From a virus (taxonomy: Duplodnaviria; Heunggongvirae; Uroviricota; Caudoviricetes): a stretch of 64,000 bases of DNA. This document shows, piece by piece, positions 1 to 64,000 of this stretch; positions within the stretch are counted from its first letter, which is position 1; the number at the start of each line of letters is the position of its first letter. The translations under genes and the position numbers were made by a program. The DNA lies in IMG/VR virus record IMGVR_UViG_3300011442_000002, positions 11,825 through 75,824 of that record, one strand, 5' to 3'. A model generated the notes under the pieces. That model searched no databases. It saw nothing but the letters and a program-made list of their open reading frames with translations, and had not been told where the DNA came from.

Positions 1-47
1 GACTAGAAAGCCCTTGTCTAGTACCATGTTTGAACCAGAACCAGCCA

Positions 48-1169
48 TTACTTATCCGCCCCTTCCATAAGCTCCTGACGGTAACGGTTGTATAGATCCG
101 GGTTCTGTCGTGCAGCCTCTTCGAGCGCATCGCCAGCCGAAAGCTTCTGCTCAGACATAAGCTTCGCAGTGATCTCGTCAAACGACTTCTTAGCCGTCTT
201 GTGAGAACCATAGTTAACAGTAGCGCCAGCCCGCTCGCCCATTTCTACCAGGAACGAGTTACCACGCTTCATCTGCTCCATGAGCTTCCAGAAAGGCTCA
301 ATCAGACGGTCGTCTAGCTCCATCATGATGTCCTGAGCAAGCTTACGAGCAACCGGTGTAAGAACAATCTTAGACCGATCGAAATCTGCTAACTTAGCCG
401 CAATTTCAGCTTCCTTGAGCGACTTAGTGTTTGTTGCTAACTCAAGGTTCTGAGTCTCAACATACTTAATTAATGTCGCCACCAGTGGGTTGGATTCTGC
501 TAATTCCTTAAGCTCAGGAATGTCTGTTAGCTTCTTAGCTGCAGGATCTCCACCAGTAACTTTGGCTTCAGCAAGCTTAGTGGTTACCCCAGCAACAATC
601 TTGTTTAGGTCTTCATCGCTTAGTGTCATACTGTTACCCCCCTTCAGGGTATCGACAGTTTGTCCTGTAGCAGCAGCAATAAGGTCATAGGCCAAATCGT
701 ACGTTTCCTCAGAGAGGTTGATCGGTACGAGGTCCTTCATGAATGGCCGATTTGTTAGTGCACCACCAAGGATAACATCCTTGTGCTTGACACCCTGTGG
801 GTCTTCCCATTCATCGGTAAACTCTGAAGAGAAGTAACGCCATTTCTTGTCTTTGATAGCCTGTGCTGCGTCTTTAACCCATTCAACAAACAGCCATAGA
901 CCATCGGAACGAGCTTCGGCATCCTTTACCCAGCCGGCGGCAACATCTGCATTGTCATGAACATAGTTAATGCTTGGATCAACTGTGCCCCGAACCTTGT
1001 TTCTGACACTATCAGCGAAGTTCTTTGCGCGCTCCGCAGTAACATCAATAGTGCCATAAATCGGGTGCTTGTAGGACCCGATTCCAAGAGCATGAATCCA
1101 AGAACTATCTACGCCATTTGCTTCGTCGAAGGATAATACTCCGACATCCAGTACATAACTGGACTTCAT
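48..1169 (-). CDS. head assembly protein (putative prohead protease/scaffolding-like; coiled-coil C-terminus)
   Basis: 373 aa ORF lying after the portal gene in the late operon. The C-terminal half is predicted helical/coiled-coil. Function assigned from position and composition only. Confidence 0.4.
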   Translation of the reverse strand: MKSSYVLDVGVLSFDEANGVDSSWIHALGIGSYKHPIYGTIDVTAERAKNFADSVRNKVRGTVDPSINYVHDNADVAAGWVKDAEARSDGLWLFVEWVKDAAQAIKDKKWRYFSSEFTDEWEDPQGVKHKDVILGGALTNRPFMKDLVPINLSEETYDLAYDLIAAATGQTVDTLKGGNSMTLSDEDLNKIVAGVTTKLAEAKVTGGDPAAKKLTDIPELKELAESNPLVATLIKYVETQNLELATNTKSLKEAEIAAKLADFDRSKIVLTPVARKLAQDIMMELDDRLIEPFWKLMEQMKRGNSFLVEMGERAGATVNYGSHKTAKKSFDEITAKLMSEQKLSAGDALEEAARQNPDLYNRYRQELMEGADK

Positions 1170-1441
1170 TTGTTATCCCCTTTTCCCTTTACTTTGTTAA
1201 GGTTAGGGTTTTTACGGCGTGCTGCGGCTGAGGCGCGTCGCGCGGACGCTGCCAGGATGGCAGCAGCCTTATCGTATGGCAACCCTTGGTTTTTCGCAAT
1301 CCTCTGTGCGTTTTGTTTGAATCCGCGCACCATTCGGTCGGACATCTCAATGACAGATTTCTGACGAACTGTCTCAACCGGTGGATTGAATTCCTTCAAT
1401 CTACGTTGGCGAACTGACACGGGAGGATCAGGTCTCATCAT
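1166..1441 (-). CDS. hypothetical basic protein
   Basis: 91 aa ORF translationally coupled between portal and head-assembly genes. Arg/Lys-rich C-terminus. Confidence 0.4.
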   Translation of the reverse strand: MMRPDPPVSVRQRRLKEFNPPVETVRQKSVIEMSDRMVRGFKQNAQRIAKNQGLPYDKAAAILAASARRASAAARRKNPNLNKVKGKGDNK

Positions 1442-1452
1442 ATCCTCACTTT

Positions 1453-3018
1453 CTACTTACCGCCTGATCGATCAGTTCCGGCATTCTGCCGTGGAACTCC
1501 CACAGGAGGTGTCGTTCTCTGTCTTGGCATACCAACTCTTGGTGGATGTATACTGTCCGCAGGGTTTGTAGTGTTTCCGGCTTGATTATGGGTAGAACCT
1601 GGAGAATTGTGCGTGCTACCATCTGCGTTAGTTACACTACCATCTGAATGTGGATTCTGTGGTGTCGCGATAATTCTTGCTGTCGATGGATCGGCTTGCG
1701 GTAGGTCGAGTTCTGTACGTAGGAACCGCTCTAACACGTCATCTGGTCGAATTGAATCTGTACCAACAAGGTTACGGAATGCAAACGACCATGTGCGTAG
1801 GTCTTCGTTTTCACCAATACGCCGAGCGCGTAGAATAGGGTAATGACCTTTATCGTAGTTGAAATCTACTAGCTGCTTAATGACATAACGATTGAAAGTT
1901 TCAGCTACAGTTGTCGCAATGTACCGTGTACCCTTGTAGAACATGTTCATCGAATCTTCTTTAGCATTCGAATCCCGATAGAATGGAGCAATAATGTTCT
2001 GCATAATCTGGTCATTGTGGTGCTCAATAGAAGGTAGACAATCTACCGGCTGACCTTCTAGCTTAGCAAATGCAACTTCCCAGTTAATAGGTACGGTAAT
2101 GTGCGCACGCTCATTGGTACGGAGGTTTCGACCTAAATCATCAGCTAAGGTCCGGTCCTGGCTGGTGTAACCTAAAGGTAGCTTAATGATTGGTACGCCG
2201 ATACCGTGACGTTCTTTCTGAATTGCATCAATTTTGTACAGAGTGTCCTTGTAGAAGTAGTGCTTATAGGCGGAACGTAGAATCGAAATTCCACGCATAT
2301 CACCGCCTTCTTGCTCTAGAACGAAGACAACCAACTTTTCAATTGGAATCCCGATAGCTTCAAAGTTGTTGAGTTCACTTGGGTCCATAATAATGCCGTC
2401 TGGACCACCAGCACTATCGTAAACCCATTCCTGAATGTCTAGTGGGTGCCTTGGTGCTAACTTCTTAAGAATAATCTTACCATCATCGTCAAAGCCAAAA
2501 ACTTTCTCCAATGGCATGTATCCGTACTCACACATTAGCAATGCGTCTTCGAGTACTCGGTGCCATGGTGTGTTTAGCTTGTTGAATAGGTTGTCTGAGA
2601 CAAAATCGGCAATTTCTTTGTCAATTTTGCTGTCACTAAATGGATCTACGAACCATCTAGCCGCCATCACAGGTGTTTTTAGCAGTCTAAGTGCACCACG
2701 AATGGTACCATCTGCTCGTTTCATGTCATAGTACTTGCGAATTCCGAGTTTGTCTCTTAATTCCCCAACTCGTTCTTCGCGTGTCCATGCGGTAAACGGT
2801 GATGGCGAAGCGTAACCCATTTCGCGTACTGCGGCGCCAAGAGCTAGCTTAGGATCACGCTCAGCTAAAACAATATATGAACCGTGCACGGGATCATATA
2901 CCGTCGAAACTATGTCGTAATTGTTGTAAGCTTCACCAAGAGTCATTGACTCAATTTTTTCGCCAATGCGCTCTTCAATACTGGAAATGATCTCTTCATC
3001 AGTTGCGGCAGTCATCAT
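1453..3018 (-). CDS. portal protein
   Basis: 521 aa ORF immediately after terminase large subunit. Size and position are typical of SPP1-type portals. Confidence 0.55.
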   Translation of the reverse strand: MMTAATDEEIISSIEERIGEKIESMTLGEAYNNYDIVSTVYDPVHGSYIVLAERDPKLALGAAVREMGYASPSPFTAWTREERVGELRDKLGIRKYYDMKRADGTIRGALRLLKTPVMAARWFVDPFSDSKIDKEIADFVSDNLFNKLNTPWHRVLEDALLMCEYGYMPLEKVFGFDDDGKIILKKLAPRHPLDIQEWVYDSAGGPDGIIMDPSELNNFEAIGIPIEKLVVFVLEQEGGDMRGISILRSAYKHYFYKDTLYKIDAIQKERHGIGVPIIKLPLGYTSQDRTLADDLGRNLRTNERAHITVPINWEVAFAKLEGQPVDCLPSIEHHNDQIMQNIIAPFYRDSNAKEDSMNMFYKGTRYIATTVAETFNRYVIKQLVDFNYDKGHYPILRARRIGENEDLRTWSFAFRNLVGTDSIRPDDVLERFLRTELDLPQADPSTARIIATPQNPHSDGSVTNADGSTHNSPGSTHNQAGNTTNPADSIHPPRVGMPRQRTTPPVGVPRQNAGTDRSGGK

Positions 3019-3380
3019 TCACCTCCCTTCGACTTCATAATAAAGAACGGAAGCACATAAAAATGCCCCGGATAACCAATGGTAAACGTTGGTGGCTTGG
3101 TGTTCATCAATTCAATGAATCGAATTTGTTGCTCAACTGAAAAATGTTGGAAATAGCATTTATTATTGTCTCTATCACCAATACTTACGTAAATTTTGTA
3201 ATTTTTGTCTGTCGGTCCAAGTTCACATCTATGGTCCTCCGCCATTGCTCTCAATAGAATTTCGGGATTCAACGAGCCGCAGTATGAACAAGTGTTATCA
3301 GCACGCCACTCGTCACTATCCGGGTAGCGCCAGTTTCCTGGGTTTTCTGCCCGTCTAGGACAAACTAGTTTCTCTGTCAT
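3015..3380 (-). CDS. hypothetical protein (CxxC pair)
   Basis: 121 aa ORF overlapping the terminase stop by 4 nt. Contains CPRR...CSYCG. Confidence 0.4.
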   Translation of the reverse strand: MTEKLVCPRRAENPGNWRYPDSDEWRADNTCSYCGSLNPEILLRAMAEDHRCELGPTDKNYKIYVSIGDRDNNKCYFQHFSVEQQIRFIELMNTKPPTFTIGYPGHFYVLPFFIMKSKGGE

Positions 3381-4792
3381 GCGAAGTTCATTCCTGACGT
3401 GAAATAGCCTGTGGCTGGCAACTGAGTCATATCCGCTGCATTTACCATTTCACTCAAGCTCATAATCGAACCAAGCTTGAAAATGTGCATCAATCCGTAT
3501 CTTAAAGCATCTAAAGCGTGGTCGTCATACTTCTGCGCATCCTCACGAGGGTTACGAGGTTTACTGCCCGAACTCGCGGATACCGCACGGTAGTTGTTGA
3601 ATTCACGAATTAGGTCGCCGCATGACGGGTCCACGAACAGCCAGGGCTCATCGATCGGCGTCCCAAATTCGTCCGCCTCACCAACCGTCTGCGTCCGCAA
3701 AAATCCTTTTACCAAATCTATCCCTTCTCGCCAGTTTGACTTTGAAAGCGGGTCAGAAAGGCAAGGAGAGAATGTCGCAGATACAGTAGCAGTAGCCTCA
3801 GGGTCGGCCGCATCACCAAAGCATAAATCAATTTTGTAACCATCAGGCTGTGGTCGCATCTTCATTTCTTCTAAGAACACCGAAAGCCGAGTATGTGTCT
3901 TGTAATGAATACGCCAAACATGAACTCGGTCCATCGGGTCAATCTGAAACTCTACTGCGGCCATCGGGTTAACAAAACCCCAGTCGAAAGCTATGTAGTT
4001 CTTCCAGGCTGGGTTATACTTACAAGCCTTAACATGAGTAACTTCATCCCATTCCGAGTAAATCTTACCCATGAACGAGGTAAAGTCTGCGGCAATTTCT
4101 TGCAGGAACCACTCATAAGGCATAGTACGCTGCAATAGCAAAATTTCTGGGTCTTGCTCGCCACCAGGGTAAATAACTTTATTTTCCCACGATGGAAACC
4201 GCCACGATTCATAATCTTCAAACAGCGGGTTACGACCCAACTGCCAAAGGTCGTGAATCCAGTTTTGACCTTCAGGTGTAGTACTAAATGTCGCACTACC
4301 ACGTCGGTCGGCTAATGCGGGTCTAATGTACCGGTCCCAAGTTTCCTTAGTGTGCTTAGCAGCTTCGGCCATAATTACGTAATCAAGCGCATCGCCAACC
4401 AGCGTCTCCGGTCGGTCCGCGCTTCGCACCTCTAACCGCGTATTCCAAGGGAACTCGATGTACATATCGCCAGCACGCTTATTAAACGCTTTTCTGACAG
4501 TTTTTTCCTTGCCAAGACCCAATTTTACAATCATGTCTTGCCAAATAACCCGGAATTCCTTCTCACCAAGGTCATAAGTTGGACCAACAATCCAAATGTG
4601 CTTATTCGGTACCATTAATAGAGGCTCAGCTTCCCGAGCCCCCATAAATGTCTTACCAAATCGGCGGCCACACACCGGAATCTTGAATCTAGCCTTACTC
4701 CGGTGAAAAAGCCATTGCCTATCGTGTGGCTCATAGCCGATATGCGCAAAGTATCTTTCCTTCGATACCGCACGCACGGCTTCAATAGTCAT
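3377..4792 (-). CDS. terL: terminase large subunit
   Basis: 471 aa. Has an N-terminal P-loop-like motif (KIPVCGRRFGKT) with acidic motifs downstream, and a C-terminal nuclease-like region. Confidence 0.7.
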   Translation of the reverse strand: MTIEAVRAVSKERYFAHIGYEPHDRQWLFHRSKARFKIPVCGRRFGKTFMGAREAEPLLMVPNKHIWIVGPTYDLGEKEFRVIWQDMIVKLGLGKEKTVRKAFNKRAGDMYIEFPWNTRLEVRSADRPETLVGDALDYVIMAEAAKHTKETWDRYIRPALADRRGSATFSTTPEGQNWIHDLWQLGRNPLFEDYESWRFPSWENKVIYPGGEQDPEILLLQRTMPYEWFLQEIAADFTSFMGKIYSEWDEVTHVKACKYNPAWKNYIAFDWGFVNPMAAVEFQIDPMDRVHVWRIHYKTHTRLSVFLEEMKMRPQPDGYKIDLCFGDAADPEATATVSATFSPCLSDPLSKSNWREGIDLVKGFLRTQTVGEADEFGTPIDEPWLFVDPSCGDLIREFNNYRAVSASSGSKPRNPREDAQKYDDHALDALRYGLMHIFKLGSIMSLSEMVNAADMTQLPATGYFTSGMNFA

Positions 4793-4801
4793 AGCTACTC
4801 A

Positions 4802-4942
4802 TTAATTGGTTAAGAAGGTAATTGCGATAAACATAAAGCCAAGTAACATCAAGTTAATTCTTGGCACAACAACGCCAAAGGCACCTAATGCGAAGCTAAC
4901 CGCAGCTAAGAACCAGAGAACCCAATCTAAGGTAATAGTCAT
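4802..4942 (-). CDS. small membrane protein (46 aa)
   Basis: Unlisted short ORF, MTITLDWVLWFLAAVSFALGAFGVVVPRINLMLLGFMFIAITFLTN. Two predicted TM helices. It fills the gap before terminase. Confidence 0.3.
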   Translation of the reverse strand: MTITLDWVLWFLAAVSFALGAFGVVVPRINLMLLGFMFIAITFLTN

Positions 4943-4973
4943 ATCGGTTCCCTTCTATTTCCCAGTTGGCGAA

Positions 4974-5339
4974 TTACAACCCCACAGGTGGCAGCAGCCC
5001 TAAAATTCGCGAGTTTCGCCATATGTCGCACTCATATTCAGGCTCACCGGGTCGCCAAGTACGCCAATTTATTACATCACAAGCTGGACAGTTAACCATG
5101 TATTGTTCTACGAACGAGCTAGGGTCGCGGACTTTGCGTGTTTTATGTTGTTTAATAATCTTCAACCAAAGTCCGGTCGGTACTTGAAACATACCTTCAC
5201 GTTCCAGTTGGTCGGCGAGCATTTCATCCATGGTAATTTTCCTGGTCTCTTTCCACTCTCTCAGTTTCATGCTGGTGTATGCGCTAAAGTACCATCGGCA
5301 AATACCCAAGTACTTGCAGCTAAGGCACCAGTGGCCCAA
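4974..5339 (-). CDS. hypothetical protein (zinc-ribbon-like CPACD...ECD)
   Basis: 121 aa ORF in the late operon. Confidence 0.4.
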   Translation of the reverse strand: MGHWCLSCKYLGICRWYFSAYTSMKLREWKETRKITMDEMLADQLEREGMFQVPTGLWLKIIKQHKTRKVRDPSSFVEQYMVNCPACDVINWRTWRPGEPEYECDIWRNSRILGLLPPVGL

Positions 5340-5860
5340 ACTGGCTTACTAGTACTAGAATTCCAGACTTGCTTACCGGCTACCTTATCTGTAGTGTTAA
5401 TTGCGTTAGCAATAGCAGTTAAATTAGCTGTAGTTGCAGTAACTACGGCATCACCGGCTATTCTAGCCGCCGTTTCGGCAGTCATTTGGCCGGTGGTCGC
5501 ATAGGTACTAACCGCAGTAACAGTAGCACTAGGAAAAATATCCGCGAACTCTAACGTCGACAAGTCATCGGTTTCGATTACGCAATAACCATCTTCAGAC
5601 CAGACACCAGTTCGTACAAATACTGAGTAAGACCAACCTGTGGGCGTTACGCCAGCTTCATCGCTTACCGGTAAAGCTATAGTAGCTTCACCACTAGCAT
5701 CTAAAGTTGCCGTGTAAGTTCCTGGAGCCAATACCATGGCATCAGTTGAGTCATATAGTGCGTATTGGTTAACAAATCTCACAACGCCACTCGCGGCGGT
5801 CCCCGTCGGCGCGTCCACAATCATAATGTGAACGTCGCGAGTGGCAACCGGTAGTGCCAT
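5267..5860 (-). CDS. hypothetical Ala/Thr/Gly-rich protein (possible structural)
   Basis: 197 aa ORF. The low-complexity A/T/G-rich composition resembles virion or decoration proteins. Confidence 0.4.
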   Translation of the reverse strand: MALPVATRDVHIMIVDAPTGTAASGVVRFVNQYALYDSTDAMVLAPGTYTATLDASGEATIALPVSDEAGVTPTGWSYSVFVRTGVWSEDGYCVIETDDLSTLEFADIFPSATVTAVSTYATTGQMTAETAARIAGDAVVTATTANLTAIANAINTTDKVAGKQVWNSSTSKPVWATGALAASTWVFADGTLAHTPA

Positions 5861-6177
5861 TACGTCATCACAGTAGTCTGGTGCACGGTAAACTGAGCCA
5901 CGGAGGCCGTAACCGTAATCTTACAATATGGCGCCAAAGCAGTAATCGTCGATGGCGTGTTATTCGTCAGGGATGGCGTGGTAGTAAACGCCGTATTAGT
6001 ACCATCCATAGACCAAGTTAACGTCATGGCATAGGTACCAGTAGTATGAGTCTTGGTAACGGTAAACGTCTTCGCCGGCAACCGCAAGAAACCCGAGTCT
6101 TCTGATGCCGCGCTCAGCAACGTATGGTTCTCGTAGAGTACCGTCGCTCTAGCGAGTTCCTTATCATATACGGCCAC
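5860..6177 (-). CDS. hypothetical Thr-rich protein
   Basis: 105 aa ORF, coupled (ATGA overlap) to the next gene. Confidence 0.35.
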   Translation of the reverse strand: MAVYDKELARATVLYENHTLLSAASEDSGFLRLPAKTFTVTKTHTTGTYAMTLTWSMDGTNTAFTTTPSLTNNTPSTITALAPYCKITVTASVAQFTVHQTTVMT

Positions 6178-6185
6178 TACTTACC

Positions 6186-6737
6186 TCAAATCTTCTGGTA
6201 AGTGCCAGCAGTAATACCCGGCAGAACACCCGTCGTCGCTGCATGTCCAGCATAAGGAGTCCGAAATGCTGCATTAAAGTCCGCAGTCGGCGCAGCCCCG
6301 GATGGCGTATCCGCTCCGGTATCAGTATACAGGACGGTCGGCGCAGTAATCGTATTCATCAACAGGAACGAACCACCGGTGCGTCCATAAATCTTATAAG
6401 ATGTCGCGCCAGCCACCGTCGCCACTGTCAACGCCACACTTGACGTCGCGCCACCAGCAACATACGAGTTAGATGCTGCACTTAACGCACTTTCCACGCC
6501 ATCTTTTACATACGTGTTCTTGTACGTATAAGTAGCAGCAGCTAGAGTACCACCAGAAGCCGATCCAACAGCAACGGGAGCAGCAGGCGCGTCACCTTGT
6601 CCACCTGTTAGAATAACGGCCATGGACTCGCCATTTGTCCGGCGGTAAATGACATTATCACCTCTAAAACCACGCTTTACGGCCATTTTCCCTCCATCGA
6701 CGTATTTAAATATGCCCATTAAGTATTTAGAACCCAC
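6186..6737 (-). CDS. hypothetical Ala/Gly/Thr-rich protein (possible structural)
   Basis: 183 aa ORF. Confidence 0.4.
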   Translation of the reverse strand: MGSKYLMGIFKYVDGGKMAVKRGFRGDNVIYRRTNGESMAVILTGGQGDAPAAPVAVGSASGGTLAAATYTYKNTYVKDGVESALSAASNSYVAGGATSSVALTVATVAGATSYKIYGRTGGSFLLMNTITAPTVLYTDTGADTPSGAAPTADFNAAFRTPYAGHAATTGVLPGITAGTYQKI

Positions 6738-6770
6738 AGGCAGGGAGGGTACCCGCCATCATAAGTTGAC

Positions 6771-7106
6771 TTATGACTTTAGGTAACCCTCAGCCTCATC
6801 GACCACTTTCTCATAAATGTCATCCCAAGCGTGCTTGCCACCAACATCTAGGCCGCGCTCGGCAGGACCCATTGTGCGTTCAACAATATACTTTGCGGCG
6901 TTAAACCGAATCATTTCTGTTGTTGAGTAGGTCGCAAGATGACAAATGGCCATGGTTGAAATGGGCAGAGCTTCTTCAAATAGCCGTTTTGCAGTAATCT
7001 GTGGCGTATCTGTTGACTCTAATGCCCGCTCCATAGTCAGGTTTCTCAGCGCCGTGGTCGGGTCCCACTCTGTTGGATCGATCGGCGGACGATCAGGATT
7101 GGTCAT
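6771..7106 (-). CDS. hypothetical protein (first gene of leftward late operon; possible small terminase)
   Basis: 111 aa, first ORF after the divergent control region. The size is compatible with TerS but there is no direct motif evidence. Confidence 0.3.
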   Translation of the reverse strand: MTNPDRPPIDPTEWDPTTALRNLTMERALESTDTPQITAKRLFEEALPISTMAICHLATYSTTEMIRFNAAKYIVERTMGPAERGLDVGGKHAWDDIYEKVVDEAEGYLKS

Positions 7107-7317
7107 TGGTTGTCACCCCCTCAAGAGACCTTAAAGCCAGAATACGTCAGTCAGAGCAGAATGTCCACCGTGACGGAAAATGAACACTTCAATTTTACTT
7201 CGCAAAATATTTGGACATTGTAATGTCAATTTTCTGACACTTAAAAACTTTCTTGATCTACGTGAAACGCTCCAAAATGTCCATTTTATACCTTTTATCT
7301 TAATATAGTTACTTTTG

Positions 7318-7760
7318 TTATATTATGCCCGATTTTTCCTCCCCCCAATATGGGGATATGTCCGAAATGTCCGATTTGCTCCACCCTGTCCGGATTTGTA
7401 CGGATGTGTGCCGATTTGTCCACATATAGGGGGGCCAAACGGGCATGTCCGATTTATCCACATTTAGCCGGCCTGTGACGTAAATCACAGTCGGAAATAT
7501 GGTGATATGTCCGATTTGGTAGGGGGGATATACCCCCTTTACCCCATATGTCCGATTTGTCAGAAAGGTCGTATATGGGGGGATATGCCCATTGTGCCCT
7601 GTTTTGCCCCGATTTAGCACGCCCGAAATGTCCGATTTATGCGGATTTATGCCCATATGGGGGACATTTTTTACCGGACATGTCCGATTTGTCATACTTT
7701 GTCCTATTTTAGGGGGGCGAAATTATCGGGACAAACCACCACAAAACGGACATTTCCACC
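7318..7760. promoter_or_regulatory. divergent control region: ORF-free array of ~10 ATGTCCGATTT(G) motifs that flips orientation near 7700-7745
   Basis: Top-strand copies of ATGTCCGATTTG (7358-7694) change to AAATCGGACAT (from 7744). A CGGACATGTCCG palindrome lies at about 7674. The region sits between the leftward late genes and the rightward early genes. Confidence 0.6.
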
Positions 7761-7952
7761 CAAACCCGGACATGCTATGCTTATAGTATAACTAAAGGCG
7801 CGGAACGGTAATATCGGACACTTCCGACAATCCGGGGAAACCAAGCCAAATCGGACATTGATAACTAAATAGTGACGAACCGGGCGAACCGGGCAAAACC
7901 CCCAAGTCTCCCCTATCCGGCATGTCCGACAAAATCGGACAAAGGAGACAAA

Positions 7953-8111
7953 ATGGTACAAAGACGGACAAAGTGGTGGGAATACTGCTCAAACTGCTCA
8001 AATCGGGTAGAAGCTCCCAAAACGGACAATCCGACCGAAACCATGCTAGAATGTAGGAATTGCGGCAAAACGGAGAAAGTGGACATAACCTCCCAAAGCC
8101 GCGCAGAGTAG
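7953..8111 (+). CDS. early small protein (CxxC...CxxC zinc ribbon)
   Basis: The start is reset to the ATG preceded by cATGTCCGACAAAATCGGACAAAGGAGACAAAATG. 52 aa, with CSNC...CRNC. Confidence 0.5.
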   Translation: MVQRRTKWWEYCSNCSNRVEAPKTDNPTETMLECRNCGKTEKVDITSQSRAE

Positions 8112-8218
8112 GACAAAGCGGACATGCCGGACAGAAGGGACTTGGGGGACAAAAAGGGAAAATCCGGATCTAAGAGGCTATGTCCGACAAATCAGAAAAA
8201 TCGGACATAGGAGACAAA

Positions 8219-8377
8219 ATGGAAGATTTCACCGGAATTGGGACTGAAACGGACAATTGGTACAAGTCGGACCAACACGACAATCTGCCCGAAGGGGACG
8301 TTTGCGACGAAGGGTGCGATTGGTGCCTAGGGGACGGATCGGAGATAATACTCATCCTGGACGAAACGGACATCTAG
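8219..8377 (+). CDS. early small acidic protein
   Basis: ATG preceded by ATGTCCGAC..CGGACATAGGAGACAAAATG. 52 aa. Confidence 0.5.
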   Translation: MEDFTGIGTETDNWYKSDQHDNLPEGDVCDEGCDWCLGDGSEIILILDETDI

Positions 8378-8486
8378 TCTAAAAGGCACAAAACGGACAT
8401 AGCCTCCTAAATCCGGATTTTCCTGGACTTACCACCTCTTACCGTACATGTCCGATAATTCGGGAAAATCGGACATAGGAGACAAA

Positions 8487-8696
8487 ATGGAAAAATTCGG
8501 GCGTATCGTCGCATATTACGACAATTCGGTCGGAGTGCCGCAAATCGGACTTTTCGTCGGATATGAGGCATATGGCACAAATTGGACATTCTACCCGAAT
8601 CAGTGCATAGCTGACGGAATGGACAAAAACGGCATAAGGTACCTAGAGGGCGATTTGGGATTTATCGGAGGAATTCCGGCAATCCTGGCAAACTAG
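8487..8696 (+). CDS. early small protein
   Basis: Same start-associated motif (ATGTCCGATAATTCGGGAAAATCGGACATAGGAGACAAAATG). 69 aa. Confidence 0.5.
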   Translation: MEKFGRIVAYYDNSVGVPQIGLFVGYEAYGTNWTFYPNQCIADGMDKNGIRYLEGDLGFIGGIPAILAN

Positions 8697-8786
8697 GACA
8701 AAACGGACATGTACGGCAAAAGGTGGTAAGTCAGGCTATCCGGGTATAAGCGCATATGTCCGACAAAACGGACATAAGGAGACAAA

Positions 8787-9059
8787 ATGCACATTTACGA
8801 CCTTAAGTGCGAAGAGACCAAAACGGACATCTCGGGCATAACAGTCAAAAGTGGGCAAAAGGTGGTAATCGTACGATTGCTGACAATTTCGTACACAGTG
8901 GACGTTAAGGACCTTCTGGACGATTGCGACGTAACGGAGATTTCGCTCAAACAGCTCATAACGGGCGAAGAGCGCGAAAACGACATTACGGTCAAAATGG
9001 AATATTGGGACGAAGCGGAAATTGGGGACGATCTAGTCATTTCGGCCGAAGTACTCTAA
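8787..9059 (+). CDS. early small acidic protein
   Basis: Preceded by ATGTCCGACAAAACGGACATAAGGAGACAAAATG. 90 aa. Confidence 0.55.
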   Translation: MHIYDLKCEETKTDISGITVKSGQKVVIVRLLTISYTVDVKDLLDDCDVTEISLKQLITGEERENDITVKMEYWDEAEIGDDLVISAEVL

Positions 9060-9129
9060 ACCACCCAAATCGGACATATGCGCCTATATCCGGATAGCTC
9101 CCGACGGGAGATATGTCCGTTTTGCCCGG

Positions 9130-9206
9130 TTTGTCGTTTTGTAATTACAAAGGTGTAATTTGTGCCTTGTGCCCGAATTGCACCATTGTAATTACAAAAC
9201 GACAAA
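9130..9206. repeat. 77-bp near-perfect palindrome (21-bp arms TTTGTCGTTTTGTAATTACAA, plus inner GGTGTAAT/ATTGCACC)
   Basis: The arms at 9130-9150 and 9186-9206 are exact reverse complements. The palindrome is flanked by CGGACAT motifs on both sides. Confidence 0.8.
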
Positions 9207-9436
9207 TCGGACATTACGGACATATACGACAAGTCGGAAAAAACGGATAAATCGGGCATTTCCGCCCATATGGTGGCGTATGCGTATGCAGTCCTAAATA
9301 ATTGGACATTTCCGTGCCGATCGGTGACTTTCGGACATTTTGGACAAAAACCACTATATGGGGGGAAAAAATGATTATCCGGATCTAACAGGCTATGTCT
9401 GGCCAAAAGGGACAAATCGGACAAGAGAGGCCAAAA

Positions 9437-9679
9437 ATGGACATTTGGGCTGAACTCTGGCCAATTCCCCACGTAAACGGCAAAACGCACAAATCGGTCG
9501 TAAGGTCGGTTTCCGCTCAAATTAGTGTCTTTGCGACAATCGAGGACATTTACCACAGAGTGGTCAAATCGGGCATTGCGGACGATGACGACGTTTTGGC
9601 GACTACTAGGGCAATTCGGACAGTTCGGGACAATATCCGTAAAACGGTCGAAGGCGGACGAAAGGAACTAACGGCATGA
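9437..9679 (+). CDS. early small protein
   Basis: ATG after a variant motif (ATGTCTGGCCAAAAGGGACAAATCGGACAAGAGAGGCCAAAAATG). 80 aa. Confidence 0.45.
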   Translation: MDIWAELWPIPHVNGKTHKSVVRSVSAQISVFATIEDIYHRVVKSGIADDDDVLATTRAIRTVRDNIRKTVEGGRKELTA

Positions 9680-9859
9680 AACAGACATTCAGGAAAATCC
9701 TGACAAACGGCGCAATCCTGGTGATTAGCTTCTTTATCGGGATATACCTGGGCACAAGGCACTAATGAGCTAAACCAGACATAGCCTGCTAAATCCGGAT
9801 AATCAGGATATACCAGCTCTAAACGCATATGTCCGGTAAAACGGACAAAGGAGACAAAA

Positions 9860-10156
9860 GTGTACGTACAGGATGAAAAGCAACGTAACGTCGGAAATCT
9901 GGACATTCCGGACGGATGGGCCGGAACGTACGATACCTCGCGAATGTGGACAATTATCCACGTAATGCCACAAATCGGGGCATTGGTGACATACCAGGAC
10001 CAAGCGTACCAAATCATCCGAACCGAGACACATCAGGAGGAAGACGTAAATCCGCGCATTACGACCTTTTGCGTCATTGTTCGCATTGACGACGAAGGGG
10101 ACCAATTGGACATAGAGTCCATAATGGTCAAAGCGGACGAACTGACTCTTATCTAG
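9860..10156 (+). CDS. early small protein
   Basis: GTG start after ATGTCCGGTAAAACGGACAAAGGAGACAAAAGTG. 98 aa. Confidence 0.45.
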   Translation: MYVQDEKQRNVGNLDIPDGWAGTYDTSRMWTIIHVMPQIGALVTYQDQAYQIIRTETHQEEDVNPRITTFCVIVRIDDEGDQLDIESIMVKADELTLI

Positions 10157-10254
10157 CAAAAAGGGTAAAACGGACATATGCGTCTAAAGCTGGTATATCA
10201 GGCTATACCCGTTCTAACTCTGCATGTCCGGACAAAACTGGACAAGGAGTACAA

Positions 10255-10518
10255 ATGTACGTAAACGTGGGTGCAAGGGACGTAAGCAACAATAAGGACA
10301 TTCCCACCAAATCGGACCTTAAGGGACGAATGGTGAATTACCCCCAAACCGTCGAATTGTACGTAACTGACGCATTTGGGCCAAATGCAGGCAAAGTGGT
10401 CATTGGCGACAATCTGGAGATTGGTGTCAAATACACCGTAACCGGACCAAACCCGTACACAAGCCGCAAATGGTATGCAACGGTCGAAAAGACTGTTAAG
10501 GGTATCAAAGTAAGCTAA
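10255..10518 (+). CDS. early small protein
   Basis: Preceded by ATGTCCGGACAAAACTGGACAAGGAGTACAAATG. 87 aa. Confidence 0.5.
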   Translation: MYVNVGARDVSNNKDIPTKSDLKGRMVNYPQTVELYVTDAFGPNAGKVVIGDNLEIGVKYTVTGPNPYTSRKWYATVEKTVKGIKVS

Positions 10519-10597
10519 CCCACACAAATCGGACATGCAGGGCTAAAACGGGTATATCCGGATTTAAGGTGACATGTCTCCACAAAAGGAGACAAAA

Positions 10598-10846
10598 ATG
10601 GGCATAAGTGTAGGAACCATCTTCAAGTGGTTGGATTCGGACAATCCAGACGATTCGGCTGAATCCTGCCTAGATGGGCAATGTGTGGGCAAAGTAACCG
10701 AAATCATAGAAAACCCGGACAATACGGACAAACCGTCTGTATCGGTCAAATGGTGGGAAATGTGTAAACTTCACCACGAAATCGATCCAAACGGGACAGG
10801 TCCGTACGATCTGAGTTATATCTGGCAAATCGGACAACTTTACTAA
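10598..10846 (+). CDS. early small protein
   Basis: ATG after ATGTCTCCACAAAAGGAGACAAAAATG. 82 aa. Confidence 0.45.
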   Translation: MGISVGTIFKWLDSDNPDDSAESCLDGQCVGKVTEIIENPDNTDKPSVSVKWWEMCKLHHEIDPNGTGPYDLSYIWQIGQLY

Positions 10847-11130
10847 AACACATCAAATGGGGACATGTCACCCTATATCCGGATATATTCGACTGTCAGG
10901 AACCCGACAGTACGAAATGTCCGGTTAGCACCATAAGTCGGTTTTGTGTGTGCTATACTGGAAGAGTGGCCCAAATCGGGCAAGAAAGCATCAAATCAGA
11001 CATTTTGGGGCATATGCATATGCAGTCCTCAAAAATTGGACAAACTGCAACCAGTCGGATATTGATAACTAAATACGGACATGTCTGGATATATGGGGGC
11101 GTGGCCTGATTTCTACACTTTGGAGACGAT

Positions 11131-11418
11131 ATGTGGGAATATGGCTACACTGATCCTTTTTCAGCCGAAAACGACACCATTGAAGTCTTTTGGGGCGAAG
11201 CATCCTCATTTGTGACGGCTTTGGGCGAATTGTGCGAGAATGTCGAGAAAATGCTCAATGATGCGGAACCGTACCAAATTTCCCATTATGAGCAGGTTCT
11301 CGCGGAAATTCGGACAATTCTCTCAGATCCAGCATATGCGGAAGATCCGGACCAATGGGAAGATATGGAGTTTACGGACGATATCGGAGAAATCGTATAT
11401 TACCTGATCGAACTGTAA
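11131..11418 (+). CDS. early small acidic protein
   Basis: 95 aa, with GGAGAC SD. Lies downstream of a TGCTATACT promoter-like module. Confidence 0.5.
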   Translation: MWEYGYTDPFSAENDTIEVFWGEASSFVTALGELCENVEKMLNDAEPYQISHYEQVLAEIRTILSDPAYAEDPDQWEDMEFTDDIGEIVYYLIEL

Positions 11419-11500
11419 AAATCGGACAGATCAGGCCATACCCCTTTATATCCAGATATGTCTAGCTTTAGACTGCCATGTCCTTAGAAATGAGGACAAA

Positions 11501-11770
11501 ATGGACTTAACGCCTAGTTCGTTCGAAATCAGGGAATACATGGAAAAACAGCCTGGTTTCGGAGAAATCGACTCAAACCTCCAACATGCTATCATTTCGG
11601 ACATTCGGCACAGAATGGCTGCAAGTGTAGAATATTGGCGCACATGGGGCGAATTCGTGCTAAACTACGTAAATTGGGTCAATGAGTACATTACCGCATT
11701 TTCCGTCACACCTGCGGGCATGTGGGAACAATGGGGCGTAATGCTCAGAGACCTCTATTTAGGTAGATAA
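11501..11770 (+). CDS. early small protein
   Basis: 89 aa. Preceded by ATGTCC...GGACAAAATG. Confidence 0.5.
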   Translation: MDLTPSSFEIREYMEKQPGFGEIDSNLQHAIISDIRHRMAASVEYWRTWGEFVLNYVNWVNEYITAFSVTPAGMWEQWGVMLRDLYLGR

Positions 11771-12056
11771 CCACAACAAACGGACATGGCAGGCTAAAAC
11801 TGGACATATCACCACAATAGCCACTGTCAGATACCTGACATGTAGAAATGTCCAATTGGCACTATAAATGCCGATCGGGTATGCTATACTTAGTGTAGGC
11901 GGGCGGAACTGCCAGCAAACCCCACAGGGCAGGACAAACCCGCAAAAATCGGACATTCTCACCTAAATATGGCTTTATTGCACCTTCAGGTAGAAAAAGT
12001 GCAGGATGGGACAAACCATCCCATCCTGTGCTTTCCCTACCTGAAAGGGGCCTAAG

Positions 12057-12650
12057 ATGGCAAACGAGAAGACTCCTATCACAAAGGTACAAAAAGGACG
12101 AAGGTGGGCAACCGCTACTTTGGTGCTTACCGGACTTTTCTCAATTTGGTTTAATGTCCGTTCTGGTAAGATTGCGGCAGAACCGATCCTTTTCTCCGCT
12201 ATGCCAGTTGTGGTACTGTTTCTCACGATTCACCTGATTAGTTACCTTAATCCCCGTAAGGGCATGCATAAGGTACTTGTCTACTTTGGATTGGGTATGG
12301 TGTCAATTGTCGCATTTGGGATGTCTGGCTTCCATTTGTACACGGAAGCGATCAAAAACGGACAAATCTGGATTATTGCGATAACCTACCCATTCATCGT
12401 AGATGTGCCAAGTGTGATTTCTGCGGTAATTTTGGTCGAAAAGGTGCCAGTCGCGCGAGCGGTGACACAACCGGCAAACCCGGCGAAAAAGACAGTTCCG
12501 GCAAAAAAGGCTAGTCCTACTAAGGCTACCGCAACCCCAACAAAACGGACATCTAGCCCGAAAGCGACAATTCCGGTAAAACCCGAAGTAACGTTCAGAA
12601 CGCCTGATATCCTGACAGATCCGTTGGAAAGGGAGTTTCTTAGCGCTTAG
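12057..12650 (+). CDS. integral membrane protein with C-terminal Lys/Pro/Thr-rich tail
   Basis: 197 aa with about 4 predicted TM helices, then PAKKTVPAKKASPTKATATPTKR. A roughly 170-nt structured leader lies upstream. Confidence 0.55.
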   Translation: MANEKTPITKVQKGRRWATATLVLTGLFSIWFNVRSGKIAAEPILFSAMPVVVLFLTIHLISYLNPRKGMHKVLVYFGLGMVSIVAFGMSGFHLYTEAIKNGQIWIIAITYPFIVDVPSVISAVILVEKVPVARAVTQPANPAKKTVPAKKASPTKATATPTKRTSSPKATIPVKPEVTFRTPDILTDPLEREFLSA

Positions 12651-13422
12651 GTGCATTTAGTGCGATTCTGGCATTTTGGACATTCCACTCAGAGTGTCAG
12701 AATCGTGCTATGTCCACCTAAACCAACTAAATCCAACTTAAAAGGGACAGATCATGCCAAAGAGTACGAAGTTGACGATTAGGCAAATTCGGGCATTTAA
12801 TAGCTTTTTGGACAAACTCCTCAAAGTTACCGAATCCGCTGACTTAGCACATCTGTACGAAAGTGCCAAGATCAGCGGTGCCCAAATCGGACAAACGGTA
12901 CTTAAGGGATAGGACGGACAATGCGGATCAAACCGTATGCAATTATCTCAATAATCGTAATAGCCGTATATGCATCCATAGCTGTCCTTTCCAGGATCTA
13001 GCTCGCATTACGGTCAGATCGCCCATTTCCGCACATTAGGCGCGATCCGTCGGATATGGTCCTAAAAAGCCCATATCCGCACGGTCCGGGGCCTAAACCG
13101 GACATTTACACCTCAAATACCACAGAAAGGTACAAAAATGTTCAACACTGACACTTCGGTTGATGAGCACCTAGAAGCGGCGTATGAGGCGCAATCGGAC
13201 AGTTCGTACGAACCGTACGGATACGGGTCAGACTACGCGGACCCGGACGATTACGACGATTACGACGAAGAGGACGATTCAGACGAAGAGGACGAAGACG
13301 ACATCTAGTACCAACCCCACCATTTAGGCAGATTTGGTGTGAGATAGGTCTAGTCCACCTATCTCATGCCATGTCCACCTAAATCGGCACAAAACTACCA
13401 AAACCGGAGAGGATCGGACAAA

Positions 13423-13611
13423 GTGACACGAAAACACTATATCCTTCTAGCTCGGACAATTAGGGCTCAGATGGAGAAATACGACTATCCGGACGATACG
13501 CGCGAACTGGACGCAATCCGGGCATTAGTCAACGAACTGTGCATAACGCTCAAAGCGGACAATCAAGACTTTGACCGCGAAAAGTTCCAAAAAGCTACAA
13601 TTCACTTCTAA
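13423..13611 (+). CDS. early small protein
   Basis: GTG start after GGAGAGGATCGGACAAAGTG, in frame with listed ORF 13366. Confidence 0.4.
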   Translation: MTRKHYILLARTIRAQMEKYDYPDDTRELDAIRALVNELCITLKADNQDFDREKFQKATIHF

Positions 13612-13839
13612 CAACCACATATTCCCCAAAAGGGACGATCATGGTCGTATTGGTACATATGTACCAATACGTGCCATGGGCGCCTCTAATTTCCAAAATG
13701 CCTATACCTAGGCAGAGACACCCAAAAGGCACCAAACCCGCTCAGCGTGGCCCACAACGGGCGAACGGCACCAACCACGCTGAGCGGACCAATGCCCACC
13801 AACCAAGATCAACAGACCACCTAGCAGAAAACGGACAAA

Positions 13840-14076
13840 ATGGACATTTCCCCACACAATCCGCCAATGCCAGTTACCACCAAAAAAGCCACAAAGAGGA
13901 AGAAGTACCCGAAAGGCGGGTCAATGCGGGCACCTAACGCAATCGCCGCGATTTACTCGGATAACACATATGCCGTGATCGCGGACGAAGCTACCGAAAG
14001 GCGGCTAAGTGCGTACGGACCGCCTACAGACACCCGAAAGGCTGGATACAACTTCATTTGGGGCGAAGTGAACTAA
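13840..14076 (+). CDS. early small basic protein
   Basis: 78 aa. Preceded by AAACGGACAAAATG. Confidence 0.45.
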   Translation: MDISPHNPPMPVTTKKATKRKKYPKGGSMRAPNAIAAIYSDNTYAVIADEATERRLSAYGPPTDTRKAGYNFIWGEVN

Positions 14077-14782
14077 TCGGACATGTCCGGACATGAGGAC
14101 CCAATCTCCACCAAATCCCTCATGTCCGGACAATCCGACCTATATTTAACCATACCACCTGTATTCCTCAAGAATTGGGGCAATCCGCCTCCATTCGGTC
14201 ATTCGCTTACCTATCGGACCCAAATATGTATACCGGGGATACCTCTTTCTATCACTCGCTGAGTGGGGGTCGTGGTCACGTGGAATCCCACCAAATCGGA
14301 CATACCGCCAATAGCAGCGTGTTTGCCACGAGTCACCACACAGTCAGCATCTTCACTACTCTACTACTCCTATTTTTTCCTTGTTTCATTTAAGCAATGA
14401 CTACATACTTAATACAAACGTCTGTTCGAATCAAAACGGACAAAACAATATATCTACGGAAGTTAATGGTATACCTTATCTCTCGCACACACCGGCAATT
14501 TGGACATTTTCATGCCACTGTCTTGTTCTAGAACAGACGTTCCAATGCCTTATCTAGGTAGAGCGCTTCAGGACTCGTAAAAATTTGGATATTACGACTC
14601 AACATCACAAATGTCCGAATTTTTTGCTATAGTGTGGACCTTAATCGCTAAACGTAGATAAGGGATTGGCCCGGTAGAGATCAACTTTGTCTCAATCGTG
14701 ACCAGTGCTAACATAGGTAGCTAGCCGCGCCAATGACATAAAACGGTCAACACGTAGCAACTACCCACATACGGAGCGTAAC

Positions 14783-15715
14783 ATGCCAGTATGGCCTAAT
14801 AACCGCGCAATAATAATTTCACACCCAATTTACGGCAAAGGCCTCGAACCTGAACGTTTAGGACACATGTCGACGGAACTCTGCCAATGGCTCAAGTATA
14901 AGCTTGATGAACAAACCGCAATAGATGCTGACGAAACGGACGCATTAGGATTTAAGCAATTTTTCACACAACCAACCATTAACGCATTTACCACCCGTAG
15001 CCTGATTTCTGCGATCAGAGGTTACTCACCTAGCCTATGCTACGAAAACGGACGTTTAACCAACCGTGGCATAGAAACGGCAAAAATAGCAAGAGCCATA
15101 ATTATGGACAAAGAGAACCTAGGAGCGCACGATATCCTAGACTTGACAAAGATTACCAGAACGGAAGATTTGTTCATAACCGGCGAAGTCACAATAAGAC
15201 AGGCCGCACTACTCAAAATGATTTATAACGCCGTACTCGACGCAGAAGCGAACGATAGGCGCGAATTGGACAAAGAGTACCAAGCACTCTTACAAGGCAA
15301 TAACCAGCAACGGAACGAAATTACCCAAACACAGCAAATGGCGCTTTTAGCCAAAAATAACCAAGATAGTACGAATGGCACAGACTACACAAACAGCAGA
15401 GAAAGCGCAAAAGATACAACAGAGATCGAAGGTGATTTAACGGACATTTTTCGCGTAAGTGAACGAACCAACGAAACTCAGCCATTACAGGCCATAACCT
15501 TTAATTTGGGTGCTGGCCAGCGTCGGCAGGGTTATGTTCCAACAGCGATTTTTGTCCAAAAAACTCGTAATGACCTAAGAAACCTAGTAAAGTACGGTTT
15601 GGTCGATTTACGGGCACATGTCCAAGGTGTCCGTGGTCGACCGAAGCACGTGGTACGCGCCAGTCCAACCGGAGTGATCATGGTGGCCGACCTGGTTCGC
15701 CAGGACGTGATCTAA
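14783..15715 (+). CDS. hypothetical protein (Gln-rich central region; basic C-terminus RGRPKHVVR)
   Basis: 310 aa ORF downstream of a roughly 700-bp noncoding region containing palindromes. Confidence 0.5.
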   Translation: MPVWPNNRAIIISHPIYGKGLEPERLGHMSTELCQWLKYKLDEQTAIDADETDALGFKQFFTQPTINAFTTRSLISAIRGYSPSLCYENGRLTNRGIETAKIARAIIMDKENLGAHDILDLTKITRTEDLFITGEVTIRQAALLKMIYNAVLDAEANDRRELDKEYQALLQGNNQQRNEITQTQQMALLAKNNQDSTNGTDYTNSRESAKDTTEIEGDLTDIFRVSERTNETQPLQAITFNLGAGQRRQGYVPTAIFVQKTRNDLRNLVKYGLVDLRAHVQGVRGRPKHVVRASPTGVIMVADLVRQDVI

Positions 15716-15942
15716 GATCAACAGGGTTCGACGCGCTGTCAAAAAATTCTTAGAAAAAATCTTGGAGAAACGGACATAAACTGTTGCGGCTGGCCGTTAT
15801 ACCTGTTAGAATGGGACATGCAAGCGAGCACAGAGCGAGCAAAGCCCACAGGTAGCGGCCAGCCCGCGACACAAGACGGCCGAGCACATCTCTAAGGGAT
15901 CTTGATGAGAGAAAAATAAGTCAAGATTTTTTAGAAATGTAC

Positions 15943-15971
15943 TTGACACTTGTCAGTGCATGAGGTATACT
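15943..15971 (+). promoter_or_regulatory. sigma70-type promoter (TTGACA-17-TATACT)
   Basis: Consensus -35 TTGACA at 15943-15948, a 17-bp spacer, then -10 TATACT at 15966-15971. It lies about 55 nt upstream of the 16026 start. Confidence 0.6.
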
Positions 15972-16025
15972 TTAAAGTGGAAACAAAGTACTACCCAAAA
16001 AACAATGATCTCGAAAGGATCAAAA

Positions 16026-16772
16026 ATGACAAATTCACTTGATCTGTTTGACGGACTTGACACCAGCGATTCGCAGGGTGCCCCTGTGGGATCTGTTGGT
16101 AACGGTGCGCCAGATTCTGCCACTACTGAAATTGACAACTCAACAAGTGGTTCTACTGAGTCTGCGGACGCAGAGTCTTCTCCTGTGGAGACTGTCGCGC
16201 AGATTCCCGACGGAGTGATGTCCGTCACGGAATTCGCCGCTTTCATGACCCAAACCCTCATGAAAGCAAAGTTTGAGGCAGGCGAAGACCTTGATATGTC
16301 TGAGTACGTGGTTCCACAGGCCGTGTACCAGACTGTTAAGGCTCAGAAAGACCGAATCCCGCACGTTCTCGTAAAGGGTCCGGACGACGCTGAGGCGCGC
16401 GTTTACATTCTTAAGGCTGAAGCTACCGCATGGTGGATTGAGCGTAAGGATCGACTGTCTACTCGCGGACAGGGCGCAGCGCGTGCCAGTTCTCGTACTC
16501 CCGAGGACAATCTGTCTCTTCTAGGTGCAGCAGTAGAAAAGTCGCTCTACGCGCAGGCTCGCCAGGCAATGTGGGTCGAGCGTACGGAGCAGGCTGCCAA
16601 GCTTGTAGAGAAGTACAAGCAGTTCCTTTCCGATGCAAAGATCGAAGAGGCGACTGTTGAGCTTGCAATTCAGGAGGCGACCACTCGGTACCACGCTGAG
16701 CAGGCCGCTAAGGAAGCGGAAAAGGCGAAGAACACTAAAAAGGGCAAGTCCGCCCAGACTGACGAGGATTAG
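16026..16772 (+). CDS. hypothetical acidic Ser/Thr-rich protein with helical Lys/Glu-rich C-terminus
   Basis: The start is reset to the ATG after the AAAGGA SD, rather than the listed 15960. Confidence 0.5.
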   Translation: MTNSLDLFDGLDTSDSQGAPVGSVGNGAPDSATTEIDNSTSGSTESADAESSPVETVAQIPDGVMSVTEFAAFMTQTLMKAKFEAGEDLDMSEYVVPQAVYQTVKAQKDRIPHVLVKGPDDAEARVYILKAEATAWWIERKDRLSTRGQGAARASSRTPEDNLSLLGAAVEKSLYAQARQAMWVERTEQAAKLVEKYKQFLSDAKIEEATVELAIQEATTRYHAEQAAKEAEKAKNTKKGKSAQTDED

Positions 16773-16820
16773 TCGAAATGCAATAAGTCAGTGCCTAACT
16801 GACTAAAATCAACTAAGGTG

Positions 16821-16853
16821 GGTAGGGTACTCAGTTTGACTGAGTACCCTACC
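16821..16853 (+). terminator. 14-bp perfect hairpin (GGTAGGGTACTCAG/CTGAGTACCCTACC)
   Basis: Lies directly after the 16772 stop. There is no U-tract. Confidence 0.45.
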
Positions 16854-16975
16854 GCTTGCGTTAAGGACGTGACAAAGTTCACACTATACCTAAAATCTAC
16901 GATTTTAGGGGACTTAACGCCCAAATGTACAAAAAGGCATTAAAAGCACATTAAACAGTAATAACCTAACAAAAA

Positions 16976-17017
16976 GGACAAAGGACAAAGGACAAAGGAC
17001 AAAGGACAAAGGACAAA
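16976..17017 (+). repeat. (GGACAAA)x6 tandem repeat abutting a start codon
   Basis: Six perfect 7-bp units end 2 nt before the ATG at 17020. Each unit contains an AAGGA SD-like core. Confidence 0.8.
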
Positions 17018-17019
17018 AA

Positions 17020-17232
17020 ATGGCTATTTTCGCATTTATTGGGATTATTCTGCTGGGACTCGGTTTCAGTGCGCTTGCTTCGCTCGCGCTTGGGTGGGTA
17101 TTCATGATTTTGGTGGGTATCATTCACGCTGAGTGGTTGCCCGGCGTGCCGACGATCGGCTACTGGTGGGCAGTCCTGTGGGCAGTCCTGATCCGTGTCT
17201 GCACGACGGCGGATTACACCGCAGAGAAGTAA
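17020..17232 (+). CDS. small membrane protein (2 TM; holin-like topology)
   Basis: 70 aa with two hydrophobic helices. Confidence 0.5.
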   Translation: MAIFAFIGIILLGLGFSALASLALGWVFMILVGIIHAEWLPGVPTIGYWWAVLWAVLIRVCTTADYTAEK

Positions 17233-17258
17233 AAACAGGCATTAACCCCTAAAAAGGG

Positions 17259-17311
17259 CACTCAGTACTATAAGACTCAAAAGGTCCGATTAGTACTGAG
17301 TGTCCTTTTTT
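17259..17311 (+). terminator. Rho-independent terminator
   Basis: 11-bp stem CACTCAGTACT/AGTACTGAGTG followed by TCCTTTTTT. Confidence 0.65.
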
Positions 17312-17361
17312 GGCGTTATATACTTGAAGTCCTCAATAATTGGACTATTTAGGAGCGATCC

Positions 17362-17637
17362 GTGACAACTTACAAATTCGGGCTAGTTTACACCAATGGG
17401 ACGAGTATTAGCCAAGGTGGGCATAGCTGGCAAGAAATTATAAACTTATTGGTCGGGATATACCAAACGGCCAATAATGAGCAGGTTGCTAAGTTAGTTA
17501 TCAGCAATGAGCAATTTGTCTATGACCCGGCTACTGAGGTAGGCTTACAGCGACAGTTAGCGGCTCGCAAAGCTGGCGTTCAGTATGTCGGAGTTGAAAA
17601 ACTTGACATGAAAGCAAAGGAAGAAAAGAAAACATGA
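17362..17637 (+). CDS. hypothetical protein
   Basis: 91 aa ORF with a GTG start. Confidence 0.4.
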   Translation: MTTYKFGLVYTNGTSISQGGHSWQEIINLLVGIYQTANNEQVAKLVISNEQFVYDPATEVGLQRQLAARKAGVQYVGVEKLDMKAKEEKKT

Positions 17638-17879
17638 TGCAAGAAATTCCAAGTCTGGCACAAATACTTTACATGGTGGCCCTACTAGGATCTCTAGGAA
17701 CTCTGATTGCTGTTGGGATTCTAGTAGGACACTTTCGCAAGCACTTAGATTGACTGAAAATAATTAGTGGTTTTGCTCGGTACTCGACGTGCTAATGCAA
17801 CTCATTGCTAACGATAGGTCGAGTACCGTGTTATTCAACTAACTATATTAACCCAAGCAATACCACAGTTAGGAGAAGA

Positions 17880-18170
17880 TGGTTGTATGTTCCCGATGAT
17901 TGGCGCACGGCTTGTTATGACCACACAATTACCGCACACAAAGTAAGCTTTACTAAGAAACTCTTGTGCTGCACCTGTGGGATTACTGGCTGGAATCCAC
18001 ATCAACTATGGGCAGGCCATGTTAATGCAGAGAACGAGGCTAGAGCATTCCTAATGACGATAGAAACCCGGAAAGCTGACCATATGGCTAAACGTGTTGC
18101 TGAGGAAAAAGCGAGAGTAAAAGCTAGAATGGCAGGAACTACTACAGGTAGAAGCCGTTATTATGATTAA
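17880..18170 (+). CDS. hypothetical Cys-rich protein
   Basis: In-frame TTG start after AGGAGAAGA, preferred to the listed 17805 ATG, which has no RBS. Confidence 0.35.
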   Translation, partial: WLYVPDDWRTACYDHTITAHKVSFTKKLLCCTCGITGWNPHQLWAGHVNAENEARAFLMTIETRKADHMAKRVAEEKARVKARMAGTTTGRSRYYD

Positions 18171-18257
18171 ATGCTTGGTTGCGTTGCATTGTCCAGGAAA
18201 TAGAAACATCCTGGGCAGTGTTGCACAACTAAACAAATGGACAAACAGAAAGGCAAT

Positions 18258-18635
18258 AAAATGGAACTTTCTGAGTACAAACTTCCTGTTGGCAATGAGT
18301 CGACACACGAATACTACAAATACTCATATTACTATGAGGCACTGGAAATTTTGAATCCAGATGCAGGACCATGCATTACGTGTGATAAGCCGATGGTTCG
18401 GCTTAGAGCAAAGCAGTTTATCAATCACAATGAAGTGAAGTACACGCAGATTTCGGATATTATGTACGCGCACGCGGACGGCAGCGAGCCGCATGCAGGA
18501 TTTTATAATCATCCTAAGGCAAAGTGTCCAGATTGCTCGCAGTATGGCACGCTCACGACACAGCAGCTACCTTATGGCGATTTGACTACTTGTAGTCATT
18601 GCCATCAGCAGAGTTATTTCCCGATTGGCGATTGA
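18258..18635 (+). CDS. zinc-finger protein (multiple CxxC)
   Basis: CITCD...CPDC...CSHCH. Start chosen after the AAAGG SD. Confidence 0.45.
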   Translation, partial: KMELSEYKLPVGNESTHEYYKYSYYYEALEILNPDAGPCITCDKPMVRLRAKQFINHNEVKYTQISDIMYAHADGSEPHAGFYNHPKAKCPDCSQYGTLTTQQLPYGDLTTCSHCHQQSYFPIGD

Positions 18636-18729
18636 TTTAGTACAAAGCGGTCGTTACAGGTTCGATTCCTGTGGCGACCACGCACGTTAGTTGTAAATGG
18701 ACAATAGAACAACGAAGGGAATTGATAAA

Positions 18730-18975
18730 ATGGGTAAGAACGCTACTTCAACAACTGAAATCGTGAATGACACAACTAGGCTTTTGGCTGAGATTCGCGC
18801 GCAGATTAGTGTTATGCGAGAACGAATCGGGACACCTGGCGATCGAGTCAATTACGTTGCTTCCGGGCAACTTGTAACGGACACGACTAAGCTGATGGAC
18901 CGAATTAGCACGCTAGATGCTGGTCTGACGGTAGGCGAGGATTTGCCACGGGACTGGATGCTAATTCACGACTAA
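18730..18975 (+). CDS. hypothetical protein
   Basis: Start after the AAGGGA SD. Confidence 0.4.
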   Translation: MGKNATSTTEIVNDTTRLLAEIRAQISVMRERIGTPGDRVNYVASGQLVTDTTKLMDRISTLDAGLTVGEDLPRDWMLIHD

Positions 18976-19052
18976 GTGAATAGTTGGTTGCGTTGCATTG
19001 TGCTCATGGCAACATGAGCGCAGTGTTGCACAACCAAACAGAAAGGTAAGAA

Positions 19053-19295
19053 ATGTACTTTAAGTTCAAGTATAAGACTAATGGCGGACACACGCATTAC
19101 CGTCTGTTCGCTGGAAATAATGAGTTTGCCCTAGGACTTGCTGGTCCTAGTCAAACTCTAAGAAATGAAGAATGGGAAGCTTTTAAGTACATTTTAGAGG
19201 CTGGCACCATTCCAGATTTAGATACAGCTCAAGAAATAAACTTGGAACAGAATAACACTGTAGAGTTTGTCGAACAGGATGGCTGGCTATGGTAG
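19053..19295 (+). CDS. hypothetical protein
   Basis: 80 aa ORF. Confidence 0.45.
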   Translation: MYFKFKYKTNGGHTHYRLFAGNNEFALGLAGPSQTLRNEEWEAFKYILEAGTIPDLDTAQEINLEQNNTVEFVEQDGWLW

Positions 19296-19555
19296 ATCCT
19301 ACGGTACCAAATGGCATTACCCGTGAGGAATTTTTCATTCTAGTAACTCGCGCGGTTAATTCAGGACTGAATCCTGATAGGTTTTGGGCGCGCGTGCTAG
19401 AACTGCAAGATCGAGTTAGGCTCTACCAAGCCTGGTACATTGAATCAAAAGAGGTAGTGGCTCAAATTCTTAAAGATGAGCCGTTACCAGGCGAACGTAG
19501 TAGTGAATGGCCTTATCCTAAGGTAAGGCCGATTAAGGATAATCCACAAGCTTAG
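19289..19555 (+). CDS. hypothetical protein
   Basis: 88 aa ORF overlapping the previous stop. Confidence 0.45.
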   Translation: MVDPTVPNGITREEFFILVTRAVNSGLNPDRFWARVLELQDRVRLYQAWYIESKEVVAQILKDEPLPGERSSEWPYPKVRPIKDNPQA

Positions 19556-19852
19556 TGTAACAACTTGCCCTGTGGGCACTCTGTTAGCATTCAGATATGT
19601 AAATGTGTCTGTTTAGCTCGCGCAGTGCCCACAGGTAGCAGGTAGAGCGCTAGACCGGCCACGCCGCGCGCTCAGCGCCACGCTCCCGCGCTCGAATTTA
19701 ATTTATGTCTGGACGGTAAGGGTCAAGCCGTGGTAAAATAATTTCAGACGATGAGTGCAAGATTCACAGCTAGATTGCTGATTTAGGTATAATTCGGACA
19801 TACCGAACAAATTATACCTAACTGAACAATTTAGACAATAAGGACAAGAAAA

Positions 19853-20179
19853 ATGGCAGACATTGTCGTTCAGTATAGCATTGAATATTTTGCTTTCAAC
19901 CGGAAACCTAAATCCAACAAAGGTAAGACGGACAAACAGCACGATTGCCTATTCAATGAGCCTATTACGCTTTTTGGTGAAGGTCAATATGCATTAAACC
20001 GCGCTCAGCAATGGGTGCATGATGCAAATTTGGTTCGCTACGAAAAGCGGAATGCTGATGGCGTAGGTTTGGAACTAGATAACTTCTATGGTGAATTTAT
20101 TGACATAGAAGTTAGAAGCCAAGTTATTGTGCGGTTCCCATACCAAGTAGTGGAAGAAAAAGAAAAGGACGAAAGCTAA
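19853..20179 (+). CDS. hypothetical protein
   Basis: 108 aa. A TATAAT-containing hairpin lies upstream. Confidence 0.45.
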   Translation: MADIVVQYSIEYFAFNRKPKSNKGKTDKQHDCLFNEPITLFGEGQYALNRAQQWVHDANLVRYEKRNADGVGLELDNFYGEFIDIEVRSQVIVRFPYQVVEEKEKDES

Positions 20180-20321
20180 TTGTTCAACATGGTGCAGAAC
20201 GTGCCCTAAGTGTGCACACCAACCATTTGGAAACGCATAGAACGCCGTATGCGGGTGTGCACACCTAAGGTACGTTCTGCGCCGTGTTGTCCAATTACAA
20301 CAAGTCGAAAGACAGGACAAA

Positions 20322-20774
20322 ATGGAACTAGAAAAAGAGATTTACATGACCGACGATGACCTAACGGTTGTTGTCGGTACATACGTTAGACGTAACATGC
20401 AAAACACAGACTGTGATGTTTGTGGAGGTTTGATAAATGATCACGCATGGATTGCGCTTGGTGATCCGGACGGGCGCGTAGTAAAGTGCTCAAACCGCAA
20501 TGAAAAGCCAAGTGCAAGCCTAAGCTTTACTGAATATGTTGCATATAACGAGTATGGTGGCGTTGTGATGACATTTCCGCGGTTCCAGTTGGAATCGTGG
20601 TTGCTGGATTTCAACAGTAATGGCCGCCTAGCTCGTGGTTGTTGGGAGTTTATGAAAATGGACGAGGCTGGCGTTAAGGTTATTTGCGCTAGACTTTCTC
20701 CTGGTAAAACTCTCGATGGTAAAGATAACAATTGGAAAAGTTGGCAGTACACCTTTGTACCAAAACTATACTAA
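20322..20774 (+). CDS. hypothetical protein
   Basis: 150 aa. Preceded by GGACAAAATG. Confidence 0.45.
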   Translation: MELEKEIYMTDDDLTVVVGTYVRRNMQNTDCDVCGGLINDHAWIALGDPDGRVVKCSNRNEKPSASLSFTEYVAYNEYGGVVMTFPRFQLESWLLDFNSNGRLARGCWEFMKMDEAGVKVICARLSPGKTLDGKDNNWKSWQYTFVPKLY

Positions 20775-20793
20775 CAAAGGATAAAAACTGAAA

Positions 20794-21261
20794 ATGAAGA
20801 CTGCGATTATCGGCACAGTTATTCTACTGTTGCTAACGGCTGGCTCGTGTGACAAGACTGAGGGTAAGGCTAGTGAAATTTACCCTGGTTACACGTTTCC
20901 GGCTGATGTTCCACCAGGCTGTGTTGAGCCAGTAAAGCAAGGATTAGATTGGGTAACACTACATGCGCAATCTACCGATCCTCAGCTATCTGTTACTGTT
21001 TCGACGGAATCCGCAGAACAAAGTGTAGTGGACACAAAAGGACGTTATTTCCCGACTGGTGAGGTAGTAGAATCACCATTCTGTTCGTCCGTTCACTATC
21101 GGCCTGGTAAGCCGGTGTCTGTTATTATTAGGGCATCGTCGATTAACCGCAACCCGGCAGAAGTTGTTACTTGCTTCATTAAGAACAGGTTTGGTACTGT
21201 TCTTAATCAGTCAGTAGTATCTGGAAGTTCGCAAGCGGTTTGTAGCGTTACAGTTTCATAG
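20794..21261 (+). CDS. putative lipoprotein
   Basis: Signal peptide with lipobox (LLTAGSC). Confidence 0.5.
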   Translation: MKTAIIGTVILLLLTAGSCDKTEGKASEIYPGYTFPADVPPGCVEPVKQGLDWVTLHAQSTDPQLSVTVSTESAEQSVVDTKGRYFPTGEVVESPFCSSVHYRPGKPVSVIIRASSINRNPAEVVTCFIKNRFGTVLNQSVVSGSSQAVCSVTVS

Positions 21262-21335
21262 ACTGAATGTTCTGCATGGTACTCAGCAAAACTGAGTACC
21301 GTGTTCTTCATTCAGAAAATAGAATTGGAGAATCA

Positions 21336-21605
21336 ATGACTGAAACTACCGAAGTAAAAATGATGATGTTGTTTTGCAAGGGTTGTAGTGATATCTTTGC
21401 AATTCCATCTCGACGTGGTCGACCGCCCGAGTTCTGCAAGAATTGTGCTAAAAAGGACGAACTAGGCGAGCTACCAATAACAGAAACAGAGATTGAGAAG
21501 AAAGCTGATTTGCGTGCGGCTGCTGAGGCTAGGGTAGATCGGCTAGAAATGATGCTAAGAAGTACAGGTAACCACATTTCGCAACACCGCGACAAGTGGG
21601 AATAG
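21336..21605 (+). CDS. zinc-ribbon protein
   Basis: CKGC...CKNC. Start after the GGAGAA SD. Confidence 0.4.
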   Translation: MTETTEVKMMMLFCKGCSDIFAIPSRRGRPPEFCKNCAKKDELGELPITETEIEKKADLRAAAEARVDRLEMMLRSTGNHISQHRDKWE

Positions 21606-21619
21606 AAAGAGGTTAGAAA

Positions 21620-21853
21620 ATGGAAGACGTCTTTGTTGCGATTTACCCACTAAGCATGGGTAACCCGTCGAACAAGTTTCGTGTTGCCCGTAAGGTTAAC
21701 TGGCAGAAGTTCCTGGATAAGGAAACTGATGATTACCAGTTTACCGAGTTTGACAATTTGGCTGGCGCACTTGCTAGTCGAGACAAGCTAAACCATGATG
21801 CTGCTAAGAAAGCTAAGGTTGTTGTAGAAGACGAAGCGACCGAAGCGGCATGA
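21620..21853 (+). CDS. hypothetical protein
   Basis: 77 aa. Confidence 0.4.
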   Translation: MEDVFVAIYPLSMGNPSNKFRVARKVNWQKFLDKETDDYQFTEFDNLAGALASRDKLNHDAAKKAKVVVEDEATEAA

Positions 21854-22105
21854 GGTACTTAGTAGAGATTGAAGTAGAAGACAAGGAAGAACTTCCGCCA
21901 GATGCTCAAGATATTGATTTGAAGGATTTTCTGACGGATCACTTGTATGATCTCACTAAGCATCACGACGCCACTAAGTGGACTATCAAAGTTAAAAATG
22001 TGTCTCCTAAGTACATGACATATTAGTGACGTTACATTGTGCCTGTGGGCTTGCCTACAGACACAGTGTTGCATCACTAAAATGGAATCCGAGAAAGGAC
22101 AGAAA

Positions 22106-22835
22106 ATTGTCAGAGGAAAACAGCACAAATAAATGGCGTGAGATTGTTGAAAAACTTATGGCGAAAGCCGAAGATAAGGCAACAACTCAAGCCGAACGTG
22201 ATGCGATTGTAGATAAAGTAACACACTTAATGGCCAAGTTTGGCATTGAGCAAGATATGCTTAGAGCACAACGAAATGAAACTCCTAAGGTTGATATGCG
22301 CAGACTTATTGTGCACGCACCGTTTAGCCTTAAGAAAATGCTTATGCTCAACGCAATTGCCAAAGCTTTTGGTTGTTATGTGGTTAGGTCCGAAGAAAAA
22401 GCTAATGTCTTCGGTGTTCAGGAAGATATTGAGCGAGTGTTTATGTTATACTTCTCGCTCGTTATCCAGCTTATTACTGCAATGGAAGGTGCACAGGCAG
22501 AAAAGCCAGCATATGTGCACACTAGAACGTTTAACACTTCCTTTGTAGAAGGATATGTTGCTACTGTAATACAAAGAGTTAACGATGCTGCCGCTCGTGC
22601 TAGAGAAGATGTTAAAGCATCAGCGGCTGGTAGTGGTATGGAGCTAGTGCTGATTAATAAGGCACAGCTAGTTAAGCACGCAGTACATGATATATTTCCT
22701 AGGCTATCAAACATTAGAACTTCAACTAGTGTTAATAGTCGAGAAGGATACAACTCTGGTAGAGCCGCTGGTATGCGCGCCGATCTAGGTGGCACCAGAA
22801 TCGGACAAACGGCACGCCGAGAGATTGGAAACTAA
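22106..22835 (+). CDS. DUF2786-like protein
   Basis: N-terminal KLMAKAEDKATTQAERDAI..LMAKFGIE helical motif typical of DUF2786. TTG start after AAAGGA. Confidence 0.4.
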
Positions 22836-22836
22836 G

Positions 22837-23025
22837 ATGGCTGATCTAAGATCAATTCCAAAAGACGAACTACGGATAATGTTTGTAAAAGCTGCCCGTA
22901 GGGTATTTCTTCGTGATGTTGAGGCTAGAAAGCGAGCTAGAATGCATGAAATTGCTTTTCAGACTGGACTTTCTGTCGAAGGGGTATCAGGAATTTGGGA
23001 AATCGAAGATATGACTAGCGCTTAG
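22837..23025 (+). CDS. hypothetical protein
   Basis: 62 aa. Confidence 0.35.
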   Translation: MADLRSIPKDELRIMFVKAARRVFLRDVEARKRARMHEIAFQTGLSVEGVSGIWEIEDMTSA

Positions 23026-23098
23026 TGGCATTGCATGATACTCAGCTTGTCTGAGTATTGTGTTGTACCACTAAGAAAACTAACAAAAAGGACTAGAC

Positions 23099-23437
23099 AT
23101 GAAGGTACTAATAGTAAGGCCAATTTCAGATGAGGTAACTGCTGAAATGGTTGATGTTGATGTTAATCTAGAATGGCTGCAAAAGACCGTTGGTGGTAAC
23201 ATAGAACTCGTTTCCAGTGGATCTTTTGCTAGCTGGAATGCTTATTGTAATGAAGAAGGAAAACTGCTTAGGTTGCCGGTCAATGAAACAGCAACTCTTT
23301 TTGCTGAAGAACTTGGTTGGTTGGGTATTGGTGATGTACTAGTGGGTAATGTGGTTTTTCTCGGTCCTGCTGATAACTTCGGAGAAGATACCGCAGTGCC
23401 CGAGTGGCTGTTAGAGCAGTTTTTCCGTAATCGTTAG
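23099..23437 (+). CDS. hypothetical protein
   Basis: 112 aa. Confidence 0.45.
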   Translation: MKVLIVRPISDEVTAEMVDVDVNLEWLQKTVGGNIELVSSGSFASWNAYCNEEGKLLRLPVNETATLFAEELGWLGIGDVLVGNVVFLGPADNFGEDTAVPEWLLEQFFRNR

Positions 23438-23502
23438 TAGCATTGCATGGTACTCAGAGTAATCTGAGTGCTGTGTTGTACTACTAAGGAGAATGGACAA
23501 AA

Positions 23503-23673
23503 ATGAAACCAAAAATTAGCATTAGTCCAGAAGCACGAAAAGCTATTGGTGATGCTCAAAGCCGTTACCAAGAAATGTGTGAAAACCTTTATTCGGAAAT
23601 GGTTTATGAGCTATCTATGCGCTTAGGTCTGGAATACGATCTTGTAGAAAGAGTTCTAGACGAGGAGTTTTAA
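23503..23673 (+). CDS. hypothetical protein (56 aa)
   Basis: Unlisted ORF after AGGAGAATGGACAAAAATG. Confidence 0.35.
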   Translation: MKPKISISPEARKAIGDAQSRYQEMCENLYSEMVYELSMRLGLEYDLVERVLDEEF

Positions 23674-23776
23674 TGAAGTGTATAATTTGTAAGGCAAAGG
23701 AAAAGGATGGCGTAATCACGCACACTAAGACGTGTCCTGATTATGGACATAAAGATCACGAAACCAAGGTTCAATC

Positions 23777-23968
23777 ATGAAAAAGGACCCACAGGATGTC
23801 GGCTTAGACATTTTTCTTGATGACTGTGATCATCCTGAAGGTTATACTGATGAGCCGGTTGATTGTGACCATGTTCATCCAGCGTATTTCACACCTTGTG
23901 TAAAGCCATATCTTCATACTGATACGTTACATGAAGATAGTAATGCAAATACATGGTGGGAAGCTTAA
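23777..23968 (+). CDS. hypothetical acidic protein
   Basis: 63 aa. Confidence 0.4.
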   Translation: MKKDPQDVGLDIFLDDCDHPEGYTDEPVDCDHVHPAYFTPCVKPYLHTDTLHEDSNANTWWEA

Positions 23969-24026
23969 CTCGTGTTGATCATACTAGGCTTGACCTAGTA
24001 TGGTCATCCCAAGTTAAAGGAGAAAA

Positions 24027-24332
24027 ATGGTAAAACTAACAAGTAACAGGCCAAAACTATCTCGACCACCTCGTATGGTTGCTAATAACTCTACAACGAG
24101 AATGTCTGCACCAATGGATTGTGCTCATTGTAGTAGATTAATGAATAACTTTGCTGGTGGTTACAGTCGTGGACCAACGGGTCAAGTTTTGTGTCATCCT
24201 AATGCCACAGGCCGACCAGATTGCTACAAACTAGTAACTGTTTACAATCACGAAGTTCCTTGTACTGGCACAGTATGTTATGAAGATAACCATGATTTTA
24301 TGGAATACGTAGAAGGATACAAAAATGGGTAG
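24027..24332 (+). CDS. hypothetical protein
   Basis: 101 aa. Confidence 0.45.
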   Translation: MVKLTSNRPKLSRPPRMVANNSTTRMSAPMDCAHCSRLMNNFAGGYSRGPTGQVLCHPNATGRPDCYKLVTVYNHEVPCTGTVCYEDNHDFMEYVEGYKNG

Positions 24333-24771
24333 TTCTCCTAGTGGAATTCTGGTCTATGGGTATGACTTGGGTGGACCAGACTTTTGGAAGTTACAAGGTA
24401 CTACCGAAACTGGAGATTACTACAACTTTCCAGGTTTTGAAGGTCGACGTTTTAACGCAAATGATGAATATTTTGAGGACAGGCTGCTAGCTTTGGTTGG
24501 TATTCCTGACCTTGAGAATAGCACGTTTAAGCAACGTAATGAAGCAAAAGCGAAACTAGAAGTTGGTATTGAGAGATATGGCTCTTACGAGTACCCAAAT
24601 TACCTGCTAGGGGTTAAGCCTTTGCATGTTGTTTGGGATTACGGAGCTAAGCCGATCAATATTGATCTCGACCACGCTGCTAATATGAAGCTAGATGCCG
24701 CACTTGAGGTACTTAATATTACACCAATACAACTGGTACCTCGCTGGATTCTGGCTTGCTTTTACGGTTAA
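24325..24771 (+). CDS. hypothetical protein
   Basis: 148 aa. Confidence 0.45.
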   Translation: MGSSPSGILVYGYDLGGPDFWKLQGTTETGDYYNFPGFEGRRFNANDEYFEDRLLALVGIPDLENSTFKQRNEAKAKLEVGIERYGSYEYPNYLLGVKPLHVVWDYGAKPINIDLDHAANMKLDAALEVLNITPIQLVPRWILACFYG

Positions 24772-24837
24772 TTGCATTGCATGGTACTCAGCTCAGTCTG
24801 AGTACTGTGTTGTACAATTAACAGAAATGGAGTATTA

Positions 24838-25152
24838 ATGTCTCATAGTATTGAAACCACCAATCTGGTTATTCACCACAATTCTGACTATTCCGGATGT
24901 ATCTCTTTTAGCATTCCTGAAATAACTATGTACAATGCTGAAACTGCTGGACCAAATTTGACTGGTCCACGAATTGCGTATCATCCTAATGCAATTGGTG
25001 GCGATGATGCAATTGATGGCGAGTATGTGGTTTATATTCCGTTTCAGGATCTAAGAACTCTCTTCGCACACTATGTGCGCGATAGGGTTCAAGATCGTCT
25101 TGATGAAATAACAGATGATGATTTGCTAGATATTACAACTGCGCTACTTTAG
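24838..25152 (+). CDS. hypothetical protein
   Basis: 104 aa. Confidence 0.45.
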   Translation: MSHSIETTNLVIHHNSDYSGCISFSIPEITMYNAETAGPNLTGPRIAYHPNAIGGDDAIDGEYVVYIPFQDLRTLFAHYVRDRVQDRLDEITDDDLLDITTALL

Positions 25153-25218
25153 TTGCATTGCAGCCGACAGGTCTTGCACCTGTGGGTTGTTGTACAACTA
25201 ACAGAAAGGACAAAAAAC

Positions 25219-25434
25219 ATGATTGTTAGTGACCATCTAGAAAACATATTTCCACATTCAATTACTGATAGTCCAATGGTTGTACAACTTGCGATTTCAA
25301 ACTTGGTTCGAACTCCTGCGCCTATGTTTGCGGTCACAGTAGATATCAACGATAACCGGAAATGGACTTTATGGTTATCAGACAACAGCTTTAAGTACAT
25401 TCAGCACTTCACAGGCACTTTGGATCATGCTTAA
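25219..25434 (+). CDS. hypothetical protein
   Basis: Start after AGAAAGGACAAAAAACATG. Confidence 0.4.
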   Translation: MIVSDHLENIFPHSITDSPMVVQLAISNLVRTPAPMFAVTVDINDNRKWTLWLSDNSFKYIQHFTGTLDHA

Positions 25435-25654
25435 TCGATCAGCTTCAATTGATCAAGGCTCTGACCTGGGCAAATAGGATTTTTCAGTAAACCCTTGACA
25501 GCTTAGGTCAGTGCCTGTATGGTTTGATTACCAACGTGATGACAGTTCCCTGACGGAATGTCAACTAGTGCCTTGACAATTAAAGATTTATTAGACCATG
25601 CGCGCCCAAAGGGTTTTATGTCCATTTTACCTTTCGGTAGCTGCGCGTGTGTAT

Positions 25655-25680
25655 ACCATGGCATGAGACATGGTATACTG
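25655..25680 (+). promoter_or_regulatory. extended -10 promoter candidate (TGgTATACT) inside a 10-bp inverted repeat, upstream of the tRNA island
   Basis: GTATACCATG...CATGGTATACTGTAAT. Confidence 0.35.
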
Positions 25681-26017
25681 TAATGCCAAGTAATTAGCTG
25701 TTAGGGGTAACGGCTAATTGTAGGATGGCTGGCTCCTTATGGCGAAAAGTCCAGCCACATACTTTACTACTAAATGGATGCAAAAACGTAGGGGTGCGCG
25801 TGGATAACGCAACTTAAACGACACTGTGGTGTGCCCTACTAAGCAATGTGACAGTCGTATGGTACCGGAAGAGATTTTCGGACATCCCCGTTGAGGACAT
25901 GAAACAAAGACTGTCATATTTGCAATTTACGGTTGTGTGAAATATTAGGGACCGTAAATTGTTGGGGCGCGTGACCTAATACTAGAACTACACGAAACCC
26001 GCTCCACCAAAATAGTC

Positions 26018-26089
26018 GGACGCATAGCTCAGTGGAAGAGCATCGCTCTTACAAAGCGAGGGTCATAGGTTCAAATCCTATTGTGTCTA
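26018..26089 (+). tRNA. tRNA-Val (TAC)
   Basis: Hand-folded cloverleaf. D-arm GCTCAGTGGAAGAGC, anticodon stem TCGCT/AGCGA with loop CTTACAA, T-arm ATAGGTTCAAATCCTAT. Confidence 0.55.
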
Positions 26090-26324
26090 CAACAAATAGT
26101 GTTAGATCATTGACACTCAAAAAGTAATGATAAAAAATTTTTGGTGAAACCCCGGTAATTGATGTCGTTTAGGACTTAGTTATCGGGTTGCTGACCAAAA
26201 ATTGCGACGATAGCAACTAAAGGTTCCATTTTGAAGCCGCTGCCGCCCAGTAGACAATGATCTACTCCGTAGGTGATGGAAGAAGAGTTGCACTTATTAT
26301 CCTCCGAGCATTGGAGGTGACAAA

Positions 26325-26699
26325 ATGGGTACAAAAGCAAATTACGAAACAATGAACTATGCAGCCCGACGCGAGAGAATGGATAAATCGCGCCGTGCTG
26401 GACAACTTAACCGAATATATCGACGTGATGGTGGTATCTGTCAACTCTGCCACAGACCATGTAGTAGAGCCGATGCATCCCGCGATCATATCAAAGACTT
26501 TGCACTGTGTACTCCAGAAGAAGCAAAAGATGATGACAACATGGTACTTGCACACAAAGAGTGTAACAACAACAAGCATCACAAACCTGGACACAGTGTA
26601 GATGTTCGCGATAGAAATTCACACCTAAGCTTCACAATTCAAGAAGCATTTCCAGATTTTAAGTGGAATATAACAGATTTGCCTTCTGAGTCGGATTGA
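26325..26699 (+). CDS. HNH endonuclease (free-standing, homing-type)
   Basis: CQLCH...DHI...H..CNNNKH motif set. A sigma70-like promoter lies upstream and a terminator hairpin downstream. Confidence 0.65.
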   Translation: MGTKANYETMNYAARRERMDKSRRAGQLNRIYRRDGGICQLCHRPCSRADASRDHIKDFALCTPEEAKDDDNMVLAHKECNNNKHHKPGHSVDVRDRNSHLSFTIQEAFPDFKWNITDLPSESD

Positions 26700-26758
26700 A
26701 TCGATTATCTAATTACGAGTTCGAATCTCGTTATTGGTACCCGAAAGGTTTGCCAATA
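26688..26758 (+). ncRNA. modular structured RNA element, family copy 1 (GAGTCGGA...GATTATCT + T-arm-like hairpin)
   Basis: Shares the core with elements at 26910, 27146, 27226, 28896, 31057 and 31652. Overlaps the last codons of the HNH gene. Confidence 0.35.
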
Positions 26759-26850
26759 GCACGACGCATGGTAGCGTCAGCACGCGGCAACTAGTGTTTG
26801 TAGCGTGTTAGAAACAACGGTCGATTCTAAAACATATTCAGAAGCTAGTT

Positions 26851-26883
26851 CTACAGTAGTGTTCCGGCACTACTGTAGTTTTC
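26851..26883 (+). terminator. Rho-independent terminator
   Basis: 11-bp perfect stem CTACAGTAGTG/CACTACTGTAG followed by TTTTC. Confidence 0.6.
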
Positions 26884-26909
26884 ATTGTCAGACTTAGGGC
26901 TGACTTTAA

Positions 26910-26975
26910 ACACGGGTCGAACGTTAACGGTTATCTGGCAGAGAATCTTCCGTTAACAATAACATATCCGTGTCC
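26910..26975 (+). ncRNA. modular structured RNA element, family copy 2
   Basis: GGGTCGAACGTTAACGGTTATCTGG...CCGTTAAC, enclosed by ACACGG/CCGTGT. Confidence 0.4.
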
Positions 26976-27145
26976 TTAAGCTTGTTAGTGGATGCGACGC
27001 AATTCCGTTATTGGGTGTCGTAAGCGTACAGTGGAGGACAAGGTACGCATAATACAGTGTGCTAGTTGAGTCGACAGTAACGTCTACATTGTGAACAGTC
27101 GATAGTTATGCTTGTAGAGACTTAGCACACTTCTTAACTTAGCTT

Positions 27146-27190
27146 GGGTCGAAAGTAGTCGGTTATCTAACATATTGCTTCCCGACTACA
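27146..27190 (+). ncRNA. modular structured RNA element, family copy 3
   Basis: GGGTCGAAAGTAGTCGGTTATCTAAC...CCGACTAC. The stem covaries relative to the other copies. Confidence 0.4.
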
Positions 27191-27225
27191 CGCACATACT
27201 ATATCTAAGCGCTGAATTAAAGTTC

Positions 27226-27285
27226 GGGTCGAACGTTGATTGGTTAGCCTATTAAGCCGCTGGTTCCGGGTTCGAATCCTAGCAG
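27226..27285 (+). ncRNA. modular structured RNA element, family copy 4 (with GGGTTCGAATCC T-loop-like segment)
   Basis: GGGTCGAACGTTGATTGGTTAGCC...GGGTTCGAATCCTAG. Confidence 0.3.
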
Positions 27286-27361
27286 AGATTTAGTTATCTC
27301 TGTAGCTCAATTGGTAGAGCAGCGAAAACCCCGATCAACATACACACATCCGAACTATCCC

Positions 27362-27434
27362 ACCCACATAGCTCACCGGATAGAGCATCACACTACGAAT
27401 GTGAGGGTTGTAGGTTCAATTCCTACTGTGGGTA
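27362..27434 (+). tRNA. tRNA-Arg (ACG)
   Basis: Acceptor ACCCACA/TGTGGGT, anticodon loop CTACGAA, T-arm GTAGGTTCAATTCCTAC. Confidence 0.6.
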
Positions 27435-27590
27435 CGCAAGGAAATCGTGTCCGGCCGACATAGAAGGAATCGTGCATCGCCGATATTAATATGAAGGATG
27501 CACAAATTTTTCCAAATAGATGGCTTCGCGTCACTAGATGGAAAGTCAGTGAAGCCACCGGCACTGAATAAACTCTACCGGTGGCGCCTT

Positions 27591-27665
27591 GTGTCTTAAG
27601 TGTAATGGTTTGCACGAGAGCTTCCAAACCTCTTTGAGTGGGTTCGATTCCTACAAGACGCGCCA
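27591..27665 (+). tRNA. tRNA-Trp (CCA), CCA 3' end encoded
   Basis: Acceptor GTGTCTT/AAGACGC, anticodon loop TTCCAAA, T-arm GTGGGTTCGATTCCTAC. Followed by GCCA. Confidence 0.45.
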
Positions 27666-27723
27666 CAATTAAAAACACGGGACAAAGACATTACTCCAGA
27701 AAACAACTAAGTTCAGGAGTATG

Positions 27724-28885
27724 GATGAGTCAAGTAAAAAGAAGTACAAAGCTGGCGTTATCAGTAGTTCTCGCGTCAGTTCTAATCGCAATCGGATTTG
27801 CAGCTAGTGCTAGTGCTGCTCCATCTGGTTTGCAAGCAAGATTACAACTAGCAGAGGATAACCTGGCAAATTGCCAGTTATTGGCTTCTAATGCGACAGG
27901 TAACCAACTAACTAGAGCACAAAATTGTGTAGCAGATAACCAAGCGATCATTAACCTGATCAATGCTCAGTTAAATCCTACACCTGTACCAAGCACTAGT
28001 AGTACGTCACCTGCGCCTAGTGTGACGGTAACAACACCGGCACCTAGTACAACAACTCCAAGTCCTAGTCCTACTGTTACAACGCCGACACCTACACCAA
28101 GTCCCACAGGGCCGTCTACTACTCTGAAGAATTGCTTTAATTATCTTCACCAGTGTGGATATCCCGACCATGGCGATACCGGTGTACCAGTTGGCACAGT
28201 CTTAACTACGTATACTGGACCGGAAACGATTACCGTAGCTGGCACAGTTATCAATGGCAAGTCCATGAAATGTGTCAACATCAAGGCAGCAAATGTAGTG
28301 ATCCGCAATTCTAAGATCACTGGACCATGCTTCTACGGTGTTGAAATGATTAGTGGTTCTTTGCTTATTGAGTACAGCGAAGTAACCTGTGTTGATGGCA
28401 CTGGTACAGGCATTGCAGATGATGGCTTTACTGCAAGTCATGTATATGTTCATGATTGTGAGAATGGCTTTAGCTTAGGTAGCAACAATATAGTTCGCGA
28501 TTCTTATATTTCGGCTCGCGAAGCTACCTCAGCAGGTCATGGCGATGGTATTCAATCGGTTTCAGCAACAAACGTAACTATTCAGCACAACACGTTTGAC
28601 CTGTTTAACCCGGTAACATCGTCCATTATCATGGACAACCTGACGATGAAGAATCTTTTAGTTCGAGATAACTTCGTTTCGTCTGGTGCACTTACAATTT
28701 ATTGTCCAGAAGCTACTTCAAGCAACGTACAATACATTAACAACCGGTTCTATGGCCCAGTCGGTAACACAAGTATTGATCCACGACGACCGGCTTATGG
28801 TTATACTGATGGTTGCAACGTTGCGGCATTTATTTGGGTAGGAAACTACCGTGACTATGATTTAGGTGTAGTTAACAAGAGTTAA
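27724..28885 (+). CDS. secreted protein: signal peptide + Thr/Pro/Ser-rich linker + right-handed beta-helix (pectate-lyase-like) domain
   Basis: Start reset to MSQVKRSTKLALSVVLASVLIAIGFAASASA (signal peptide), then PTPVPSTSSTSPAPSVTVTTPAPSTTTPSPSPTVTTPTPTPSPTGPST, then NxxI/V-rich beta-helix repeats. Confidence 0.5.
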
Positions 28886-28895
28886 ACGTTGATAT

Positions 28896-28960
28896 GGGTC
28901 GGATGTTGTCGGTTATCTAACTATTATTAGAAGGTATGGGTTCGACTCCCATTGTGAAGC
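28896..28960 (+). ncRNA. modular structured RNA element, family copy 5 (with T-arm hairpin ATGGGTTCGACTCCCAT)
   Basis: GGGTCGGATGTTGTCGGTTATCTAAC immediately after the stop of the secreted-protein gene. Confidence 0.4.
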
Positions 28961-29139
28961 TGTGGAGCAATAAAAACCCGATAACGAAAATTTATCCATA
29001 TCTCATAAGCTGCACCGGGCGCCTTGGCTGGTATACCAATCCCCGTGTGCGTAATTGCTCACACTGGTTACTATGGTGGAGATCACAGGCTTGAAACCAT
29101 ATAGCTCCTAGGAAGCTAGTAATCCAGTGTGGGCATCAT

Positions 29140-29212
29140 GCCGCTTTATCCTAATGGACTAAGGAACCACTCTTCCAAAGTGGGTACGCGGGTTCGATTC
29201 CCGCAAGCGGTT
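29140..29212 (+). tRNA. tRNA-Gly (TCC)
   Basis: Acceptor GCCGCTT/AAGCGGT, anticodon loop CTTCCAA, T-arm GCGGGTTCGATTCCCGC, discriminator T. Confidence 0.6.
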
Positions 29213-29302
29213 CGCCTTTTTACTGCGAAGTTATGGCTAGTTGGTAAGTGTGTTCCAAATCTCCAAAAGGGTTTTGGGTCAGATCAAACACTTACCAACG
29301 AT

Positions 29303-29385
29303 AGAAGATTGCCAGAGTGGCTTATTGGGTTGGTTTGCTAAACCAATGAGGGTAACCTCCACAGGTTCGAATCCTGTATCTTCTG
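29303..29385 (+). tRNA. tRNA-Ser (GCT)
   Basis: Type II. Anticodon loop TTGCTAA, variable hairpin GAGGGTAACCTC, T-arm ACAGGTTCGAATCCTGT. Confidence 0.6.
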
Positions 29386-29684
29386 CGTCCAGTTTACCAG
29401 TTCTGTAACTTAGGGTTTGTAAAGACTGGTCGTCCAATCTGTTTTGGCACAGTAATTGTGGTCAGACGCCTAAATGACGTACAATATCGGTGTCGCAGAC
29501 AAGTTTCTTTGCTGGTTTCTTTAACTGTGGTTAGTCAATAAAGAAACCAGCACCCAAACGAGGTTGTAAGTATACGATAACCGTGAGGTATTCGTACGGC
29601 GTGCGCACACTAAAATTCCCTTATGCAGCTAGGTGCAGCCCAGGGGTAAAGATAAGCCGTTCCTAGCAGACTTACAACTTCTTT

Positions 29685-29765
29685 GCCGACATGGCGGAAT
29701 GGCAGACGCGCTAGATTTAGGTTCTAGTATCTTCGGATGTGCGAGTTCAAGTCTCGCTGTCGGTA
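29685..29765 (+). tRNA. tRNA-Leu (TAG)
   Basis: Type II. Anticodon loop TTTAGGT, variable hairpin ATCTTCGGAT, T-arm GCGAGTTCAAGTCTCGC, discriminator A. Confidence 0.6.
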
Positions 29766-29963
29766 CATGAAAAGATGGTTTAATAAGCAGTTTCCATACA
29801 TGCGACGTTGTGAAAAGAAGTGGTGCTTTAAGGGCCAAACCTATGGTGGACATTGTTATTTACATGCATCAAGTTGGTATGGTGTATAGACGAGGGTGCC
29901 ACGTATAAGAGAGTTTACCTCTCCTGGATTTCTAGACCAGATATGTGAAGGTGGCACCTTTGG

Positions 29964-30039
29964 CATTCTATAGCTCAACAGGCAGAGCGGCTGGCTGAAT
30001 TATGGCCGGCGGATTCAGGTTCGAGTCCTGATAGGATGG
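29964..30039 (+). tRNA. tRNA-like (possible Phe GAA; imperfect anticodon stem)
   Basis: Acceptor CATTCTA/TAGGATG, D-arm GCTCAACAGGCAGAGC, T-arm TCAGGTTCGAGTCCTGA. The anticodon arm pairs poorly. Confidence 0.3.
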
Positions 30040-30299
30040 CATTACGACATGGTGATTCCCAGTAGTCTGACTCTGAGGGGTGATCAGATTACTGCAAAAT
30101 ATGTCGTCTTATGCGAATATCACCGAGACGCATAAGGGTGTAGAAGAAGCGACCAAATTGGCGAGGGCTTCCATGTTGGCTAGGGATGAGGCTAACCTTA
30201 AATAAAAGAATAATCCATATTGAAGCGAAAGCAGACCATTTACCGTTAATTGTTACTTGTTTCTACTGTGTCTGTTTTCGCCCGCGAAAAAGGATTGGT

Positions 30300-31040
30300 A
30301 TGAACAGGAATCGATTAGTCGCGACCTTGCTGTCGGGCTTAATCACGATAGGAATTTTGGGTCTTCCGACTCATGCATTTGCAGCGCAAAGCCCACAGGC
30401 AGCAGCGCCAGTAAGTAGCATAACGGAAGTAGCCAATCTTTCAACTAGTGTAGAGAATAAGACAGTAGCTAGCGATACGTCGGTAACTGTTACCCCGTAT
30501 CCTTCGCCTTATGGCAGTCTTTCTGGTATTTCACAGGCTTTCTATGGCGACATTAGTCACTGGCCGGGCCTATGCTCATCCAATGGCATCGCGAATTGTG
30601 ACCTTCTTTATGTTGGTCAGTCAATTAGAGTTCCTACTACTGCACCTGTGGGTCCGGCCCCTGCACCGGCGCCCGCTCAGGCACCAGCAAACAATTCTAG
30701 TAGAGCACAGAGAATTGTAAACTATGCTCTAGCGCAGGTTGGCAAACCTTATGTTTGGGCAGCGGCTGGTCCATATGCCTTTGACTGTTCAGGTTTGGTA
30801 ATGCGTGCACTAGAGCAGGTTGGTGTATATGTTCCACACCAGGATCAATCAATTCTGTATTCTGGTCAAGGCTATGCAGTATCGCGTGACAATCTTCAGC
30901 CAGGTGACATCGTTTGGCCGTACAACGGCCATGTCTTTGTTTACATTGGCAATGGTAAGATTGTAGAGGCAGCCAACCCGGCTCAAGGTGTGATTGTTAA
31001 CAACCTTTACTCGTTTATGGCTGCTCGCCGGTACGTATAA
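30300..31040 (+). CDS. secreted LysM + NlpC/P60 peptidoglycan endopeptidase
   Basis: Signal peptide MNRNRLVATLLSGLITIGILGLPTHAFAAQ. LysM (GISQAFYGDISHW...LLYVGQSIRVP). NlpC/P60 (FDCSGLV...H). Start reset from the listed 30186. Confidence 0.6.
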   Translation: MNRNRLVATLLSGLITIGILGLPTHAFAAQSPQAAAPVSSITEVANLSTSVENKTVASDTSVTVTPYPSPYGSLSGISQAFYGDISHWPGLCSSNGIANCDLLYVGQSIRVPTTAPVGPAPAPAPAQAPANNSSRAQRIVNYALAQVGKPYVWAAAGPYAFDCSGLVMRALEQVGVYVPHQDQSILYSGQGYAVSRDNLQPGDIVWPYNGHVFVYIGNGKIVEAANPAQGVIVNNLYSFMAARRYV

Positions 31041-31056
31041 ATTAATAGGCTTGGAT

Positions 31057-31099
31057 GGGTCGGATCTTATCGGTTACCAATCATATAAACCCGATAAGC
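31057..31099 (+). ncRNA. modular structured RNA element, family copy 6
   Basis: GGGTCGGATCTTATCGGTTACCAATC...CCGATAAG, directly after the stop of the NlpC/P60 gene. Confidence 0.4.
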
Positions 31100-31120
31100 A
31101 AATAAAATACCTATCCAACT

Positions 31121-31205
31121 GGAGAGTTAGCCTAGTGGCCTAAGGCGCCAGTCCTGAAAACTGGAGAAGGTAACACTTCCGTGGGTTCGAATCCTACACT
31201 CTCTG
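31121..31205 (+). tRNA. tRNA-Ser (TGA)
   Basis: Type II. D-arm GCCTAGTGGCCTAAGGC, anticodon loop CCTGAAA, T-arm GTGGGTTCGAATCCTAC, discriminator G. Confidence 0.6.
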
Positions 31206-31236
31206 CGCAAGGTCCCTACTATAGGGAGGAAAATGG

Positions 31237-31632
31237 ATGGCAGATGTTAATATAAGCCTGGATTTCTCAGGATTGCCACCCACCGTAAGTGCTGTCCATG
31301 TGCACATTGAATATGCACACGGGTTAGAAGCGAAAATCGACGCGATTGGAGTACAAGTGTCAGAGCTTGACGACGCCGTAGCTGCTGTAAATGCGCAGAC
31401 TTCGGAGATTCTCGTTAACACTAACGAGCTAGTTAAGGATGTTACTCGACTCATTGAGCAGGGTGACACTTCCGCCGCGCTAGCTGAGCTACAGACGATT
31501 TCTACTAACCTAGAGACAGCTAACGCTGCACTCGTAACGACAGACCAGGCAGTAGAAGTAGCTTCTCCGGAAACTCCTGCTACGCCAGAACCAACCCCAG
31601 TAGTAGCGCCATCGGTAATCGACGAGCTGTAA
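31237..31632 (+). CDS. hypothetical coiled-coil protein
   Basis: 131 aa. Confidence 0.45.
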   Translation: MADVNISLDFSGLPPTVSAVHVHIEYAHGLEAKIDAIGVQVSELDDAVAAVNAQTSEILVNTNELVKDVTRLIEQGDTSAALAELQTISTNLETANAALVTTDQAVEVASPETPATPEPTPVVAPSVIDEL

Positions 31633-31651
31633 AATCAAAGCTTAGCTGTTG

Positions 31652-31740
31652 GGTCGAAGTTAATTGTTTATCTCAGATAGTTTAAAGGGTAAAACAATCC
31701 TCATTGAGGGTTAATGTCGGTTCGAATCCGACTCTGAAAT
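31652..31740 (+). ncRNA. modular structured RNA element, family copy 7 + T-arm hairpin (GTCGGTTCGAATCCGAC); candidate Y-RNA-like ncRNA next to the Ro60 gene
   Basis: GGGTCGAAGTTAATTGTTTATCTCAG with stem ATTGTTT/AAACAAT, then CCTCATTGAGGG, then a T-arm. Confidence 0.4.
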
Positions 31741-31776
31741 TCGTAACGATTACAACACATATCCAATAGTCCTTTG

Positions 31777-31871
31777 GGGACACATGGGTCCACTAGTATA
31801 TTTCTGATCAACTAGTGAGCGTGGGCATGATCAGACCTACGATGATAGGGTTCGAGTCCCTATGTCTCCAC
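31777..31871 (+). ncRNA. tRNA-like ncRNA (acceptor-like stem + T-arm, extra internal hairpin); candidate YrlA-type tRNA-like domain
   Basis: GGGGACA...TGTCTCC acceptor-like pairing. T-arm TAGGGTTCGAGTCCCTA. Internal CACTAGT...ACTAGTG hairpin. No canonical anticodon arm. Confidence 0.35.
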
Positions 31872-32107
31872 ATGAAAGTGCAAAATGATGCAAAAACACT
31901 AATACAAGCACTTGATCTTTTACACGAAGATTTACCTTGTGAAGGTAACATCGAAAAAGAATTTTGTAGTAGATGTATTCATCTTAGGCCAACTTTGGTT
32001 GCATACGTTGAGTCATTGCCACAATGGCAGCTTGGTTTGGTAGTACTTATAATAATTCTAAAATCTCTATACACAATCGTAATATATCCCTTTAGGAGGG
32101 GTCGACT

Positions 32108-33706
32108 ATGGCTAACTCAGCATTCTCCCGTGCGTTAGGCACTCCAGCAATTCAGACCGAAAAGGCTCGCCCGGATCAGGTCGAGAACAACGCTGGTGGA
32201 TTTGTTTTTGAGGTGTCTGACCAGGCACGGCTTGAGCGCTTTTTAATTCTCGGCACTGATGGTGGAACGTACTATACGTCTGAGAAGAAGCTCACTAAGG
32301 AAAATATCGCGTTTTTACAGGACCTTATTGAGCGTAACGAAGACCTAGTAATCGACGTTGTGCGTGCAGTATCCATGGGTGGACGTGCTTACCGTAACTC
32401 TGCGGCAATCTTCACTGTTGCTGCTTTGTTTACCTACGGTAAGGAAAAGTCTTCTCAGCTAGTTGAGGATGTTTGCCGCACTGCGACGCACCTGTTTGAG
32501 TTTGCTGAGTACGTAGAACTACTTGGTGGTTGGGGACGTTCTAAGCGTCGCGCCGTTGCCGAGTGGTACACTAACAAGACACCAGAAGCATTAGCTTATC
32601 AGGTAATTAAGTATCGTCAGCGCAATGGTTGGTCTCACCGCGACCTTCTACGTTTGTCCCACCCTGTGGGCCTTAACAAGCGGGTAGGCAATTTCATTAC
32701 TGGTGAGGACAAGCGTCCTGCTGCTAGTACTACTGACGAAGAAGATTTGGGCATTATCCGTGCTTTCAAGTTTGCACAGGAAGCTCAGTCATTTTCTGAA
32801 TTGAAGAATATGGCGCTAACCGAGCGTAGTCTACCTTGGGAAGCTGTACCTACGGAGTTCCACAAGAATGTCGAACTTTGGAAGACTCTTTTCTACAATG
32901 GTGCGCTCAAAGGTCAAGCCCTTCTGCGTAATATTACTCGCTTGGCTCGTTTGGGCGCTTTTGACGATCTCGTGTTTGCTCGCGATTTCGCTGATGGACT
33001 TCTTAACGAGGAAATGATTAAGCGTACCAAGCTACACCCGATTCAGTACTTGCTTGCACTATCGGTACACCAGATAGGTCAGGTTGATCGTAAGCTTCAC
33101 GTTAGAACTAAGGATTGGCGCGAGTCACACATCATTGTAGATGCACTTAATGAGGGATTCTACAAGGCATTTAGCTATGTAGAGCCAGCAAATAAGCGCA
33201 CTATGATCGGTCTCGATGTTTCAGGATCTATGTCTAGTAGTGCTCTTGGATTAGAACTTAGCTGTGCGCAAATTGGTGCAGCTATGTCTATGTCAATTGC
33301 TCGTACTGAGCCTTACTATGCAATTATGGGCTTCAAGAACAAGTTAACAGACCTTGGTATCACTGCTAGCATGGATCTGAACAGTGTGTTGCAGCGTACT
33401 GAAAACCAAACTTTTGGTAGCACTGATTGTTCGCTACCAATTCTTTACGCACAGATGAACAACATCGCAATTGATACCTTTGTCATTATGACCGACAATG
33501 AAACTTGGTTTGGTAGTGTGCATCCATTCATAGCGCTCCGTGATTATCGACAGAGAACTGGTATTGATGCAAAGCTAGTGGTAGCAGGACTAACGACAAC
33601 TGAATTCACTATTGCAGATCCTCGCGATCGTGGTATGCTAGATGTAGTTGGTGCTGATGCTAACCTTCCAAAGCTTGTTTCCGAATTCAGTGCAGGCAGG
33701 ATTTAA
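32108..33706 (+). CDS. rsr: Ro60 / TROVE-domain protein with C-terminal vWA (MIDAS DxSGS) domain (Rsr-like)
   Basis: LERFLILGTDGGTYY is a TROVE signature. C-terminal GLDVSGSMSS. The size (532 aa) is typical for Ro60 orthologs. Confidence 0.65.
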   Translation: MANSAFSRALGTPAIQTEKARPDQVENNAGGFVFEVSDQARLERFLILGTDGGTYYTSEKKLTKENIAFLQDLIERNEDLVIDVVRAVSMGGRAYRNSAAIFTVAALFTYGKEKSSQLVEDVCRTATHLFEFAEYVELLGGWGRSKRRAVAEWYTNKTPEALAYQVIKYRQRNGWSHRDLLRLSHPVGLNKRVGNFITGEDKRPAASTTDEEDLGIIRAFKFAQEAQSFSELKNMALTERSLPWEAVPTEFHKNVELWKTLFYNGALKGQALLRNITRLARLGAFDDLVFARDFADGLLNEEMIKRTKLHPIQYLLALSVHQIGQVDRKLHVRTKDWRESHIIVDALNEGFYKAFSYVEPANKRTMIGLDVSGSMSSSALGLELSCAQIGAAMSMSIARTEPYYAIMGFKNKLTDLGITASMDLNSVLQRTENQTFGSTDCSLPILYAQMNNIAIDTFVIMTDNETWFGSVHPFIALRDYRQRTGIDAKLVVAGLTTTEFTIADPRDRGMLDVVGADANLPKLVSEFSAGRI

Positions 33707-33912
33707 TGTCAACATTAATTGATGCAGATGAAGAAGTAGTTGTAACTGATGCATATGGAAATAAGGCAAATGTAAGCTACGAAGACGCACTAGATATTGC
33801 TCAATGGTATGAGCTTGACAAGCATGACAAGCTTCATCCAATGACAATAGCAACCATAGTAGCTGCATTGATTACATGTGTATTTTCGCTGTCTGTGGCA
33901 ATTTTGCTATAA
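33706..33912 (+). CDS. small protein with C-terminal TM helix
   Basis: 68 aa. Coupled to the Ro60 stop. Confidence 0.4.
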   Translation: MSTLIDADEEVVVTDAYGNKANVSYEDALDIAQWYELDKHDKLHPMTIATIVAALITCVFSLSVAILL

Positions 33913-34127
33913 CTCCTGCTGTCTGCACTGCAGCAGGATTGCTGGCCAGTTTAGAATACCTCCACTTATTCGAAGACTGCGTTTGACACTATTATTAGAT
34001 TGGGATAGGATCTGATAGTCCCCGCTATCCCTAGTTCCGACCGGCTAGTTGAACTAGGCAATCTAGTATTAGGGCAGGGTGAGCCTGCGGCTAACCATAT
34101 GACCAGCACATAGAGGTTAGCACCTAA

Positions 34128-34200
34128 GCTTCCGTACTCCAATGGCAGAGAGAGCCGACTTAAAATCGGTACAGTATGGGTTCGACTCCCATGGGAAGCA
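34128..34200 (+). tRNA. tRNA with anticodon TAA (Leu-type anticodon) but type I (short variable arm)
   Basis: Anticodon stem GCCGA/TCGGT, loop CTTAAAA, T-arm ATGGGTTCGACTCCCAT. One G-G mismatch in the acceptor. Confidence 0.4.
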
Positions 34201-34201
34201 C

Positions 34202-34414
34202 ATGAACGAACAAGCATTTGAAGAAATGGCAAAACTTTTGGGTCATCAAGTGAAAATAACTCTTTCCTGGGAAGATTCACAATCAATCATTATTGGTAAT
34301 TTCTTTGGATTAGACATCGAAGGTAGTGCTGTCGTAGATACTACCGAAGGTAGACGATACGTTTGGCCTGTGTTATTTGTAGAACATCTTGATTCATGTA
34401 AACATGCATCATGA
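34202..34414 (+). CDS. hypothetical protein
   Basis: Start reset to the ATG just after the tRNA. Confidence 0.35.
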   Translation: MNEQAFEEMAKLLGHQVKITLSWEDSQSIIIGNFFGLDIEGSAVVDTTEGRRYVWPVLFVEHLDSCKHAS

Positions 34415-34418
34415 GAAT

Positions 34419-34490
34419 GGCCCCATTGAGTATTGGTTAGCTTTGCGCTCTTTCACAGCGTAGGACAGGGTTCGATTCCCTGTGGGGCTA
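34419..34490 (+). tRNA. tRNA-Glu (TTC)
   Basis: Acceptor GGCCCCA/TGGGGCT, anticodon loop CTTTCAC, T-arm CAGGGTTCGATTCCCTG. Confidence 0.55.
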
Positions 34491-34595
34491 CGGTAGTACG
34501 TACGGCTCATACCCGTACGTTGCTGCAAGCGGATCACAGTCCGCGCCTGGCAACAGATGAAACTGCTGTGTACAGTGTAATTGAGCCAGGTTTAA

Positions 34596-34669
34596 CGGGA
34601 TATGGCGCAGTTTGGCAGCGCGCTTGCTTTGGGAGCAAGAAGTCGTAGGTTCGAATCCTACTATCCCGA
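34596..34669 (+). tRNA. tRNA-Pro (TGG)
   Basis: C1-G72 pair, anticodon loop TTTGGGA, T-arm GTAGGTTCGAATCCTAC, discriminator A. Confidence 0.6.
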
Positions 34670-34852
34670 CATGTTAATAGAAGATGTAGGAATTAGATTA
34701 GTAACCTCCAATAAACAGCTAACGTACACAGAGCTTTTAGCTTTTCTAAAAGCTATATCTGATCGTAAGATGGAAGCTTGTATGATCTATATAAGGGAAA
34801 ATGGGTTAGAAACTGTAATAGGAAATAATCTAGGGTCGAAGACGGACTAGAT

Positions 34853-35038
34853 ATGTTTATAGTACATCTAGCAGTTGACGAAGCACCAGAACTTACAGTT
34901 TGTGGAATTCCATGGCAAGATTGGCAAGCACCAAGATACGCAAAACATATCACCCTACTTGGTAGGGTGCCAGCAACTGGTGATTTGTTGCACTTTTGTG
35001 ACAAGTGCAGAGCTAGTCTGTTCATCACTGGTGAATAA
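34853..35038 (+). CDS. hypothetical Cys-containing protein
   Basis: 61 aa. Confidence 0.35.
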   Translation: MFIVHLAVDEAPELTVCGIPWQDWQAPRYAKHITLLGRVPATGDLLHFCDKCRASLFITGE

Positions 35039-35238
35039 TTAAATATGGGTTAGTGCCAGAGGTCTGGCAGGCAGTCTGTAAAACTGCTGCACATAGTGCA
35101 ATGTAGGATCGTTACCTACCTGGCCCACAAATCGTGTCTGACATATACATGATATCCACACGAGAGTTACTACTCCGGACGCGCTGCATAGTAACCAAGC
35201 TAGTGGTAAAAAGAGTAACGTGCTTAATATGTCACTTT

Positions 35239-35312
35239 GGGGAATTGGCGCAATCTGGCAGCGCAGGACCTTTGCAAGGTCAAGGCTATCGGTTCAAATC
35301 CGATATTCTCCA
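35239..35312 (+). tRNA. tRNA-Ala (TGC)
   Basis: G3-U70 pair present. Anticodon loop TTTGCAA, T-arm ATCGGTTCAAATCCGAT. Confidence 0.6.
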
Positions 35313-35412
35313 CGATGTGCCTGACATATGCACGTGCCTATAATGACGTAGCAATTAGCGGATATGCTACCGCTCAATAAATAGGGATGGGACCGCTCCT
35401 AATATGTCACTT

Positions 35413-35485
35413 GTGACCATACCATAACGGCTAATGGACTACCCTGTCACGGTAGGATATGAGGGTTCGAATCCCTTTGGTCACG
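35413..35485 (+). tRNA. tRNA-Asp (GTC)
   Basis: Perfect acceptor GTGACCA/TGGTCAC, anticodon loop CTGTCAC, discriminator G. Confidence 0.65.
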
Positions 35486-35619
35486 CGCAATTATTGGTGA
35501 GGGAATGTCGACGGACATGATGGTAGTGGAGTTTTTAGATGGGTCAGGTACGGTAGGCTCTCCGTAGGATGCATACGAAAGAGATCGTACACGACAGTAA
35601 CCTTGATTGCTAAGTCCCA

Positions 35620-35688
35620 TATGAGCTTATGGTAAAGCTCCAACTTCGCGGCGGGATGTAGGTTCGAATCCTACTATGGGACCGTGGA
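35620..35688 (+). tRNA. tRNA-like (acceptor TCCCATA/TATGGGA + T-arm; anticodon arm not foldable)
   Basis: GTAGGTTCGAATCCTAC T-arm and AGCTTATGGTAAAGCT D-arm, but no canonical anticodon stem. Confidence 0.25.
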
Positions 35689-35881
35689 TGCAGAACTAGT
35701 AGTTATTCATTTGATAGATTTCGATGGCAGATTTGGTGACCATCCAGTTGCTTGCAATGGTGCAGTAGCTGGAGATAAAGCCATAACTATCGAACAAGCT
35801 AAAGATCCTGAAAATCAGATGTTTTTTAATTGTCCGAAATGCTATGAAATATTCACTGGAGAAAAGCCAAATGGCGAATAA
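35684..35881 (+). CDS. hypothetical protein (CPKC)
   Basis: 65 aa. Confidence 0.4.
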   Translation: MDAELVVIHLIDFDGRFGDHPVACNGAVAGDKAITIEQAKDPENQMFFNCPKCYEIFTGEKPNGE

Positions 35882-36074
35882 CAATGATTTTCAGATTGAA
35901 CTGCGAGCGCTACTTGGAAAGCACATGATCGACATATATTGCCGCACTCGTGATGTAACTTTAGTAGATTACATCGTAGCATGTCTTACTGCTTATCGAA
36001 GGGCGTTCTTAGAAACAAAGGATTTAGAAGCAGCTAGTTCTAGGGCCGCAGATAACATTTCCGATCCGACATAG
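35871..36074 (+). CDS. hypothetical protein
   Basis: Start reset to MANNNDFQ. Confidence 0.35.
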   Translation: MANNNDFQIELRALLGKHMIDIYCRTRDVTLVDYIVACLTAYRRAFLETKDLEAASSRAADNISDPT

Positions 36075-36137
36075 CTCAGTTGGCAGAGCGCTGCACTGTT
36101 AATGCGGATGTCACAGGTTCGAGCCCTGTTGTCGGAG
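36065..36137 (+). tRNA. tRNA-Asn (GTT)
   Basis: Acceptor TCCGACA/TGTCGGA perfect. Anticodon loop CTGTTAA, T-arm ACAGGTTCGAGCCCTGT, discriminator G. Confidence 0.65.
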
Positions 36138-36167
36138 CGCAAGTTTAACAAACTAGGAGAATTTATA

Positions 36168-36440
36168 ATGGCTGGTGAAGACCTTCAGGCACAGTACAAT
36201 CATCTTCTATGGCAGCTTGGACAGCTACATGAGGAAGCTAAGATTGCTGGCCAGGTTTATCAGGAAAAGCTAAAGGCAATTCGTAAGCGCAGTGAGAAGC
36301 TAAACGAGCATTTGCATAGTCTAGGTTCGGCTATTCGCAAACGGCATACCCCACAGGTGGCCGGTGTAGCGGGTCGATTTCCGCAGGAACAATTGGTTGA
36401 TCCGCGTTCTGACTGGAGTTCCTCGAACGTAGGCGGATAA
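36168..36440 (+). CDS. hypothetical coiled-coil protein
   Basis: Start after the AGGAG SD (MAGEDLQAQ). Confidence 0.4.
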   Translation: MAGEDLQAQYNHLLWQLGQLHEEAKIAGQVYQEKLKAIRKRSEKLNEHLHSLGSAIRKRHTPQVAGVAGRFPQEQLVDPRSDWSSSNVGG

Positions 36441-36474
36441 TATATGAACAGTTAACGAGTCCTAAGGAGGACAT

Positions 36475-36837
36475 ATGTTAAAGGTTCATATATGGTCGCA
36501 CAAAGATGGTGACCACCTAGCAGTTGTTGAAGTACCATGGTGGCATGATATTCTTGATTGGTTGTTTACCAAACTATTTTGTCCTTGCTGTGGGTTTTCT
36601 GGTTGGTTATCTGGAAAAGCAGAATGGTTAGAAATCTTCTTTTGGAAACTATCTAATCATTTAAGTAACTTTACCTGGAAACTTGAAAAAGAGTTGTACA
36701 AAACGCCAATCGAGTCTGGCTGTGTTGCTACTCGGACAATATTTGATCCAAAATCATCTTGTTGGCGTGACAATTGTGATGTTTGTTGGGCTGAGCGAGA
36801 GGATGCATATTCTCATGAAGCGAGGCGCGAAGAGTAG
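36475..36837 (+). CDS. Cys-rich hypothetical protein
   Basis: 120 aa. Contains CPCCGFSGW...CWRDNCDVCW. Confidence 0.45.
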   Translation: MLKVHIWSHKDGDHLAVVEVPWWHDILDWLFTKLFCPCCGFSGWLSGKAEWLEIFFWKLSNHLSNFTWKLEKELYKTPIESGCVATRTIFDPKSSCWRDNCDVCWAEREDAYSHEARREE

Positions 36838-36994
36838 AACTAAAAAAGCTCTACGCGATCAAGCCAACAGCAAGGCCAGAGTTAAACTCCAAAAACAGGT
36901 ACGCGATTGGTTGAAATCGCCAAAGACAGCATTAGATGATAACCAATCAGTACCTGCCCAACATAGACATTCTGTACTGTGGGATGTTGGATGA
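36806..36994 (+). CDS. small basic protein
   Basis: Internal start of listed ORF 36683, after the GAGAGG SD. Confidence 0.3.
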   Translation, partial: HILMKRGAKSRTKKALRDQANSKARVKLQKQVRDWLKSPKTALDDNQSVPAQHRHSVLWDVG

Positions 36995-37254
36995 AAGACT
37001 TTGATTTTGAAGCATTCATGGCTAGGGCGTTGCGCAATGAGCTAGAAGCGCAACGCCCAAGACAATGCTCAGAAACAATTAGTGGTTATCATGATACCAC
37101 AGATCGTCTAGGTAAATGTTGTTTGTGTCGTAAGAAAATCACTAAGGGTGATCGACAGCCAGATCCAGACCTTAAACATAAATCTAATCTAGTACTTGCT
37201 TACGAGTATTTTTATGATCCAAACTATGGTGATAGTGTATATGACCTATACTAA
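36979..37254 (+). CDS. hypothetical Cys-containing protein
   Basis: 91 aa. Confidence 0.4.
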   Translation: MGCWMKDFDFEAFMARALRNELEAQRPRQCSETISGYHDTTDRLGKCCLCRKKITKGDRQPDPDLKHKSNLVLAYEYFYDPNYGDSVYDLY

Positions 37255-37262
37255 TTGAATAT

Positions 37263-37333
37263 GCCCTCGAAGCATTAAGGTGATGCTCCGGACTTTTAAT
37301 CCAGAGAACGCGGATCAATACCGCGCGAGGGTA
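37263..37333 (+). tRNA. tRNA-Lys (TTT), atypical T-loop (ATCAATA)
   Basis: Acceptor GCCCTCG/CGAGGGT, anticodon loop CTTTTAA. The T-stem CGCGG/CCGCG pairs, but the loop lacks TTC. Confidence 0.4.
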
Positions 37334-37345
37334 CGCAACCATAAT

Positions 37346-37417
37346 TGAGCTATGGTCTAATTGGCAGGACGACGGATTTTGATTCCGTTGGTTTAGGTTC
37401 GAATCCTAGTGGCTCAG
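37346..37417 (+). tRNA. tRNA-Gln (TTG)
   Basis: U1-A72 pair, anticodon stem ACGGA/TCCGT, loop TTTTGAT, discriminator G. Confidence 0.6.
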
Positions 37418-37588
37418 CGTGAAAACATTTGAGCTTGTCGAAAAGCTACATGAGCTTATGCGACAAACCGGTAAGGGTGGTCGAGAAATTCAAATCATAT
37501 CCGATGATGGATATGTTCTCGACATTGTCCAAGCTAAATTTGATCCAGAAAATGAGAAGTTTTTCCTAATCACTGAGGAAGCAGAATA

Positions 37589-38521
37589 ATGGCCTGGGAA
37601 TTTTGGTTTACGATCGTTTTTGCTGTATTAGCTTTTTTTGTTTATAGGATTAAGATTTCTTCACGAGCCAATCTTAAGCAAGCTAATGAAAATGGTACAC
37701 GAGAAGAGAAAAACAAAGCAACAGTTATTAGTGCTGGATCTTCAACACTGTTTGCAATTGCAGCAGGATTAGCCGGACTGTTCTTTTTCTTCTCAATTGC
37801 TTACGCAGTGCCAGTACGCAACGTAGGTATTGTTACCTCGTTTGGCAATCCCACAGGTAGAATCACTGGCAGCGGACTTAAGTTTGTGCTTCCATGGCAA
37901 AAGGTAGCAGACTTTGACGCCTCAGTACAGTTCTCTGATCATACTGGTGCCGACCATTGCACGACAGTTCGTATTGGTTCACTTGCTACGGCTTGTGTAG
38001 AAAATCGAATTGGTTGGCAGGTATTAGAATCAGCAGCACCAAGACTGTACCGTGACTACAAGGGATCTTTTGATAACCTTAAGAATAACTTGGTAGAAAC
38101 CAAGTTCCAAAATGCCCTTAATGCGGTGTTCGCCACATATAACCCGTTATCACAGGTAAATATTGCTACTGGACAAACCTCGTTCGATGGTGCTAAGCTT
38201 AGTCAAGAGCTTGAAGCCGAGCTAAATCGCACCATTGGTAGCGATATCAAAATCCTTACAGTATCTGTGCCACTCGTGCATCACGATGAAAAAACTGAAG
38301 CTAATATCAAGGCTTTCCAGGACGTGATTGCTAAGGCTAGAATTCTAGATCAGCAGCTAGCCAATGCCCAAAAGGAAAAGGCAATTGCAGACCTTCAGGC
38401 TGTATACCTAACTACTGAATACATTCAGAACAAGTGTATTGAAGAGTCAGTTAAGATGGGTGTACCTCCTGGACTATGTCTAGTTGGTGGTCAAGCTATC
38501 GTAGACACGAGGAAACCATGA
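37589..38521 (+). CDS. SPFH/band-7 (prohibitin/stomatin-like) membrane protein
   Basis: N-terminal TM segments, then VPVRNVGIVTSFGNPTGRITGSGLKFVLPWQKV and a coiled-coil tail. Confidence 0.5.
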   Translation: MAWEFWFTIVFAVLAFFVYRIKISSRANLKQANENGTREEKNKATVISAGSSTLFAIAAGLAGLFFFFSIAYAVPVRNVGIVTSFGNPTGRITGSGLKFVLPWQKVADFDASVQFSDHTGADHCTTVRIGSLATACVENRIGWQVLESAAPRLYRDYKGSFDNLKNNLVETKFQNALNAVFATYNPLSQVNIATGQTSFDGAKLSQELEAELNRTIGSDIKILTVSVPLVHHDEKTEANIKAFQDVIAKARILDQQLANAQKEKAIADLQAVYLTTEYIQNKCIEESVKMGVPPGLCLVGGQAIVDTRKP

Positions 38522-38685
38522 ACAAAGCTGAACTAGAACGTGCACTAAAGAGAGTTACTGGTATGGCTCTTAAGAAGGTTGTAGTTAATTTGGGCGATGA
38601 TTTGCTAAGTGACATTGATCATGTGTATTTCGATGAAGCACTCGGTTGTGTAGTAATTGTACCAGCTTCTACCATTGAAGCCTAA
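38518..38685 (+). CDS. hypothetical protein
   Basis: Internal ATG (MNKAELERALK), coupled to the SPFH gene stop. Confidence 0.35.
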   Translation: MNKAELERALKRVTGMALKKVVVNLGDDLLSDIDHVYFDEALGCVVIVPASTIEA

Positions 38686-38885
38686 TCATGGGTATAGCTG
38701 ATGATAATTACAAGCGACAGGTTGTTCGTGAAGCTGTAGCTCAATCAGCTTGGGACTTAGTTAATCAACTACCACTTGATCTTACAACCTTGATTGAGCA
38801 AGACATAGTTACTACGCAGGCACTAGCTGATTATTGGCTAGAAGAGTTAGAAAAACTAGTTTAGCACAAAGGGCTTCGGCCCCAT

Positions 38886-38959
38886 GCGCCTAAGCGGACT
38901 GGTGGTCCGGAAATGTCTTATAAGCATTTTGAAGTAGGGTTCGATCCCCTATGGGCGTA
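38886..38959 (+). tRNA. tRNA, anticodon TAT (Ile-type AUA reader?); low confidence
   Basis: Acceptor GCGCCTA/TGGGCGT with 2 G-U pairs, D-arm CGGACTGGTGGTCCG, anticodon loop CTTATAA, T-arm TAGGGTTCGATCCCCTA. Confidence 0.35.
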
Positions 38960-38961
38960 CA

Positions 38962-39335
38962 TGGACAATCTACTATTGATAATTGGTCAGGTAGCTTACG
39001 TAGTAAGACTTTTGTGGATAACTTCAGCAATAATGCTTGAGCTAAATAGTAGCAAAAGACTCTTTAATAAAACCAATTTACCATATAAATACTTTCTGGT
39101 AATGTTTGCGGAACTAAAACCATTTTATCTTCCAGCAATCATGTTTATGATGGCAAAAGAAATTGGTACTCACACTACCAATTGGTTTTCTCCTATAGAT
39201 TATGCATGTGCCATAATTCTGTATCATCTTTTGAAGAACGTTGACGAAGATGATAGATGGAAGAAGCGCCGAAAGAAACTAACAGAGAAAGTAAAAGCGT
39301 TTGGCGGTAGGCTAGTGGTTGTACCAACCAGTTAA
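38962..39335 (+). CDS. membrane protein
   Basis: Start after the tRNA (MDNLLLIIGQ). Several TM helices and a basic tail. Confidence 0.4.
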
Positions 39336-39348
39336 GATAGGTGACCAA

Positions 39349-39693
39349 ATGAAAATGGTGTCTATACCAGAAGAAGAACTTGAGAGACTTAAGTCTAAGA
39401 ACAGGCAACAAGCTCGGGAAATTCGTATAATTCAGGAAGCCCTTAGAGCTAAAAATTTAGACCTTGATGCCATGCATTTTGTTTGGTGTGATGGTGGCTG
39501 TTCGCGTGGCGTTCATCGTTTCTCAGAAACGATTCTTACTGAGGAAATGATCCTTAGAGCCGAACGAAACACTAAACGTCTTCGCAGGTGGTACAACACG
39601 GTAAAATGGCGAATGACTACGTTTCCAACAATGAGTCAATGGCACGACAGTTATGCTAAACGTGCTGCTGCTAGAACAGATTTGCCGGTGTAG
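39349..39693 (+). CDS. hypothetical protein
   Basis: MKMVSIPEEE start after an SD-like region. Confidence 0.4.
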   Translation: MKMVSIPEEELERLKSKNRQQAREIRIIQEALRAKNLDLDAMHFVWCDGGCSRGVHRFSETILTEEMILRAERNTKRLRRWYNTVKWRMTTFPTMSQWHDSYAKRAAARTDLPV

Positions 39694-39755
39694 CTCAGTG
39701 GTAGAGCAACCGCCTTGTAAGCGGTAGGTCAACAGTTCAATCCTGTTCTCCGGCT
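39684..39755 (+). tRNA. tRNA-Thr (TGT)
   Basis: D-arm GCTCAGTGGTAGAGC, anticodon stem ACCGC/GCGGT, loop CTTGTAA, T-arm AACAGTTCAATCCTGTT. Confidence 0.55.
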
Positions 39756-39756
39756 C

Positions 39757-40095
39757 ATGTCAATACCAATGAAACCAAATGATCCAGCCTATTGGCTATT
39801 AGATGCACCAAAACACTATTCAATTCCTAAGGTATATCTAGAGAGTTGTTACATTTGTCGCGACCCTGAGTTTATGCTTATGGGTATGCCGCTATGTCGC
39901 ATCTGTTGTGTTTGCAAGAAACTTAAAGAAAATCTAAGCACAGACGTTCCTATCAATCCTAAAGCCCCACAGGCACTAGTTGTTGTGCCTGGCTATGGAC
40001 ATATTCCGGCCGATGGTTCAGCTTGTGATTTCTGTAAACATGAGTGCGATCCTGGTGATCCCGAATGTGATTATTATGATGGAGAAGCAAGATGA
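39757..40095 (+). CDS. Cys-rich zinc-finger protein
   Basis: Multiple CxxC motifs. Confidence 0.45.
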   Translation: MSIPMKPNDPAYWLLDAPKHYSIPKVYLESCYICRDPEFMLMGMPLCRICCVCKKLKENLSTDVPINPKAPQALVVVPGYGHIPADGSACDFCKHECDPGDPECDYYDGEAR

Positions 40096-40391
40096 AAAAG
40101 TTCTTTGGATTTCTACTATGTGTACTAGCACTCGTGTTGGTAATTTGGCTTGACTTGATTATATTTTTCATTGGTGGAATTAACCAAGTTATTGATGGCT
40201 TCGACGCAAATCCAAACTCAGTACATGACATCGTTTGGGGCTTTATCAAGGTACTCCTGTTCACTGGTTTTGGTTCTGTAGCAGGATTCTTTATTGGTAT
40301 GGGCGGTTTGGTTTTGCTATTCAGTGGTTCAAGAAAAGCAAAAGCCAGTGAATTTCGACCACGATCTATGAAAATATTTCCGCGGCCATGA
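40092..40391 (+). CDS. membrane protein
   Basis: 99 aa with 3 TM helices. Confidence 0.45.
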   Translation: MKKFFGFLLCVLALVLVIWLDLIIFFIGGINQVIDGFDANPNSVHDIVWGFIKVLLFTGFGSVAGFFIGMGGLVLLFSGSRKAKASEFRPRSMKIFPRP

Positions 40392-40759
40392 CTAATGCTA
40401 AACGAAAAGATCCTAGAAAGCTTAAAGGCACAATAGCTGGACCTGGCGGTCCACATGATCTAGGTGCAGTTATCGTCGATACTACCAATGGAATTGTACT
40501 AGATCAGGTTGATGTTTCTACCATTGACCGAGAAGAACAAGGTAAAGAATCTATAATCGCATTGGTTCTTGGTGGTAGAATTATTCGCACACAAGATCGT
40601 GCAGAAGTACTGTTCATGTTCGGCACCGACGGTGCAGCATCTATCATCACTGAACTTATTGCACTAATGGGTCGTGCCACAGGTATCAACGCAGAACAAT
40701 TACTAACAGATGTTGTCGAACGTATGACTGAGCTACGTGAAGAAGGTAACCTAGAGTGA
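40388..40759 (+). CDS. hypothetical protein
   Basis: 123 aa. Confidence 0.45.
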   Translation: MTNAKRKDPRKLKGTIAGPGGPHDLGAVIVDTTNGIVLDQVDVSTIDREEQGKESIIALVLGGRIIRTQDRAEVLFMFGTDGAASIITELIALMGRATGINAEQLLTDVVERMTELREEGNLE

Positions 40760-40901
40760 TTCCTTCTGATACGATTCTTACCATAGTACTGATATTATGG
40801 TTGATTGCTGCTGTTGTACTTTTTGTAATAGCTTTAGTAAAAACTATAGACTACCTCACTGGTCGTGACGATGACGACGATGAAGGTTACTAAATAAATT
40901 A

Positions 40902-40975
40902 GCGCATGTAGGCAAACTGGCAAAGCCGCTGATTTCAAGAATCAGTGTTTGCGCGTTCAACTCGCGTCATGCGTA
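40902..40975 (+). tRNA. tRNA with anticodon CAA (Leu-type) but type I
   Basis: Acceptor GCGCATG/CATGCGT, anticodon stem CTGAT/ATCAG, loop TTCAAGA, T-arm GCGCGTTCAACTCGCGT. Confidence 0.4.
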
Positions 40976-41111
40976 CGTTGCCCGGACGTTAATGGGATAA
41001 CTCAGTGTCATAGGCTGTTCAGCTCTACTACTGGCCAATAGCGCTATTAACCTTTAGTACCTGTCTAAGCTGAGGTAAGGGTGAGATTCGTCAACTCCCC
41101 CATCACCATAA

Positions 41112-41184
41112 GCCCACATAGCTCAGCGGAGAGAGCAGAGCCCTTCTAAGGCTAAGGTCGCAGGTTCGATCCCTGCTGTGGGCA
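41112..41184 (+). tRNA. tRNA-Arg (TCT)
   Basis: Perfect acceptor GCCCACA/TGTGGGC, anticodon loop CTTCTAA, T-arm GCAGGTTCGATCCCTGC, discriminator A. Confidence 0.65.
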
Positions 41185-41315
41185 CATGCCATGTCAACAT
41201 TGTGGAAAAGAGTTTGATCCAATCAAGCATCGTTGGCTCTGTCCATGGTGCAAAACAAAGAACACTTGTTGCGAATATAAACTAAACAAAATGGACATAG
41301 AAGAAAGGAGCTAAA

Positions 41316-41618
41316 ATGCCAATTCCTCTAAATACTAAACCATATTGCAACTGTGCTGAACGTGGACAATGGCAGCGCCAGGACGGGTATACTCTCGATG
41401 GTTCTAGCGGTACATGGGTCCATTGGAGGTGCAGGAAGCCATCTAAAATGAATTGGGAACGACGTCAACGAGGCGACCAGCCTATCCCGCAGCCGAAATT
41501 AATTGAGGACATATATCAAGAAGAGCGTGACTATGAGCTTAGAAAAGTGTCAAGAGTAGTCATTGCAGAAGAATTAGATTGGAGTAATGAAAGTGAAGAC
41601 GATTACGACTATGACTGA
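41316..41618 (+). CDS. hypothetical protein
   Basis: 100 aa with a CxC...C cluster and an acidic tail. Confidence 0.4.
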   Translation: MPIPLNTKPYCNCAERGQWQRQDGYTLDGSSGTWVHWRCRKPSKMNWERRQRGDQPIPQPKLIEDIYQEERDYELRKVSRVVIAEELDWSNESEDDYDYD

Positions 41619-42096
41619 TAATGAAAACGATGTGACTTACGAGCATATTCGTCAGTCTAATCTAATCGAAGGGGTTATCGACCCAAAAGAAATAGATCAG
41701 AGTATGATGGCTTGGAGATATATTAGAGACTTTCAAGGTCCATTAACTTTTGAAGAAGTACTAACCATACATAACATGGTCATGATTAACCTATTGCCGC
41801 AGGAACGTGGTGGCGCAGGTTCACTAAGAATGTGTAATGTGACGGTAGGCGGCCGAATGTGTCCACACTATCGTGAGGTAAAAGAGCAGCTAGCACATTG
41901 GCTAGATGAAATGCAGTTATACATGCATCGTTCGAAGCCTAAAGACATGCACATAAAGTTCGAATACATTCATCCGTTCGTTGATGGTAATGGTAGAACT
42001 GGTAGAATGTTAATGTGGTGGCATGAGCGTAAATTAGGTTTGAAACCAACACTACTAACATTCGAAGATCGTTACAAGTATTATGCTTGGTTCTAA
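41587..42096 (+). CDS. fic: Fic/Doc family protein (class II, with N-terminal SxxIEG inhibitory motif)
   Basis: HPFVDGNGRTGR matches the Fic core HxFx(D/E)GNGRxxR. The N-terminal QSNLIEG matches the (S/T)xxIEG alpha-inh motif. Confidence 0.7.
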   Translation: MKVKTITTMTDNENDVTYEHIRQSNLIEGVIDPKEIDQSMMAWRYIRDFQGPLTFEEVLTIHNMVMINLLPQERGGAGSLRMCNVTVGGRMCPHYREVKEQLAHWLDEMQLYMHRSKPKDMHIKFEYIHPFVDGNGRTGRMLMWWHERKLGLKPTLLTFEDRYKYYAWF

Positions 42097-42189
42097 TTTC
42101 TAGAAAAGAATATAAATTGATACAGCTAAATGCATGGATTCGTGTCAGCCTCTTGACAGTCAGTCGAGTGTCTGACAGAATTCATGCTA

Positions 42190-42263
42190 TGCCGTCGTAG
42201 CTGAGTGGTATAGCTAAGGACTCTTAATCCTCAGACGTAGGTTCGATTCCTACCGACGGTACC
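42190..42263 (+). tRNA. tRNA-Lys (CTT), CCA encoded
   Basis: Acceptor GCCGTCG/CGACGGT, anticodon loop CTCTTAA, T-arm GTAGGTTCGATTCCTAC, then ACCA. Confidence 0.55.
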
Positions 42264-42288
42264 ATAAATTCTAAGATAAGGAGATAAC

Positions 42289-42414
42289 ATGGAAATCGGA
42301 GAGCACGTTAAACGTGTAGTGTTTGAACCAATTGATATCGAACCGATTATTGTTGAACCGGTGCCCCTTCCCGAGAAAATCCCACAGGAAGCGGAACTTG
42401 CTGATGCCAAGTGA
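42289..42414 (+). CDS. small protein (41 aa)
   Basis: Unlisted ORF after AAGGAGATAACATG. Confidence 0.3.
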   Translation: MEIGEHVKRVVFEPIDIEPIIVEPVPLPEKIPQEAELADAK

Positions 42415-43207
42415 TTACGGCGGTATTGATACTATAGTGCCAGGCCGATTACGTACGTTTAGGCTTTGGCGAATCAATCCGTACGAAATGAAGATTACTG
42501 CTTTGAATCGTACAGATTGGCCAATTGATAAACCACTAAAGGCTGAGTGTAGGAACCGAGTTTATGCCACTGACATTGCTGGCCATGCGGTTCCTAGTTC
42601 TGCCTGTACCTGTGGGATTTACTCCAGATACGACCCAAATGATCTTTATGATTTAGCACAACACGGAAAATATCCTGAGGACATCTTCGTTGTAGGTGCT
42701 CTATCCAATTTTGGTGCCATTGAACTAGGTACTCGTGGTTGTAGATCACAATATGGAATGATCGAAGCCTTAGCACCAGTGAGTAATCTTAATTGGGAAA
42801 TAACATTAGGTACTGACAATGTGATGGAATCGCAAGAAATAATTCGTCAGGTCGTTAGCAGTTATCATGTGCGACTATATAAAAACTTGACAGACTTAAC
42901 TCATGATTTTCCAAAAGAAGATTTGTCTGCTCTTGGCATTCAGCAAGCAAGAGAAAAGCAAGTAGACAAAGCTGCAATGAATAGTCTGGCTATGATTTCT
43001 AGTATGCCTGCTTCGGCTATCACTTCGATAATAGAAAGCGTTACCAAAGCCGCCGAAAATATTTCTAGACAATTTGCTGGTAATTACTATTTCAGTATAG
43101 ATCCAGCAACTGGTTCAATGTCTCGCACATACCAAATCTTGGCCAACTCTTCTTATCTTTACTACACGCCAAACCAACCACCATTCAACCCTTATATCGG
43201 AGCCTAA
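42403..43207 (+). CDS. hypothetical protein
   Basis: Start reset to MPSDYGG. Confidence 0.4.
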
Positions 43208-43208
43208 T

Positions 43209-43439
43209 ATGAACAACAATATGGCTCTAGTGGAGGCGGTAAATAGACTAAACGATGTAGAAAAAGAATATAAGAAAGTACGTGAAGAAGTTGCAAACTT
43301 ATTAAGTAAAGCCGCAGAAACACAACAAGTAACTAACTTATCAAGACTAACTGGAATTAACCGAACAACTATCTACTGGTTAATAAATACTTGGAGCACA
43401 AGAAATGAAAACGGAAGTACACGAAGTCGATCTGGCTAA
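43209..43439 (+). CDS. small HTH DNA-binding protein
   Basis: LSRLTGINRTTIYWL helix-turn-helix. Confidence 0.5.
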   Translation: MNNNMALVEAVNRLNDVEKEYKKVREEVANLLSKAAETQQVTNLSRLTGINRTTIYWLINTWSTRNENGSTRSRSG

Positions 43440-44277
43440 GGCAAAAGATTGGATTGAAAAGAATCTACCCTACACACGCGGTGTAGACGGTACTAATCGA
43501 CCAATCAGTAAGCGTAAAGTAAATCAGTATGCCATTGATATGCTTCGTGGAAACTGGAAGCTAACTCACCAAGGAATTGCATTTGCTGTTGCTGGACTTC
43601 TAAAGGATGGTCAGCATAGGCTTCTAGCACTTATTCAGGCTGCTGAAGAAGGTGCAATAGACGGCGATGAGATCCTAAAGCCTAAGCCTAGAATCAAAAT
43701 TCCAATGCAGGTTACCTTTGGCCTAGATGATACCACATTTGAGGTTCTAGATACTGGGTTGCCTCGTTCTGCGAATCAGGTTCTAGCAATTGCTGGCTAT
43801 AACAATACTACTTATGTAGCCGCGGCAGCCAGACTTCTTTACATGTTTGAAGGTTATGAGTTTAGGCACTGGAAGACTACTCGTGCTACTAATCATGACG
43901 TGTTGAAGGTTGTGCGCGACACTCGCATTGATGAATATATCACACCAATTACACCACTAAAGCCTATTGGTTTTATCATTCCTGCTACCGCAGTAGGGTA
44001 TTACGTCTGTGAAAAGGCTATGCCTACCGGTCCGCACGAGGAATGGCTTTATGGTTTGAAGAATGGTGAAAGTATGCGGGCTGACGATCCTTGTTTGGTT
44101 TTCCGAAACTACATAATTAGATCCAAAGGTCAGCCAAAGGTTCGTCGCGATGCGTACATGCATTTGGCACTGTACATCATTGCCTGGAATGACTATGTGG
44201 CAAAGAAGCGTCGTAGCGTAATTTCTTGGCGCAGTACGGCGAGTGAATTCCCAAAGCCGTACACAATCGAAAAGTAG
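43405..44277 (+). CDS. ParB-like nuclease / DGQHR-domain protein
   Basis: NWKLTHQGIAFAVAGLLKDGQHRLLAL carries the DGQHR signature. Confidence 0.55.
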   Translation: MKTEVHEVDLAKAKDWIEKNLPYTRGVDGTNRPISKRKVNQYAIDMLRGNWKLTHQGIAFAVAGLLKDGQHRLLALIQAAEEGAIDGDEILKPKPRIKIPMQVTFGLDDTTFEVLDTGLPRSANQVLAIAGYNNTTYVAAAARLLYMFEGYEFRHWKTTRATNHDVLKVVRDTRIDEYITPITPLKPIGFIIPATAVGYYVCEKAMPTGPHEEWLYGLKNGESMRADDPCLVFRNYIIRSKGQPKVRRDAYMHLALYIIAWNDYVAKKRRSVISWRSTASEFPKPYTIEK

Positions 44278-44281
44278 AAAA

Positions 44282-44785
44282 ATGGAATCAGAAACCGAAC
44301 CTAACAAGGAAAATAATAAATTTAGTTCAACCATGTTCAACAACGCATTACAAGTACTGAGTTCGTTAAGAGCGAAAGCTAAGGTTGAGTCGGCCGGTAC
44401 GCTGATTGAGCTTGGTTATCCAATTACTGATCCAGAAGAATCAGTGTTGATTTATCGTGGCTTCTCTACCAAAGACGCTGAGGATACCAGACTATTAGCT
44501 TCTAGCGTTTCACACGCAATGCGACTGCTTAAAGCTATGCGTGCGTTGACTCTGCTAAAAACTGGTTCTCGTGGTAATCCTAGCATTTATCTGATTCATT
44601 ACACACCAACAGTAGAGCAGTTTGAAGCTTTTAGAAGTAGAAGCTTTGCGCTGGAGCGACAGATTGCTCCTAATAGTTATGAAAGTATGGTTAATTCATT
44701 AGAAAGTCTGCGTATCGAATTGCACGAACTAAGGCGCAGAGTTGAAGACCTGGAAAGGAATACCGTTGTCAGACACAACATATGA
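44282..44785 (+). CDS. hypothetical coiled-coil protein
   Basis: Start after AAAAATGG. Confidence 0.4.
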   Translation: MESETEPNKENNKFSSTMFNNALQVLSSLRAKAKVESAGTLIELGYPITDPEESVLIYRGFSTKDAEDTRLLASSVSHAMRLLKAMRALTLLKTGSRGNPSIYLIHYTPTVEQFEAFRSRSFALERQIAPNSYESMVNSLESLRIELHELRRRVEDLERNTVVRHNI

Positions 44786-45068
44786 AGAAGCTCGACGCTG
44801 TCCAAGATGTGAAAATCCTGGATTAGAAGTTAGCTCAGTGCGTAGACGTGAAGGCGGAAAGCTAACAACGTTTGAATGTAGAAATCCTCCGTGTAGGTGG
44901 TATAACACGCCTTACGTGGTCCAAATTAATGCTGATGGTTCTATTCCGGAAGCTACCATGGATCACATTAAGAGTTTTCCCAAAGTTCCAGATAGAACAG
45001 ACGCGGTACAATTACAGATGCAGCGTTTGTATGATCAAACACTCACCGGAGGTGAGACTAGACTCTAA
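44766..45068 (+). CDS. zinc-ribbon protein
   Basis: CPRCENPG...CRNPPC. TTG start after GGAAAGGA. Confidence 0.35.
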   Translation: MSDTTYEEARRCPRCENPGLEVSSVRRREGGKLTTFECRNPPCRWYNTPYVVQINADGSIPEATMDHIKSFPKVPDRTDAVQLQMQRLYDQTLTGGETRL

Positions 45069-45080
45069 GGATATAGGAAA

Positions 45081-46484
45081 ATGCAGTTATTTCCATTTCA
45101 AGCTGAAGCTGTTAAAAAATTAGAAAAAGTCCGGTCAGTCCTTATTGGCGATGACATGGGACTTGGAAAAACATTCGAAGCTATTGGATTAGATTTAGTA
45201 AGAAGATCATGGTTTCCAGACCTTAAGTTGAAAACTATTATTGTATGCCCGTTAGCAATGGTGTCCACTTGGACTAGGGCATGGTTCCAATGTGCAGATG
45301 ACTTACGTATTCTTCCTATTAACAACAAGGATAGAACACACTTTCTAGATGAACTTCAACAGGACAATTACGACATTTTTATTTGTCATTGGCCTGTCTT
45401 GCGCATCATTGAAGAAGAATTAGCTGCCGTAAACTGGTTTCATGTCATTGCCGACGAGGCACACGCATTGCAGAATAGAAAATCAAAGCAAAGCAAGGCA
45501 CTTAAGCTAATTCCCACTGGTTACAAGACTGCACTAACTGGTACTCCAGCTTTCGATAAGCCGGATGATTTGTGGAGTCTACTCAATTGGCTATATCCAA
45601 AGTTTTGGTCTAGCTACTGGGCTTACTACAATGATCACATCATCTTTGAAAACTTCAATGGATACAAAACCGTCATTGGTGTAAATAATCCTGAGAAGCT
45701 ACAAGCCGAAATGGAACCATTTTACGTTAGACGGCTTAAAGAAGATGTACTGACTGATCTACCAGAAAAGTACTACACAGAAATTCGAGTGGACCTACAC
45801 CCGCAACAAGCTCGTGCTTACAAATCCATGAAAGATAATATGCTTGCTTGGATTGGTGATCACGAACATGAAGCGGTAGTAGCACCAGTTGTTATTGCAC
45901 AGCTAACAAGACTACAACAGTTTGCTTGCGCGTTCGCTGTAGTAGATGAAGAAAAGCAGAAAATGGTGCTCTCTGAACCATCGAGTAAGCTCGATGCGAT
46001 CATTGAAATCATAGAGTCCACAGGGCAGCAAGTTGTCGTGTTTAGTCAGTTTGCCCAAATGGTTAAGCTACTAGCCACGCGACTTGAGAAGAAAGGCATT
46101 ACCTGTGGGAAATTCATTGGTGAAACCCCTGCCGACGAACGCGCGAGAATTATATCTGGCTTTCAAGAGGGCAAGATTCAAGTATTTGCTGGAACTATAT
46201 CCGCAGGCGGTGTTGGGATTACGCTCACAGCAGCAAGTACCGTTATATTCATTGATAGGTCTTGGTCTAATGCCCTTAACCTCCAAGCCGAGGATAGACT
46301 ACACAGAATTGGACAAAAGTCTGCTGTCCAAGTCATTGATATAATCGCTAACGATACCATTGATGCTCGCCGTATTAAGGTTATTCAGCAGAAGTGGTCA
46401 TGGATTAAGCGTCTCATTGGAGATACTAAGGTAGATCCAACCGCTGAAGACTTCGAAGAGGTAGATGATGACGAAGAAGGCTAG
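45081..46484 (+). CDS. SNF2-family helicase
   Basis: DDMGLGKT (motif I), IADEAHALQN (motif II DEAH), and a C-terminal helicase domain. Confidence 0.7.
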   Translation: MQLFPFQAEAVKKLEKVRSVLIGDDMGLGKTFEAIGLDLVRRSWFPDLKLKTIIVCPLAMVSTWTRAWFQCADDLRILPINNKDRTHFLDELQQDNYDIFICHWPVLRIIEEELAAVNWFHVIADEAHALQNRKSKQSKALKLIPTGYKTALTGTPAFDKPDDLWSLLNWLYPKFWSSYWAYYNDHIIFENFNGYKTVIGVNNPEKLQAEMEPFYVRRLKEDVLTDLPEKYYTEIRVDLHPQQARAYKSMKDNMLAWIGDHEHEAVVAPVVIAQLTRLQQFACAFAVVDEEKQKMVLSEPSSKLDAIIEIIESTGQQVVVFSQFAQMVKLLATRLEKKGITCGKFIGETPADERARIISGFQEGKIQVFAGTISAGGVGITLTAASTVIFIDRSWSNALNLQAEDRLHRIGQKSAVQVIDIIANDTIDARRIKVIQQKWSWIKRLIGDTKVDPTAEDFEEVDDDEEG

Positions 46485-46695
46485 CAACAGTGAAAATCTT
46501 GAGTTGAGACATATTCTGGAATCAGTTCTAAATACTAAAAGTCGTGAAAATGCTTCTAATACACCAGATTTTATCTTGGCAGAATACATGCTAAACTGCT
46601 TGGAAGCATACGAAAAGGCAGTATTGGCTAGAGCTATCTGGTTTGGTCGCATTGATTCTCCAGGAGAAGGTTCTATTCCATACCTAGGAGGTTAG
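46465..46695 (+). CDS. hypothetical protein
   Basis: 76 aa. Confidence 0.4.
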   Translation: MMTKKASNSENLELRHILESVLNTKSRENASNTPDFILAEYMLNCLEAYEKAVLARAIWFGRIDSPGEGSIPYLGG

Positions 46696-46696
46696 T

Positions 46697-46996
46697 GTGT
46701 CTAGAATCATTATGCAAAAAACAGTTACCGTACCCGAACAAACTATTATGTCTCCTGAAGAAGTAGTTTTATGTGATATTTGTAAGAGAGTAATATATCC
46801 AGAAGATTTACCGGAACATGCTTCCGAAGATTTATACGCACAGCGACTAGAGATTTATGCCAATCCAGAATCGTGTGTAAACAGTCGAGCAAAGTTCGAT
46901 TTATGCGGACCATGCTTCGAACCTATTTGGACAAAGATTTGTCTAGCTATTGGTGCAAATCCAGACGATGAATTAAGAATCGGCGATGACGACTAA
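46697..46996 (+). CDS. hypothetical Cys-containing protein
   Basis: GTG start after AGGAGG. Confidence 0.45.
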   Translation: MSRIIMQKTVTVPEQTIMSPEEVVLCDICKRVIYPEDLPEHASEDLYAQRLEIYANPESCVNSRAKFDLCGPCFEPIWTKICLAIGANPDDELRIGDDD

Positions 46997-47165
46997 GGAA
47001 CACGTCCTGTCAATAAGGATGTACAAAGAAGACTTTGAGGTATTAAAATCTTTAGCTGAAGCTGAGAAAATAAGTGTATCTGAATTAGTATTAAGAGTTA
47101 TCAATAAGGAATACTTAGGACAAGTAATCGAAGATCGGGAGCGTTATTGGTATGGACATGCTTAA
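46986..47165 (+). CDS. ribbon-helix-helix (CopG/Arc-like) DNA-binding protein
   Basis: Unlisted 59-aa ORF. LSIRMYKEDFEVLKSLAEAEKISVSELV matches an RHH fold. Confidence 0.4.
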   Translation: MTTKEHVLSIRMYKEDFEVLKSLAEAEKISVSELVLRVINKEYLGQVIEDRERYWYGHA

Positions 47166-47466
47166 CGTAACTTTGCTGCTGGTAGGTGCTGCCATTGGAT
47201 GTATAGCTGGAATTTGTTTAGTATTTCTCATTCTTGGCAAGGCTGGCCGAGCAAAGGCATTTGGTATTAATCAACCAAAAGAGCCAATAACGTTTGAACT
47301 TTATGATCACCTGCAACAGGTCGATGTAACAATGCATGGAAACAAGATTTTTTCTGGCAAGCTTTATAGGATGAGTTTTGACTATTCAACCACTGATCCT
47401 GGATCTATGCAATTGCAACTAATGCCAAACAGTGCACTATTGGAAAGGGCAAGGGTATCGTTGTGA
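47152..47466 (+). CDS. small membrane protein
   Basis: N-terminal TM helix. Confidence 0.4.
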   Translation: MDMLNVTLLLVGAAIGCIAGICLVFLILGKAGRAKAFGINQPKEPITFELYDHLQQVDVTMHGNKIFSGKLYRMSFDYSTTDPGSMQLQLMPNSALLERARVSL

Positions 47467-48797
47467 CTTTAGCAGTAGATCCAAATGTGCAGTGGTATAT
47501 CGACAACAAACTAACAGAGCAGATTCACACATCTGGTCGTAAAGCATTTCGCGCGTGTCGACGTCGCTGGGACTGGGTATATCGCGAAATGTATTATCCG
47601 CTGGTGACTCCTGAGCCGTTGGAGTTCGGTACGGCTTTTCACAAAGCGATGGAGACGCTGTACGAACCAAGAATGTGGGCAAGTCCGCTCTTTGTTCGTC
47701 GTGATTTAGCTTTAGTAGCTTTCAAGCGTGAATGCGAAAAGCACCTAAAGGAATACCAAAAGCTGAATCCAGATCCTGACGTTACAATCCTTGAGTCATA
47801 CAAGTCTCGTATTGAGCTTGGCTTGAACATGTTGCGCTATTACTGCGAAACAGTTTCGCCGCTCTACGACAACAATTGGACACCCGTACGAGTAGAAGTC
47901 TCATTCGAGGTACCAATTAAGAATCCTGATACTGGTGAACAACTCTGGTGCAAATGTAATCAGTGTTGGTCTAGGTTCTATAAATTCGCTACTAAAAATG
48001 ATGTACAAACTGTTGAGTTTGGTGCCGGTGACGAAGCCCAAAAGATCGACTTTGATCGTAGTTGGACTAACAGTTCTGGACAAGTCTCATATACGCGAGA
48101 CCACCTAGAAAACGGTGAGCACCAGTTTATTAGCTGGCGAGGCTTACCAGTAACCTACGGCGGTCGACTAGACGCACTATTCCAGGATTCACTAAATCGT
48201 TACTGGATTGCCGATTGGAAGACTACTTCCCGTCTACTAGATGAAGACCAGGAATCTTCGTTCCTTCAACTAGATGACCAGATCGTGTCGTACCTGTGGG
48301 CTTTGTACCAGTATGGCATTCAGTGCGCCGGATTCGTTTATGTGGAAATCAAAAAGAATTATCCACAACCACCAGAGCGCCTATCTAGACTTTACAAAGG
48401 TAGAGCTTTCTCCACTAACAAAGACTTCATGACTACTCATGACATGTTTCTTGCTACCGTGCAGAAAGAAGATAATGCTGCCTGGCAAATGGGTCTCTAT
48501 GATGACCACCTTCTAAGACTAAAAACCGAAGGTCCAAGGTTTACCCAAAGACACCAGATTCACAAGAACATGCACGAAATCGAAGAGGCTGGTAAAGTCA
48601 TTGCTTATGAAGCAATGGACATGATTGGTCAACCAAGAATTTATCCTCAGCCTGGTCGATTTAGCTGTAACTGGTGTCTATTCAAGCAGCCATGCTTAGG
48701 CAAAAACATGGGTGAAGATTATCTGTATACTCTCGATACCCTATTCGAGCGCAAAACCCTACACTACTGGGAACAGAAGGAAGCGAGTACAGACTAA
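47463..48797 (+). CDS. PD-(D/E)xK nuclease, Cas4/RecB-family exonuclease with C-terminal Cys cluster
   Basis: C-terminal CNWCLFKQPC plus an upstream Cys suggests an Fe-S cluster. The overall family resemblance is judged from memory. Confidence 0.5.
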   Translation: MTLAVDPNVQWYIDNKLTEQIHTSGRKAFRACRRRWDWVYREMYYPLVTPEPLEFGTAFHKAMETLYEPRMWASPLFVRRDLALVAFKRECEKHLKEYQKLNPDPDVTILESYKSRIELGLNMLRYYCETVSPLYDNNWTPVRVEVSFEVPIKNPDTGEQLWCKCNQCWSRFYKFATKNDVQTVEFGAGDEAQKIDFDRSWTNSSGQVSYTRDHLENGEHQFISWRGLPVTYGGRLDALFQDSLNRYWIADWKTTSRLLDEDQESSFLQLDDQIVSYLWALYQYGIQCAGFVYVEIKKNYPQPPERLSRLYKGRAFSTNKDFMTTHDMFLATVQKEDNAAWQMGLYDDHLLRLKTEGPRFTQRHQIHKNMHEIEEAGKVIAYEAMDMIGQPRIYPQPGRFSCNWCLFKQPCLGKNMGEDYLYTLDTLFERKTLHYWEQKEASTD

Positions 48798-48986
48798 TGG
48801 ATACAATAGCTGGGTTTGAGATTCGTCGTGGTGAAGACAGTGGTGGTTACTGGTACGTGTGCACGTCTGACGGTGGTTATGATGCAACTGGAGAAACAAT
48901 CGAAATTGCTTTGTCAAGATTAATTGTCGTATTACACGAAGTTGTATTAGAAAACACACGAATAATGTCAGGAAAGTAGCTGAATA

Positions 48987-49430
48987 GTGACATATACAGT
49001 TGGTATTACCGCAACTAGAAAAGGACTAACTAGCAGTCAGTTACATACTGGTATTGGTATATTGCGCGATATAAGCATGGTAAACGATATCTATGGGCCA
49101 ATTAGACTAGCACAAGGTTGCTGTGTTGGTGGCGATGAGCAATTAACAATAATTGCATACACATTTGGCTGGAAAATTGTTGCTCATCCACCAGAGAGAA
49201 CTCAGTATTTTTCGCAGATAGCTTATGAACTAGCACGGATAACTCATGTTCGTAAGCCATATCTATTTCGCAATCAAGATATAGTTGATAGTTGCAATGA
49301 GCTATTAGCTTTTCCAGAAACCGAAACAGAGGAACTTCGTTCTGGTACTTGGGCAACCATTAGGTATGCTAGAGATCGTGTGTTTAAGCCATATCGGATA
49401 GTATTGCCAGATGGAGGAATTACAAAGTAA
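48987..49430 (+). CDS. hypothetical protein (possible Rossmann-like nucleotide-binding fold)
   Basis: 147 aa. GxTATRKG...GGDE...HPPE. Confidence 0.3.
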   Translation: MTYTVGITATRKGLTSSQLHTGIGILRDISMVNDIYGPIRLAQGCCVGGDEQLTIIAYTFGWKIVAHPPERTQYFSQIAYELARITHVRKPYLFRNQDIVDSCNELLAFPETETEELRSGTWATIRYARDRVFKPYRIVLPDGGITK

Positions 49431-49789
49431 TGGATGATATTAAGATCAACAAAGAAATTGCTAATTGGGTTGAGAACAATTTCCGAGCCGAAACTCGTGC
49501 GACCATTACCTTAGGTATTGCCGAAGAAGCCGGCGAGGTTTGTCGTGCTGTACTAAAACAGCAGCAAGGTATCCGTGGTACTTACGAAGAATGGGATGAG
49601 GAAATTAAGAAGGAGCTTGCTGATGTTTATATCAAGCTCGTACATTTGGCCTCATTCATCGGTTGGGATCTATCAAAACTAATTGAAACTCGTTGGATAG
49701 AAATTCAAAAGCGCGACTGGATCAAAAATCCCACAGGGCACGGTATAGAAAAGTACGACTATGAGACTGAGGGTCTTGGTGGCACATGA
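49430..49789 (+). CDS. mazG: MazG-like nucleotide pyrophosphohydrolase
   Basis: GIAEEAGEV and ELADV motifs (EExxE). Confidence 0.6.
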   Translation: MDDIKINKEIANWVENNFRAETRATITLGIAEEAGEVCRAVLKQQQGIRGTYEEWDEEIKKELADVYIKLVHLASFIGWDLSKLIETRWIEIQKRDWIKNPTGHGIEKYDYETEGLGGT

Positions 49790-50720
49790 GCGAATGGCAT
49801 GAGCCGTTCTTGGTAGAGTTTTCTGGTGGCCCGATTCCTGGTAAAAGACTTACTGATGACTCAGTAGTCTCTTGGCCATTACCAGAATCCATAGTATTAG
49901 CTGAAGATGGCGGCGAGTATGTTCGTACATCTATGTCGATTTTAGGTCCTCAAACTGAAGATTCATATGTTGTTCGAGGCGCCACCTATAGATGGAAGCC
50001 AAACAGATGAAAAAGCCACTAGACCCATTCACTAGAATTGCTAACGATCTAAACGAAACTAGAATGAAGCTCTGCGCTTATTTAGCTGACGAAGAAGAGA
50101 CTTGCGATTGTAAGCATGGTGTTGATATGACCGTAGATTTGCGTCGTGATGAGCGAAATGGTTGTCCCGAACTTAGAGAACTTGTCAAAATATACAGAAA
50201 CCAGGCAAAGAATAATGTTTAGCTCTCAGCTTAATGCTTTCATCACACTTGCACTGCTAGGTCTGATTGCGGTGAGTACTGTAGCCGCTGTTATCTATCG
50301 ATTTGGTAAGTCAGAATGATTCAGGTTTTAGCTCAAGAAACGGACGGAATCGCGTGAGAGTTAATGCAGATACCTTAGTTTCTATTGCACAAAAAATGGT
50401 TAAGCTTGAGCAAATAGACATAATCGTGGCCTCCTTTGAAGTTAATGGTTTTACTTGTACAGTTGAAACCACAGATAGTCAGATGGAAGGTAGAACTTAC
50501 TATCTGACTGGCCTCGTAAAGAAGGTATAATGTCAGTTTGTGATCCTTGTAAAAAGGCTCCACATACTTCTCAACCAGAAGAGTGTCGTGGTAGCACTTG
50601 GTGTGATTGTCAACACAGAATTGCACCTAAGCCAATTGTCTACGCACCAATACTGCCAGAAACAGTTATAGAGATTCCAGTTATAGAACTAGTTGAGCCA
50701 ATCGAAGGGAAATTTTAGCA

Positions 50721-50990
50721 ATGGCTATTGGTAGTGGTAGCTATGTACGTGTAACAGAACCAGATGTTTCCAAACCAGAAAAGGATGCGATTGTGGAAAA
50801 CACCAATTCACTCAAGATGACCGAAGAACCTGTGAAGAGCCTAGATGAGGTTCCGGCTGAGTCTGCCTATGACAACATCGTTGCTGACAGCAATGATGAA
50901 GAGGATGAGGACGACGAAGATAATTTTGAAGATGATGAAGACGATGATGAGTATGAAGACGAAGATGATGAGGACGACGAAGACAACTAG
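50721..50990 (+). CDS. highly acidic protein (Asp/Glu-rich tail)
   Basis: C-terminal DEEDEDDEDNFEDDEDDDEYEDEDDEDDEDN. Confidence 0.5.
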   Translation: MAIGSGSYVRVTEPDVSKPEKDAIVENTNSLKMTEEPVKSLDEVPAESAYDNIVADSNDEEDEDDEDNFEDDEDDDEYEDEDDEDDEDN

Positions 50991-51127
50991 AAAGCCAAAT
51001 CGGACATCGACGATGTTTGATTTGTAGGCTCTTGCGCGGCTCTGACCTGCGGTGTTAGACTGAGTAACCTTAAGAAAACTCAAGCGAAAATCGCCAATTC
51101 GGACAAAAGTCTTATTAAGGACATTGA

Positions 51128-51889
51128 ATGTCTCTGACTACCATCGCAGGTTTACCAATTCTAAGGGTTACCGAACACCCGACGATCTTCAACCTTCTTA
51201 TTTATGGAGAGTCGGGTACTGGTAAAACTACTTTGGCCGGTTCATCTGATGAAGTACCAGAAATGCGCAAGGTTCTATTCCTTGACGTAGAAGGTGGTAC
51301 TTTATCCATCAAGGATAAATTTCCTAACGTTGAATCCGTCCGTATTAAAAACTGGGTAGACATGCAGAGTGTCTACAACGAGCTATATGCTGGCAACCAT
51401 GGGTTCAGGACCATTGTGTTGGATAGCTTAACAGAAATCCAAAAAATGTCTATGGATACTGTTATGCGTAAACTGGTTGAACAGCATGAGGAGCGCGATT
51501 CGGATGTTCCAGGCATCCGTGAATGGAATATCAACATTGAACAAACTAGAAAGTTTGTTCGATCGTTCCGCGACCTACCAATAAACACGATCTTCACTGC
51601 ATTATCGAGACAAGACAAAAATCCTAGAACCGGAGCGATTAGAACTAAACCATATCTATCTGGTAAAGTTGCTGACGAGGTTGCAGGATTTCTCGATGTA
51701 GTTGCATACTTGTATACCAAGGAGGTAGAAGGAGAAAACAAGCGTATGCTATTGTGTGGAGCTACTCAGGATGTCGTTGCTAAAGATCGCACAGACAGAT
51801 TACCAGTAGTTATCCAATCACCAAACATGACCACAATCTGGAAAGCTGTAAAGGGAATAGTGAGCGAAGATGCAACCACTGAAGGTTAA
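51128..51889 (+). CDS. Sak4-like RecA-fold ATPase
   Basis: Walker A GESGTGKTT, 253 aa. Followed by a DUF669-like gene. Confidence 0.6.
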   Translation: MSLTTIAGLPILRVTEHPTIFNLLIYGESGTGKTTLAGSSDEVPEMRKVLFLDVEGGTLSIKDKFPNVESVRIKNWVDMQSVYNELYAGNHGFRTIVLDSLTEIQKMSMDTVMRKLVEQHEERDSDVPGIREWNINIEQTRKFVRSFRDLPINTIFTALSRQDKNPRTGAIRTKPYLSGKVADEVAGFLDVVAYLYTKEVEGENKRMLLCGATQDVVAKDRTDRLPVVIQSPNMTTIWKAVKGIVSEDATTEG

Positions 51890-52331
51890 TTTCTCAAGTA
51901 ACGAAGCCGAATCAACTGTTCGGGAAATCCCACCATCTGGTGAATATCTAGTAGCTGTTACTGACGGCGAAATCAAGGAAGTTAAGCCAGGCCGGAAGAA
52001 CACTGGCAAGCCGTTTTGGCAGCTAAAGATGGTTATTCAAAATGGTACGTATGGTGGAACCAGCCTAATGTGTTCAGTCATGCTTTTTGATGGCGCGCTT
52101 TACACATTCTCTCAGCTTATGAAAGCTCTCGGATACGACGTTACTTCTGGTGACTTCCTCGTTCCGGAACTTGACGAAGTTATTGGTAAGAACGTGAACG
52201 TTCGTGGCTACAAGATGCCAGCAAAGACACTACCCGATGGTACTGAGCTTACTGAGCGTTTTGAAATTCGTGGGTTCAAGCCAGCCAGTCAGCCGAGCAA
52301 GCAGGCAGGAAATTCTTCTCTACTTCCCTAG
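51870..52331 (+). CDS. DUF669-like protein (putative ssDNA-binding partner of Sak4)
   Basis: Position and size, and synteny with Sak4. No strong motif. Confidence 0.35.
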   Translation: MQPLKVNFSSNEAESTVREIPPSGEYLVAVTDGEIKEVKPGRKNTGKPFWQLKMVIQNGTYGGTSLMCSVMLFDGALYTFSQLMKALGYDVTSGDFLVPELDEVIGKNVNVRGYKMPAKTLPDGTELTERFEIRGFKPASQPSKQAGNSSLLP

Positions 52332-52415
52332 CAAATGCCTGAGTAATTAGTAGCCAATCCATAGGTGAAATCTCGTCGCCTATGGGTTGGCTTATTACTT
52401 CCCAAAGGGGTAGAT

Positions 52416-54665
52416 ATGACTCATTACTCCACTTTCAGGGAAGCGGTAGAACACACAGTAGAACGTCGTCGAGACTTCTTTAGACTTATTTTTGGCAATG
52501 AGTCTGGCTTCGTATGCATCTCATATAAGAGTCATCTCGATAATACTATGCGAGAGCGGTTTTTCGAGTATCCAGCACAGCTAGACGAAATGTGTACGGA
52601 TATCGACAAGGTCGCATTGACTCTTACACATGTATACTTTTGCCCACAATTATTCATTGACCCAAATTTTAGGCGAGGCCCTAATGGCAAGAGCGCAAGA
52701 GTCAAAGAGAATGTAAAAACTTGTACTGCCCTGTGGGCTGATCTAGATACGTGTAACCCACAACATTTACAAGTTCCGGCATCTATTGTTGTTCAATCGA
52801 GTCATGGAAGATGGCAGTCATTTTGGCGTTTAGACACGCCATTAGAACCGTTAACCGCAGAGTCTATCTGCCTAAAGATAGCATATTTTCATGCAGCTCA
52901 AGGTGCAGATCGTAGTGGCTGGGACCTAACGCAGTTAATGCGTGTTCCGTATACACCAAACTACAAGTATGGTGATCTACAAACTGCACCCATTGTCACA
53001 GTAACCTCAACAAATACTGCCCTTTATCGCGAATCTGACTTCGACGTTTATCCGGCCTATAACGCATTAAAGTTTATCGATGACCAGATGCCCCTAAAGG
53101 AAAACCTCCCACAGGAGGACCCATTAGACATCATGCAGCGTTATCGTAATCAGCTAAACCCAAAGGCTTTCCTTCTCTATGATGAGACACCAGTAGAAGG
53201 TCAAGACTGGAGTGCGACTTCTTGGTTACTTGGTAAGCTTCTATGTGAAGCGGGTTTAACTCAAGAAGAAACATTTATGGTGATGCGGCAAGCGCGCTGC
53301 AATAAATACGCGCGTGATCGTCGACCAGATTCCGCGTTATGGGCTGAGATAAAGAAACTGTTTGTAAAAGAAATTGAAGAACATAACCTAGTTCCTACAC
53401 CTACTGCTGTCATTCCAGAAATGCTCAGCGAAGCTGAAACTCGAATGGTGCAAGCAAGAGAGACTTTTGTTGAACGATACATAAAATGGGCTTCTGAACT
53501 CACCGATGCTTCTCCACAGTATCACCAGGCCGGCGCGTTCATTATTCTTAGTGCACTTATTTCTGGCGCGTTGCGTTTGCCAACCTCATTCGGAACAATC
53601 ATTCCAAACCTATGGTTCATGATTCTAGCCGATACTACTCTAACTCGTAAAACCACTTCTATGCGCACCGCTATGAGCCTGCTAGAGCAGGTGAGCCCAA
53701 GTGCGGTTATGGCTACTGACGCCTCACCTGAGGGTATTCTTTCTGGAATGCGGGACAGAGCTAAGCAACCATCTATTTACTACCGTGATGAGTTTGCTGG
53801 ATTACTTGAAGCCATCACGCACAAAGAATACATGGCAGGAATGGCTGAGACGCTCACTAAGCTTTATGATGGCGACTCACTAAAACGTCTCTTGCGCAAA
53901 GAGGAAATCAAAATCAACAACCCAATTTTCATCATGTACACTGCTGGAACTAAAACTAGAATTCAAGACCTACTAACCGAAGGTCACATTGATACTGGCT
54001 TTATTCCAAGATTCATCTTTATTACTGCGGTTGCTGATCCGGCCCGGGTACGTCCGGTAGGTCCGCCAGTAGCCATGAAAGAGGATGAGAAGCAGCGTAT
54101 TATTGAGGAAATGAGCGATATAAATTTCCGTTACAACAGTCCACGTTTAGTGATAATGAGTGATGGAAAAACTAGTGGTAATTTAAAGCCAGAGTTTGAA
54201 GCAGAGTTAACCCAAGAGGCTTGGGATCGCTACAACCTATTCGAGAGCACCTTAACAAATGCTGCACTAGAAACTGGTTTGTCATATCTGACTCCAGTAT
54301 ACGACCGGCTAGCTAAGTCAATGTTAAAGGCAGCTATGCTATTGGCAGCATCTAATCAAGGTGAATCAGGAAAGGTAGTTATTGGTCTAGACGACATTCT
54401 TCATGCAATCTATTACACAAAGCATTGGTTTATCTATGCTAGTGAAATTGTCAATGGTATTGGCAAGAGTCATGATGAACGAGTCATGGACAAAATTGTT
54501 GAGTACGTGCAATCATCTGGTAAGATTGGCGTAGCTCGCGCAGACATCATGAAGAGATACAGACTAGATCACCGTCGCGCTGAACTACTACTAACAACGA
54601 TGACGCAACGACGAGTTATCTTCATGAACCAATACCAAGGACAACCTAGATATTTTGGTGGATGA
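52416..54665 (+). CDS. primase-polymerase (AEP/PrimPol domain) protein with large C-terminal domain
   Basis: ALWADLD (hhhDhD) and SHGRWQSFW (sGxGxH-like) motifs. No Walker A seen in the C-terminus. Confidence 0.45.
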   Translation: MTHYSTFREAVEHTVERRRDFFRLIFGNESGFVCISYKSHLDNTMRERFFEYPAQLDEMCTDIDKVALTLTHVYFCPQLFIDPNFRRGPNGKSARVKENVKTCTALWADLDTCNPQHLQVPASIVVQSSHGRWQSFWRLDTPLEPLTAESICLKIAYFHAAQGADRSGWDLTQLMRVPYTPNYKYGDLQTAPIVTVTSTNTALYRESDFDVYPAYNALKFIDDQMPLKENLPQEDPLDIMQRYRNQLNPKAFLLYDETPVEGQDWSATSWLLGKLLCEAGLTQEETFMVMRQARCNKYARDRRPDSALWAEIKKLFVKEIEEHNLVPTPTAVIPEMLSEAETRMVQARETFVERYIKWASELTDASPQYHQAGAFIILSALISGALRLPTSFGTIIPNLWFMILADTTLTRKTTSMRTAMSLLEQVSPSAVMATDASPEGILSGMRDRAKQPSIYYRDEFAGLLEAITHKEYMAGMAETLTKLYDGDSLKRLLRKEEIKINNPIFIMYTAGTKTRIQDLLTEGHIDTGFIPRFIFITAVADPARVRPVGPPVAMKEDEKQRIIEEMSDINFRYNSPRLVIMSDGKTSGNLKPEFEAELTQEAWDRYNLFESTLTNAALETGLSYLTPVYDRLAKSMLKAAMLLAASNQGESGKVVIGLDDILHAIYYTKHWFIYASEIVNGIGKSHDERVMDKIVEYVQSSGKIGVARADIMKRYRLDHRRAELLLTTMTQRRVIFMNQYQGQPRYFGG

Positions 54666-54963
54666 AATGTCATATTTTGGCGTGAGAGTATTACACAATA
54701 TGTCTCACATAACAGTAAAAATTCATGGACCTCTTGATCACATTGTAGTAAATACACATGACCTAAGAGAGGTAGCTAACGGATTAATAAAATCTTACGT
54801 TACTACCAACTTACCAGAAATTTGTAATAGATTGTCTAGTGATATCCGTGATCGATATTGCGATGGCGATGAAATGGTTTGGGTAGAAGTAGAAATACTT
54901 GCTAGTACAGGCGTTATGTATGGAACATCAGCAGAAAAGGTGTTAGTAACTTAGGAGTGCATA

Positions 54964-57258
54964 GTGCGCAAGCACCCTCTTGCTAATTGCGAAGAATGTG
55001 TATTCAGAACTGCACCATTCGTGCCTACCCAAAACCCGCAACCAAGAGCTAAGTTAGCAGTTGTTGGTGAAGCTCCTGGCTCGTATGAAGCTGCTCGTGG
55101 TATTCCATTTACTGGTCCATCTGGTAGATTACTAGATCAGGTACTGGAACATCATGGATATGCTCGTGCTGATGTTATGGTTACCAATATTTGTCTTTGT
55201 CGTCCTGCTGATAATTCTGATCCTCCTAAGTCTGCGGTAGCCTGCTGCAAGCCACGACTGGACGCTGAGCTAGCTGCTAGCGGCGTAGAAAAGATTTTAG
55301 CGGTAGGTGGTACGGCAGCAAGCGCGCTCATCGATCCAAAAAGAAAAATCTCATCCTTGCGCATTGGCCCACCAAAACCATATATTGAGAATCCCGACAT
55401 TGAGGTTGTAGCATCATGGCATCCAGCTTATTGCTTACGTGCTCCTGATGCATTCCCATCATTCGTATCGGATACTGCCAAACTTCGTGGTACTACTTAC
55501 AAAGAGTGGCACGCGCCAGACTATCGAGTCTTCGACAATGAAGTAGCAGTAGAAGCTATCGCGAGACTTTTCCCTCTTGAAGGTCCGATTGTCATTGACA
55601 TCGAAACCGGGATGGAGAAGGATGATAGTTATGAACATCCAGATCAGCACAACCTGCTCTGCATTGGCGTAGCTTATGCGAAGAACAAGGTTGTGGTGTT
55701 TGGTGAGAACGCGCTTAAGATAGAGTCTGTCCAAAAGGCGCTTGGTAACTATCTCCGCACTAGACCGATTATTGCTCACAATGGCAAATCTGATCTAGCA
55801 GGCTTGCGTCCAATTTTTGGCATTCTCAAGCTTTATGCTGACACCATGCTGATGTCCTATGCCTTAGATGAGCGACCCGGACATCATGCACTTGGTAAAC
55901 TTGGCATTGAGATTCTAGGTACGCACGACTGGAAAGCCGCTTTCAAGAAGCTAATCCCCACAGGTGGCAACTATGGTTCGCCGCCTCGGTCAGCGCTCTA
56001 CAAGTATAATTCTATTGACTGCGGTGTAACCTGGGATTTGGCTGAGTATTTCAAAACCAGGATGGGTGACCGTGAAACCAGACAACATCTGTTCCAGGTT
56101 CAAGCAGCTAATGCTGTCATTGATCTCGAACTTGCAGGAATCTCTTTCGACACTGAGTACAGTGTTGAATTACAAGAACTCCTCGAAAAAGAACTCTACG
56201 AACTAGAGGTTAAAATCTCTGGTGTTACTGGCCGCAATCTTAATCCTCGTTCACCTATGCAAATCATGAAGTGGTTTGCCGATAACGGTGTTGGACTCAA
56301 AACCACACAAGCTGATGTCCTAGAGAAGGTATTAGAAAAGGCAATAGTACCAGCAAAAATCAGAGAGTTCATTGAACTACTTCTTCTGCACAGAAGACGG
56401 ACTAAGCTAAATGGTACTTACGTTAAAGGGTTCCAGAAGCGAATCCATCTTGGAAAAGTTTACACCACGTATACACTTCACGGAACAACGTCCGGTCGAC
56501 TGGCATCAAAAAATCCAAACATGCAAAACATTGTCCGCGACAAACGCATTAAGCACCAGTTCACCGTTGAACGTGAAGGTAACGTTCTTATACAGGTGGA
56601 CTATAAGCAGGCCGAAGGTCGGGTCATTACGACGTTGGCGCGTGATGAATATTTAGCTAGTCTGTTCCGTGATCCAAGCAAAGACATTTTCAATGATATG
56701 TGTGCGCAGATTTATGGTGAAGGTAAGTATGACAAAGAAGAACGAGTCAAGATCAAGTCTGTATTCTACGGACTAGCTTACGGTCGTGAAGCCGCTTCCA
56801 TTGGTCAAGAACTTGGAATAACGCTAGAAGAAGCTAAAGAACTTCTTTACAACTTCAAAGCACTGATTCCAGCTACTGTCGCTTGGCAAGCAGCTACTAC
56901 ACATAAGGTACTTTCCGGCGAGGATCTTCTTACCCCATTTGGTCGTAAGCGCTCGTTCTGGCTAGTTACCGATCAAAACAAGAAAGATGTTGTTAACGAA
57001 GCATTGAGTTTCTTACCACAATCTATTGCTTCTGACATTTGTCTAACTGCTCTTATCGCACTTCAACCACAATTAGCTGGACTTGCTACAACTAGACTGA
57101 CCATTCACGACGCGATGATTTTTGAGACGAGAGCCGAAGATGCTGATACGGTTATCAGAATTGCTACAGAAGCTATGGTCGCCTCAGGTCAAGCTTTCAC
57201 CGACTATGTCCCGTTCACCGTCGACGCAAGTGTCGGAACAAGATGGTCAGAACTCTAG
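54964..57258 (+). CDS. DNA polymerase I-like (family A) with N-terminal family-4 UDG-like domain and 3'-5' exonuclease domain
   Basis: N-terminus GEAPG..E...PFTGPSG (family-4 UDG motifs). VIDIETGME (exo). DYKQAEGRV (motif A), KIKSVFYGLAYG (motif B), HDAMIFE (motif C). Confidence 0.7.
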   Translation: MRKHPLANCEECVFRTAPFVPTQNPQPRAKLAVVGEAPGSYEAARGIPFTGPSGRLLDQVLEHHGYARADVMVTNICLCRPADNSDPPKSAVACCKPRLDAELAASGVEKILAVGGTAASALIDPKRKISSLRIGPPKPYIENPDIEVVASWHPAYCLRAPDAFPSFVSDTAKLRGTTYKEWHAPDYRVFDNEVAVEAIARLFPLEGPIVIDIETGMEKDDSYEHPDQHNLLCIGVAYAKNKVVVFGENALKIESVQKALGNYLRTRPIIAHNGKSDLAGLRPIFGILKLYADTMLMSYALDERPGHHALGKLGIEILGTHDWKAAFKKLIPTGGNYGSPPRSALYKYNSIDCGVTWDLAEYFKTRMGDRETRQHLFQVQAANAVIDLELAGISFDTEYSVELQELLEKELYELEVKISGVTGRNLNPRSPMQIMKWFADNGVGLKTTQADVLEKVLEKAIVPAKIREFIELLLLHRRRTKLNGTYVKGFQKRIHLGKVYTTYTLHGTTSGRLASKNPNMQNIVRDKRIKHQFTVEREGNVLIQVDYKQAEGRVITTLARDEYLASLFRDPSKDIFNDMCAQIYGEGKYDKEERVKIKSVFYGLAYGREAASIGQELGITLEEAKELLYNFKALIPATVAWQAATTHKVLSGEDLLTPFGRKRSFWLVTDQNKKDVVNEALSFLPQSIASDICLTALIALQPQLAGLATTRLTIHDAMIFETRAEDADTVIRIATEAMVASGQAFTDYVPFTVDASVGTRWSEL

Positions 57259-57265
57259 AACTGTA

Positions 57266-57541
57266 ATGGAATATGATGACGAAGATCATTTAGTCATCAA
57301 TCATCCATGCCCGAAATGCGGCAATAGTCCAGTCTTAGTAATGTTGACTTGTCATACGTATCAACAGTCAGGCCACTGGGTATCTTGTATGCCATGTTCT
57401 AGTGCTGGCGTCATCTTCTGCAATGAGGAAGATTGTGATTGGGCAGGTTATTATTGGGGCATTAATCCCAAAAATCCTCGTGCCGCAAACAATGAGAACT
57501 ATCGTCCAGAATGGCTTATCGGAGATTGGCCTTGGTCATGA
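57266..57541 (+). CDS. Cys-rich zinc-binding protein
   Basis: Internal ATG of listed ORF 57122. CPKCG...CMPC. Confidence 0.4.
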   Translation: MEYDDEDHLVINHPCPKCGNSPVLVMLTCHTYQQSGHWVSCMPCSSAGVIFCNEEDCDWAGYYWGINPKNPRAANNENYRPEWLIGDWPWS

Positions 57542-57698
57542 CACCAATTAAATGCTTTCGAGTTAGAGGATTAGAGTTTTATACAGAGGATTACGCTGGT
57601 AAACGAGAACTAATTTGTATTGCTTTAAGTCCTGGAAAACTAGAATGGTTAATATCCGCTGTAAGAGCCTTTCACAGTAGCGTTAAGGATCTTAAGCA

Positions 57699-58043
57699 AT
57701 GGGAGGAGGACTGAGACCAATTGACATTCATTGTGGATTCACTATAGAATCTAAAGTCTGTGGCAAGAAACCTGTAATTAGACACATGCTCTTTGTAAAA
57801 GATTCTGGCGATGAAGAACATCGTAGTGGATATGCGTGTGAATATCACGAAAATGTTGTTGGCTCAGATGTTGTCCTTATGTACCATCCTGTGGGTCTGT
57901 TTTGCAGCAAGCCTGATTCTGTATGGTCATTTGAAGTCAACGAATGTATAGTTACCTATGAAAATTTTGAGTTGGCACTACTTGGTACAACTACTTTCGC
58001 TGAGGATATCATAAAGGAAATTGAGAATGCCGGATCAGAATAG
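57699..58043 (+). CDS. hypothetical protein
   Basis: 114 aa. Confidence 0.45.
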   Translation: MGGGLRPIDIHCGFTIESKVCGKKPVIRHMLFVKDSGDEEHRSGYACEYHENVVGSDVVLMYHPVGLFCSKPDSVWSFEVNECIVTYENFELALLGTTTFAEDIIKEIENAGSE

Positions 58044-58296
58044 TACATGTCCAACTTGTGGCACCATCAGAATGAAGTTTGATCCTCCACTATATTTTGA
58101 AGCACAAGAGATATGTGGTAAACCAATTAGAGCGTTTATTAAAATGTATAGTAGCGATTTAGAACAAGAATTCACGGTAGTAGAAGTGAAAAATACTCAT
58201 TGTGTAAACTACAGTGGACATGAAAATTCTAAAAATCCAAAACAGCGTGGACATTACTTTCTAATAGAAGAGTTGGTACATTCTGATGTTGATTAA
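58021..58296 (+). CDS. zinc-ribbon protein
   Basis: CPTCGT. Confidence 0.4.
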   Translation: MRMPDQNSTCPTCGTIRMKFDPPLYFEAQEICGKPIRAFIKMYSSDLEQEFTVVEVKNTHCVNYSGHENSKNPKQRGHYFLIEELVHSDVD

Positions 58297-58461
58297 GATC
58301 ACCATACAAGAACAAACAACTCCCGAAAATGCGACAGCTGTTACATATTGGGATACTGTAAATGAGCTTATTTCCAGTAACAAAAAGGTGATTGCAGGAA
58401 CGTTACGTTTAATTGCTGATTCCTACGATCCACCAGCACTTCCAACGAAAATTCATAGATC

Positions 58462-58719
58462 ATGAAAACCTACGTGTTTGCTGGTAACCGTAGACACTTC
58501 GAGGTTTGGTGTCGATTAAATAACATTGATCCACGTAACCCAACATTCGTCTATGTTGCACATCCAATCCAATTAGCAGGATTGACTCTAGACGATGCTA
58601 AGTTTGAGTATTACGAAACGTGGAGAGAACATCCGAATTGGCCCGCGTATTACGTGGCTATGCGTGCAATAGAGTCCATCGGTCGCACTAAAGGAGAAAC
58701 AAGTGGACCAACCAGTTAG
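58462..58719 (+). CDS. hypothetical protein
   Basis: 85 aa. Confidence 0.4.
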   Translation: MKTYVFAGNRRHFEVWCRLNNIDPRNPTFVYVAHPIQLAGLTLDDAKFEYYETWREHPNWPAYYVAMRAIESIGRTKGETSGPTS

Positions 58720-59044
58720 CATTTGGTACAAGCTTATTAAGCTAGATCCTGCGGTTTTCCGTGGACTTATTGTAGCAATGGCTGCACTTTTGGCATCAGT
58801 TGGCGTAGCAATTTCTCCGGGCGTACCCGATGCAGTCATCGGCTTTTTTGTAGTTTTGGTGCCTATCGTACAGGCCCTGTGGACCCGTCCAGCCGTCACA
58901 GCCAATGCCCGGGTTGCCGTCCTAGTACCAGATCCGGTAAACAATCCGCAAATAATCGAAGCAGGAGCAGCTATTACTACAGCACCAGATGCTGAAATTA
59001 TTACTGCTGCAACTGCCAATCCTAAGGAAACACCGAATGCCTAA
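58703..59044 (+). CDS. membrane protein
   Basis: 113 aa with 3 hydrophobic helices. Confidence 0.4.
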   Translation: MDQPVSIWYKLIKLDPAVFRGLIVAMAALLASVGVAISPGVPDAVIGFFVVLVPIVQALWTRPAVTANARVAVLVPDPVNNPQIIEAGAAITTAPDAEIITAATANPKETPNA

Positions 59045-59255
59045 TTTACTAACTGTTGATAACGAAGTTTTAACCATGTTTTGTGGTTGCTGCAAGTGCT
59101 GTTTGGCTAGTTCTACCCACTGTGGCACTTGTCATGTTAAGAAGTCTATTAAGCAGCTATGTGGTTGTGGCGGCTGTGAAGCAAAAGCTCTTGACTACCT
59201 TGAGCGTGAAGAAAGCCGTAGAGAGCGGTTAGAGTCTCTGAGGAAGATTAAGTAA
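59037..59255 (+). CDS. Cys-rich small protein (CGCCKCC...CGTCH...CGCGGCE)
   Basis: Internal ATG of listed ORF 58989. 12 Cys in 72 aa. Confidence 0.4.
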   Translation: MPNLLTVDNEVLTMFCGCCKCCLASSTHCGTCHVKKSIKQLCGCGGCEAKALDYLEREESRRERLESLRKIK

Positions 59256-59256
59256 A

Positions 59257-59541
59257 ATGACCAATGAAGGTTCATCACCAAACCAGTATGTGATCAAAGA
59301 AGACGCAATCACAGCTATACAAATGACCAGCGATAACACATTGGCAGTACTTGACTTTCTAAATTCTCATCAGATTGAATATTCATATGACGAAATTAAA
59401 AGTGGAGGAATGATAATAGTTTATACAAGCAATGGTCCAATCGTTATGTTACCAGGCTGGTGGTTATTTGTAGATAATGAAGGTAAATATCCAAGAGTAT
59501 TCAATGATGAAATTTTCAGAAAACACTACACACTTAGGTAG
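59257..59541 (+). CDS. hypothetical protein
   Basis: 94 aa. Confidence 0.45.
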   Translation: MTNEGSSPNQYVIKEDAITAIQMTSDNTLAVLDFLNSHQIEYSYDEIKSGGMIIVYTSNGPIVMLPGWWLFVDNEGKYPRVFNDEIFRKHYTLR

Positions 59542-59544
59542 GTT

Positions 59545-60000
59545 GTGTTGGCAGATATAGTTGCATTAGATCCTGGACTAACCGTTGGTATTGCTAGCCT
59601 AGTCGATAATCGGTATGTTACACAGCAATTGGTTCCTGCCAACTATCCACATCCACATGAGACATTATTCGATGTTCTAACAGAACTACAACCTAAGGTT
59701 CTCCTGTATGAACGCTTTGATTTTCGCGCAGCTAAAAATGGCGTAGTATTAACAGGTGTCGAATATATTGGTGTGATTAGATTATACGCACAATTAAAGT
59801 GCATAGAAGAAATTGCGATATCACCGAGTGATGGTAAGGCATTCTGGAATAACGATAAGCTTAAGGCTCTTGGCATTTATCCAATTAGGCCAGTGCTGCC
59901 ACACGCTACCGATGCGTTAAGAATTTTGCTCACCCATCGCATGAAAACTGATGAGAACTTCAAAAAGGAAATTCTCGAGAATTTACGCAATGTGCTATAA
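59545..60000 (+). CDS. RuvC-like Holliday junction resolvase
   Basis: LDPGLTVGIA N-terminal motif and C-terminal HATDALRIL. Confidence 0.55.
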   Translation: MLADIVALDPGLTVGIASLVDNRYVTQQLVPANYPHPHETLFDVLTELQPKVLLYERFDFRAAKNGVVLTGVEYIGVIRLYAQLKCIEEIAISPSDGKAFWNNDKLKALGIYPIRPVLPHATDALRILLTHRMKTDENFKKEILENLRNVL

Positions 60001-60005
60001 AGCGA

Positions 60006-60041
60006 GATGGGTAGCTGAATGTTCAGCTACCCATCTTTTTT
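60006..60041. terminator. bidirectional Rho-independent terminator between convergent units
   Basis: 14-bp perfect stem GATGGGTAGCTGAA/TTCAGCTACCCATC with TTTTTT after it. On the other strand it has a short A/T-rich run. Confidence 0.65.
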
Positions 60042-60059
60042 CTATTCATATGTAGATCC

Positions 60060-60431
60060 TTAGTTGCTTATTAATGAAATCGCTCCGACTATCATGCCAA
60101 ATACAACTCCAATACCAGCTATTGCAGCTAATACTTTTTGCCAAGGTGACCAAGCAGTTACCGATTGAGCACGTCTAGCTTCATCTGCATCTTTTAGGGC
60201 TGATGCCGTAGCTATAACCGTAGCTGCTGATGCAGTAGCTTTATCACTTAAACGTTGAACTTCTAAAATCATAATATTTTGTCGAGCCAAGAACTGGTCT
60301 AGTGTACCAGCAATTCTATCCAGACTGCCGTTAATCGAAGAAAAATGCTTATCATGGCCGGCTAGTCTGGTAGCTACTTCGCCAGCAATTACCCCGCGAT
60401 CGTAGCCTTCTTGCACACTCTCATCTGTCAT
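60060..60431 (-). CDS. lysis-cassette protein with C-terminal TM anchor
   Basis: 123 aa. C-terminal hydrophobic helix. Confidence 0.4.
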   Translation of the reverse strand: MTDESVQEGYDRGVIAGEVATRLAGHDKHFSSINGSLDRIAGTLDQFLARQNIMILEVQRLSDKATASAATVIATASALKDADEARRAQSVTAWSPWQKVLAAIAGIGVVFGMIVGAISLISN

Positions 60432-60729
60432 TTATCGGTTTCCTAGCTTCTAGTTGGTATTTTATCAGTAAAGCTACCTGCGACCATACTAATACCGATA
60501 TTAGTATGAGCACAATCACCCAACCTATAGTTCTCCACCGTTCTTCAATATATCTACTAAACAGTGCATATATGAATGACACAGCAAAACCAGACATGAA
60601 AGACAGCATGTGTCTTCCTATATGATCTCTCCATGGAGGCGGTTTGGTTAAGAAAGCATATATAAAACAGAAGGTCAAAAACCCAAATATCACTACCCAC
60701 AGGAACAGGTCTAGTAACGTGTCAGCCAT
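60421..60729 (-). CDS. holin-like membrane protein (3-4 TM)
   Basis: 102 aa, multi-TM, with a charged C-terminus. Confidence 0.45.
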   Translation of the reverse strand: MADTLLDLFLWVVIFGFLTFCFIYAFLTKPPPWRDHIGRHMLSFMSGFAVSFIYALFSRYIEERWRTIGWVIVLILISVLVWSQVALLIKYQLEARKPINDR

Positions 60730-60955
60730 GATTTACCCTCCCGAAGGAACGGCCAATTTCCTCGGTATATCTGTCAACCTTATAGCTAACACGTCTGGCG
60801 CTTGCAGCCGCTTTAGCTATTTCTTTACTCTTGGCTCTAGTTTGGGCTAGCTTACGTTCAGCGGCTTTAAGTCTTAACTCTGCTAGGTCAAAATTTTCAT
60901 CTTGCTCAGCTTCGATTTCAGTACACGACTTCTTTCCAAATGGCCACCACTTCAT
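60722..60955 (-). CDS. hypothetical protein
   Basis: 77 aa. Confidence 0.35.
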   Translation of the reverse strand: MKWWPFGKKSCTEIEAEQDENFDLAELRLKAAERKLAQTRAKSKEIAKAAASARRVSYKVDRYTEEIGRSFGRVNHG

Positions 60956-61257
60956 GATGAAACAACCCTTTCGCCTATTCTAGGCGGTAGCGCGTCTATC
61001 ATTCCATGTGCACGCGATACCTCTAGAATTTGGTCGAACTTGCTGTCTAATAAGTCACTCCGGGCGTCGAGTTTCTCATTGATCTGTTCGAGCTTAGCTA
61101 TATACGCATCCTTGTCTTTTAACCGTTTCTCTTTCTCTTCTAGGAGTATTTCGACAGACCTTCTGGTATACAGTTGGGCTCGAAAAAATCCTATAAAGAG
61201 TAGGACCAGAAACATACCTCCAAATCCAAAGTTTACAAAGTAAAGGGCGTCAGGCAC
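60952..61257 (-). CDS. membrane-anchored coiled-coil protein
   Basis: N-terminal TM followed by a coiled coil. Confidence 0.4.
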   Translation of the reverse strand: MPDALYFVNFGFGGMFLVLLFIGFFRAQLYTRRSVEILLEEKEKRLKDKDAYIAKLEQINEKLDARSDLLDSKFDQILEVSRAHGMIDALPPRIGERVVSS

Positions 61258-61274
61258 ATTTCACCAACTATACG

Positions 61275-61904
61275 CTAAAGCGGTTGGACGAACAGACTTC
61301 TATCATCAAAGTTGGCGGTAAAAGATGTAACAGGTAAGGTTGACGCGCGGTAAACTAATTTGAAGGTAGTAGCTCCTGGTGTCAATCCAGTGAAATAATA
61401 GTTGCTACCCATCTTAACATTTCGAACAATGATGTCTGCACCTGCTAGTGCTGGTGCTTGGTGATAATCGGAAAGCGTTAACCAAGTAGAAGTACCAAAA
61501 TCATCTGGTGATTGTGTGTTAGCACCACTCAAGGCCACACCCACACTTCCGGTCCCAGCAAAGTGTGTACTATCTAGCTGGTAAATGATAATAGATGCCC
61601 ACATAATCCAGCATTTACCACTATCGCCAATTGTTACAGTAACAGATGGACCAACGTTACCTGTCGTTGGATCACCGTGATAGGAAGTACCAGCACCAGG
61701 ATAGGTTTTAGTGCACGCAGTGCTATCCAATGCACCACGACCACCAAAAACAATTGTTGATAACGCTACTGAATTGCCATCCTGGTCCATTGCTGTGTTT
61801 TGTGCCTGTGGGTTTCTTTCTAGTCGGCCTAACCGACGTTCCAAATCTTTAATTTTGTCAACGATATCTTGAGGTTCGTTTCTATACCTACCCTCTACGG
61901 TCAT
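61275..61904 (-). CDS. tail fiber/collar-like protein (N-terminal coiled coil, Gly-rich)
   Basis: DIVDKIKDLERRLGRLERN then Gly/Thr-rich beta region. Confidence 0.35.
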   Translation of the reverse strand: MTVEGRYRNEPQDIVDKIKDLERRLGRLERNPQAQNTAMDQDGNSVALSTIVFGGRGALDSTACTKTYPGAGTSYHGDPTTGNVGPSVTVTIGDSGKCWIMWASIIIYQLDSTHFAGTGSVGVALSGANTQSPDDFGTSTWLTLSDYHQAPALAGADIIVRNVKMGSNYYFTGLTPGATTFKLVYRASTLPVTSFTANFDDRSLFVQPL

Positions 61905-62989
61905 AGGTCTGGATCTCCTTCGAATACTAATTCGACTTCTTCGGTAGCGCTAGAAGACTGAGGCGTTAACGACCATTTGAGTAATCTCTTACTTGCTGAG
62001 AAGCCATTACCAGGATTACGAGCATCTTTGATAACAATTTTACAGAGATCACCTAGACCATAGCTACCAAATTCTGGTGTTAGATTGGCTTTAACGTTCA
62101 TTTTGATTATAGACATAGGCGGATTACGAGATAGTCCTTCTTGTGCTGCTAAACCATCTGCCAAAGTTTGACTACTTACATCTTTTCTATTAACATCTGC
62201 ATCCCAAATTAGTGAACCTTCGGCAATTGCAGTCGTATTTGTATAAGTTCCAACAATCATTCCTGAACCTTCACCAGCACCAATAACATAAATATTTGTA
62301 CCAGCATCTGCCATTGGTTCGGTAAGGTAATATTGAACTATGTTGCCTGGATATTCAAATACAGTCATACCAATAGATGCACCAGTACCAAGTGTTGGAT
62401 AACCAATCAGTAGGTCTTTACGATATAACGATCCATCCTTGGTAATACCTATATACCAGTCAAAGCCATTAACCCCACTAGCAATCGAAGACATAACATT
62501 ATCGTAGTACTTGAAATCAGTAGCTAAAATTGCTAAATCAATTGGAACTACAGATGTAAAGCTACTTGGTACGTTAACGTTAGCATTGCCGCCAGTAGGC
62601 GTTTGCATCTGTATCCAGAGATCACGAAAAATGTTTCTCTGCTCTTGTGCTGTATATGTTAGATCAGAACGAATCAGTCGTTTTCTTGGATAATTATCAA
62701 AGCTTAATGCATATAGCTGGACGGATTTAGATTGCGCTGAGTATACTCGACTCCAAATATAGCCATGCCAAATAGGAATACCATTGCGTTCACAAGTAAC
62801 CCAGGTACGTCCTGGAATACATGCAGATAACAAAGTATCGTTATCTTTGCCTGTTTGATCTAACTGGAAAGTACCCTGCAGGGCGCCACCGACGTTTATC
62901 GTCATATCCATGATGACGCCATACAGAGCTATCTCTTCGATGACTTGCTCAGTTCGAAGAGTACCAAATATGTATCGGTAGTCAGTCAT
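61901..62989 (-). CDS. hypothetical late protein (possible minor tail / lysis accessory)
   Basis: 362 aa. Confidence 0.35.
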   Translation of the reverse strand: MTDYRYIFGTLRTEQVIEEIALYGVIMDMTINVGGALQGTFQLDQTGKDNDTLLSACIPGRTWVTCERNGIPIWHGYIWSRVYSAQSKSVQLYALSFDNYPRKRLIRSDLTYTAQEQRNIFRDLWIQMQTPTGGNANVNVPSSFTSVVPIDLAILATDFKYYDNVMSSIASGVNGFDWYIGITKDGSLYRKDLLIGYPTLGTGASIGMTVFEYPGNIVQYYLTEPMADAGTNIYVIGAGEGSGMIVGTYTNTTAIAEGSLIWDADVNRKDVSSQTLADGLAAQEGLSRNPPMSIIKMNVKANLTPEFGSYGLGDLCKIVIKDARNPGNGFSASKRLLKWSLTPQSSSATEEVELVFEGDPDL

Positions 62990-63978
62990 TACTCAATAGG
63001 CTCATTTGCACCAGTAGTACCACTAAACTTGTGCTGATGTGGTCCGCCAGGACCAGGAAGACCACCAGCAAATGTACCGATATCCATACCCCATATGTCC
63101 ATATCAGCAGGAGTGAATTGCTGAGGTGTCTTACTGCCAACCTCTGTTGTTACGGTTAGCGGCATTGGCCGACCACCACGCTGATACCAGTAAGCCATAT
63201 CATCACGTTGCTTTGTCGTCACAAGCTGACGTAATGTACCATCACTGAGCCAGATTGTGCCATCAGTGCAATACACAAATACTGGATACATTTCTGTCTC
63301 CTCTGCTTCGGAACCAAGTACCGTCATTAGTTCAGTTAGTGTGCCACGATAAGCGTTAGCATCACATGTGGTTTGATTTCCTATATTTGTATTGGAGCCA
63401 TATTGCAAGAATAATGGTGTTTGTCCACTATATGCTTGCCAGCGCTTGATATCATTGTTACCAGGATATACGCTTCTATAATGTCCAACTGGGTTCCCGC
63501 CGTAGGCAGAAGCCCACAGGCGGTACGTTAGGCCGGTGAGGCTGTTCCCATATAACCATTGTGGCGCGTAGGCAATTACCTTGGCTGGTTTAACTCCGTG
63601 TACACTGACTAATCGATCCCCGAAAGCTTGAATTTCTGCCAATGTAGGTGCACTTGGCATGTAGTCAAACTTTTCGGCATCGATTTGTAGAATGAAACAT
63701 GGGTGCTCACGCCACCATGGTGTATCCTGATTTAGAATCTCAACAAACCAGTCAACCTGATCAGCTACCGAGCCAGGGTGGTTTACGAAATATGCACCAA
63801 GAACTGGAATACCTAAGTTCTTTGCATTGTTTAGTGACTGAGCATACTCTCTATCATAGTAAGAGTGGTGCCCTTCACCAGCTTTGTGTGTATAGTAATC
63901 AATGCCATCACGTACCGTTGGCTGGTCATCGTAGTTAGAAGCATCCCAACCAAATGTAGTATCGTTAGCTCCCATCAC
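62989..63978 (-). CDS. GH25 muramidase (endolysin)
   Basis: N-terminus DASNYDDQ...DGIDYYTHKAGEG is typical of glycoside hydrolase family 25. Confidence 0.55.
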   Translation of the reverse strand: MMGANDTTFGWDASNYDDQPTVRDGIDYYTHKAGEGHHSYYDREYAQSLNNAKNLGIPVLGAYFVNHPGSVADQVDWFVEILNQDTPWWREHPCFILQIDAEKFDYMPSAPTLAEIQAFGDRLVSVHGVKPAKVIAYAPQWLYGNSLTGLTYRLWASAYGGNPVGHYRSVYPGNNDIKRWQAYSGQTPLFLQYGSNTNIGNQTTCDANAYRGTLTELMTVLGSEAEETEMYPVFVYCTDGTIWLSDGTLRQLVTTKQRDDMAYWYQRGGRPMPLTVTTEVGSKTPQQFTPADMDIWGMDIGTFAGGLPGPGGPHQHKFSGTTGANEPIE

Positions 63979-64000
63979 TCACCTCCGGCTGTTGCCAATC

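Follow-up and report, generated by a model that had tools for sequence, protein, structure and literature searches.

The control of divergent early and late promoters from the DNA that lies between them is a well-known feature of phage phi29, in which it is exerted by the proteins p4 and p6. The p6 protein is small and abundant, and by following a periodic signal it spreads from nucleation sites, coats kilobases of DNA and represses early promoters. This signal is bendability at 12/24 bp; it is not a defined motif, is not strand-oriented and is not written over synonymous sites. Iterons, such as the O sites of lambda and the Rep sites of P1 and F, are 17-22 bp long, regular, few and confined to the origin, where they lie beside DnaA boxes and an AT block, and their inverted copies serve as operators. 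To our knowledge, regulation in uncultured phages is almost unexplored.

Short oriented repeats have been described in cluster A mycobacteriophages, where the stoperators recognized by the L5 gp71-type repressor are asymmetric 11-13-bp sites, present in tens of copies, oriented with transcription on both genome arms and located at promoters and downstream of them. In L5-type phages, these asymmetric sites co-oriented with transcription silence elongation (PMC9283540). In P2, at least six Cox boxes of 9 bp, 10-11 bp apart, form a divergent promoter switch, and it has been proposed that their orientation directs the growth and wrapping of a winged-helix filament (PMC3936717). The SAS/ESAS elements of cluster K phages are asymmetric repeats that include the Shine-Dalgarno sequence (SD) and stand, always in one orientation, shortly before the start codons of many genes; an inverted repeat with a variable spacer stands ahead of about half of them, and their function is unknown (PMC3203893).

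In this work we analysed 64,000 nucleotides of phage DNA (the window), in which a short oriented motif seems to constitute a system akin to the stoperators and the Cox boxes, with a real chance of being something new. Its unit, AAATCGGACAT, is called W1 here, with the consensus AAA[T/A]CGGACAT and the core GGAC. Allowing up to one mismatch, we counted 41 occurrences of ATGTCCGATTT in the window, compared to 1.15 expected from shuffled sequences and a largest shuffle value of 5.

The window contains a leftward operon with the genes for the large terminase (TerL), the portal and the protease, the first gene of which starts at 7106. Rightward of the W1 array there are small early ORFs, followed by 22 tRNA genes, a Ro60 homolog and the replisome, the replication genes being 38-50 kb away from the array. 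No integrase was seen, and with these tRNAs and a replisome of its own the phage looks lytic. Peptidoglycan hydrolases and strong SD sequences indicate a bacterial host, and for this reason an archaeal TATA/initiator reading was rejected. The only lead to the host, a TerL fragment with 61% identity in a SAR202 (Chloroflexota) MAG, was too weak to use.

A DNA-level search among isolated phages with positions 6500-9500 as the query found no similarity, and the proteins of the window are less than 35% identical to those of known phages. In IMG/VR there are 59 contigs with a related terminase, 11 of which (TerL 73-87% identical) share the W1 motif; the motif is also present in a more distant member, L069, whose neighbouring late gene is 58% identical, and metagenomes yielded 51 homologs of the gene that neighbours the array. 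At least 12 related uncultured phage genomes were analysed. The lineage is widespread, and within it this single short, oriented motif shows much stronger conservation than the early proteins that it surrounds, which are 30-58% identical among relatives or absent.

The array between the divergent operons

The W1 array extends from 7325 to 7690 and comprises about ten units, which read as AAATCGGACAT on the minus strand and point toward the late operon. In plus-strand coordinates, exact copies are located at 7367-7377, 7445-7455, 7507-7517, 7548-7558, 7628-7638 and 7680-7690, a copy with one mismatch at 7325-7335, and degenerate copies at 7358-7368, approximately 7386-7397 and approximately 7408-7418. 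An earlier note on this DNA had described about ten direct repeats in an ORF-free stretch, and both the motif count and the positions of the copies bear this out. The copy number given there was accurate, but the spacing, claimed to be 20-60 bp, is in fact 9-80 bp; periodicity within the array itself is weak (Fourier power at most 11). The note had also dismissed the ORF at 7318-7695 on the minus strand as an artefact, and rightly so: this spurious 125-aa ORF is produced by the repeats, its weak matches are repeat translations, and it is without a conserved counterpart in nine related arrays, in which the longest ORFs lie on other strands or frames. In the 11 related loci, arrays of 5-14 W1 copies are found at the same place, with lengths of 0.5-2 kb and a variable number of copies.

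The orientation of W1 switches at the palindrome CGGACATGTCCG (7675-7686), which had been placed near 7674, and rightward from 7743 the unit on the plus strand is AAA(T/A)CGGACAT. As the note stated, the sense strand shows the motif in the same reading whichever way transcription runs, leftward in the array or rightward in the early region. The inversion is real, but it does not coincide with a gene boundary as had been thought, since the switch falls within the non-coding DNA that separates the divergent operons (7107-7952), on the upstream side of the early -10 and about 100 bp from it.

Conservation points to a putative promoter on each side of the array. On the early side, an extended -10, TGc-TATGCT, is found at 7773-7781 on the plus strand; its TAnnnT hexamer is kept in all seven aligned relatives and its TGn in six of the seven. 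Two W1 units in the early orientation, at 7743-7753 and 7763-7773 (plus strand), lie upstream of this putative promoter and overlap it, and the spacers that separate W1 from the early -10 are of 3, 14, 22-23, 31-32 and 42 nt. On the late side, the box AACTATATTA at 7301-7310 on the minus strand, with the hexamer TATATT at 7307 to 7302, is a putative -10-only promoter. This box is invariant, being exact in 11 loci (the window included) and in L069, it is also seen in the more distant contig L027, and it is enclosed by an AT-rich block (65-75%) at 7180-7339. Taking together conservation and position, we infer that AACTATATTA may represent a class of promoters with a -10 only. W1 units precede the late box with spacers of 8-9, 16-18, 27, 37 and 45-46 nt, 15 of 25 spacers falling into three residue classes modulo 10, and in 9 of 11 loci a GGACA is present 18-20 nt downstream of the box; in the window the W1-like unit AAAATGGACAT (7277-7287, minus strand) keeps a fixed distance downstream of it. 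The ladders of spacers at the two putative promoters are offset by about half a turn, which suggests that W1 is placed according to the face of the helix.

The array is thus positioned between a conserved extended -10 and an invariant box, both of them probable promoter elements. It also contains a TGTGA-N6-TCACA palindrome with half-sites of the CRP/FNR type (7474-7489), which is unique in the window (one match, 0.11 expected) and occurs in one to three copies per array in seven of nine relatives, with a free spacer sequence, as well as in L069. With this conserved CRP-type palindrome and a location between putative divergent early and late promoters, the term "bidirectional regulatory hub" used in the note is a fair one. 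The note further suggested that the array might be a long motif-laden 5' leader of the structural operon, a view that our data do not support: on the late side there is a single promoter-like element with strong conservation, and it is found downstream of the array. With AACTATATTA in that position, the array would be upstream DNA unless a second promoter exists.

The location of the array resembles that of the control DNA between the divergent early and late promoters of phi29, with the difference that W1 is a defined, oriented motif that extends over synonymous sites. In its placement at a probable divergent promoter switch the array is also similar to the Cox boxes of P2 and to the microfilament sites of lambda Xis. 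However, the Cox targets span about 70 bp with a spacing of 10-11 bp, whereas the arrays described here have 370-2000 bp and are irregular (9-80 bp), and the part of the W1 system that is phased covers kilobases at 9.3-9.7 nt, unlike P2 Cox. Cox and Xis are small winged-helix proteins, and no match to a Cox/Xis-like family was found among approximately 55 ORFs scanned.

The motif field in the early genes

The earlier note was correct as to the existence of a 440-bp array but not in confining the motif to it: about 30 further copies follow up to 14303, and GGAC is enriched up to about 20 kb. These approximately 30 units, nearly all in the rightward sense, form an immediate-early motif field from 7743 to 14303 on the plus strand, running through some 15-20 small ORFs and the intergenic cassettes between them, with a weaker enrichment of GGAC beyond. 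Between 7.7 and 15 kb there are 120-127 GGAC cores on the sense strand versus 24 on the antisense strand. Between 8 and 15 kb the sense strand carries 11-28 cores per kb, compared to about 3 per kb for the antisense strand and for other regions, and the density is equal in coding and non-coding DNA (about 17 per kb each).

The cores are phased. Among GGAC pairs within 40 nt of each other, 81 of 88 are separated by 9-10, 18-20, 27-30 or 36-39 nt (under random placement the mean is 28.6 and the largest value 49), and the ladder of spacings is still present beyond 100 nt. Likewise, the Fourier power of GG and AAA at 9.3-9.7 nt is 13-36 in 1-kb windows from 8 to 14 kb and 3-9 elsewhere. The early ORFs contain 68 GGAC cores, versus 30.2 +/- 4.7 after codon permutation and 32.6 +/- 4.1 after synonymous shuffling (maximum 44 over both shuffles), and 40 in-phase pairs, versus 3.7-6.5 under the codon and synonymous shuffles. 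Since neighbouring sites are in different reading frames, amino-acid periodicity is not the cause of the phasing. At identical residues, different codons are used in 21-33% of cases in the early genes, in 41-57% in TerL and in 51-72% in late1 (the gene at 6771-7106) for the same phage pairs, and this low codon difference, roughly half of what the late genes show, indicates an additional constraint on the synonymous sites of the early genes.

The field, its orientation and its phasing recur in all close relatives; the field forms a block of 6-8 kb that ends sharply on its distal side, and the array and its boxes are present in the 11 IMG/VR relatives and in L069. The contig L027 has instead a pure tandem array of 450 nt, with 10-nt units CCG(G/A)TTTnnn that share the AAAYCGG half of W1. 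We know of no phage regulatory system in which a kilobase-scale phased code over ORFs, with synonymous constraint, has been described. What the note had overlooked is the principal feature of the locus, the extension of the phased field over kilobases within the early ORFs.

The W1 site is similar to a stoperator in being asymmetric and in having an orientation that follows transcription, as the strand counts given above demonstrate. Stoperators, however, number about 20-30, dispersed over the genome and mainly in short intergenic gaps, while the field has 11-28 cores per kb and these lie inside ORFs. Unlike stoperators, W1 is also phased at 9.5 nt, is confined to the immediate-early module and forms a dense inter-promoter array. 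Stoperator systems encode a monomeric immunity repressor with an HTH and a stoperator domain, and among the approximately 55 ORFs scanned here there was no repressor-like match.

Most early genes are preceded by a cassette with a constant layout, consisting of a stop codon, W1, about 17 nt, a TATATC-like box, an inverted W1, a loop, W1 and AGGAGACAAA-ATG. An example is found at 8390-8486 on the plus strand, and similar cassettes are located at 8115-8218, 8700-8786, 9772-9859, 10167-10254 and 10526-10597. The inverted and the direct W1 form a hairpin of 7-10 bp directly 5' of the SD in at least seven early genes, with loops of 5-13 nt here and of up to 24 nt in relatives, and nearly all antisense copies of W1 are partners in such hairpins. 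The cassette at 10560-10597 carries a compensatory pair, ATGTCTCC/GGAGACA. The first early gene has a conserved leader of about 165 nt (7790-7952, plus strand) with W1 units at 7811, 7848 and 7932, in which the hairpin is nested: GUCUCC (7906-7911) pairs with GGAGAC (7943-7948), which is the SD, around UGUCCGA/UCGGACA (7923-7941), so that the conserved outer stem pairs with the SD. This abutment of an oriented W1 on the SD, with an upstream inverted repeat and a variable loop, is the same as in the SAS/ESAS elements; SAS, however, occur only at gene starts, with 11-19 per genome, and have no non-coding array, ORF-internal copies or phasing, all of which are present here.

A proposed polar binding track

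The reading that we prefer, with a probability of roughly 0.4, is that W1 is an asymmetric DNA site for a regulator that polymerises head to tail, silencing early and activating late transcription. According to this model, a sequence-specific protein would bind W1 units head to tail, about once per helical turn. The array at 7325-7690 would be the inter-promoter control region, with its units co-oriented with, and helically phased to, the late box AACTATATTA and the early extended -10, and the immediate-early module would carry W1 at lower affinity and high density. Once accumulated, the protein would spread with polarity over the early module, coating or wrapping it so that both initiation and elongation are blocked, and from the upstream array it would activate the late promoter, which has no -35, thereby producing the switch from early to late expression. 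The TGTGA-N6-TCACA palindrome might add the input of a second, dimeric factor. The conjectural parts of the model are the nature of the ligand (a protein that acts on duplex DNA), its polymerisation and the direction proposed for its effect on each promoter.

The presence of W1 on both sides of the presumed start sites, in phase with both putative promoter elements, is consistent with a track at the DNA level, as are its co-occurrence with a classic dimer-type palindrome and the parallels in the literature, namely stoperators (PMC9283540) and the directional Cox filament (PMC3936717). On the other hand, a period of 9.3-9.7 nt falls short of the helical repeat of 10.5 bp, so that binding on the same face would require the DNA to be wrapped or overwound. 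Besides, a strand specificity that is maintained over 7 kb is explained more simply by a signal in RNA, and the hairpins close to the SD in at least seven genes, one with a compensatory variant, also point to RNA.

Given that conservation extends to W1 but not to the early proteins, the ligand would be expected to come from the host or to be one of the conserved phage proteins of the middle or late class or of the virion. Scans of the approximately 55 ORFs with Pfam, PHROG and NCBIfam found no repressor, sigma factor or Cox/Xis-like protein, and no family match for the small early proteins; the genome continues for 16 kb beyond the window. The product of the ORF at 14783-15715, p310, has only five homologs, and its AlphaFold model (pLDDT 38.7) is too low in confidence to be used. 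PDB sequence searches for the binding protein gave no match, and a literature search for the motif string returned nothing relevant. In distant relatives no different motif that co-varies with a protein was found except in L027, which has a related 10-nt unit and no shared early protein. For late1, considered as a candidate small terminase, the model had a pLDDT of 64.6, with no Foldseek match below E=2 and no PDB profile match.

In more tentative terms, the early module may be viewed as carrying a second, non-protein code, AAAnCGGACAt about every 9.5 nt over 6-8 kb, kept by way of synonymous sites. It is conceivable that this code is a loading track for a protein that coats DNA or transcripts and is delivered by the virion or provided by the host, with the array as its nucleation site. 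Such a track could shield or meter the DNA that is expressed first, or silence the whole block.

If the polar binding track is correct, it would provide a testable model of block-wise early silencing coupled to late activation, as well as a clear example of how a DNA or RNA signal that overlaps genes can place synonymous sites under selection, and the W1 arrays could be used as a sequence handle to fish for the regulator. A code of this kind can also distort gene calling and dN/dS analyses in the early regions of phages.

Alternative readings of the repeats

W1 might instead be part of a promoter cassette, with CGGACA as the -35-like element and TATATC as the -10 of a class of promoters specific to the phage, in which case each small early gene would have its own promoter and the array would be a series of tandem promoters directed toward the late operon. 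The element CGGACA-N16-18-TATAT(C/G) indeed occurs eight times, at 7451-, 7554-, 9332+, 9835-, 10171+, 10530+, 11423+ and 13415+, where a rough estimate predicts about 0.1, and in several cassettes it is situated after the stop codon and before the leader hairpin and the SD. Reading the sequence of the array, a TATAT box is found 16-18 nt from five of nine units. Promoters within intergenic repeats are known from the halovirus HF2 (PMC8707807). However, only about 8 of 73 CGGACA units have a -10 partner at 16-18 nt, and many W1 units are inside ORFs or abut the SD, leaving no room for a promoter. The element at 9835- is antisense, the distance from W1 to the early -10 varies between 3 and 42 nt, and TATATC does not have the canonical final T, while a canonical TTGACA-17-TATACT is also used (15943). 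Neither the 9.5-nt phasing nor the synonymous constraint is accounted for. We consider it unlikely that promoter cassettes explain the system, although they do explain a real subset, namely the eight CGGACA/TATAT elements.

It is also possible, if doubtful, that W1 acts at the level of RNA, as a site for a translational repressor or an endoribonuclease in early mRNA combined with a stabilising 5' hairpin, the array being transcribed as a leader or decoy RNA with about ten sites. The motif is almost exclusively on the sense strand, the antisense copies being mostly hairpin partners, and in at least seven genes it is directly 5' of AGGAGACAAA-ATG and paired with an inverted copy, the same layout as in the cluster K SAS/ESAS repeats (PMC3203893). 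The conserved nested stem of the first gene would sequester the SD, the ATGTCTCC/GGAGACA pair is compensatory, and transcription of the array could start from TTGTCC-17-TAAAAT (7734 to 7706), which weakly matches a promoter directed leftward. Against such a function, W1 is upstream of, and phased to, both conserved promoter elements, outside the transcripts expected from them, and neither strand of the array folds better than the other (z about -3 for both), which is the behaviour of DNA palindromes. The leader hairpins show almost no covariation, which is uninformative given that both arms consist of the invariant motif. In a search of the window with the covariance models of Rfam 15 at the gathering score, tRNAs alone were matched, and Ro60 is the only candidate for an RNA-binding protein, without a known link.

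The note had proposed an origin-like region as well. In this case W1 would be the iterons to which an initiator of the phage binds, with DnaA boxes for the host protein and an AT-rich unwinding element on their flanks, and the inverted pairs elsewhere would be operators for the same protein, a duality of direct and inverted copies that recalls iteron plasmids. As with iterons, there are direct repeats in one orientation beside an AT block (7180-7339, 65-75%) and DnaA-like boxes, in this case the 9-mers TTGTCCACA and TTATCCACA at 7416-7424 and 7454-7462 on the plus strand, each of which abuts a W1 unit and has similar counterparts in several relatives; moreover, the minimum of the cumulative GC skew is near 7 kb. 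The GC skew, however, follows the direction of transcription here, and the DnaA-like boxes are only modestly enriched, as there are 22 in the whole window. Unlike iterons, W1 has 11 nt, is irregularly spaced in the array (9-80 bp), fills 6-8 kb of early genes and also stands before genes far from the array, at 41288 and, upstream of a Sak4-like gene, at 50997 and 51096. With no initiator gene adjoining and the replication genes 38-50 kb away, the proposal is weak and we regard an origin as quite improbable.

A role in packaging or DNA entry seems to us no less remote. The array would be a cosB- or pac-like site and the field would mark the end of the genome that is packaged last and ejected first, where a motor, an ejection protein or a protective coat would follow it as a track. 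Indeed, the operon with TerL and the portal has the array directly in front of its first gene, the orientation diverges from a single point as if the genome ended there, the early genes read inward from this point, and the field is a sharply bounded block of 6-8 kb. Nevertheless, a small terminase was not identified (the late1 model, with a pLDDT of about 65, had no fold or sequence match), W1 also precedes internal genes, and the assembly of a close relative is circular (about 80 kb, with a 127-bp overlap) and contains the array intact, giving no sign of ends at this place. Both the origin and the packaging readings derive from location, DnaA-like boxes and the AT block, and both are contradicted by the spread of the motif.

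Non-functional repeats, that is, tandem units of 9-11 nt generated by slippage and decaying in place, would fit the wide variation in array length and copy number among relatives (0.5 to 2 kb) and the pure 10-nt tandem array of L027, but this reading is disfavoured, since the motif core, the orientation rule, the phasing and the boxes are kept across phages in which TerL differs by up to 27% and late1 by up to 42%, and within ORFs the signal persists beyond what codon usage predicts, while synonymous change is reduced. On general grounds, together with strand and composition data, we also set aside Chi-like sites (the wrong strand for a G-rich Chi, and phasing unexplained), T7-type primase sites (the wrong strand for forks moving outward), Rho rut sites (the region is G-rich, not C-rich) and CsrA sites (the flanking bases do not fit).

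Other elements accompany W1 in this part of the genome. G/C-flanked ATAT palindromes, which we call W2 boxes, alternate with the W1 units at 7341-7355, 7522-7537 and 7577-7590. In the leader of the late operon, the inverted repeat TGTCA-N6-TGACA can be read at 7224-7239, and it belongs to a GTGTYAG...CTRACAC family that has one to six copies in relatives. Finally, the only other exact copy of AACTATATTA in the window is at 17841, where it follows a terminator-like hairpin and precedes an SD by 30 nt.

Copies of the late box and the late-operon leader

The invariant late box, AACTATATTA, recurs without mismatch on the plus strand at 17841-17850. This second copy follows a terminator-like hairpin (17777-17830) and precedes an SD by 30 nt, a position that suggests a -10-only class of phage promoters. 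The box is also kept on L027, the contig of a more distant relative whose TerL is 57% identical. The late-operon leader of every relative carries one to six copies of a second inverted-repeat family, GTGTYAG-N4-6-CTRACAC. In the window this family occurs at 7224-7239, and in the related loci, too, it lies in the interval from the late box to the late SD. It could represent a set of operators or RNA hairpins controlling the late genes.

Tandem repeats and long non-coding gaps

The GGAC core of the oriented motif W1 recurs with a 7-nt period at 16973-17017 (plus strand), where the heptamer AAAGGAC is repeated 6.4 times in perfect tandem (TRF score 90). The repeat reads as a run of SD-like AAGGA units, and a 70-aa ORF that starts with the ATG at 17020 and encodes a probable membrane protein lies directly downstream of it. 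In L027, an ORF-free tandem array of roughly 450 nt (1170-1600) consists of about 35 ten-nt units, CCG(G/A)TTTnnn, in the early orientation, with a Fourier power of 31 at 10.0 nt.

Within the early module of the window there are two long non-coding gaps of 280-380 nt (9060-9436 and 10847-11130), in which W1 units occur together with the palindromes TGTAATTACAAA and with repeats of 'gcatatgcatatgcagtcct'. At 9067-9123, a W1/inverted-W1 hairpin followed by TTTT looks like a terminator.

Genome size and gene content

For one close relative (L001 and L063; IMGVR_UViG_3300020020_000001), the contig of 80,170 nt has two ends that are identical over 127 bp, and therefore its genome closes into a circle of ~80.0 kb. 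The window is ~16 kb short of this full size.

The window contains a cluster of 22 tRNA genes (26018-42264), and inside it a Ro60 homolog with TROVE and vWA domains (32108-33706; Pfam E 3e-61); no Y RNA was called by Rfam at the gathering score. The middle region of the window encodes, on the plus strand, an NlpC/P60 RipC-like peptidoglycan hydrolase (30186-31040; E 1e-27) and a Fic-domain protein (41587-42096; NCBIfam E 4.5e-7).

The first early gene (7953-8111, plus strand) has as its product a zinc ribbon of 52 aa (CxxC...CxxC), whose Pfam zinc-ribbon matches are only weak (E 0.004-0.3) and for which tblastn found no counterpart in the relatives. Two small and extremely acidic proteins are encoded at 13138-13308 and 50721-50990, both on the plus strand, the former being 56 aa long with the C-terminal end ...DPDDYDDYDEEDDSDEEDEDDI. 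TRF marks both genes as 9-27-nt GAC/GAA repeats, and a role of the products as DNA mimics or in anti-restriction is possible.

Follow-up and report, generated by a model that had tools for sequence, protein, structure and literature searches.

The divergent control region and the word M

The stretch of phage DNA analysed here (64 kb; the window) carries a divergent non-coding control region, flanked on one side by a leftward structural operon, the first gene of which ends at 7106, and on the other by rightward genes, the first starting at 7953, which we infer to be early from their position and gene type only. None of the early proteins gave a Pfam or PHROG match. The unit repeated through this region is an asymmetric 11-base word, cAAA(A/T)CGGACA(T/A), referred to here as M, and not a palindrome. 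The features that define the region are:

7107 to 7952, no strand: divergent non-coding control region (ORF lists, Pfam hits and independent gene calls on the same contig)
7316 to 7324, plus strand: extended -10-like element TGTTATATT, a putative promoter pointing rightward, upstream of the opposite M cluster (pattern scan)
7358 to 7690, minus strand: leftward M cluster of eight exact CGGACA and further degenerate copies (motif scan)
7675 to 7686, no strand: flip of M orientation, CGGACATGTCCG, where two M cores overlap head to head (sequence)
7773 to 7781, plus strand: extended -10-like element TGCTATGCT, a putative promoter upstream of the first early gene (sequence)
7953 to 14076, plus strand: arm of early ORFan genes with sense-strand M inside the ORFs (codon shuffles)

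On both strands of the window CGGACAT occurs 55 times, compared with 6.0 ± 2.4 (maximum 14) in dinucleotide shuffles, and the enrichment that the original prediction had proposed to check by motif counting is thus real. Its figure of more than 40 copies at 7.3–14.1 kb agrees with the 43 that we counted at 7300–14110; outside this region it had listed four positions, and the count is 12. Plus-strand copies of CGGACA cluster at 7.7–16 kb. Throughout the early genes M is oriented rightward, and in the 7358–7690 cluster, which reads AAATCGGACAT on the minus strand and ATGTCCGATTT on the plus strand, leftward; on either side of the flip its orientation is that of transcription. This asymmetry and strand specificity, the opposite cluster, which is present in all close relatives, and the enrichment in coding sequence described below were missing from the earlier account. 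That account had also taken a palindrome as the unit, which does not hold, as most core copies are single, oriented and unpaired and 97 lie inside ORFs (11 genomes). Tandem pairs of M 9–10 bp apart, about one helical turn, are common, and the overall density exceeds 60 sites in 7 kb, about half of them within ORFs.

The element TGCTATGCT is comparable to TGCTATACT, found at 10951–10959 and 11882–11890. In the relatives L040, L042, L048, L062 (17 copies) and L064 the M cluster contains, or has upstream of it, plus-strand extended -10 elements similar to TGTTATATT.

Anatomy of the intergenic cassette

Between the small ORFan early genes an intergenic cassette of about 95–105 nt is repeated, and the start block described previously is its 3′ end. 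The 5′ part consists of the stop codon, 7–12 nt, M(A) (cAAAWCGGACAT), N6 and CTAAAnCCGGATA; the middle of about 12 nt followed by TATCCnGnTCTAA, N5 and y; and the 3′ part of ATGTC(CG or TCC), a loop, M(C), 0–2 nt and AGGAGACAAAATG. ATGTC is invariant in 78 of 78 modules and is preceded by a pyrimidine and, at a fixed distance, by a conserved unstructured element of about 25 nt. The short cassettes contain no sigma-70-type promoter, and the cassette could not be matched to a promoter, an Rfam family or a binding protein. At the gene starts the following blocks were found, all on the plus strand:

7922 to 7955, plus strand: start block of gene 7953, ATGTCCG-acaaaat-CGGACAA-AGGAGACAAAATG (sequence, pairing)
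8180 to 8221, plus strand: Class I hairpin with a 15-nt loop, then SD and ATG of gene 8219 (pattern scan, pairing)
8448 to 8489, plus strand: Class I hairpin with a 15-nt loop, then SD and ATG of gene 8487 (pattern scan, pairing)
8756 to 8789, plus strand: Class I hairpin with a 6-nt loop, then SD and ATG of gene 8787 (pattern scan, pairing)
9395 to 9439, plus strand: variant block of gene 9437, ATGTCTGG ... CGGACAA, pairing via G-U (pattern scan, pairing)
9829 to 9862, plus strand: Class I hairpin, then SD and GTG start of gene 9860 (sequence, pairing)
10224 to 10257, plus strand: Class I variant ATGTCCGG ... CTGGACAA, then SD and ATG of gene 10255 (sequence, pairing)
10574 to 10600, plus strand: Class II hairpin of gene 10598, ATGTCTCC-acaaaa-GGAGACA, without M (sequence, pairing)
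11478 to 11503, plus strand: Class II variant of gene 11501, ATGTCCT-tagaaatg-AGGACA, arm altered in step with the SD variant GAGGACA (sequence, pairing)

Ten starts had been credited with the inverted repeat. Seven of them (7953, 8219, 8487, 8787, 9437, 9860 and 10255) carry an ATGTCC or ATGTCT arm paired to an M-type arm; at 10598 and 11501 the 5′ arms (ATGTCTCC and ATGTCCTT) pair with the SD itself, and at 13840 M stands directly before the ATG with no inverted repeat. Nor are the genes strictly consecutive, as starts 11131, 12057, 12754, 13138 and 13423 have other leaders. The pattern ATGTCY-N5-22-GGACAW gives 13 matches in the window compared with 0.55 expected, and all loci but one are directly upstream of early starts. 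The spacer, given before as 6–7 nt, measures 6, 6, 7, 9, 15 and 15 nt in the window, and 6–8 (30 cases), 15–16 (10) or 24–27 nt (3) across the relatives. M is kept 0–3 nt from the SD. In the leader of gene 7953, GTCTCC (7908–7913) pairs with GGAGAC to form an outer anti-SD stem, which is also present in the first-gene leaders of L041, L046 and L043 and, with variant sequence, in L064.

Gene ends carry elements of their own, all on the plus strand:

8389 to 8425, plus strand: example of the gene-end half, CAAAACGGACAT-N6-CTAAATCCGGAT, starting 12 nt past the stop at 8377
8119, 8704, 9071, 9776 (CAGACAT), 10171, 10530, 10861 (GGGACAT), 11423 and 11781, plus strand: equivalent gene-end copies
9066 to 9124, plus strand: hairpin after gene 8787, CAAATCGGACATAT pairing with ATATGTCCGTTTTG at 13 of 14 positions and enclosing an inner stem CTCCC/GGGAG (sequence)
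11801 to 11854, plus strand: hairpin with arms altered in step, TGGACAT ... ATGTCCA (sequence)
14086 to 14130, plus strand: 13-bp M/anti-M hairpin, TCCGGACATGAGG ... CCTCATGTCCGGA (sequence)

As originally noticed, a copy of M follows most stop codons (for example at 8119, 8394, 8704, 9071, 10171, 10530, 11423, 11781 and 14078). Among 115 early genes from 11 genomes, 69 have M within 25 nt of the stop, most commonly at a distance of 7–12 nt. Directly after the last M-rich small gene, which starts at 13840 and has its stop at 14076, comes the 14086–14130 hairpin, which may mark the end of the operon.

Base pairing, selection in coding sequence and conservation

A good hairpin is present in 61 of 83 start modules, and arm and partner change together: ATGTCCG is found with CGGACAT, ATGTCTCC with GGAGACA and ATGTCCT with AGGACA, further matched variants being TGGACAT/ATGTCCA and, in L041, AAATCAG/CTGATTT. 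ATGTCTC arms go with an SD of the form G[AG]GAC in 11 of 13 cases compared with 31 of 76 others (Fisher p=0.0037), and ATGTC(C/T)G arms with an M partner in 45 of 55 compared with 5 of 19 (p=2e-5), the cases in both comparisons not being phylogenetically independent. This linked switch between M and SD supports a real hairpin, and the tolerated loop lengths of 6–27 nt argue against a rigid dimer operator spanning both arms. The original prediction of a hairpin abutting the ribosome-binding site is supported in its base pairing, but the abutment is not uniform, since the hairpin base ends 10–13 nt before the start codon in one class and 1–3 nt before it in the other. Of the intergenic M copies that are not at starts, about a quarter are followed within 70 nt by a perfectly complementary stretch of 7 nt or more; this holds for 3% of the copies inside ORFs and for 0% of shuffled M. 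G-U pairs outnumber A-C mismatches in the stems by 12 to 3 under a scoring biased toward G-U and by 4 to 2 without this bias, which makes them a weak discriminator between RNA and DNA. A fixed-register covariation test on 30 cassettes gave 88.7% pairing; as the arms hardly vary, this did not exceed the value from column shuffles. Predicted SD accessibility was bimodal and did not differ from that of other genes in the window. The cassette middle is conserved in sequence with no excess folding stability (mean z = -0.04), and in this it resembles a site recognized by a protein or by RNA polymerase more than an RNA structure.

Within the early ORFs of the window CGGACA occurs 18 times in sense and once in antisense orientation, with 2.4 copies expected from codon shuffles; for ORF interiors of 11 genomes, 97 sense copies and 11 antisense copies compare with 14.7 in codon shuffles. 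These copies fall in all three reading frames at about one per 230 nt, and their positions turn over between orthologues with the density kept. Since the sense-strand excess is seen in every genome in spite of this turnover, the copies reflect continuing selection and are not relics, which points to selection for the nucleotide sequence itself, confined to the sense strand.

The cassette system is kept in at least 13 relatives with 65–78% DNA identity and is absent from more distant ones. In 11 genomes the early proteins form 17 shared families and 48 singletons (of 65), and gene order is shuffled around conserved cassettes.

Known systems, alternative explanations and a model for early messages

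The cassette system is real, conserved and of the 'start-associated sequence' kind, a variant within a known group that comprises start-associated sequences (SAS/ESAS), stoperators and PeSL. In Cluster K mycobacteriophages, and similarly in Microbacterium clusters EF and EG, SAS and extended SAS place a conserved single-orientation SD block before numerous non-structural genes; an imperfect inverted repeat whose spacer varies in length lies upstream of roughly half of these sites, and the system is clade-specific (PMC3203893, PMC7302621). The M cassette is likewise a clade-specific, oriented SD-containing block a few bases before starts, often with an inverted repeat, and the analogy to actinophage start-associated sequences drawn originally is apt. 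However, M has no sequence similarity to GGGATAGGAGCCC, its arms are 7–9 nt instead of 17, its 3′ arm is the oriented word itself, and there are at least 60 copies per genome compared with 11–19. In the Cluster K study RNA pairing was not supported; in the M cassette, by contrast, 5′ arm and partner change together. M copies follow stops and are enriched in ORFs, neither of which has been reported for SAS. Stoperators, the sites of L5 gp71-type repressors in Cluster A mycobacteriophages, are many short asymmetric sites in short intergenic spaces whose orientation is tied to transcription (PMC9283540), as in the M system, which differs in the lack of a detected repressor or integrase, in its restriction to a single 7-kb arm, where the sites are about ten times as dense, in its many sites within ORFs and in the dedicated complementary arm that forms hairpins at gene starts. 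The PeSL cassettes of T4-type phages are composite intergenic cassettes with a stem-loop that flank ORFans in hyperplastic early regions and accompany gene shuffling (PMC4122927). M cassettes also flank ORFan genes shuffled between close relatives; but PeSL have a sigma-70 promoter (TTGACA-N17-TATAAT type), which short M cassettes do not, their stem-loop is a terminator upstream of that promoter and does not adjoin the ribosome-binding site, and they have no oriented word inside ORFs.

The main rival to the RNA-level reading set out below is a stoperator-like DNA operator, in which M would be an asymmetric double-stranded site where a monomeric phage protein blocks RNA polymerase in one orientation; the accumulated protein would silence the early arm and insulate the divergent region, and the inverted copies would be incidental or have a separate RNA role. 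M is asymmetric (11–12 bp) and follows the direction of transcription to the left and right of the divergent region, which is the defining stoperator property, and it is concentrated in short intergenic spaces close to starts and stops, also a published hallmark. The tandem pairs and the conserved structureless cassette middle are likewise consistent with such an operator, as are the short repeats, GGTACGGTA in L143 and ACACTTA arrays in L124, in the corresponding control region of distant relatives. However, the site density, with about half of the sites in ORFs, is far above the approximately 20–30 per genome in Cluster A, Pfam searches with about 50 of the larger ORFs of the window revealed no repressor, HTH protein or integrase, and neither the switch to SD pairing where the 5′ arm is not ATGTCCG nor the maintenance of M next to the SD is explained; we regard this possibility as less likely than the RNA-level reading. 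The same Pfam searches gave no RNA polymerase, sigma factor or known appropriator, which speaks against GGnWTATCCnGnTCTAA-N5-y being a non-canonical promoter for a phage-modified host RNA polymerase. Transcripts would then start at the A of ATGTC and every early mRNA would have a protective 5′-terminal hairpin, as the invariant ATGTC, the preceding pyrimidine and unstructured element at fixed distance, the constancy of the hairpin 5′ end against its variable position relative to the start codon, and first-gene leaders that lie downstream of a host-type promoter and lack the TCTAA part might suggest. This is improbable, as the key -10 bases A-11 and T-7 and a -35 are absent, the information content (at most 1 bit per position) is far below that of phage RNA polymerase promoters, and M inside ORFs is left unexplained.

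It is also quite improbable that the cassettes are mainly an evolutionary by-product, that is portable PeSL-like homology spread by recombination or gene conversion, with a strong ribosome-binding site as sole function and ORF-internal M as relics of cassettes swallowed by young genes. The hyperplastic early arm with its conserved cassettes, the five class II modules in L062, as concerted evolution predicts, and the assemblies that break at varied places inside the region are what this would produce, but not the sense-strand excess in ORFs, the complementarity of the arms in both classes or the conservation of the orientation flip and leader cluster. A polar DNA motif (Chi-like signal, iteron or packaging signal) radiating from an origin or terminus at about 7.69 kb is very improbable: there is a single non-coding flip point, adjoining the terminase operon and coinciding with the cumulative GC skew minimum, and a Chi-type signal that is read from a DNA end located there would have this geometry. 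But M extends over only 7 kb to one side of the flip and 0.35 kb to the other, its distances from stop codons and SD are fixed, the relatives do not share the DnaA-box-like matches at 7416 and 7454, and contig ends do not cluster at the flip.

Precedents exist for control of a whole early class by one factor. T4 RegB/RegA inactivate together a set of early mRNAs that carry a short sequence mark at the SD or close to it, the RegB target being GGAG itself, and the conserved intergenic hairpins between T7 early genes are all processed by RNase III. RNase III requires a duplex of about 20 bp, unlike the 6–9-bp stems and unstructured cassette middle found here. No RegB/RegA-type or RNase III homologue was detected; no RNA-binding protein or nuclease was found, and the most widespread early protein gave an uninformative predicted fold.

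We tentatively favour an RNA-level cassette for the coordinate control of early messages, with M as the tag for a sequence-specific factor and a hairpin that structures the 5′ side of the ribosome-binding site. The rightward extended -10 elements upstream of the anti-M cluster and the absence of sigma-70-type promoters from the short cassettes count in favour of this reading, in which both the RNA level and the factor itself are inferred. Of the earlier interpretation, the base-paired inverted repeat and the SAS analogy are retained, and the palindromic unit and uniform abutment are not; the mechanisms that it listed, translational control, RNase processing and an operator for a DNA- or RNA-binding regulator, are all compatible with the sequence. 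According to this model, the early arm of this uncultivated phage of 76 kb, which appears to be lytic, would depend for its transcription on a small number of host-type promoters located in long intergenic regions. The AUGUC arm, which is invariant, would pair in the mRNA with a downstream GACA element, either the SD-adjacent M or the SD GGAGACA, giving a 6–9-bp hairpin at the 5′ edge of each cistron's ribosome-binding site. M at gene starts, gene ends and inside ORFs would be a strand-specific tag of early transcripts, read by a putative trans-acting factor, most likely a phage-encoded RNA-binding protein or endoribonuclease, that may process, silence or destabilize the whole early class together, following the logic of T4 RegB/RegA. 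The leader cluster would supply anti-M, or M if transcribed leftward, and so modulate the putative factor, and the cassettes may double as portable homology through which early genes are shuffled.

An oriented word in the early region

The window comes from a metagenomic contig of 75.8 kb (JGI, Logan, ENA), the source of which looks like a tailed phage and is probably lytic. Its main features are as follows.

48-7106, minus strand: leftward structural operon, including a Mu-like protease (48-1169), portal (1453-3018) and large terminase (3377-4792)
7107-7952: divergent non-coding region of 850 bp between the structural operon and the early arm
7953-14076, plus strand: rightward arm of small ORFan genes
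Right of the early arm: tRNA genes and a replication module (SNF2 helicase, PD-(D/E)XK nuclease, AAA_24, DUF3987 primase-helicase and a UDG-PolA fusion)

Megablast gave no near-identical DNA match among isolated phages, and the best isolated-phage protein matches were mostly 25-35% identical over most of the query; the sole genome match that could have indicated a host, a 6-kb contig binned with a SAR202 MAG, was too weak to use. Independent gene calls on Logan contig SRR6448364, which encodes the same terminase, match the early gene list save for the 52-aa gene 7953, which they omit (genes are named by their start coordinates). ARAGORN reported 22 tRNA genes and 21 reach the Rfam gathering score, the two sets not being identical (the tRNA at 27591-27662 is in the Rfam set and absent from the ARAGORN list). 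These genes, dispersed among small ORFs at 26018-42264, have no bearing on the motif, and neither do a Fic/DOC protein (41587-42096) and an N-terminal UDG-superfamily domain fused to a family A DNA polymerase (54964-57258). A Ro60/TROVE protein is also encoded by the phage (32108-33706), so that a Y-RNA-like partner is worth seeking.

In the original prediction, a palindromic motif, ATGTCCG-N6-7-CGGACAT, was proposed to precede at least ten early genes and to be enriched at 7.3-14.1 kb. The enrichment is borne out, as CGGACAT occurs 55 times against 6.0 +/- 2.4 in shuffled sequence, with 43 copies at 7.3-14.1 kb, and the inverted-repeat pattern ATGTCY-N5-22-GGACAW has 13 matches where 0.55 are expected, all but one locus lying directly 5' of early starts. 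The description of the motif itself needs revision. At seven of the ten named starts the 5' arm is indeed paired to the proposed type of partner; however, at 10598 and 11501 it pairs with the Shine-Dalgarno sequence (SD), 13840 is without an inverted repeat, and spacers run from 6 to 15 nt within the window, with a range of 6-27 nt among relatives. What recurs is an asymmetric word, cAAA(A/T)CGGACA(T/A), referred to here as M.

The plus strand of the window carries 68 copies of CGGACA, concentrated at 7.7-16 kb, and most minus-strand copies lie either in a cluster at 7358-7690 or in the 5' arms of start hairpins. M is directed away from 7675-7686 (CGGACATGTCCG) both ways, which is the direction of transcription on each side; its copies are confined to 7.3-16 kb and the structural operon has none. 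Across 11 genomes CGGACA stands directly 5' of the SD 79 times, always on the coding strand, with the consensus AAAtCGGACATAGGAGAC-AAA-ATG. Besides the intergenic copies next to starts and stops, M is enriched well inside ORFs, and there on the sense strand alone. ORF-internal CGGACA in the window amounts to 18 sense copies and one antisense copy, codon shuffles giving an expectation of 2.4 (maximum 9 in 1000), and in the 11 genomes to 97 sense and 11 antisense copies with 14.7 expected. ORF-internal M is found in all three reading frames, and between orthologues its positions turn over while its density is kept, which indicates selection on nucleotides and density and not on the peptide or a fixed site. 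A local complement of at least 7 nt accompanies 3% of ORF-internal M, against 25% of intergenic M away from starts and 0% of shuffled M.

Other elements were noted in and near the same region. Another word, (C)ATATGGGG(GG), is repeated, as is its complement CCCCATAT, both within the control region and in the early arm's long intergenic regions (7340-7700, 9270-9370, 11085-11100). Two exact DnaA boxes (7416, 7454) were dismissed because they are not kept in relatives. Six perfect tandem AAGGAC copies (16966-17023) directly precede ATG 17021, the start of a gene for a 70-aa hydrophobic protein; the units resemble both an SD and the M core (GGACAA), and slippage could vary their number. A similar (CACTTA)n run precedes a start codon in a distant relative, L124. 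The gene block that follows has an intergenic repeat of a second, unrelated kind, consisting of TGGTTGCGTTGCATTGT, a variable hairpin and CAGTGTTGCACAAC(T/C)AAAC (18172-18232, 18983-19046); its copies lie 5' of the gene starts 18261 and 19054, and a third hairpin-type element is located at 20185-20300. Two long GC-rich non-coding stretches (15716-15960, 19545-19850) have GCCCACAGGTAGC in common, gave no Rfam match and may encode small RNAs; the second includes a hairpin of 10 bp (19784-19818) that bears M in the loop.

Cassettes and start hairpins

The short intergenic regions, of about 95-105 nt, have one common layout.

5' half: stop codon, 7-12 nt, M(A) (the copy after the stop codon), N6, CTAAAnCCGGATA, about 12 nt, TATCCnGnTCTAA
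3' half: after TATCCnGnTCTAA, N5, y, ATGTC..., loop, M(C) (the copy beside the SD), 0-2 nt, AGGAGACAAAATG

None of the 78 modules departs from ATGTC. Three long intergenic regions (9060-9436, 10847-11130, 11771-12056) retain the first half of the cassette, followed by a stronger hairpin, and the latter two contain an extended -10-like TGCTATACT, at 10951 and 11882 respectively. Together with elements at 7316 and 7773, these are, as judged from their sequences, the likeliest candidates for host-type promoters. A canonical TTGACA-17-TATACT at 15943 indicates that the ordinary sigma-70-type consensus occurs in this genome. A sigma-70 promoter within the short cassettes was rejected, since scan sites are no more numerous than in shuffles, none sits at a conserved cassette position, and a logo anchored upstream of ATGTC reads TCTAA without A-11 or T-7. 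On the minus strand, within the early arm and just 5' of gene 12057, a strong hairpin and T-run resembling an intrinsic terminator (12002-12028) suggests a stop at this point for antisense transcription arriving from the right.

A good stem is present in 61 of 83 start modules, and two registers can be distinguished. In class I hairpins ATGTCCG pairs with CGGACAT, the stem base lies 10-13 nt 5' of the start codon and the SD is free. In class II hairpins (13 modules) ATGTCTC(C/T/G) pairs with the SD GGAGACA, the stem base lies 1-3 nt 5' of the start codon, and M is usually in the loop. Arm and partner go together: an SD of the form G[AG]GAC accompanies 11 of 13 class II arms but 31 of the 76 other arms (p=0.0037), and an M partner accompanies 45 of 55 class I arms against 5 of 19 (p=2e-5), the modules counted being related by descent and the relatives not independent samples. 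Matched rare variants also occur.

11478: ATGTCCT with AGGACA
11801 and 11848: TGGACAT with ATGTCCA
L062 (a relative): ATGTCCTC with GGGGACA
L041 (a relative): the M-variant AAATCAG with CTGATTT

Hairpin class switches within single gene families, so that the association does not reflect one inherited event, and because the loops vary in length a rigid dimer bridging both arms is argued against. A fixed-register covariation test gave 88.7% pairing without excess over shuffles, because the columns barely vary, and the preference for G-U over A-C in stems is an RNA-ward trend only, the numbers being too small to separate RNA from DNA. Uniform masking of the SD was rejected: accessibility is bimodal, with five early genes of the window fully paired and five open, and does not differ from that of 62 other genes (p=0.64).

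Longer structures were rejected as well. A mid-cassette helix, CCGGATA ... TATCCGG, has 51.7% of cells paired, no better than shuffles; folding of the cassette middle gives a z-score of about 0 in 54 modules, with no excess stability; and of a longer helix between the ATGTC arm and the M that follows the stop codon RNAalifold keeps a 6-bp core, with three compensatory and three broken changes (not significant). Among Rfam 15 covariance-model matches only tRNAs reach the gathering score, and at E<=1 the stretch 6.5-20.5 kb yielded no credible match.

A third leader type, in the distal early arm, consists of a variable 9-12-bp hairpin, ATGTCCACCTAAA and an SD (12651-12715, 13330-13385). It is common in relatives (L041 19128-20312, L043 20526, L047 19576), in several of which the 5' half of M serves as the first arm of the hairpin and is matched by the partner arm.

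Relatives and known systems

When IMG/VR and JGI metagenomes were scanned by pattern and by terminase, the same system was found at 13 loci (L040-L043, L045-L048, L062, L064, L100, L103 and L158), with terminase identities of 73-87% at the protein level and DNA identities of 65-78%. All 13 have an opposite-strand M cluster followed by 7-8 kb of plus-strand copies. The early proteins (115 predicted across 11 genomes, those of the relatives with a simple SD-based caller) fall into 17 families and 48 singletons, shuffled in order and flanked by the same cassettes. They had no informative Pfam or PHROG match, the only two matches being weak and to families of unknown function. About 15 small homologues were found for the most widespread of them, the product of gene 9437, which is modelled as a helical bundle (pLDDT 78) lacking any significant match in the PDB. 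No candidate reader of M emerged from these comparisons.

Among more distant relatives, those with a TerL identity of 52-64%, CGGACA does not rise above background (mostly 0-5 copies on each strand), and a search for an equivalent word beside gene starts found none. Candidate analogous systems among these loci were rejected: the repeats of L066 are coding, those of L124 and L143 are short and only in the control region, and the GGGnATCG motif of L061 forms tandem arrays of units of about 40 nt. The last of these, about 40 one-strand copies at 13500-19400 (reverse complement) of this 133-kb distant relative, lie in non-coding islands among tRNA genes and are a different repeat system. Between the structural operon and the opposite-strand M cluster of L062 lies an AT-rich stretch of degenerate tandem repeats, about 1.1 kb long (reverse complement, 13165-14200), with 17 rightward extended -10-like TGCTATAGT. 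Two 18-bp operator-like palindromes (GTGTCAACATGTTGACAC) adjoin these repeats, and an imperfect palindrome, TTGGACATTGTAATGTCAA, at 7212-7230 in the window is related to them.

The closest concept is that of the SAS/ESAS of Cluster K mycobacteriophages, together with similar Microbacterium phage repeats (PMC3203893, PMC7302621). The SAS (consensus GGGATAGGAGCCC) is a conserved asymmetric block with the SD, 3-7 bp 5' of many starts, in a single orientation and at non-structural genes; the associated 17-bp inverted repeats are subcluster-specific in sequence and without RNA-type covariation, for which reason the authors favoured DNA binding (PMC3203893). The M block likewise includes the SD, lies upstream of many starts in one orientation and is limited to the non-structural part of the genome. 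However, its sequence differs, its arms are 7-9 nt, 5' arm and partner are statistically linked (p=0.0037 and p=2e-5, among modules related by descent), and the system differs also in copy number and in its presence inside ORFs.

PeSL cassettes carry a sigma-70-type early promoter (-35, N17, -10) and flank ORFans in hyperplastic regions (PMC4122927). The M cassettes also flank ORFans that differ between close relatives in a hyperplastic region, but the short ones have no such promoter. An RNase III intergenic site of the T7 or SP82 type is a long duplex (about 20 bp) that may be interrupted by an internal loop; the stems of the M cassettes are only 6-9 bp and the mid-cassette helix is not supported, so that this type of duplex was rejected. 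In the CsrA/Rsm system, ANGGA cores lie in hairpin loops, one over the SD, with a sponge RNA and host CsrA. M contains GGA, which is in the loop only in class II and in the stem in class I, and ANGGA is fitted only by the AAAACGGACA half of M copies. In concept the M system resembles known start-associated repeats, and its own sequence, pairing and ORF-internal copies set it apart.

Possible readings of the word

We tentatively favour, at somewhat less than even chances, a reading at the RNA level, in which M would tag early transcripts for a putative sequence-specific factor and the AUGUC arm would form a hairpin bordering every ribosome-binding site on its 5' side, where it could act as a stabilizer, processing boundary or translational modulator. 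The main rival, which we consider rather unlikely, is a DNA operator similar to the stoperators, asymmetric, transcription-oriented sites in short intergenic spaces or over start and stop codons (PMC9283540). A stoperator system also has a cognate HTH immunity repressor and a temperate life cycle, and protein bound at the sites blocks elongation by RNA polymerase in one orientation. M shares their defining property, since its orientation follows transcription (97 sense and 11 antisense copies in ORF interiors, with a flip in the divergent region), and an operator would accord with a cassette middle that is conserved yet unstructured. In their placement some copies of M adjoin starts and stops as stoperators do, while 97 across 11 genomes lie well inside ORFs. 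An operator leaves unexplained both the switching of arm and partner and the tight spacing between M and the SD. In addition, Pfam and PHROG searches of about 50 larger ORFs of the window, about 12 kb of the 75.8-kb contig lying outside it, gave no HTH repressor or integrase, and Pfam gave no sigma factor or RNA polymerase in this set; a small novel repressor may still be encoded. We regard as weaker a non-canonical promoter with transcripts beginning at ATGTC, a largely selfish recombination cassette and a polar replication or DNA-end motif.

The RNA-level reading can be extended to the leader cluster, that is, the opposite-strand copies. Extended -10 elements are directed into this cluster (a single one in the window, 17 in tandem in L062), so that it is probably included in the rightward transcript of the early arm. 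In that case the leader would hold numerous exact complements of the tag. It is conceivable, although we think it improbable, that tag and complement form an RNA network in which each early message bears many copies of the 11-nt tag and the long early leader bears 8-27 exact complements, or the tag itself if read leftward. Such a leader would serve as an antisense RNA with many target sites, or as a sponge that takes up a tag-binding protein, and would time the translation or decay of the whole host-takeover gene set, while local complementary arms at ribosome-binding sites would set gene-specific sensitivity.

Start-associated repeats in actinophages have been catalogued for 15 years without a mechanism, and this clade is an unusually rich case, with one oriented 11-mer at more than 60 copies per genome, an opposite-strand leader cluster, two hairpin registers and at least 13 diverged genomes. 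It makes sharp predictions about RNA versus DNA level, orientation dependence and rescue by compensatory mutations. The M cassettes show, outside the T4 family, conserved intergenic modules going with rapid shuffling of ORFan early genes. A cognate factor, if found, would amount to a compact sequence-specific switch governing a whole temporal class of genes, and might be a portable tool.

Follow-up and report, generated by a model that had tools for sequence, protein, structure and literature searches.

An uncultured phage and the phages related to it carry, between their small genes, a conserved and recurrent hairpin of about 53 nt, and the family that it forms is a genuine, previously undescribed cis-acting RNA element whose role most likely lies in mRNA processing or stability. 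All coordinates refer to the window, the 64,000-nt stretch of IMGVR_UViG_3300011442_000002 that was analysed. A sequence-only reading of this DNA had listed seven hairpins, and every one of them was recovered to within 1–3 nt of the listed positions, with each folding into the same hairpin and the outer-stem variants (TAGTTG/CAACTA, TAGTAG/CTACTA, TAATTG/CAATTA, TAGTGG/CCACTA, and TTGGTTG/CAACCAA) correctly read. Folding energies of the seven lie between −22.8 and −35.5 kcal/mol; relative to dinucleotide shuffles, z ranges from −4.8 to −7.0, and 0 of 200 shuffles was as stable. Beyond these, the window holds an eighth copy of the same architecture and three diverged copies, among which the subfamily-B hairpin, the degenerate copy, and the copy at 21263–21315 are counted (Table 1). 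A covariance-model search added 47 copies from ten related metagenomic phage contigs. The set compared below comprises 54 copies at 11 loci, belonging to 10 distinct phage contigs and the close relative L142. The family had no match in Rfam or in the cultured phages searched and was absent from the more distant relatives searched. It is also distinct, as had been proposed, from the CGGACAT motif, whose copies cluster at 7.2–14.6 kb.

Table 1. Hairpin elements located in the 64,000-nt window
Feature	Position	Strand	Evidence
Eighth copy, 22-bp (longer) upper stem	12647..12721	+	covariance model, filters off, 25.8 bits; fold
Degenerate copy	17764..17842	+	covariance model, 27.6 bits; fold
Copy 1, 10-nt loop	18175..18232	+	covariance model, 73.7 bits; z −6.1
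Copy 2	18984..19037	+	covariance model, 85.4 bits; z −7.0
Diverged copy	21263..21315	+	covariance model, 35.7 bits; fold
Copy 3	22023..22080	+	fold
Copy 4, loop CUUGU	23022..23074	+	fold
Copy 5	23434..23487	+	fold
Subfamily-B hairpin (TTGATCAT...ATGGTCA, loop CUUGA)	23965..24017	+	covariance model, 22.8 bits
Copy 6	24768..24821	+	fold
Copy 7, loop CUUGC	25149..25201	+	fold

Read from the bottom up, the common fold begins with a lower stem of 7 bp; after a C.A mismatch come 2 bp, and a U.U mismatch then leads into an upper stem of about 13 bp that is capped by a small loop. The G-U-rich inner stem described earlier does exist, and it is more specific than was claimed, with the C.A and U.U mismatches at set places; its core runs in the order C.A mismatch, A-U or G-C, U-G, U.U mismatch, G-U, C-G, A-U, and U-G. 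The U16.U56 mismatch is present in 54/54 copies, although a single mutation could close it, and is joined by the U15-G57 pair in 47/54, the G17-U55 pair in 41/54, and the C13.A59 mismatch in 34/54, which argues that the stem irregularities are maintained by selection. Hairpin length is constrained as well, with a span of 53 nt in 29 of the 54 copies and stacked layers of 7 + 1 + 2 + 1 + 13. Around the invariant U.U, 5'-UUGYA-3' stands on both arms in half of the set (27/54), which fits a twofold-symmetric reader, and a CUNGU pentaloop (CUAGU, CUUGU, or CUCGU) is found in 20/54 copies and missing from window copies 1, 2, 5, and 6. In the eighth copy, the lower stem is TTAGGTG/CACCTAA, above which lie a C.C mismatch, AU/UG, and then a U.U mismatch. 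The degenerate copy joins a family-like 3' half, GAGTACCGTGTTATTCAACTAA, to an enlarged internal loop and a 27-nt apical region, while the copy at 21263–21315 shares the family upper stem (GCATGGTACTCAG/CTGAGTACCGTGT) but differs in its lower stem and has a 4x4 internal loop. At the orthologous position of the subfamily-B hairpin, subfamily B is found in L129 and a canonical family copy in L131.

Compensatory change had been noted among the seven copies, and a MAFFT alignment of them bears this out, with 98.7% of cells paired and 13 of 22 pairs altered on both sides; 0/500 shuffles equalled this pairing, and slid registers reached only 25–51%. Across the 54 copies, 95.6% of cells are paired and 20/22 pairs show compensatory changes (0/500 shuffles match this, and slid registers pair 23–51%). 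The orthologous copies that precede the DUF2786 gene in each of 7 phages, aligned by MAFFT and not fitted to the covariance model, are 96.6% paired with compensatory changes at 14/21 pairs. The elements are retained at orthologous positions while their sequences drift. When phages with about 50% protein identity are compared, no other nucleotide stretches are as well conserved as the elements. The 54 copies contain 219 G.U cells against 15 A.C cells, and the structure is therefore one of sense-strand RNA. The mean folding energy is −25.5 kcal/mol for the sense strand versus −17.1 kcal/mol for the antisense strand, the sense strand being on average 8.4 kcal/mol more stable and the stabler of the two in 52/54 copies. 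Every covariance-model match falls on the gene strand. Model scores are 69–85 bits on the sense strand against 18–28 (about 50 bits lower) on the antisense. Together, these figures strongly support the earlier view of an RNA- and plus-strand-specific structure.

Placement relative to the flanking genes is equally regular. The upstream stop codon lies within the lower stem (stem columns 7–9) in 34/49 copies, and the start codon follows the stem at a median distance of 15 nt, with a Shine-Dalgarno (SD) sequence in between; in the window copies this distance is 15–29 nt. Within the window, the embedded stop is a TAG for the eighth copy (ORF 12057–12650), copy 3 (ORF 21850–22026), copy 4 (23023–23025), copy 5 (23435–23437), and copy 7 (25150–25152), and a TAA for the subfamily-B hairpin (23966–23968) and copy 6 (24769–24771), while copy 1 begins 4 nt past the stop of ORF 17883–18170. 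Downstream follow SD AGAAAGG and an ATG at about 18261 for copy 1, an ATG at 19053 (15 nt from the stem end) for copy 2, ATG 23099 for copy 4, SD AAGGAG and ATG 23503 for copy 5, ATG 24838 for copy 6, and SD AGAAAGGA and ATG 25219 for copy 7. Copy 3 precedes a DUF2786/DUF7168 gene, a position kept in seven related phages. In practically every copy, the A/G-rich spacer that carries the SD has no predicted pairing. The hairpin overlaps neither SD nor AUG, and neighbouring genes that are not separated by an element either overlap or directly adjoin each other.

Judged from its anatomy, the hairpin is compatible with both an RNase III-type site and a translational operator. We tentatively favour the reading in which the elements serve the processing or stability of a polycistronic phage mRNA, their helix being recognised, and probably cut or bound, by a dimeric, double-strand-specific ribonuclease of the RNase III type, most likely host RNase III. 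The T7 RNase III sites (R0.3, R0.5, R1, R1.1, R1.3, and others) are sequence-related intercistronic hairpins in a polycistronic transcript, one of them in a 5' leader, with about two helical turns, non-Watson-Crick interruptions, and no U-tract; their internal loops are asymmetric, neither an embedded stop codon nor a conserved apical loop is known from them, and their cleavage is proven. The present family shares with them the several related intercistronic hairpins, the two or so interrupted turns, and the missing U-tract, but it differs in its symmetric mismatches, embedded stop codon, and recurrent loop and has no sequence similarity to the T7 sites. Panganiban and Whiteley are said to have described in 1983 Bs-RNase III sites in the early mRNA of the Bacillus phages SP82/SPO1, reportedly near-identical intercistronic hairpins of about 50 nt in a Gram-positive host, and the downstream SP82 cleavage product reportedly retains a stabilising 5' structure. 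By description (about 50 nt, intercistronic, conserved) our family resembles these sites, although the host lineage differs.

Each element forms a standard intercistronic cassette that runs from a stop codon in the stem base through a quasi-continuous helix of about 24 layers and an unpaired, A/G-rich SD spacer to the start codon. Under the processing model, the helix, with its two turns, upper stem of about 13 bp, and conserved non-Watson-Crick core, would be the recognition site, at which cleavage or binding would divide the long transcript into units carrying one to three genes, each with a protective hairpin at its end or start and a free ribosome-binding site. E. coli RNase III typically acts on substrates of two helical turns; where these contain internal loops or bulges, cleavage is limited to one strand and protective 3' hairpins are left (PMC1540722). 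A scan of window ORFs detected neither an RNase III domain nor a dsRBD nor any other recognisable domain of an RNA endonuclease, and the enzyme is assumed to be that of the host. Several observations weigh against this assignment. The irregularities are symmetric 1x1 mismatches, unlike the asymmetric internal loops of the T7 sites. Bacterial RNase III is not normally known to need a conserved sequence or loop, and the CUNGU loop and invariant core match a sequence-specific binding protein no less well. Ribosomes terminating at the stop codon in the stem would melt the lower stem and could oppose cleavage. Two copies in relatives directly follow promoter-like sequences (TTGACA-17-TACACT ending 6 nt before the stem at L140:7984 and TGcTATAGT at L139:4778), where the hairpin would form a 5'-terminal leader and cistron separation would not be needed.

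These two copies, beginning at a predicted transcription start, suit an account that is possible if rather unlikely, namely that an uncleaved hairpin passively blocks 3'-to-5' exonucleases for the upstream cistron or, at a 5' end, decay by RNase J or RNase E, and keeps the downstream ribosome-binding site unpaired whatever gene precedes it. The high stability of the hairpins, the unpaired SD-bearing spacer, and the placement of elements around interchangeable gene blocks are consistent with such a barrier, and REP/BIME elements, repeated extragenic hairpins 3' of stop codons in operons, can protect upstream mRNA segments. REP elements are, however, shorter, occur in both orientations and on the host chromosome, and are not known to keep a set distance from the start codon that follows, whereas our elements are longer, phage-borne, of one orientation, and placed at a regular distance from that codon. 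A barrier needs stability only, and the constant U.U, wobble pairs, C.A mismatch, 53-nt span, and recurrent loop, which lower stability or constrain sequence, are therefore left unexplained. Alternatively, the hairpin would be an operator for a phage-encoded, probably dimeric, RNA-binding protein that reads the UUGYA/UUGYA core and/or the loop and controls translation or decay of the following genes as a post-transcriptional regulon. Sequence invariance inside a covarying helix, pseudo-dyad symmetry, the conserved loop, fixed spacing to SD and AUG, and confinement to one phage clade, as would suit a clade-specific factor, speak for this unlikely alternative, as do the region's many small Cys-rich, zinc-ribbon-like proteins of unknown function. 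Against it, a Pfam search of the window ORFs gave nothing relevant and no candidate RNA-binding protein was found, simple occlusion is not obvious for a hairpin clear of SD and AUG, and four window copies lack the CUNGU loop. The intrinsic terminator that had also been suggested is disfavoured, and a role in termination, attenuation, or pausing is hardly credible. The hairpins are stable and sit right behind stop codons, and a terminator-like scan did detect the diverged copy (at 21274–21304), but the 12 nt that follow have a composition of 46% A, 27% G, and 18% T, no T run there exceeds 3, and the elements, lacking a U-tract, are therefore not intrinsic terminators. A canonical hairpin followed by TTTTTT exists elsewhere in the window (17255–17311), and 7–11 terminators would silence a 13-kb block of co-oriented small genes that has only sporadic promoters.

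Relations to Ro60/Y RNA or to single-stranded-DNA recombination sites of the integron attC kind are very improbable. Ro60 occurs in the window and in L136, L137, L139, and L143, all those whose examined stretch reached that region; the Y_RNA and YrlA models nevertheless give no match to the elements, the phage's own candidate Y-RNA stems bear another motif (GGGUCGAA), and the family was not found in the regions searched of Ro60-bearing L266 and Streptomyces phage Comrade. attC sites are imperfect hairpins that stand behind each promoterless cassette and combine a conserved base and conserved unpaired positions with a variable top, traits that our elements, lying directly behind each gene block, share. 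They fold, however, as single-stranded DNA with RYYYAAC/GTTRRRY cores and extrahelical bases and need the IntI integrase; the elements have neither cores nor extrahelical bases, no integrase was seen among the window ORFs scanned, and the dependence on G.T wobble points to RNA. SAS/ESAS repeats of cluster K mycobacteriophages resemble the family in their actinophage-type genomes, single orientation, non-structural arm, position just upstream of start codons, and conservation together with the downstream gene family (PMC3203893, PMC11373665). RNA pairing is not supported by the inverted repeats of ESAS, whose current interpretation is that of SigA-like promoters carrying an operator-like repeat (PMC3203893, PMC11373665) and which differ from our elements in that the latter covary as RNA; the 13-bp SAS motif was searched for and is absent here. 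T4-type PeSLs (promoter-early stem-loops), composite promoter and terminator motifs (PMC2839356, PMC4122927), are likewise conserved intergenic stem-loop cassettes that concentrate between small, variable genes and turn up at the junctions of indels distinguishing close relatives, but the present elements have no promoter or U-tract and show RNA-specific covariation. A primary role of this kind at the DNA level, as a recombination linker or cassette boundary with RNA structure secondary, is improbable. It is suggested by the exceptional nucleotide conservation of the elements, by the orphan genes that they bracket in a variable interval between conserved genes, and by two indels only, those distinguishing the 98%-identical contigs L141 and L142, both of which end at an element's 5' edge, one with a 12–14-nt direct repeat covering the stop codon and first element bases. 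Linkers for homologous recombination, however, need identity rather than compensatory changes or a one-strand 15:1 excess of G.U over A.C, and the elements keep their orthologous positions despite drift. The two indels and the bracketed orphan genes also speak for a part of the favoured processing model, in which gene blocks would be gained and lost preferentially at the elements because every transcript unit would bear the same boundary sequence.

All seven stem-loops proposed by the sequence-only reading were present between 18175 and 25201, with coordinates off by 1-3 nt and with identical folds, each comprising a 7-bp lower stem (consensus UUAGUUG/CAACUAA), a C.A 1x1 mismatch, two pairs (A-U or G-C, then a near-invariant U-G), a U.U 1x1 mismatch, and an upper stem of ~13 bp carrying a loop of 4-10 nt. 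Folding energies ranged from -22.8 to -35.5 kcal/mol (z -4.8 to -7.0) with no equally stable sequence among 200 shuffles, and the antisense RNAs were 3-12 kcal/mol weaker, with large internal loops. The outer stem had been claimed to stay complementary despite its changes, and this was borne out by a MAFFT alignment of the seven copies, in which 98.7% of cells were paired and 13 of 22 pairs had changed on both sides; none of 500 shuffles did as well, and slid registers paired only 25-51%. A covariance model built from these copies (R1) scored them at 69-85 bits on the sense strand vs 18-28 bits on the antisense strand. When R1 was run with filters off over the whole 64 kb, an eighth copy of the same architecture and three diverged copies were recovered (see table), and no other matches.

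These observations were extended to related phages. An exact 18-mer scan of IMG/VR returned five loci, of which one (L004) was a genuine carrier, while L001-L003 and L005 were rejected as all one coding-sequence coincidence. Three carriers were reported among metagenome contigs (L127, identical with L131, and L129), and seven further syntenic phage loci (L136-L143) were gathered through homologues of the neighbouring Cys-rich 101-aa protein. Across eleven relative loci, one of which (L141) duplicates part of L140, R1 gave 57 matches, all on the gene strand. The alignment used below holds the 54 matches at an E-value of 1e-4 or better, including the seven canonical copies of the window and the diverged copy at 21258-21331; pairing was retained in 95.6% of its 1188 cells, with compensatory changes at 20 of 22 pairs (244 cells), a result equalled by 0 of 500 shuffles and approached by no slid register (23-51%). 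Since this alignment is fitted to R1, an independent MAFFT alignment was added of seven orthologous copies lying 5' of a DUF2786 gene in seven phages, which was 96.6% paired with 14 of 21 pairs compensatory. Between these phages, protein identity is only ~45-55% but the elements share 75-80% of their nucleotides; the elements are therefore old, retained in position, and under structural selection.

Outside this group, the searches returned little. A looser gapped pattern drew at least 120 stretches from IMG/VR, and the 80 loci searched (L006-L085) held only two weak model matches (26.1 bits, E 0.026), judged to be chance. A loose pattern applied to bacterial genome contigs also gave at least 120 stretches, chance matches in unrelated taxa, and no R1 match in 80 loci, the pattern being too loose to judge; a stricter pattern would be GCATTGCATN{18,45}GTGTTGTACNNYTAA. 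Neither the DUF2786 protein nor an alignment of the Cys-rich protein, used as query against IMG/VR, recovered any relative. Among 50,697 cultured phage records there was no nucleotide match, whether by megablast of the region or by blastn of one element, and no family copy was found in the searched regions of Streptomyces phage Comrade, whose Ro60 is the closest found (54% identity), or of the distant metagenomic relatives L265 and L266.

The structure had been described as specific to RNA and to one strand, and the larger alignment agrees: its paired columns contain 219 G.U cells vs 15 A.C cells, and the sense strand is the more stable in 52 of 54 copies (mean -25.5 vs -17.1 kcal/mol for the antisense). 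Because a palindrome acting as double-stranded DNA would show no such strand bias in G.U pairs or stability, the element acts as sense-strand RNA. Within it, the U16.U56 mismatch (columns of the 54-copy alignment) is invariant in 54 of 54 copies, even though one substitution would suffice to close it, and the surrounding core is nearly as constant (U15-G57 in 47, G17-U55 in 41, A19-U53 in 51, U20-G52 in 49, and C13.A59 in 34 of the 54). Read 5' to 3', UUGYA flanks the U.U mismatch on the 5' arm in 39, on the 3' arm in 32, and on both arms in 27 of 54 copies, so that the two arms form a pseudo-twofold motif. The apical loop is CUAGU, CUUGU, or CUCGU in 20 of 54 copies, with near variants in several others. 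Together, the invariant U.U, the conserved wobbles, the recurrent loop, and the 53-nt span argue for recognition by a protein over mere stability.

The position of the elements between genes is equally regular. Among the 49 copies with a recognisable upstream ORF, 34 have its stop codon at columns 7-9, inside the lower stem, and the stops upstream of elements are TAG in 35, TAA in 11, and TGA in 3 cases, vs 29, 39, and 22 in the window background. The end of the stem is followed after a median of 15 nt by the next start codon, and the spacer carries a Shine-Dalgarno (SD) sequence and is A/G-rich and C-poor (46% A, 27% G, 18% T, and 8% C in the 12 nt 3' of the stem). Since gene pairs without an intervening element overlap or abut, the region falls into blocks of one to three genes coupled in translation, each headed by a stop-hairpin-SD unit. 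The elements lie between co-oriented ORFs, and the paucity of promoter and terminator motifs suggests that these share a transcript. Promoter-like sequence adjoins only two copies, both in relatives; these have no upstream ORF and lie directly 3' of that sequence, with the predicted transcription start at the stem base, so that an element can also serve as a 5' leader.

The elements were compared with known classes. Rfam 15 at the gathering score matched only tRNAs across the whole window, and an E-value scan of 17-26 kb returned only chance-level hairpin matches (e.g., MIR5743 at 26.6 bits vs a cut-off of 111). With neither an Rfam entry nor a match in cultured phages, the family is undescribed; it belongs to the known class of hairpins repeated between cistrons in phage operons, and its distinctive traits are the stop codon within the stem, the invariant U.U in a symmetric wobble core, and the recurrent CUNGU loop. 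The elements are not intrinsic terminators, as no U-tract follows any of the 54 copies, the 12 nt 3' of the stem being 46% A and 18% T with T runs of three at most. The sequence-only reading held in its observation, for which the case became considerably stronger, and in its RNA and strand specificity, and its suggestion of a terminator was rejected. An in-genome contrast is provided at 17255-17311, where a canonical terminator hairpin is followed by TTTTTT. The 13-bp SAS of cluster K mycobacteriophages, GGGATAGGAGCCC, found beside start codons, is absent (0 matches with up to 2 mismatches). The ESAS are 17-bp imperfect inverted repeats with -35/-10 hexamers, whose departures do not preserve RNA pairing and which are now read as promoters (PMC3203893, PMC11373665), whereas departures in the present element are compensatory and, read from sequence, no hexamer pair at 16-18-nt spacing lies inside it, which also rules out an internal sigma-70 promoter. 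The element falls outside the strict definition of a PeSL, which combines an early promoter with a terminator stem-loop, because it has neither: there is no internal promoter consensus and no U-tract.

Integron attC sites are excluded by the absence of RYYYAAC/GTTRRRY cores and extrahelical bases, the only interruptions being 1x1 mismatches, and by the TTAGTTG/CAACTAA lower stem and the dependence on G.U pairs; no Phage_integrase domain was found among the scanned window ORFs. Mimicry of Y RNA or YrlA was likewise rejected: no Y_RNA or YrlA model matched the elements, no family copy was found in the searched regions of phages that carry Ro60 but lie outside the clade, and the stem motif used by a candidate YrlA (27258-27326) and two neighbouring stems, GGGUCGAA, is unrelated to it. 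Translational bypass of the T4 gene 60 type, which calls for matched take-off and landing codons on either side of a ~50-nt gap beginning at a hairpin-embedded stop codon, was dismissed, the pre-stop codon recurring past the hairpin in 10 of 42 copies (judged about chance level, with no shuffled control) and the downstream ORFs having their own SD and AUG. Stop-codon readthrough would meet in-frame stops within ~10 codons, as in copy 6.

Phage T7 cuts its early transcript at several related RNase III sites. For bacterial RNase III, the canonical reactivity epitope is a helix of two turns interrupted by irregularities, which restrict cleavage to one strand and leave protective hairpins (PMC1540722). 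By that criterion the elements resemble T7-type sites, with quasi-continuous double-stranded RNA of about two turns, arranged as 7+1+2+1+13 layers, internal irregularities, and a stem span of 53 nt in 29 of 54 copies. RNase III-type processing would be the likeliest mechanism, a preference we hold tentatively and at somewhat below even confidence, because helix length, fixed span, twofold core, intercistronic site, and the absent terminator tail all fit it. Pfam scans of the window ORFs, concatenated with GS linkers, revealed neither an RNase III nor a dsRBD, Cas6-like, or integrase domain ('Serglycin' matches were artefacts of the linkers), and host RNase III is therefore presumed to cut the helix.

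The invariant core and loop fit a sequence-specific protein about as well as RNase III, and two further models are therefore kept, namely an operator for such a binding protein, which we consider rather improbable, and a passive stabiliser or insulator, which is unlikely. The RNase III and operator proposals of the sequence-only reading are both plausible on this evidence. A broader and quite doubtful possibility is a clade-specific RNA 'punctuation code' in which the hairpins supply the cis part. Its dedicated reader, a host enzyme redirected by the phage or an unrecognised phage protein encoded by one of the many small Cys-rich ORFs, would recognise both the CUNGU loop and the twofold-symmetric, non-Watson-Crick UUGYA/UUGYA core around U.U. 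With the upstream stop codon lying inside the lower stem, the terminating ribosome would open the site, coupling translation of one block to processing, decay, or initiation of the next. If true, such a code would constitute a new class of phage post-transcriptional regulon and not a generic RNase III site.

Whatever their RNA function, the elements also appear to mark junctions of gene gain and loss. Two loci that are 98% identical (L141 and L142) differ by two indels, each with an endpoint at an element's 5' edge. The first comprises a promoter, an element, and two genes; the second is a gene for a 66-aa product, with a direct repeat of 12-14 nt on its flanks that takes in the stop codon and the element's opening bases. 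Comparison of nine loci showed orphan genes bracketed by elements within a conserved gene backbone. With only two indels at hand, this resembles the junction role proposed for PeSLs at module boundaries (PMC2839356, PMC4122927). Hairpins of a second subfamily (TTGATCATG...TGTGGTCA, internal loop 3x3) take the same sort of position at 23965-24017 of the window and at 4357-4462 and 5079-5134 of L129 (reverse-complemented). This subfamily precedes the Cys-rich gene in the window and L129 vs a canonical copy in L131, and elements are therefore swapped at a fixed position. Two non-family hairpins (16816-16857 and 17255-17311) reuse the apical sequence of copies 4-6 (GGTACTCAG...CTGAGTACC, or ACTCAGTAC), which suggests that hairpin tops are exchanged within the genome.

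Repeated intercistronic hairpins are known in a few model phages (T7, SP82, and the T4-type PeSLs). To our knowledge, the functions of such phage hairpins are settled only where RNA ends have been mapped. The ESAS, the best-known actinophage analogue, proved to be a DNA element, in contrast to the RNA-level evidence here, and the comparative case is unusually clean (54 copies, 20 of 22 pairs covarying, an invariant mismatch), from a clade of uncultured, tRNA-rich, Ro60-encoding phages. The family leaves current understanding standing. Its covariance model offers a way to annotate where genes, and perhaps transcript units, begin and end in metagenomic phages of this sort; the element itself is a compact natural stop-hairpin-RBS part and a candidate insulator for synthetic operons in Gram-positive or actinobacterial hosts; and UUGYA/UUGYA around U.U is a defined RNA motif for asking which protein reads the hairpin.

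The window comes from a metagenomic contig of 75.8 kb (ENA ERZ27267705 k141_773735) belonging to an uncultured tailed phage, with protein similarities that are distant and point towards actinophages. The hairpins are found in a series of small genes sharing one orientation, which is bounded by the tRNA block on one side and by a CGGACAT-rich region (7.2-14.6 kb) on the other.

Positions of additional hairpin copies and of major genome features in the window
Feature	Position	Strand	Remark
Portal, protease, and terminase genes	48-4792	minus	
Eighth copy	12647-12721		same architecture; R1 with filters off
Diverged copy	17764-17842		R1 with filters off
Diverged copy	21263-21315		R1 with filters off
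Diverged copy	23965-24017		R1 with filters off
22-tRNA block	26-42 kb		
Ro60/TROVE gene	32108-33706		54% identical to Ro60 of Streptomyces phages such as Comrade
DUF3987-domain protein; UDG-PolA fusion	52-57 kb		DUF3987 protein homologous to phage primase/helicases
Family A DNA polymerase (UDG-PolA fusion)	54964-57258	+	N-terminal uracil-DNA-glycosylase-superfamily domain

The motif TTCGGACAT/ATCGGACAT has 52 matches at 7200-14650 (at most 1 mismatch) vs 13 expected. These CGGACAT-type sites are often paired in inverted orientation within the ~100-nt spaces that separate very small genes, resembling an array of operators or promoters. Two isolated sites, at 19793 and 25877, lie in the two large gaps bounding the hairpin-rich operon. 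Two much larger hairpins (+; about -50 and -76 kcal/mol) fill gaps between genes at 19565-19645 and 20185-20305; the former precedes a CGGACAT site and could form the actual terminator-promoter boundary of the operon.

The candidate YrlA at 27258-27326 (+), a sub-threshold Rfam match (39 bits vs a cut-off of 69, E 1e-5) with a tRNA-like domain, adjoins a tRNA-Arg ~5 kb upstream of the Ro60 ORF, and the GGGTCGAA motif, found near 26914, 27147, and 27225, may mark up to three Ro-binding stems. A tRNA-like T-arm and acceptor fragment, GGTCGTTACAGGTTCGATTCCTGTGGCGACCA, called by neither ARAGORN nor Rfam, lies at 18655-18690 (+) in the gap 18636-18729, the sole intergenic gap of its region without a family hairpin. 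Six tandem AGGACAA units at ~16970-17019 (+), a run of SD-like GGA motifs, stand immediately 5' of an ATG at 17020. A Fic/DOC-domain protein is encoded within the tRNA-rich region (41593-42096, +), and a tRNA-Asn with the unusual anticodon ATT was called by ARAGORN at 31670-31742 (+; Rfam tRNA 44 bits).
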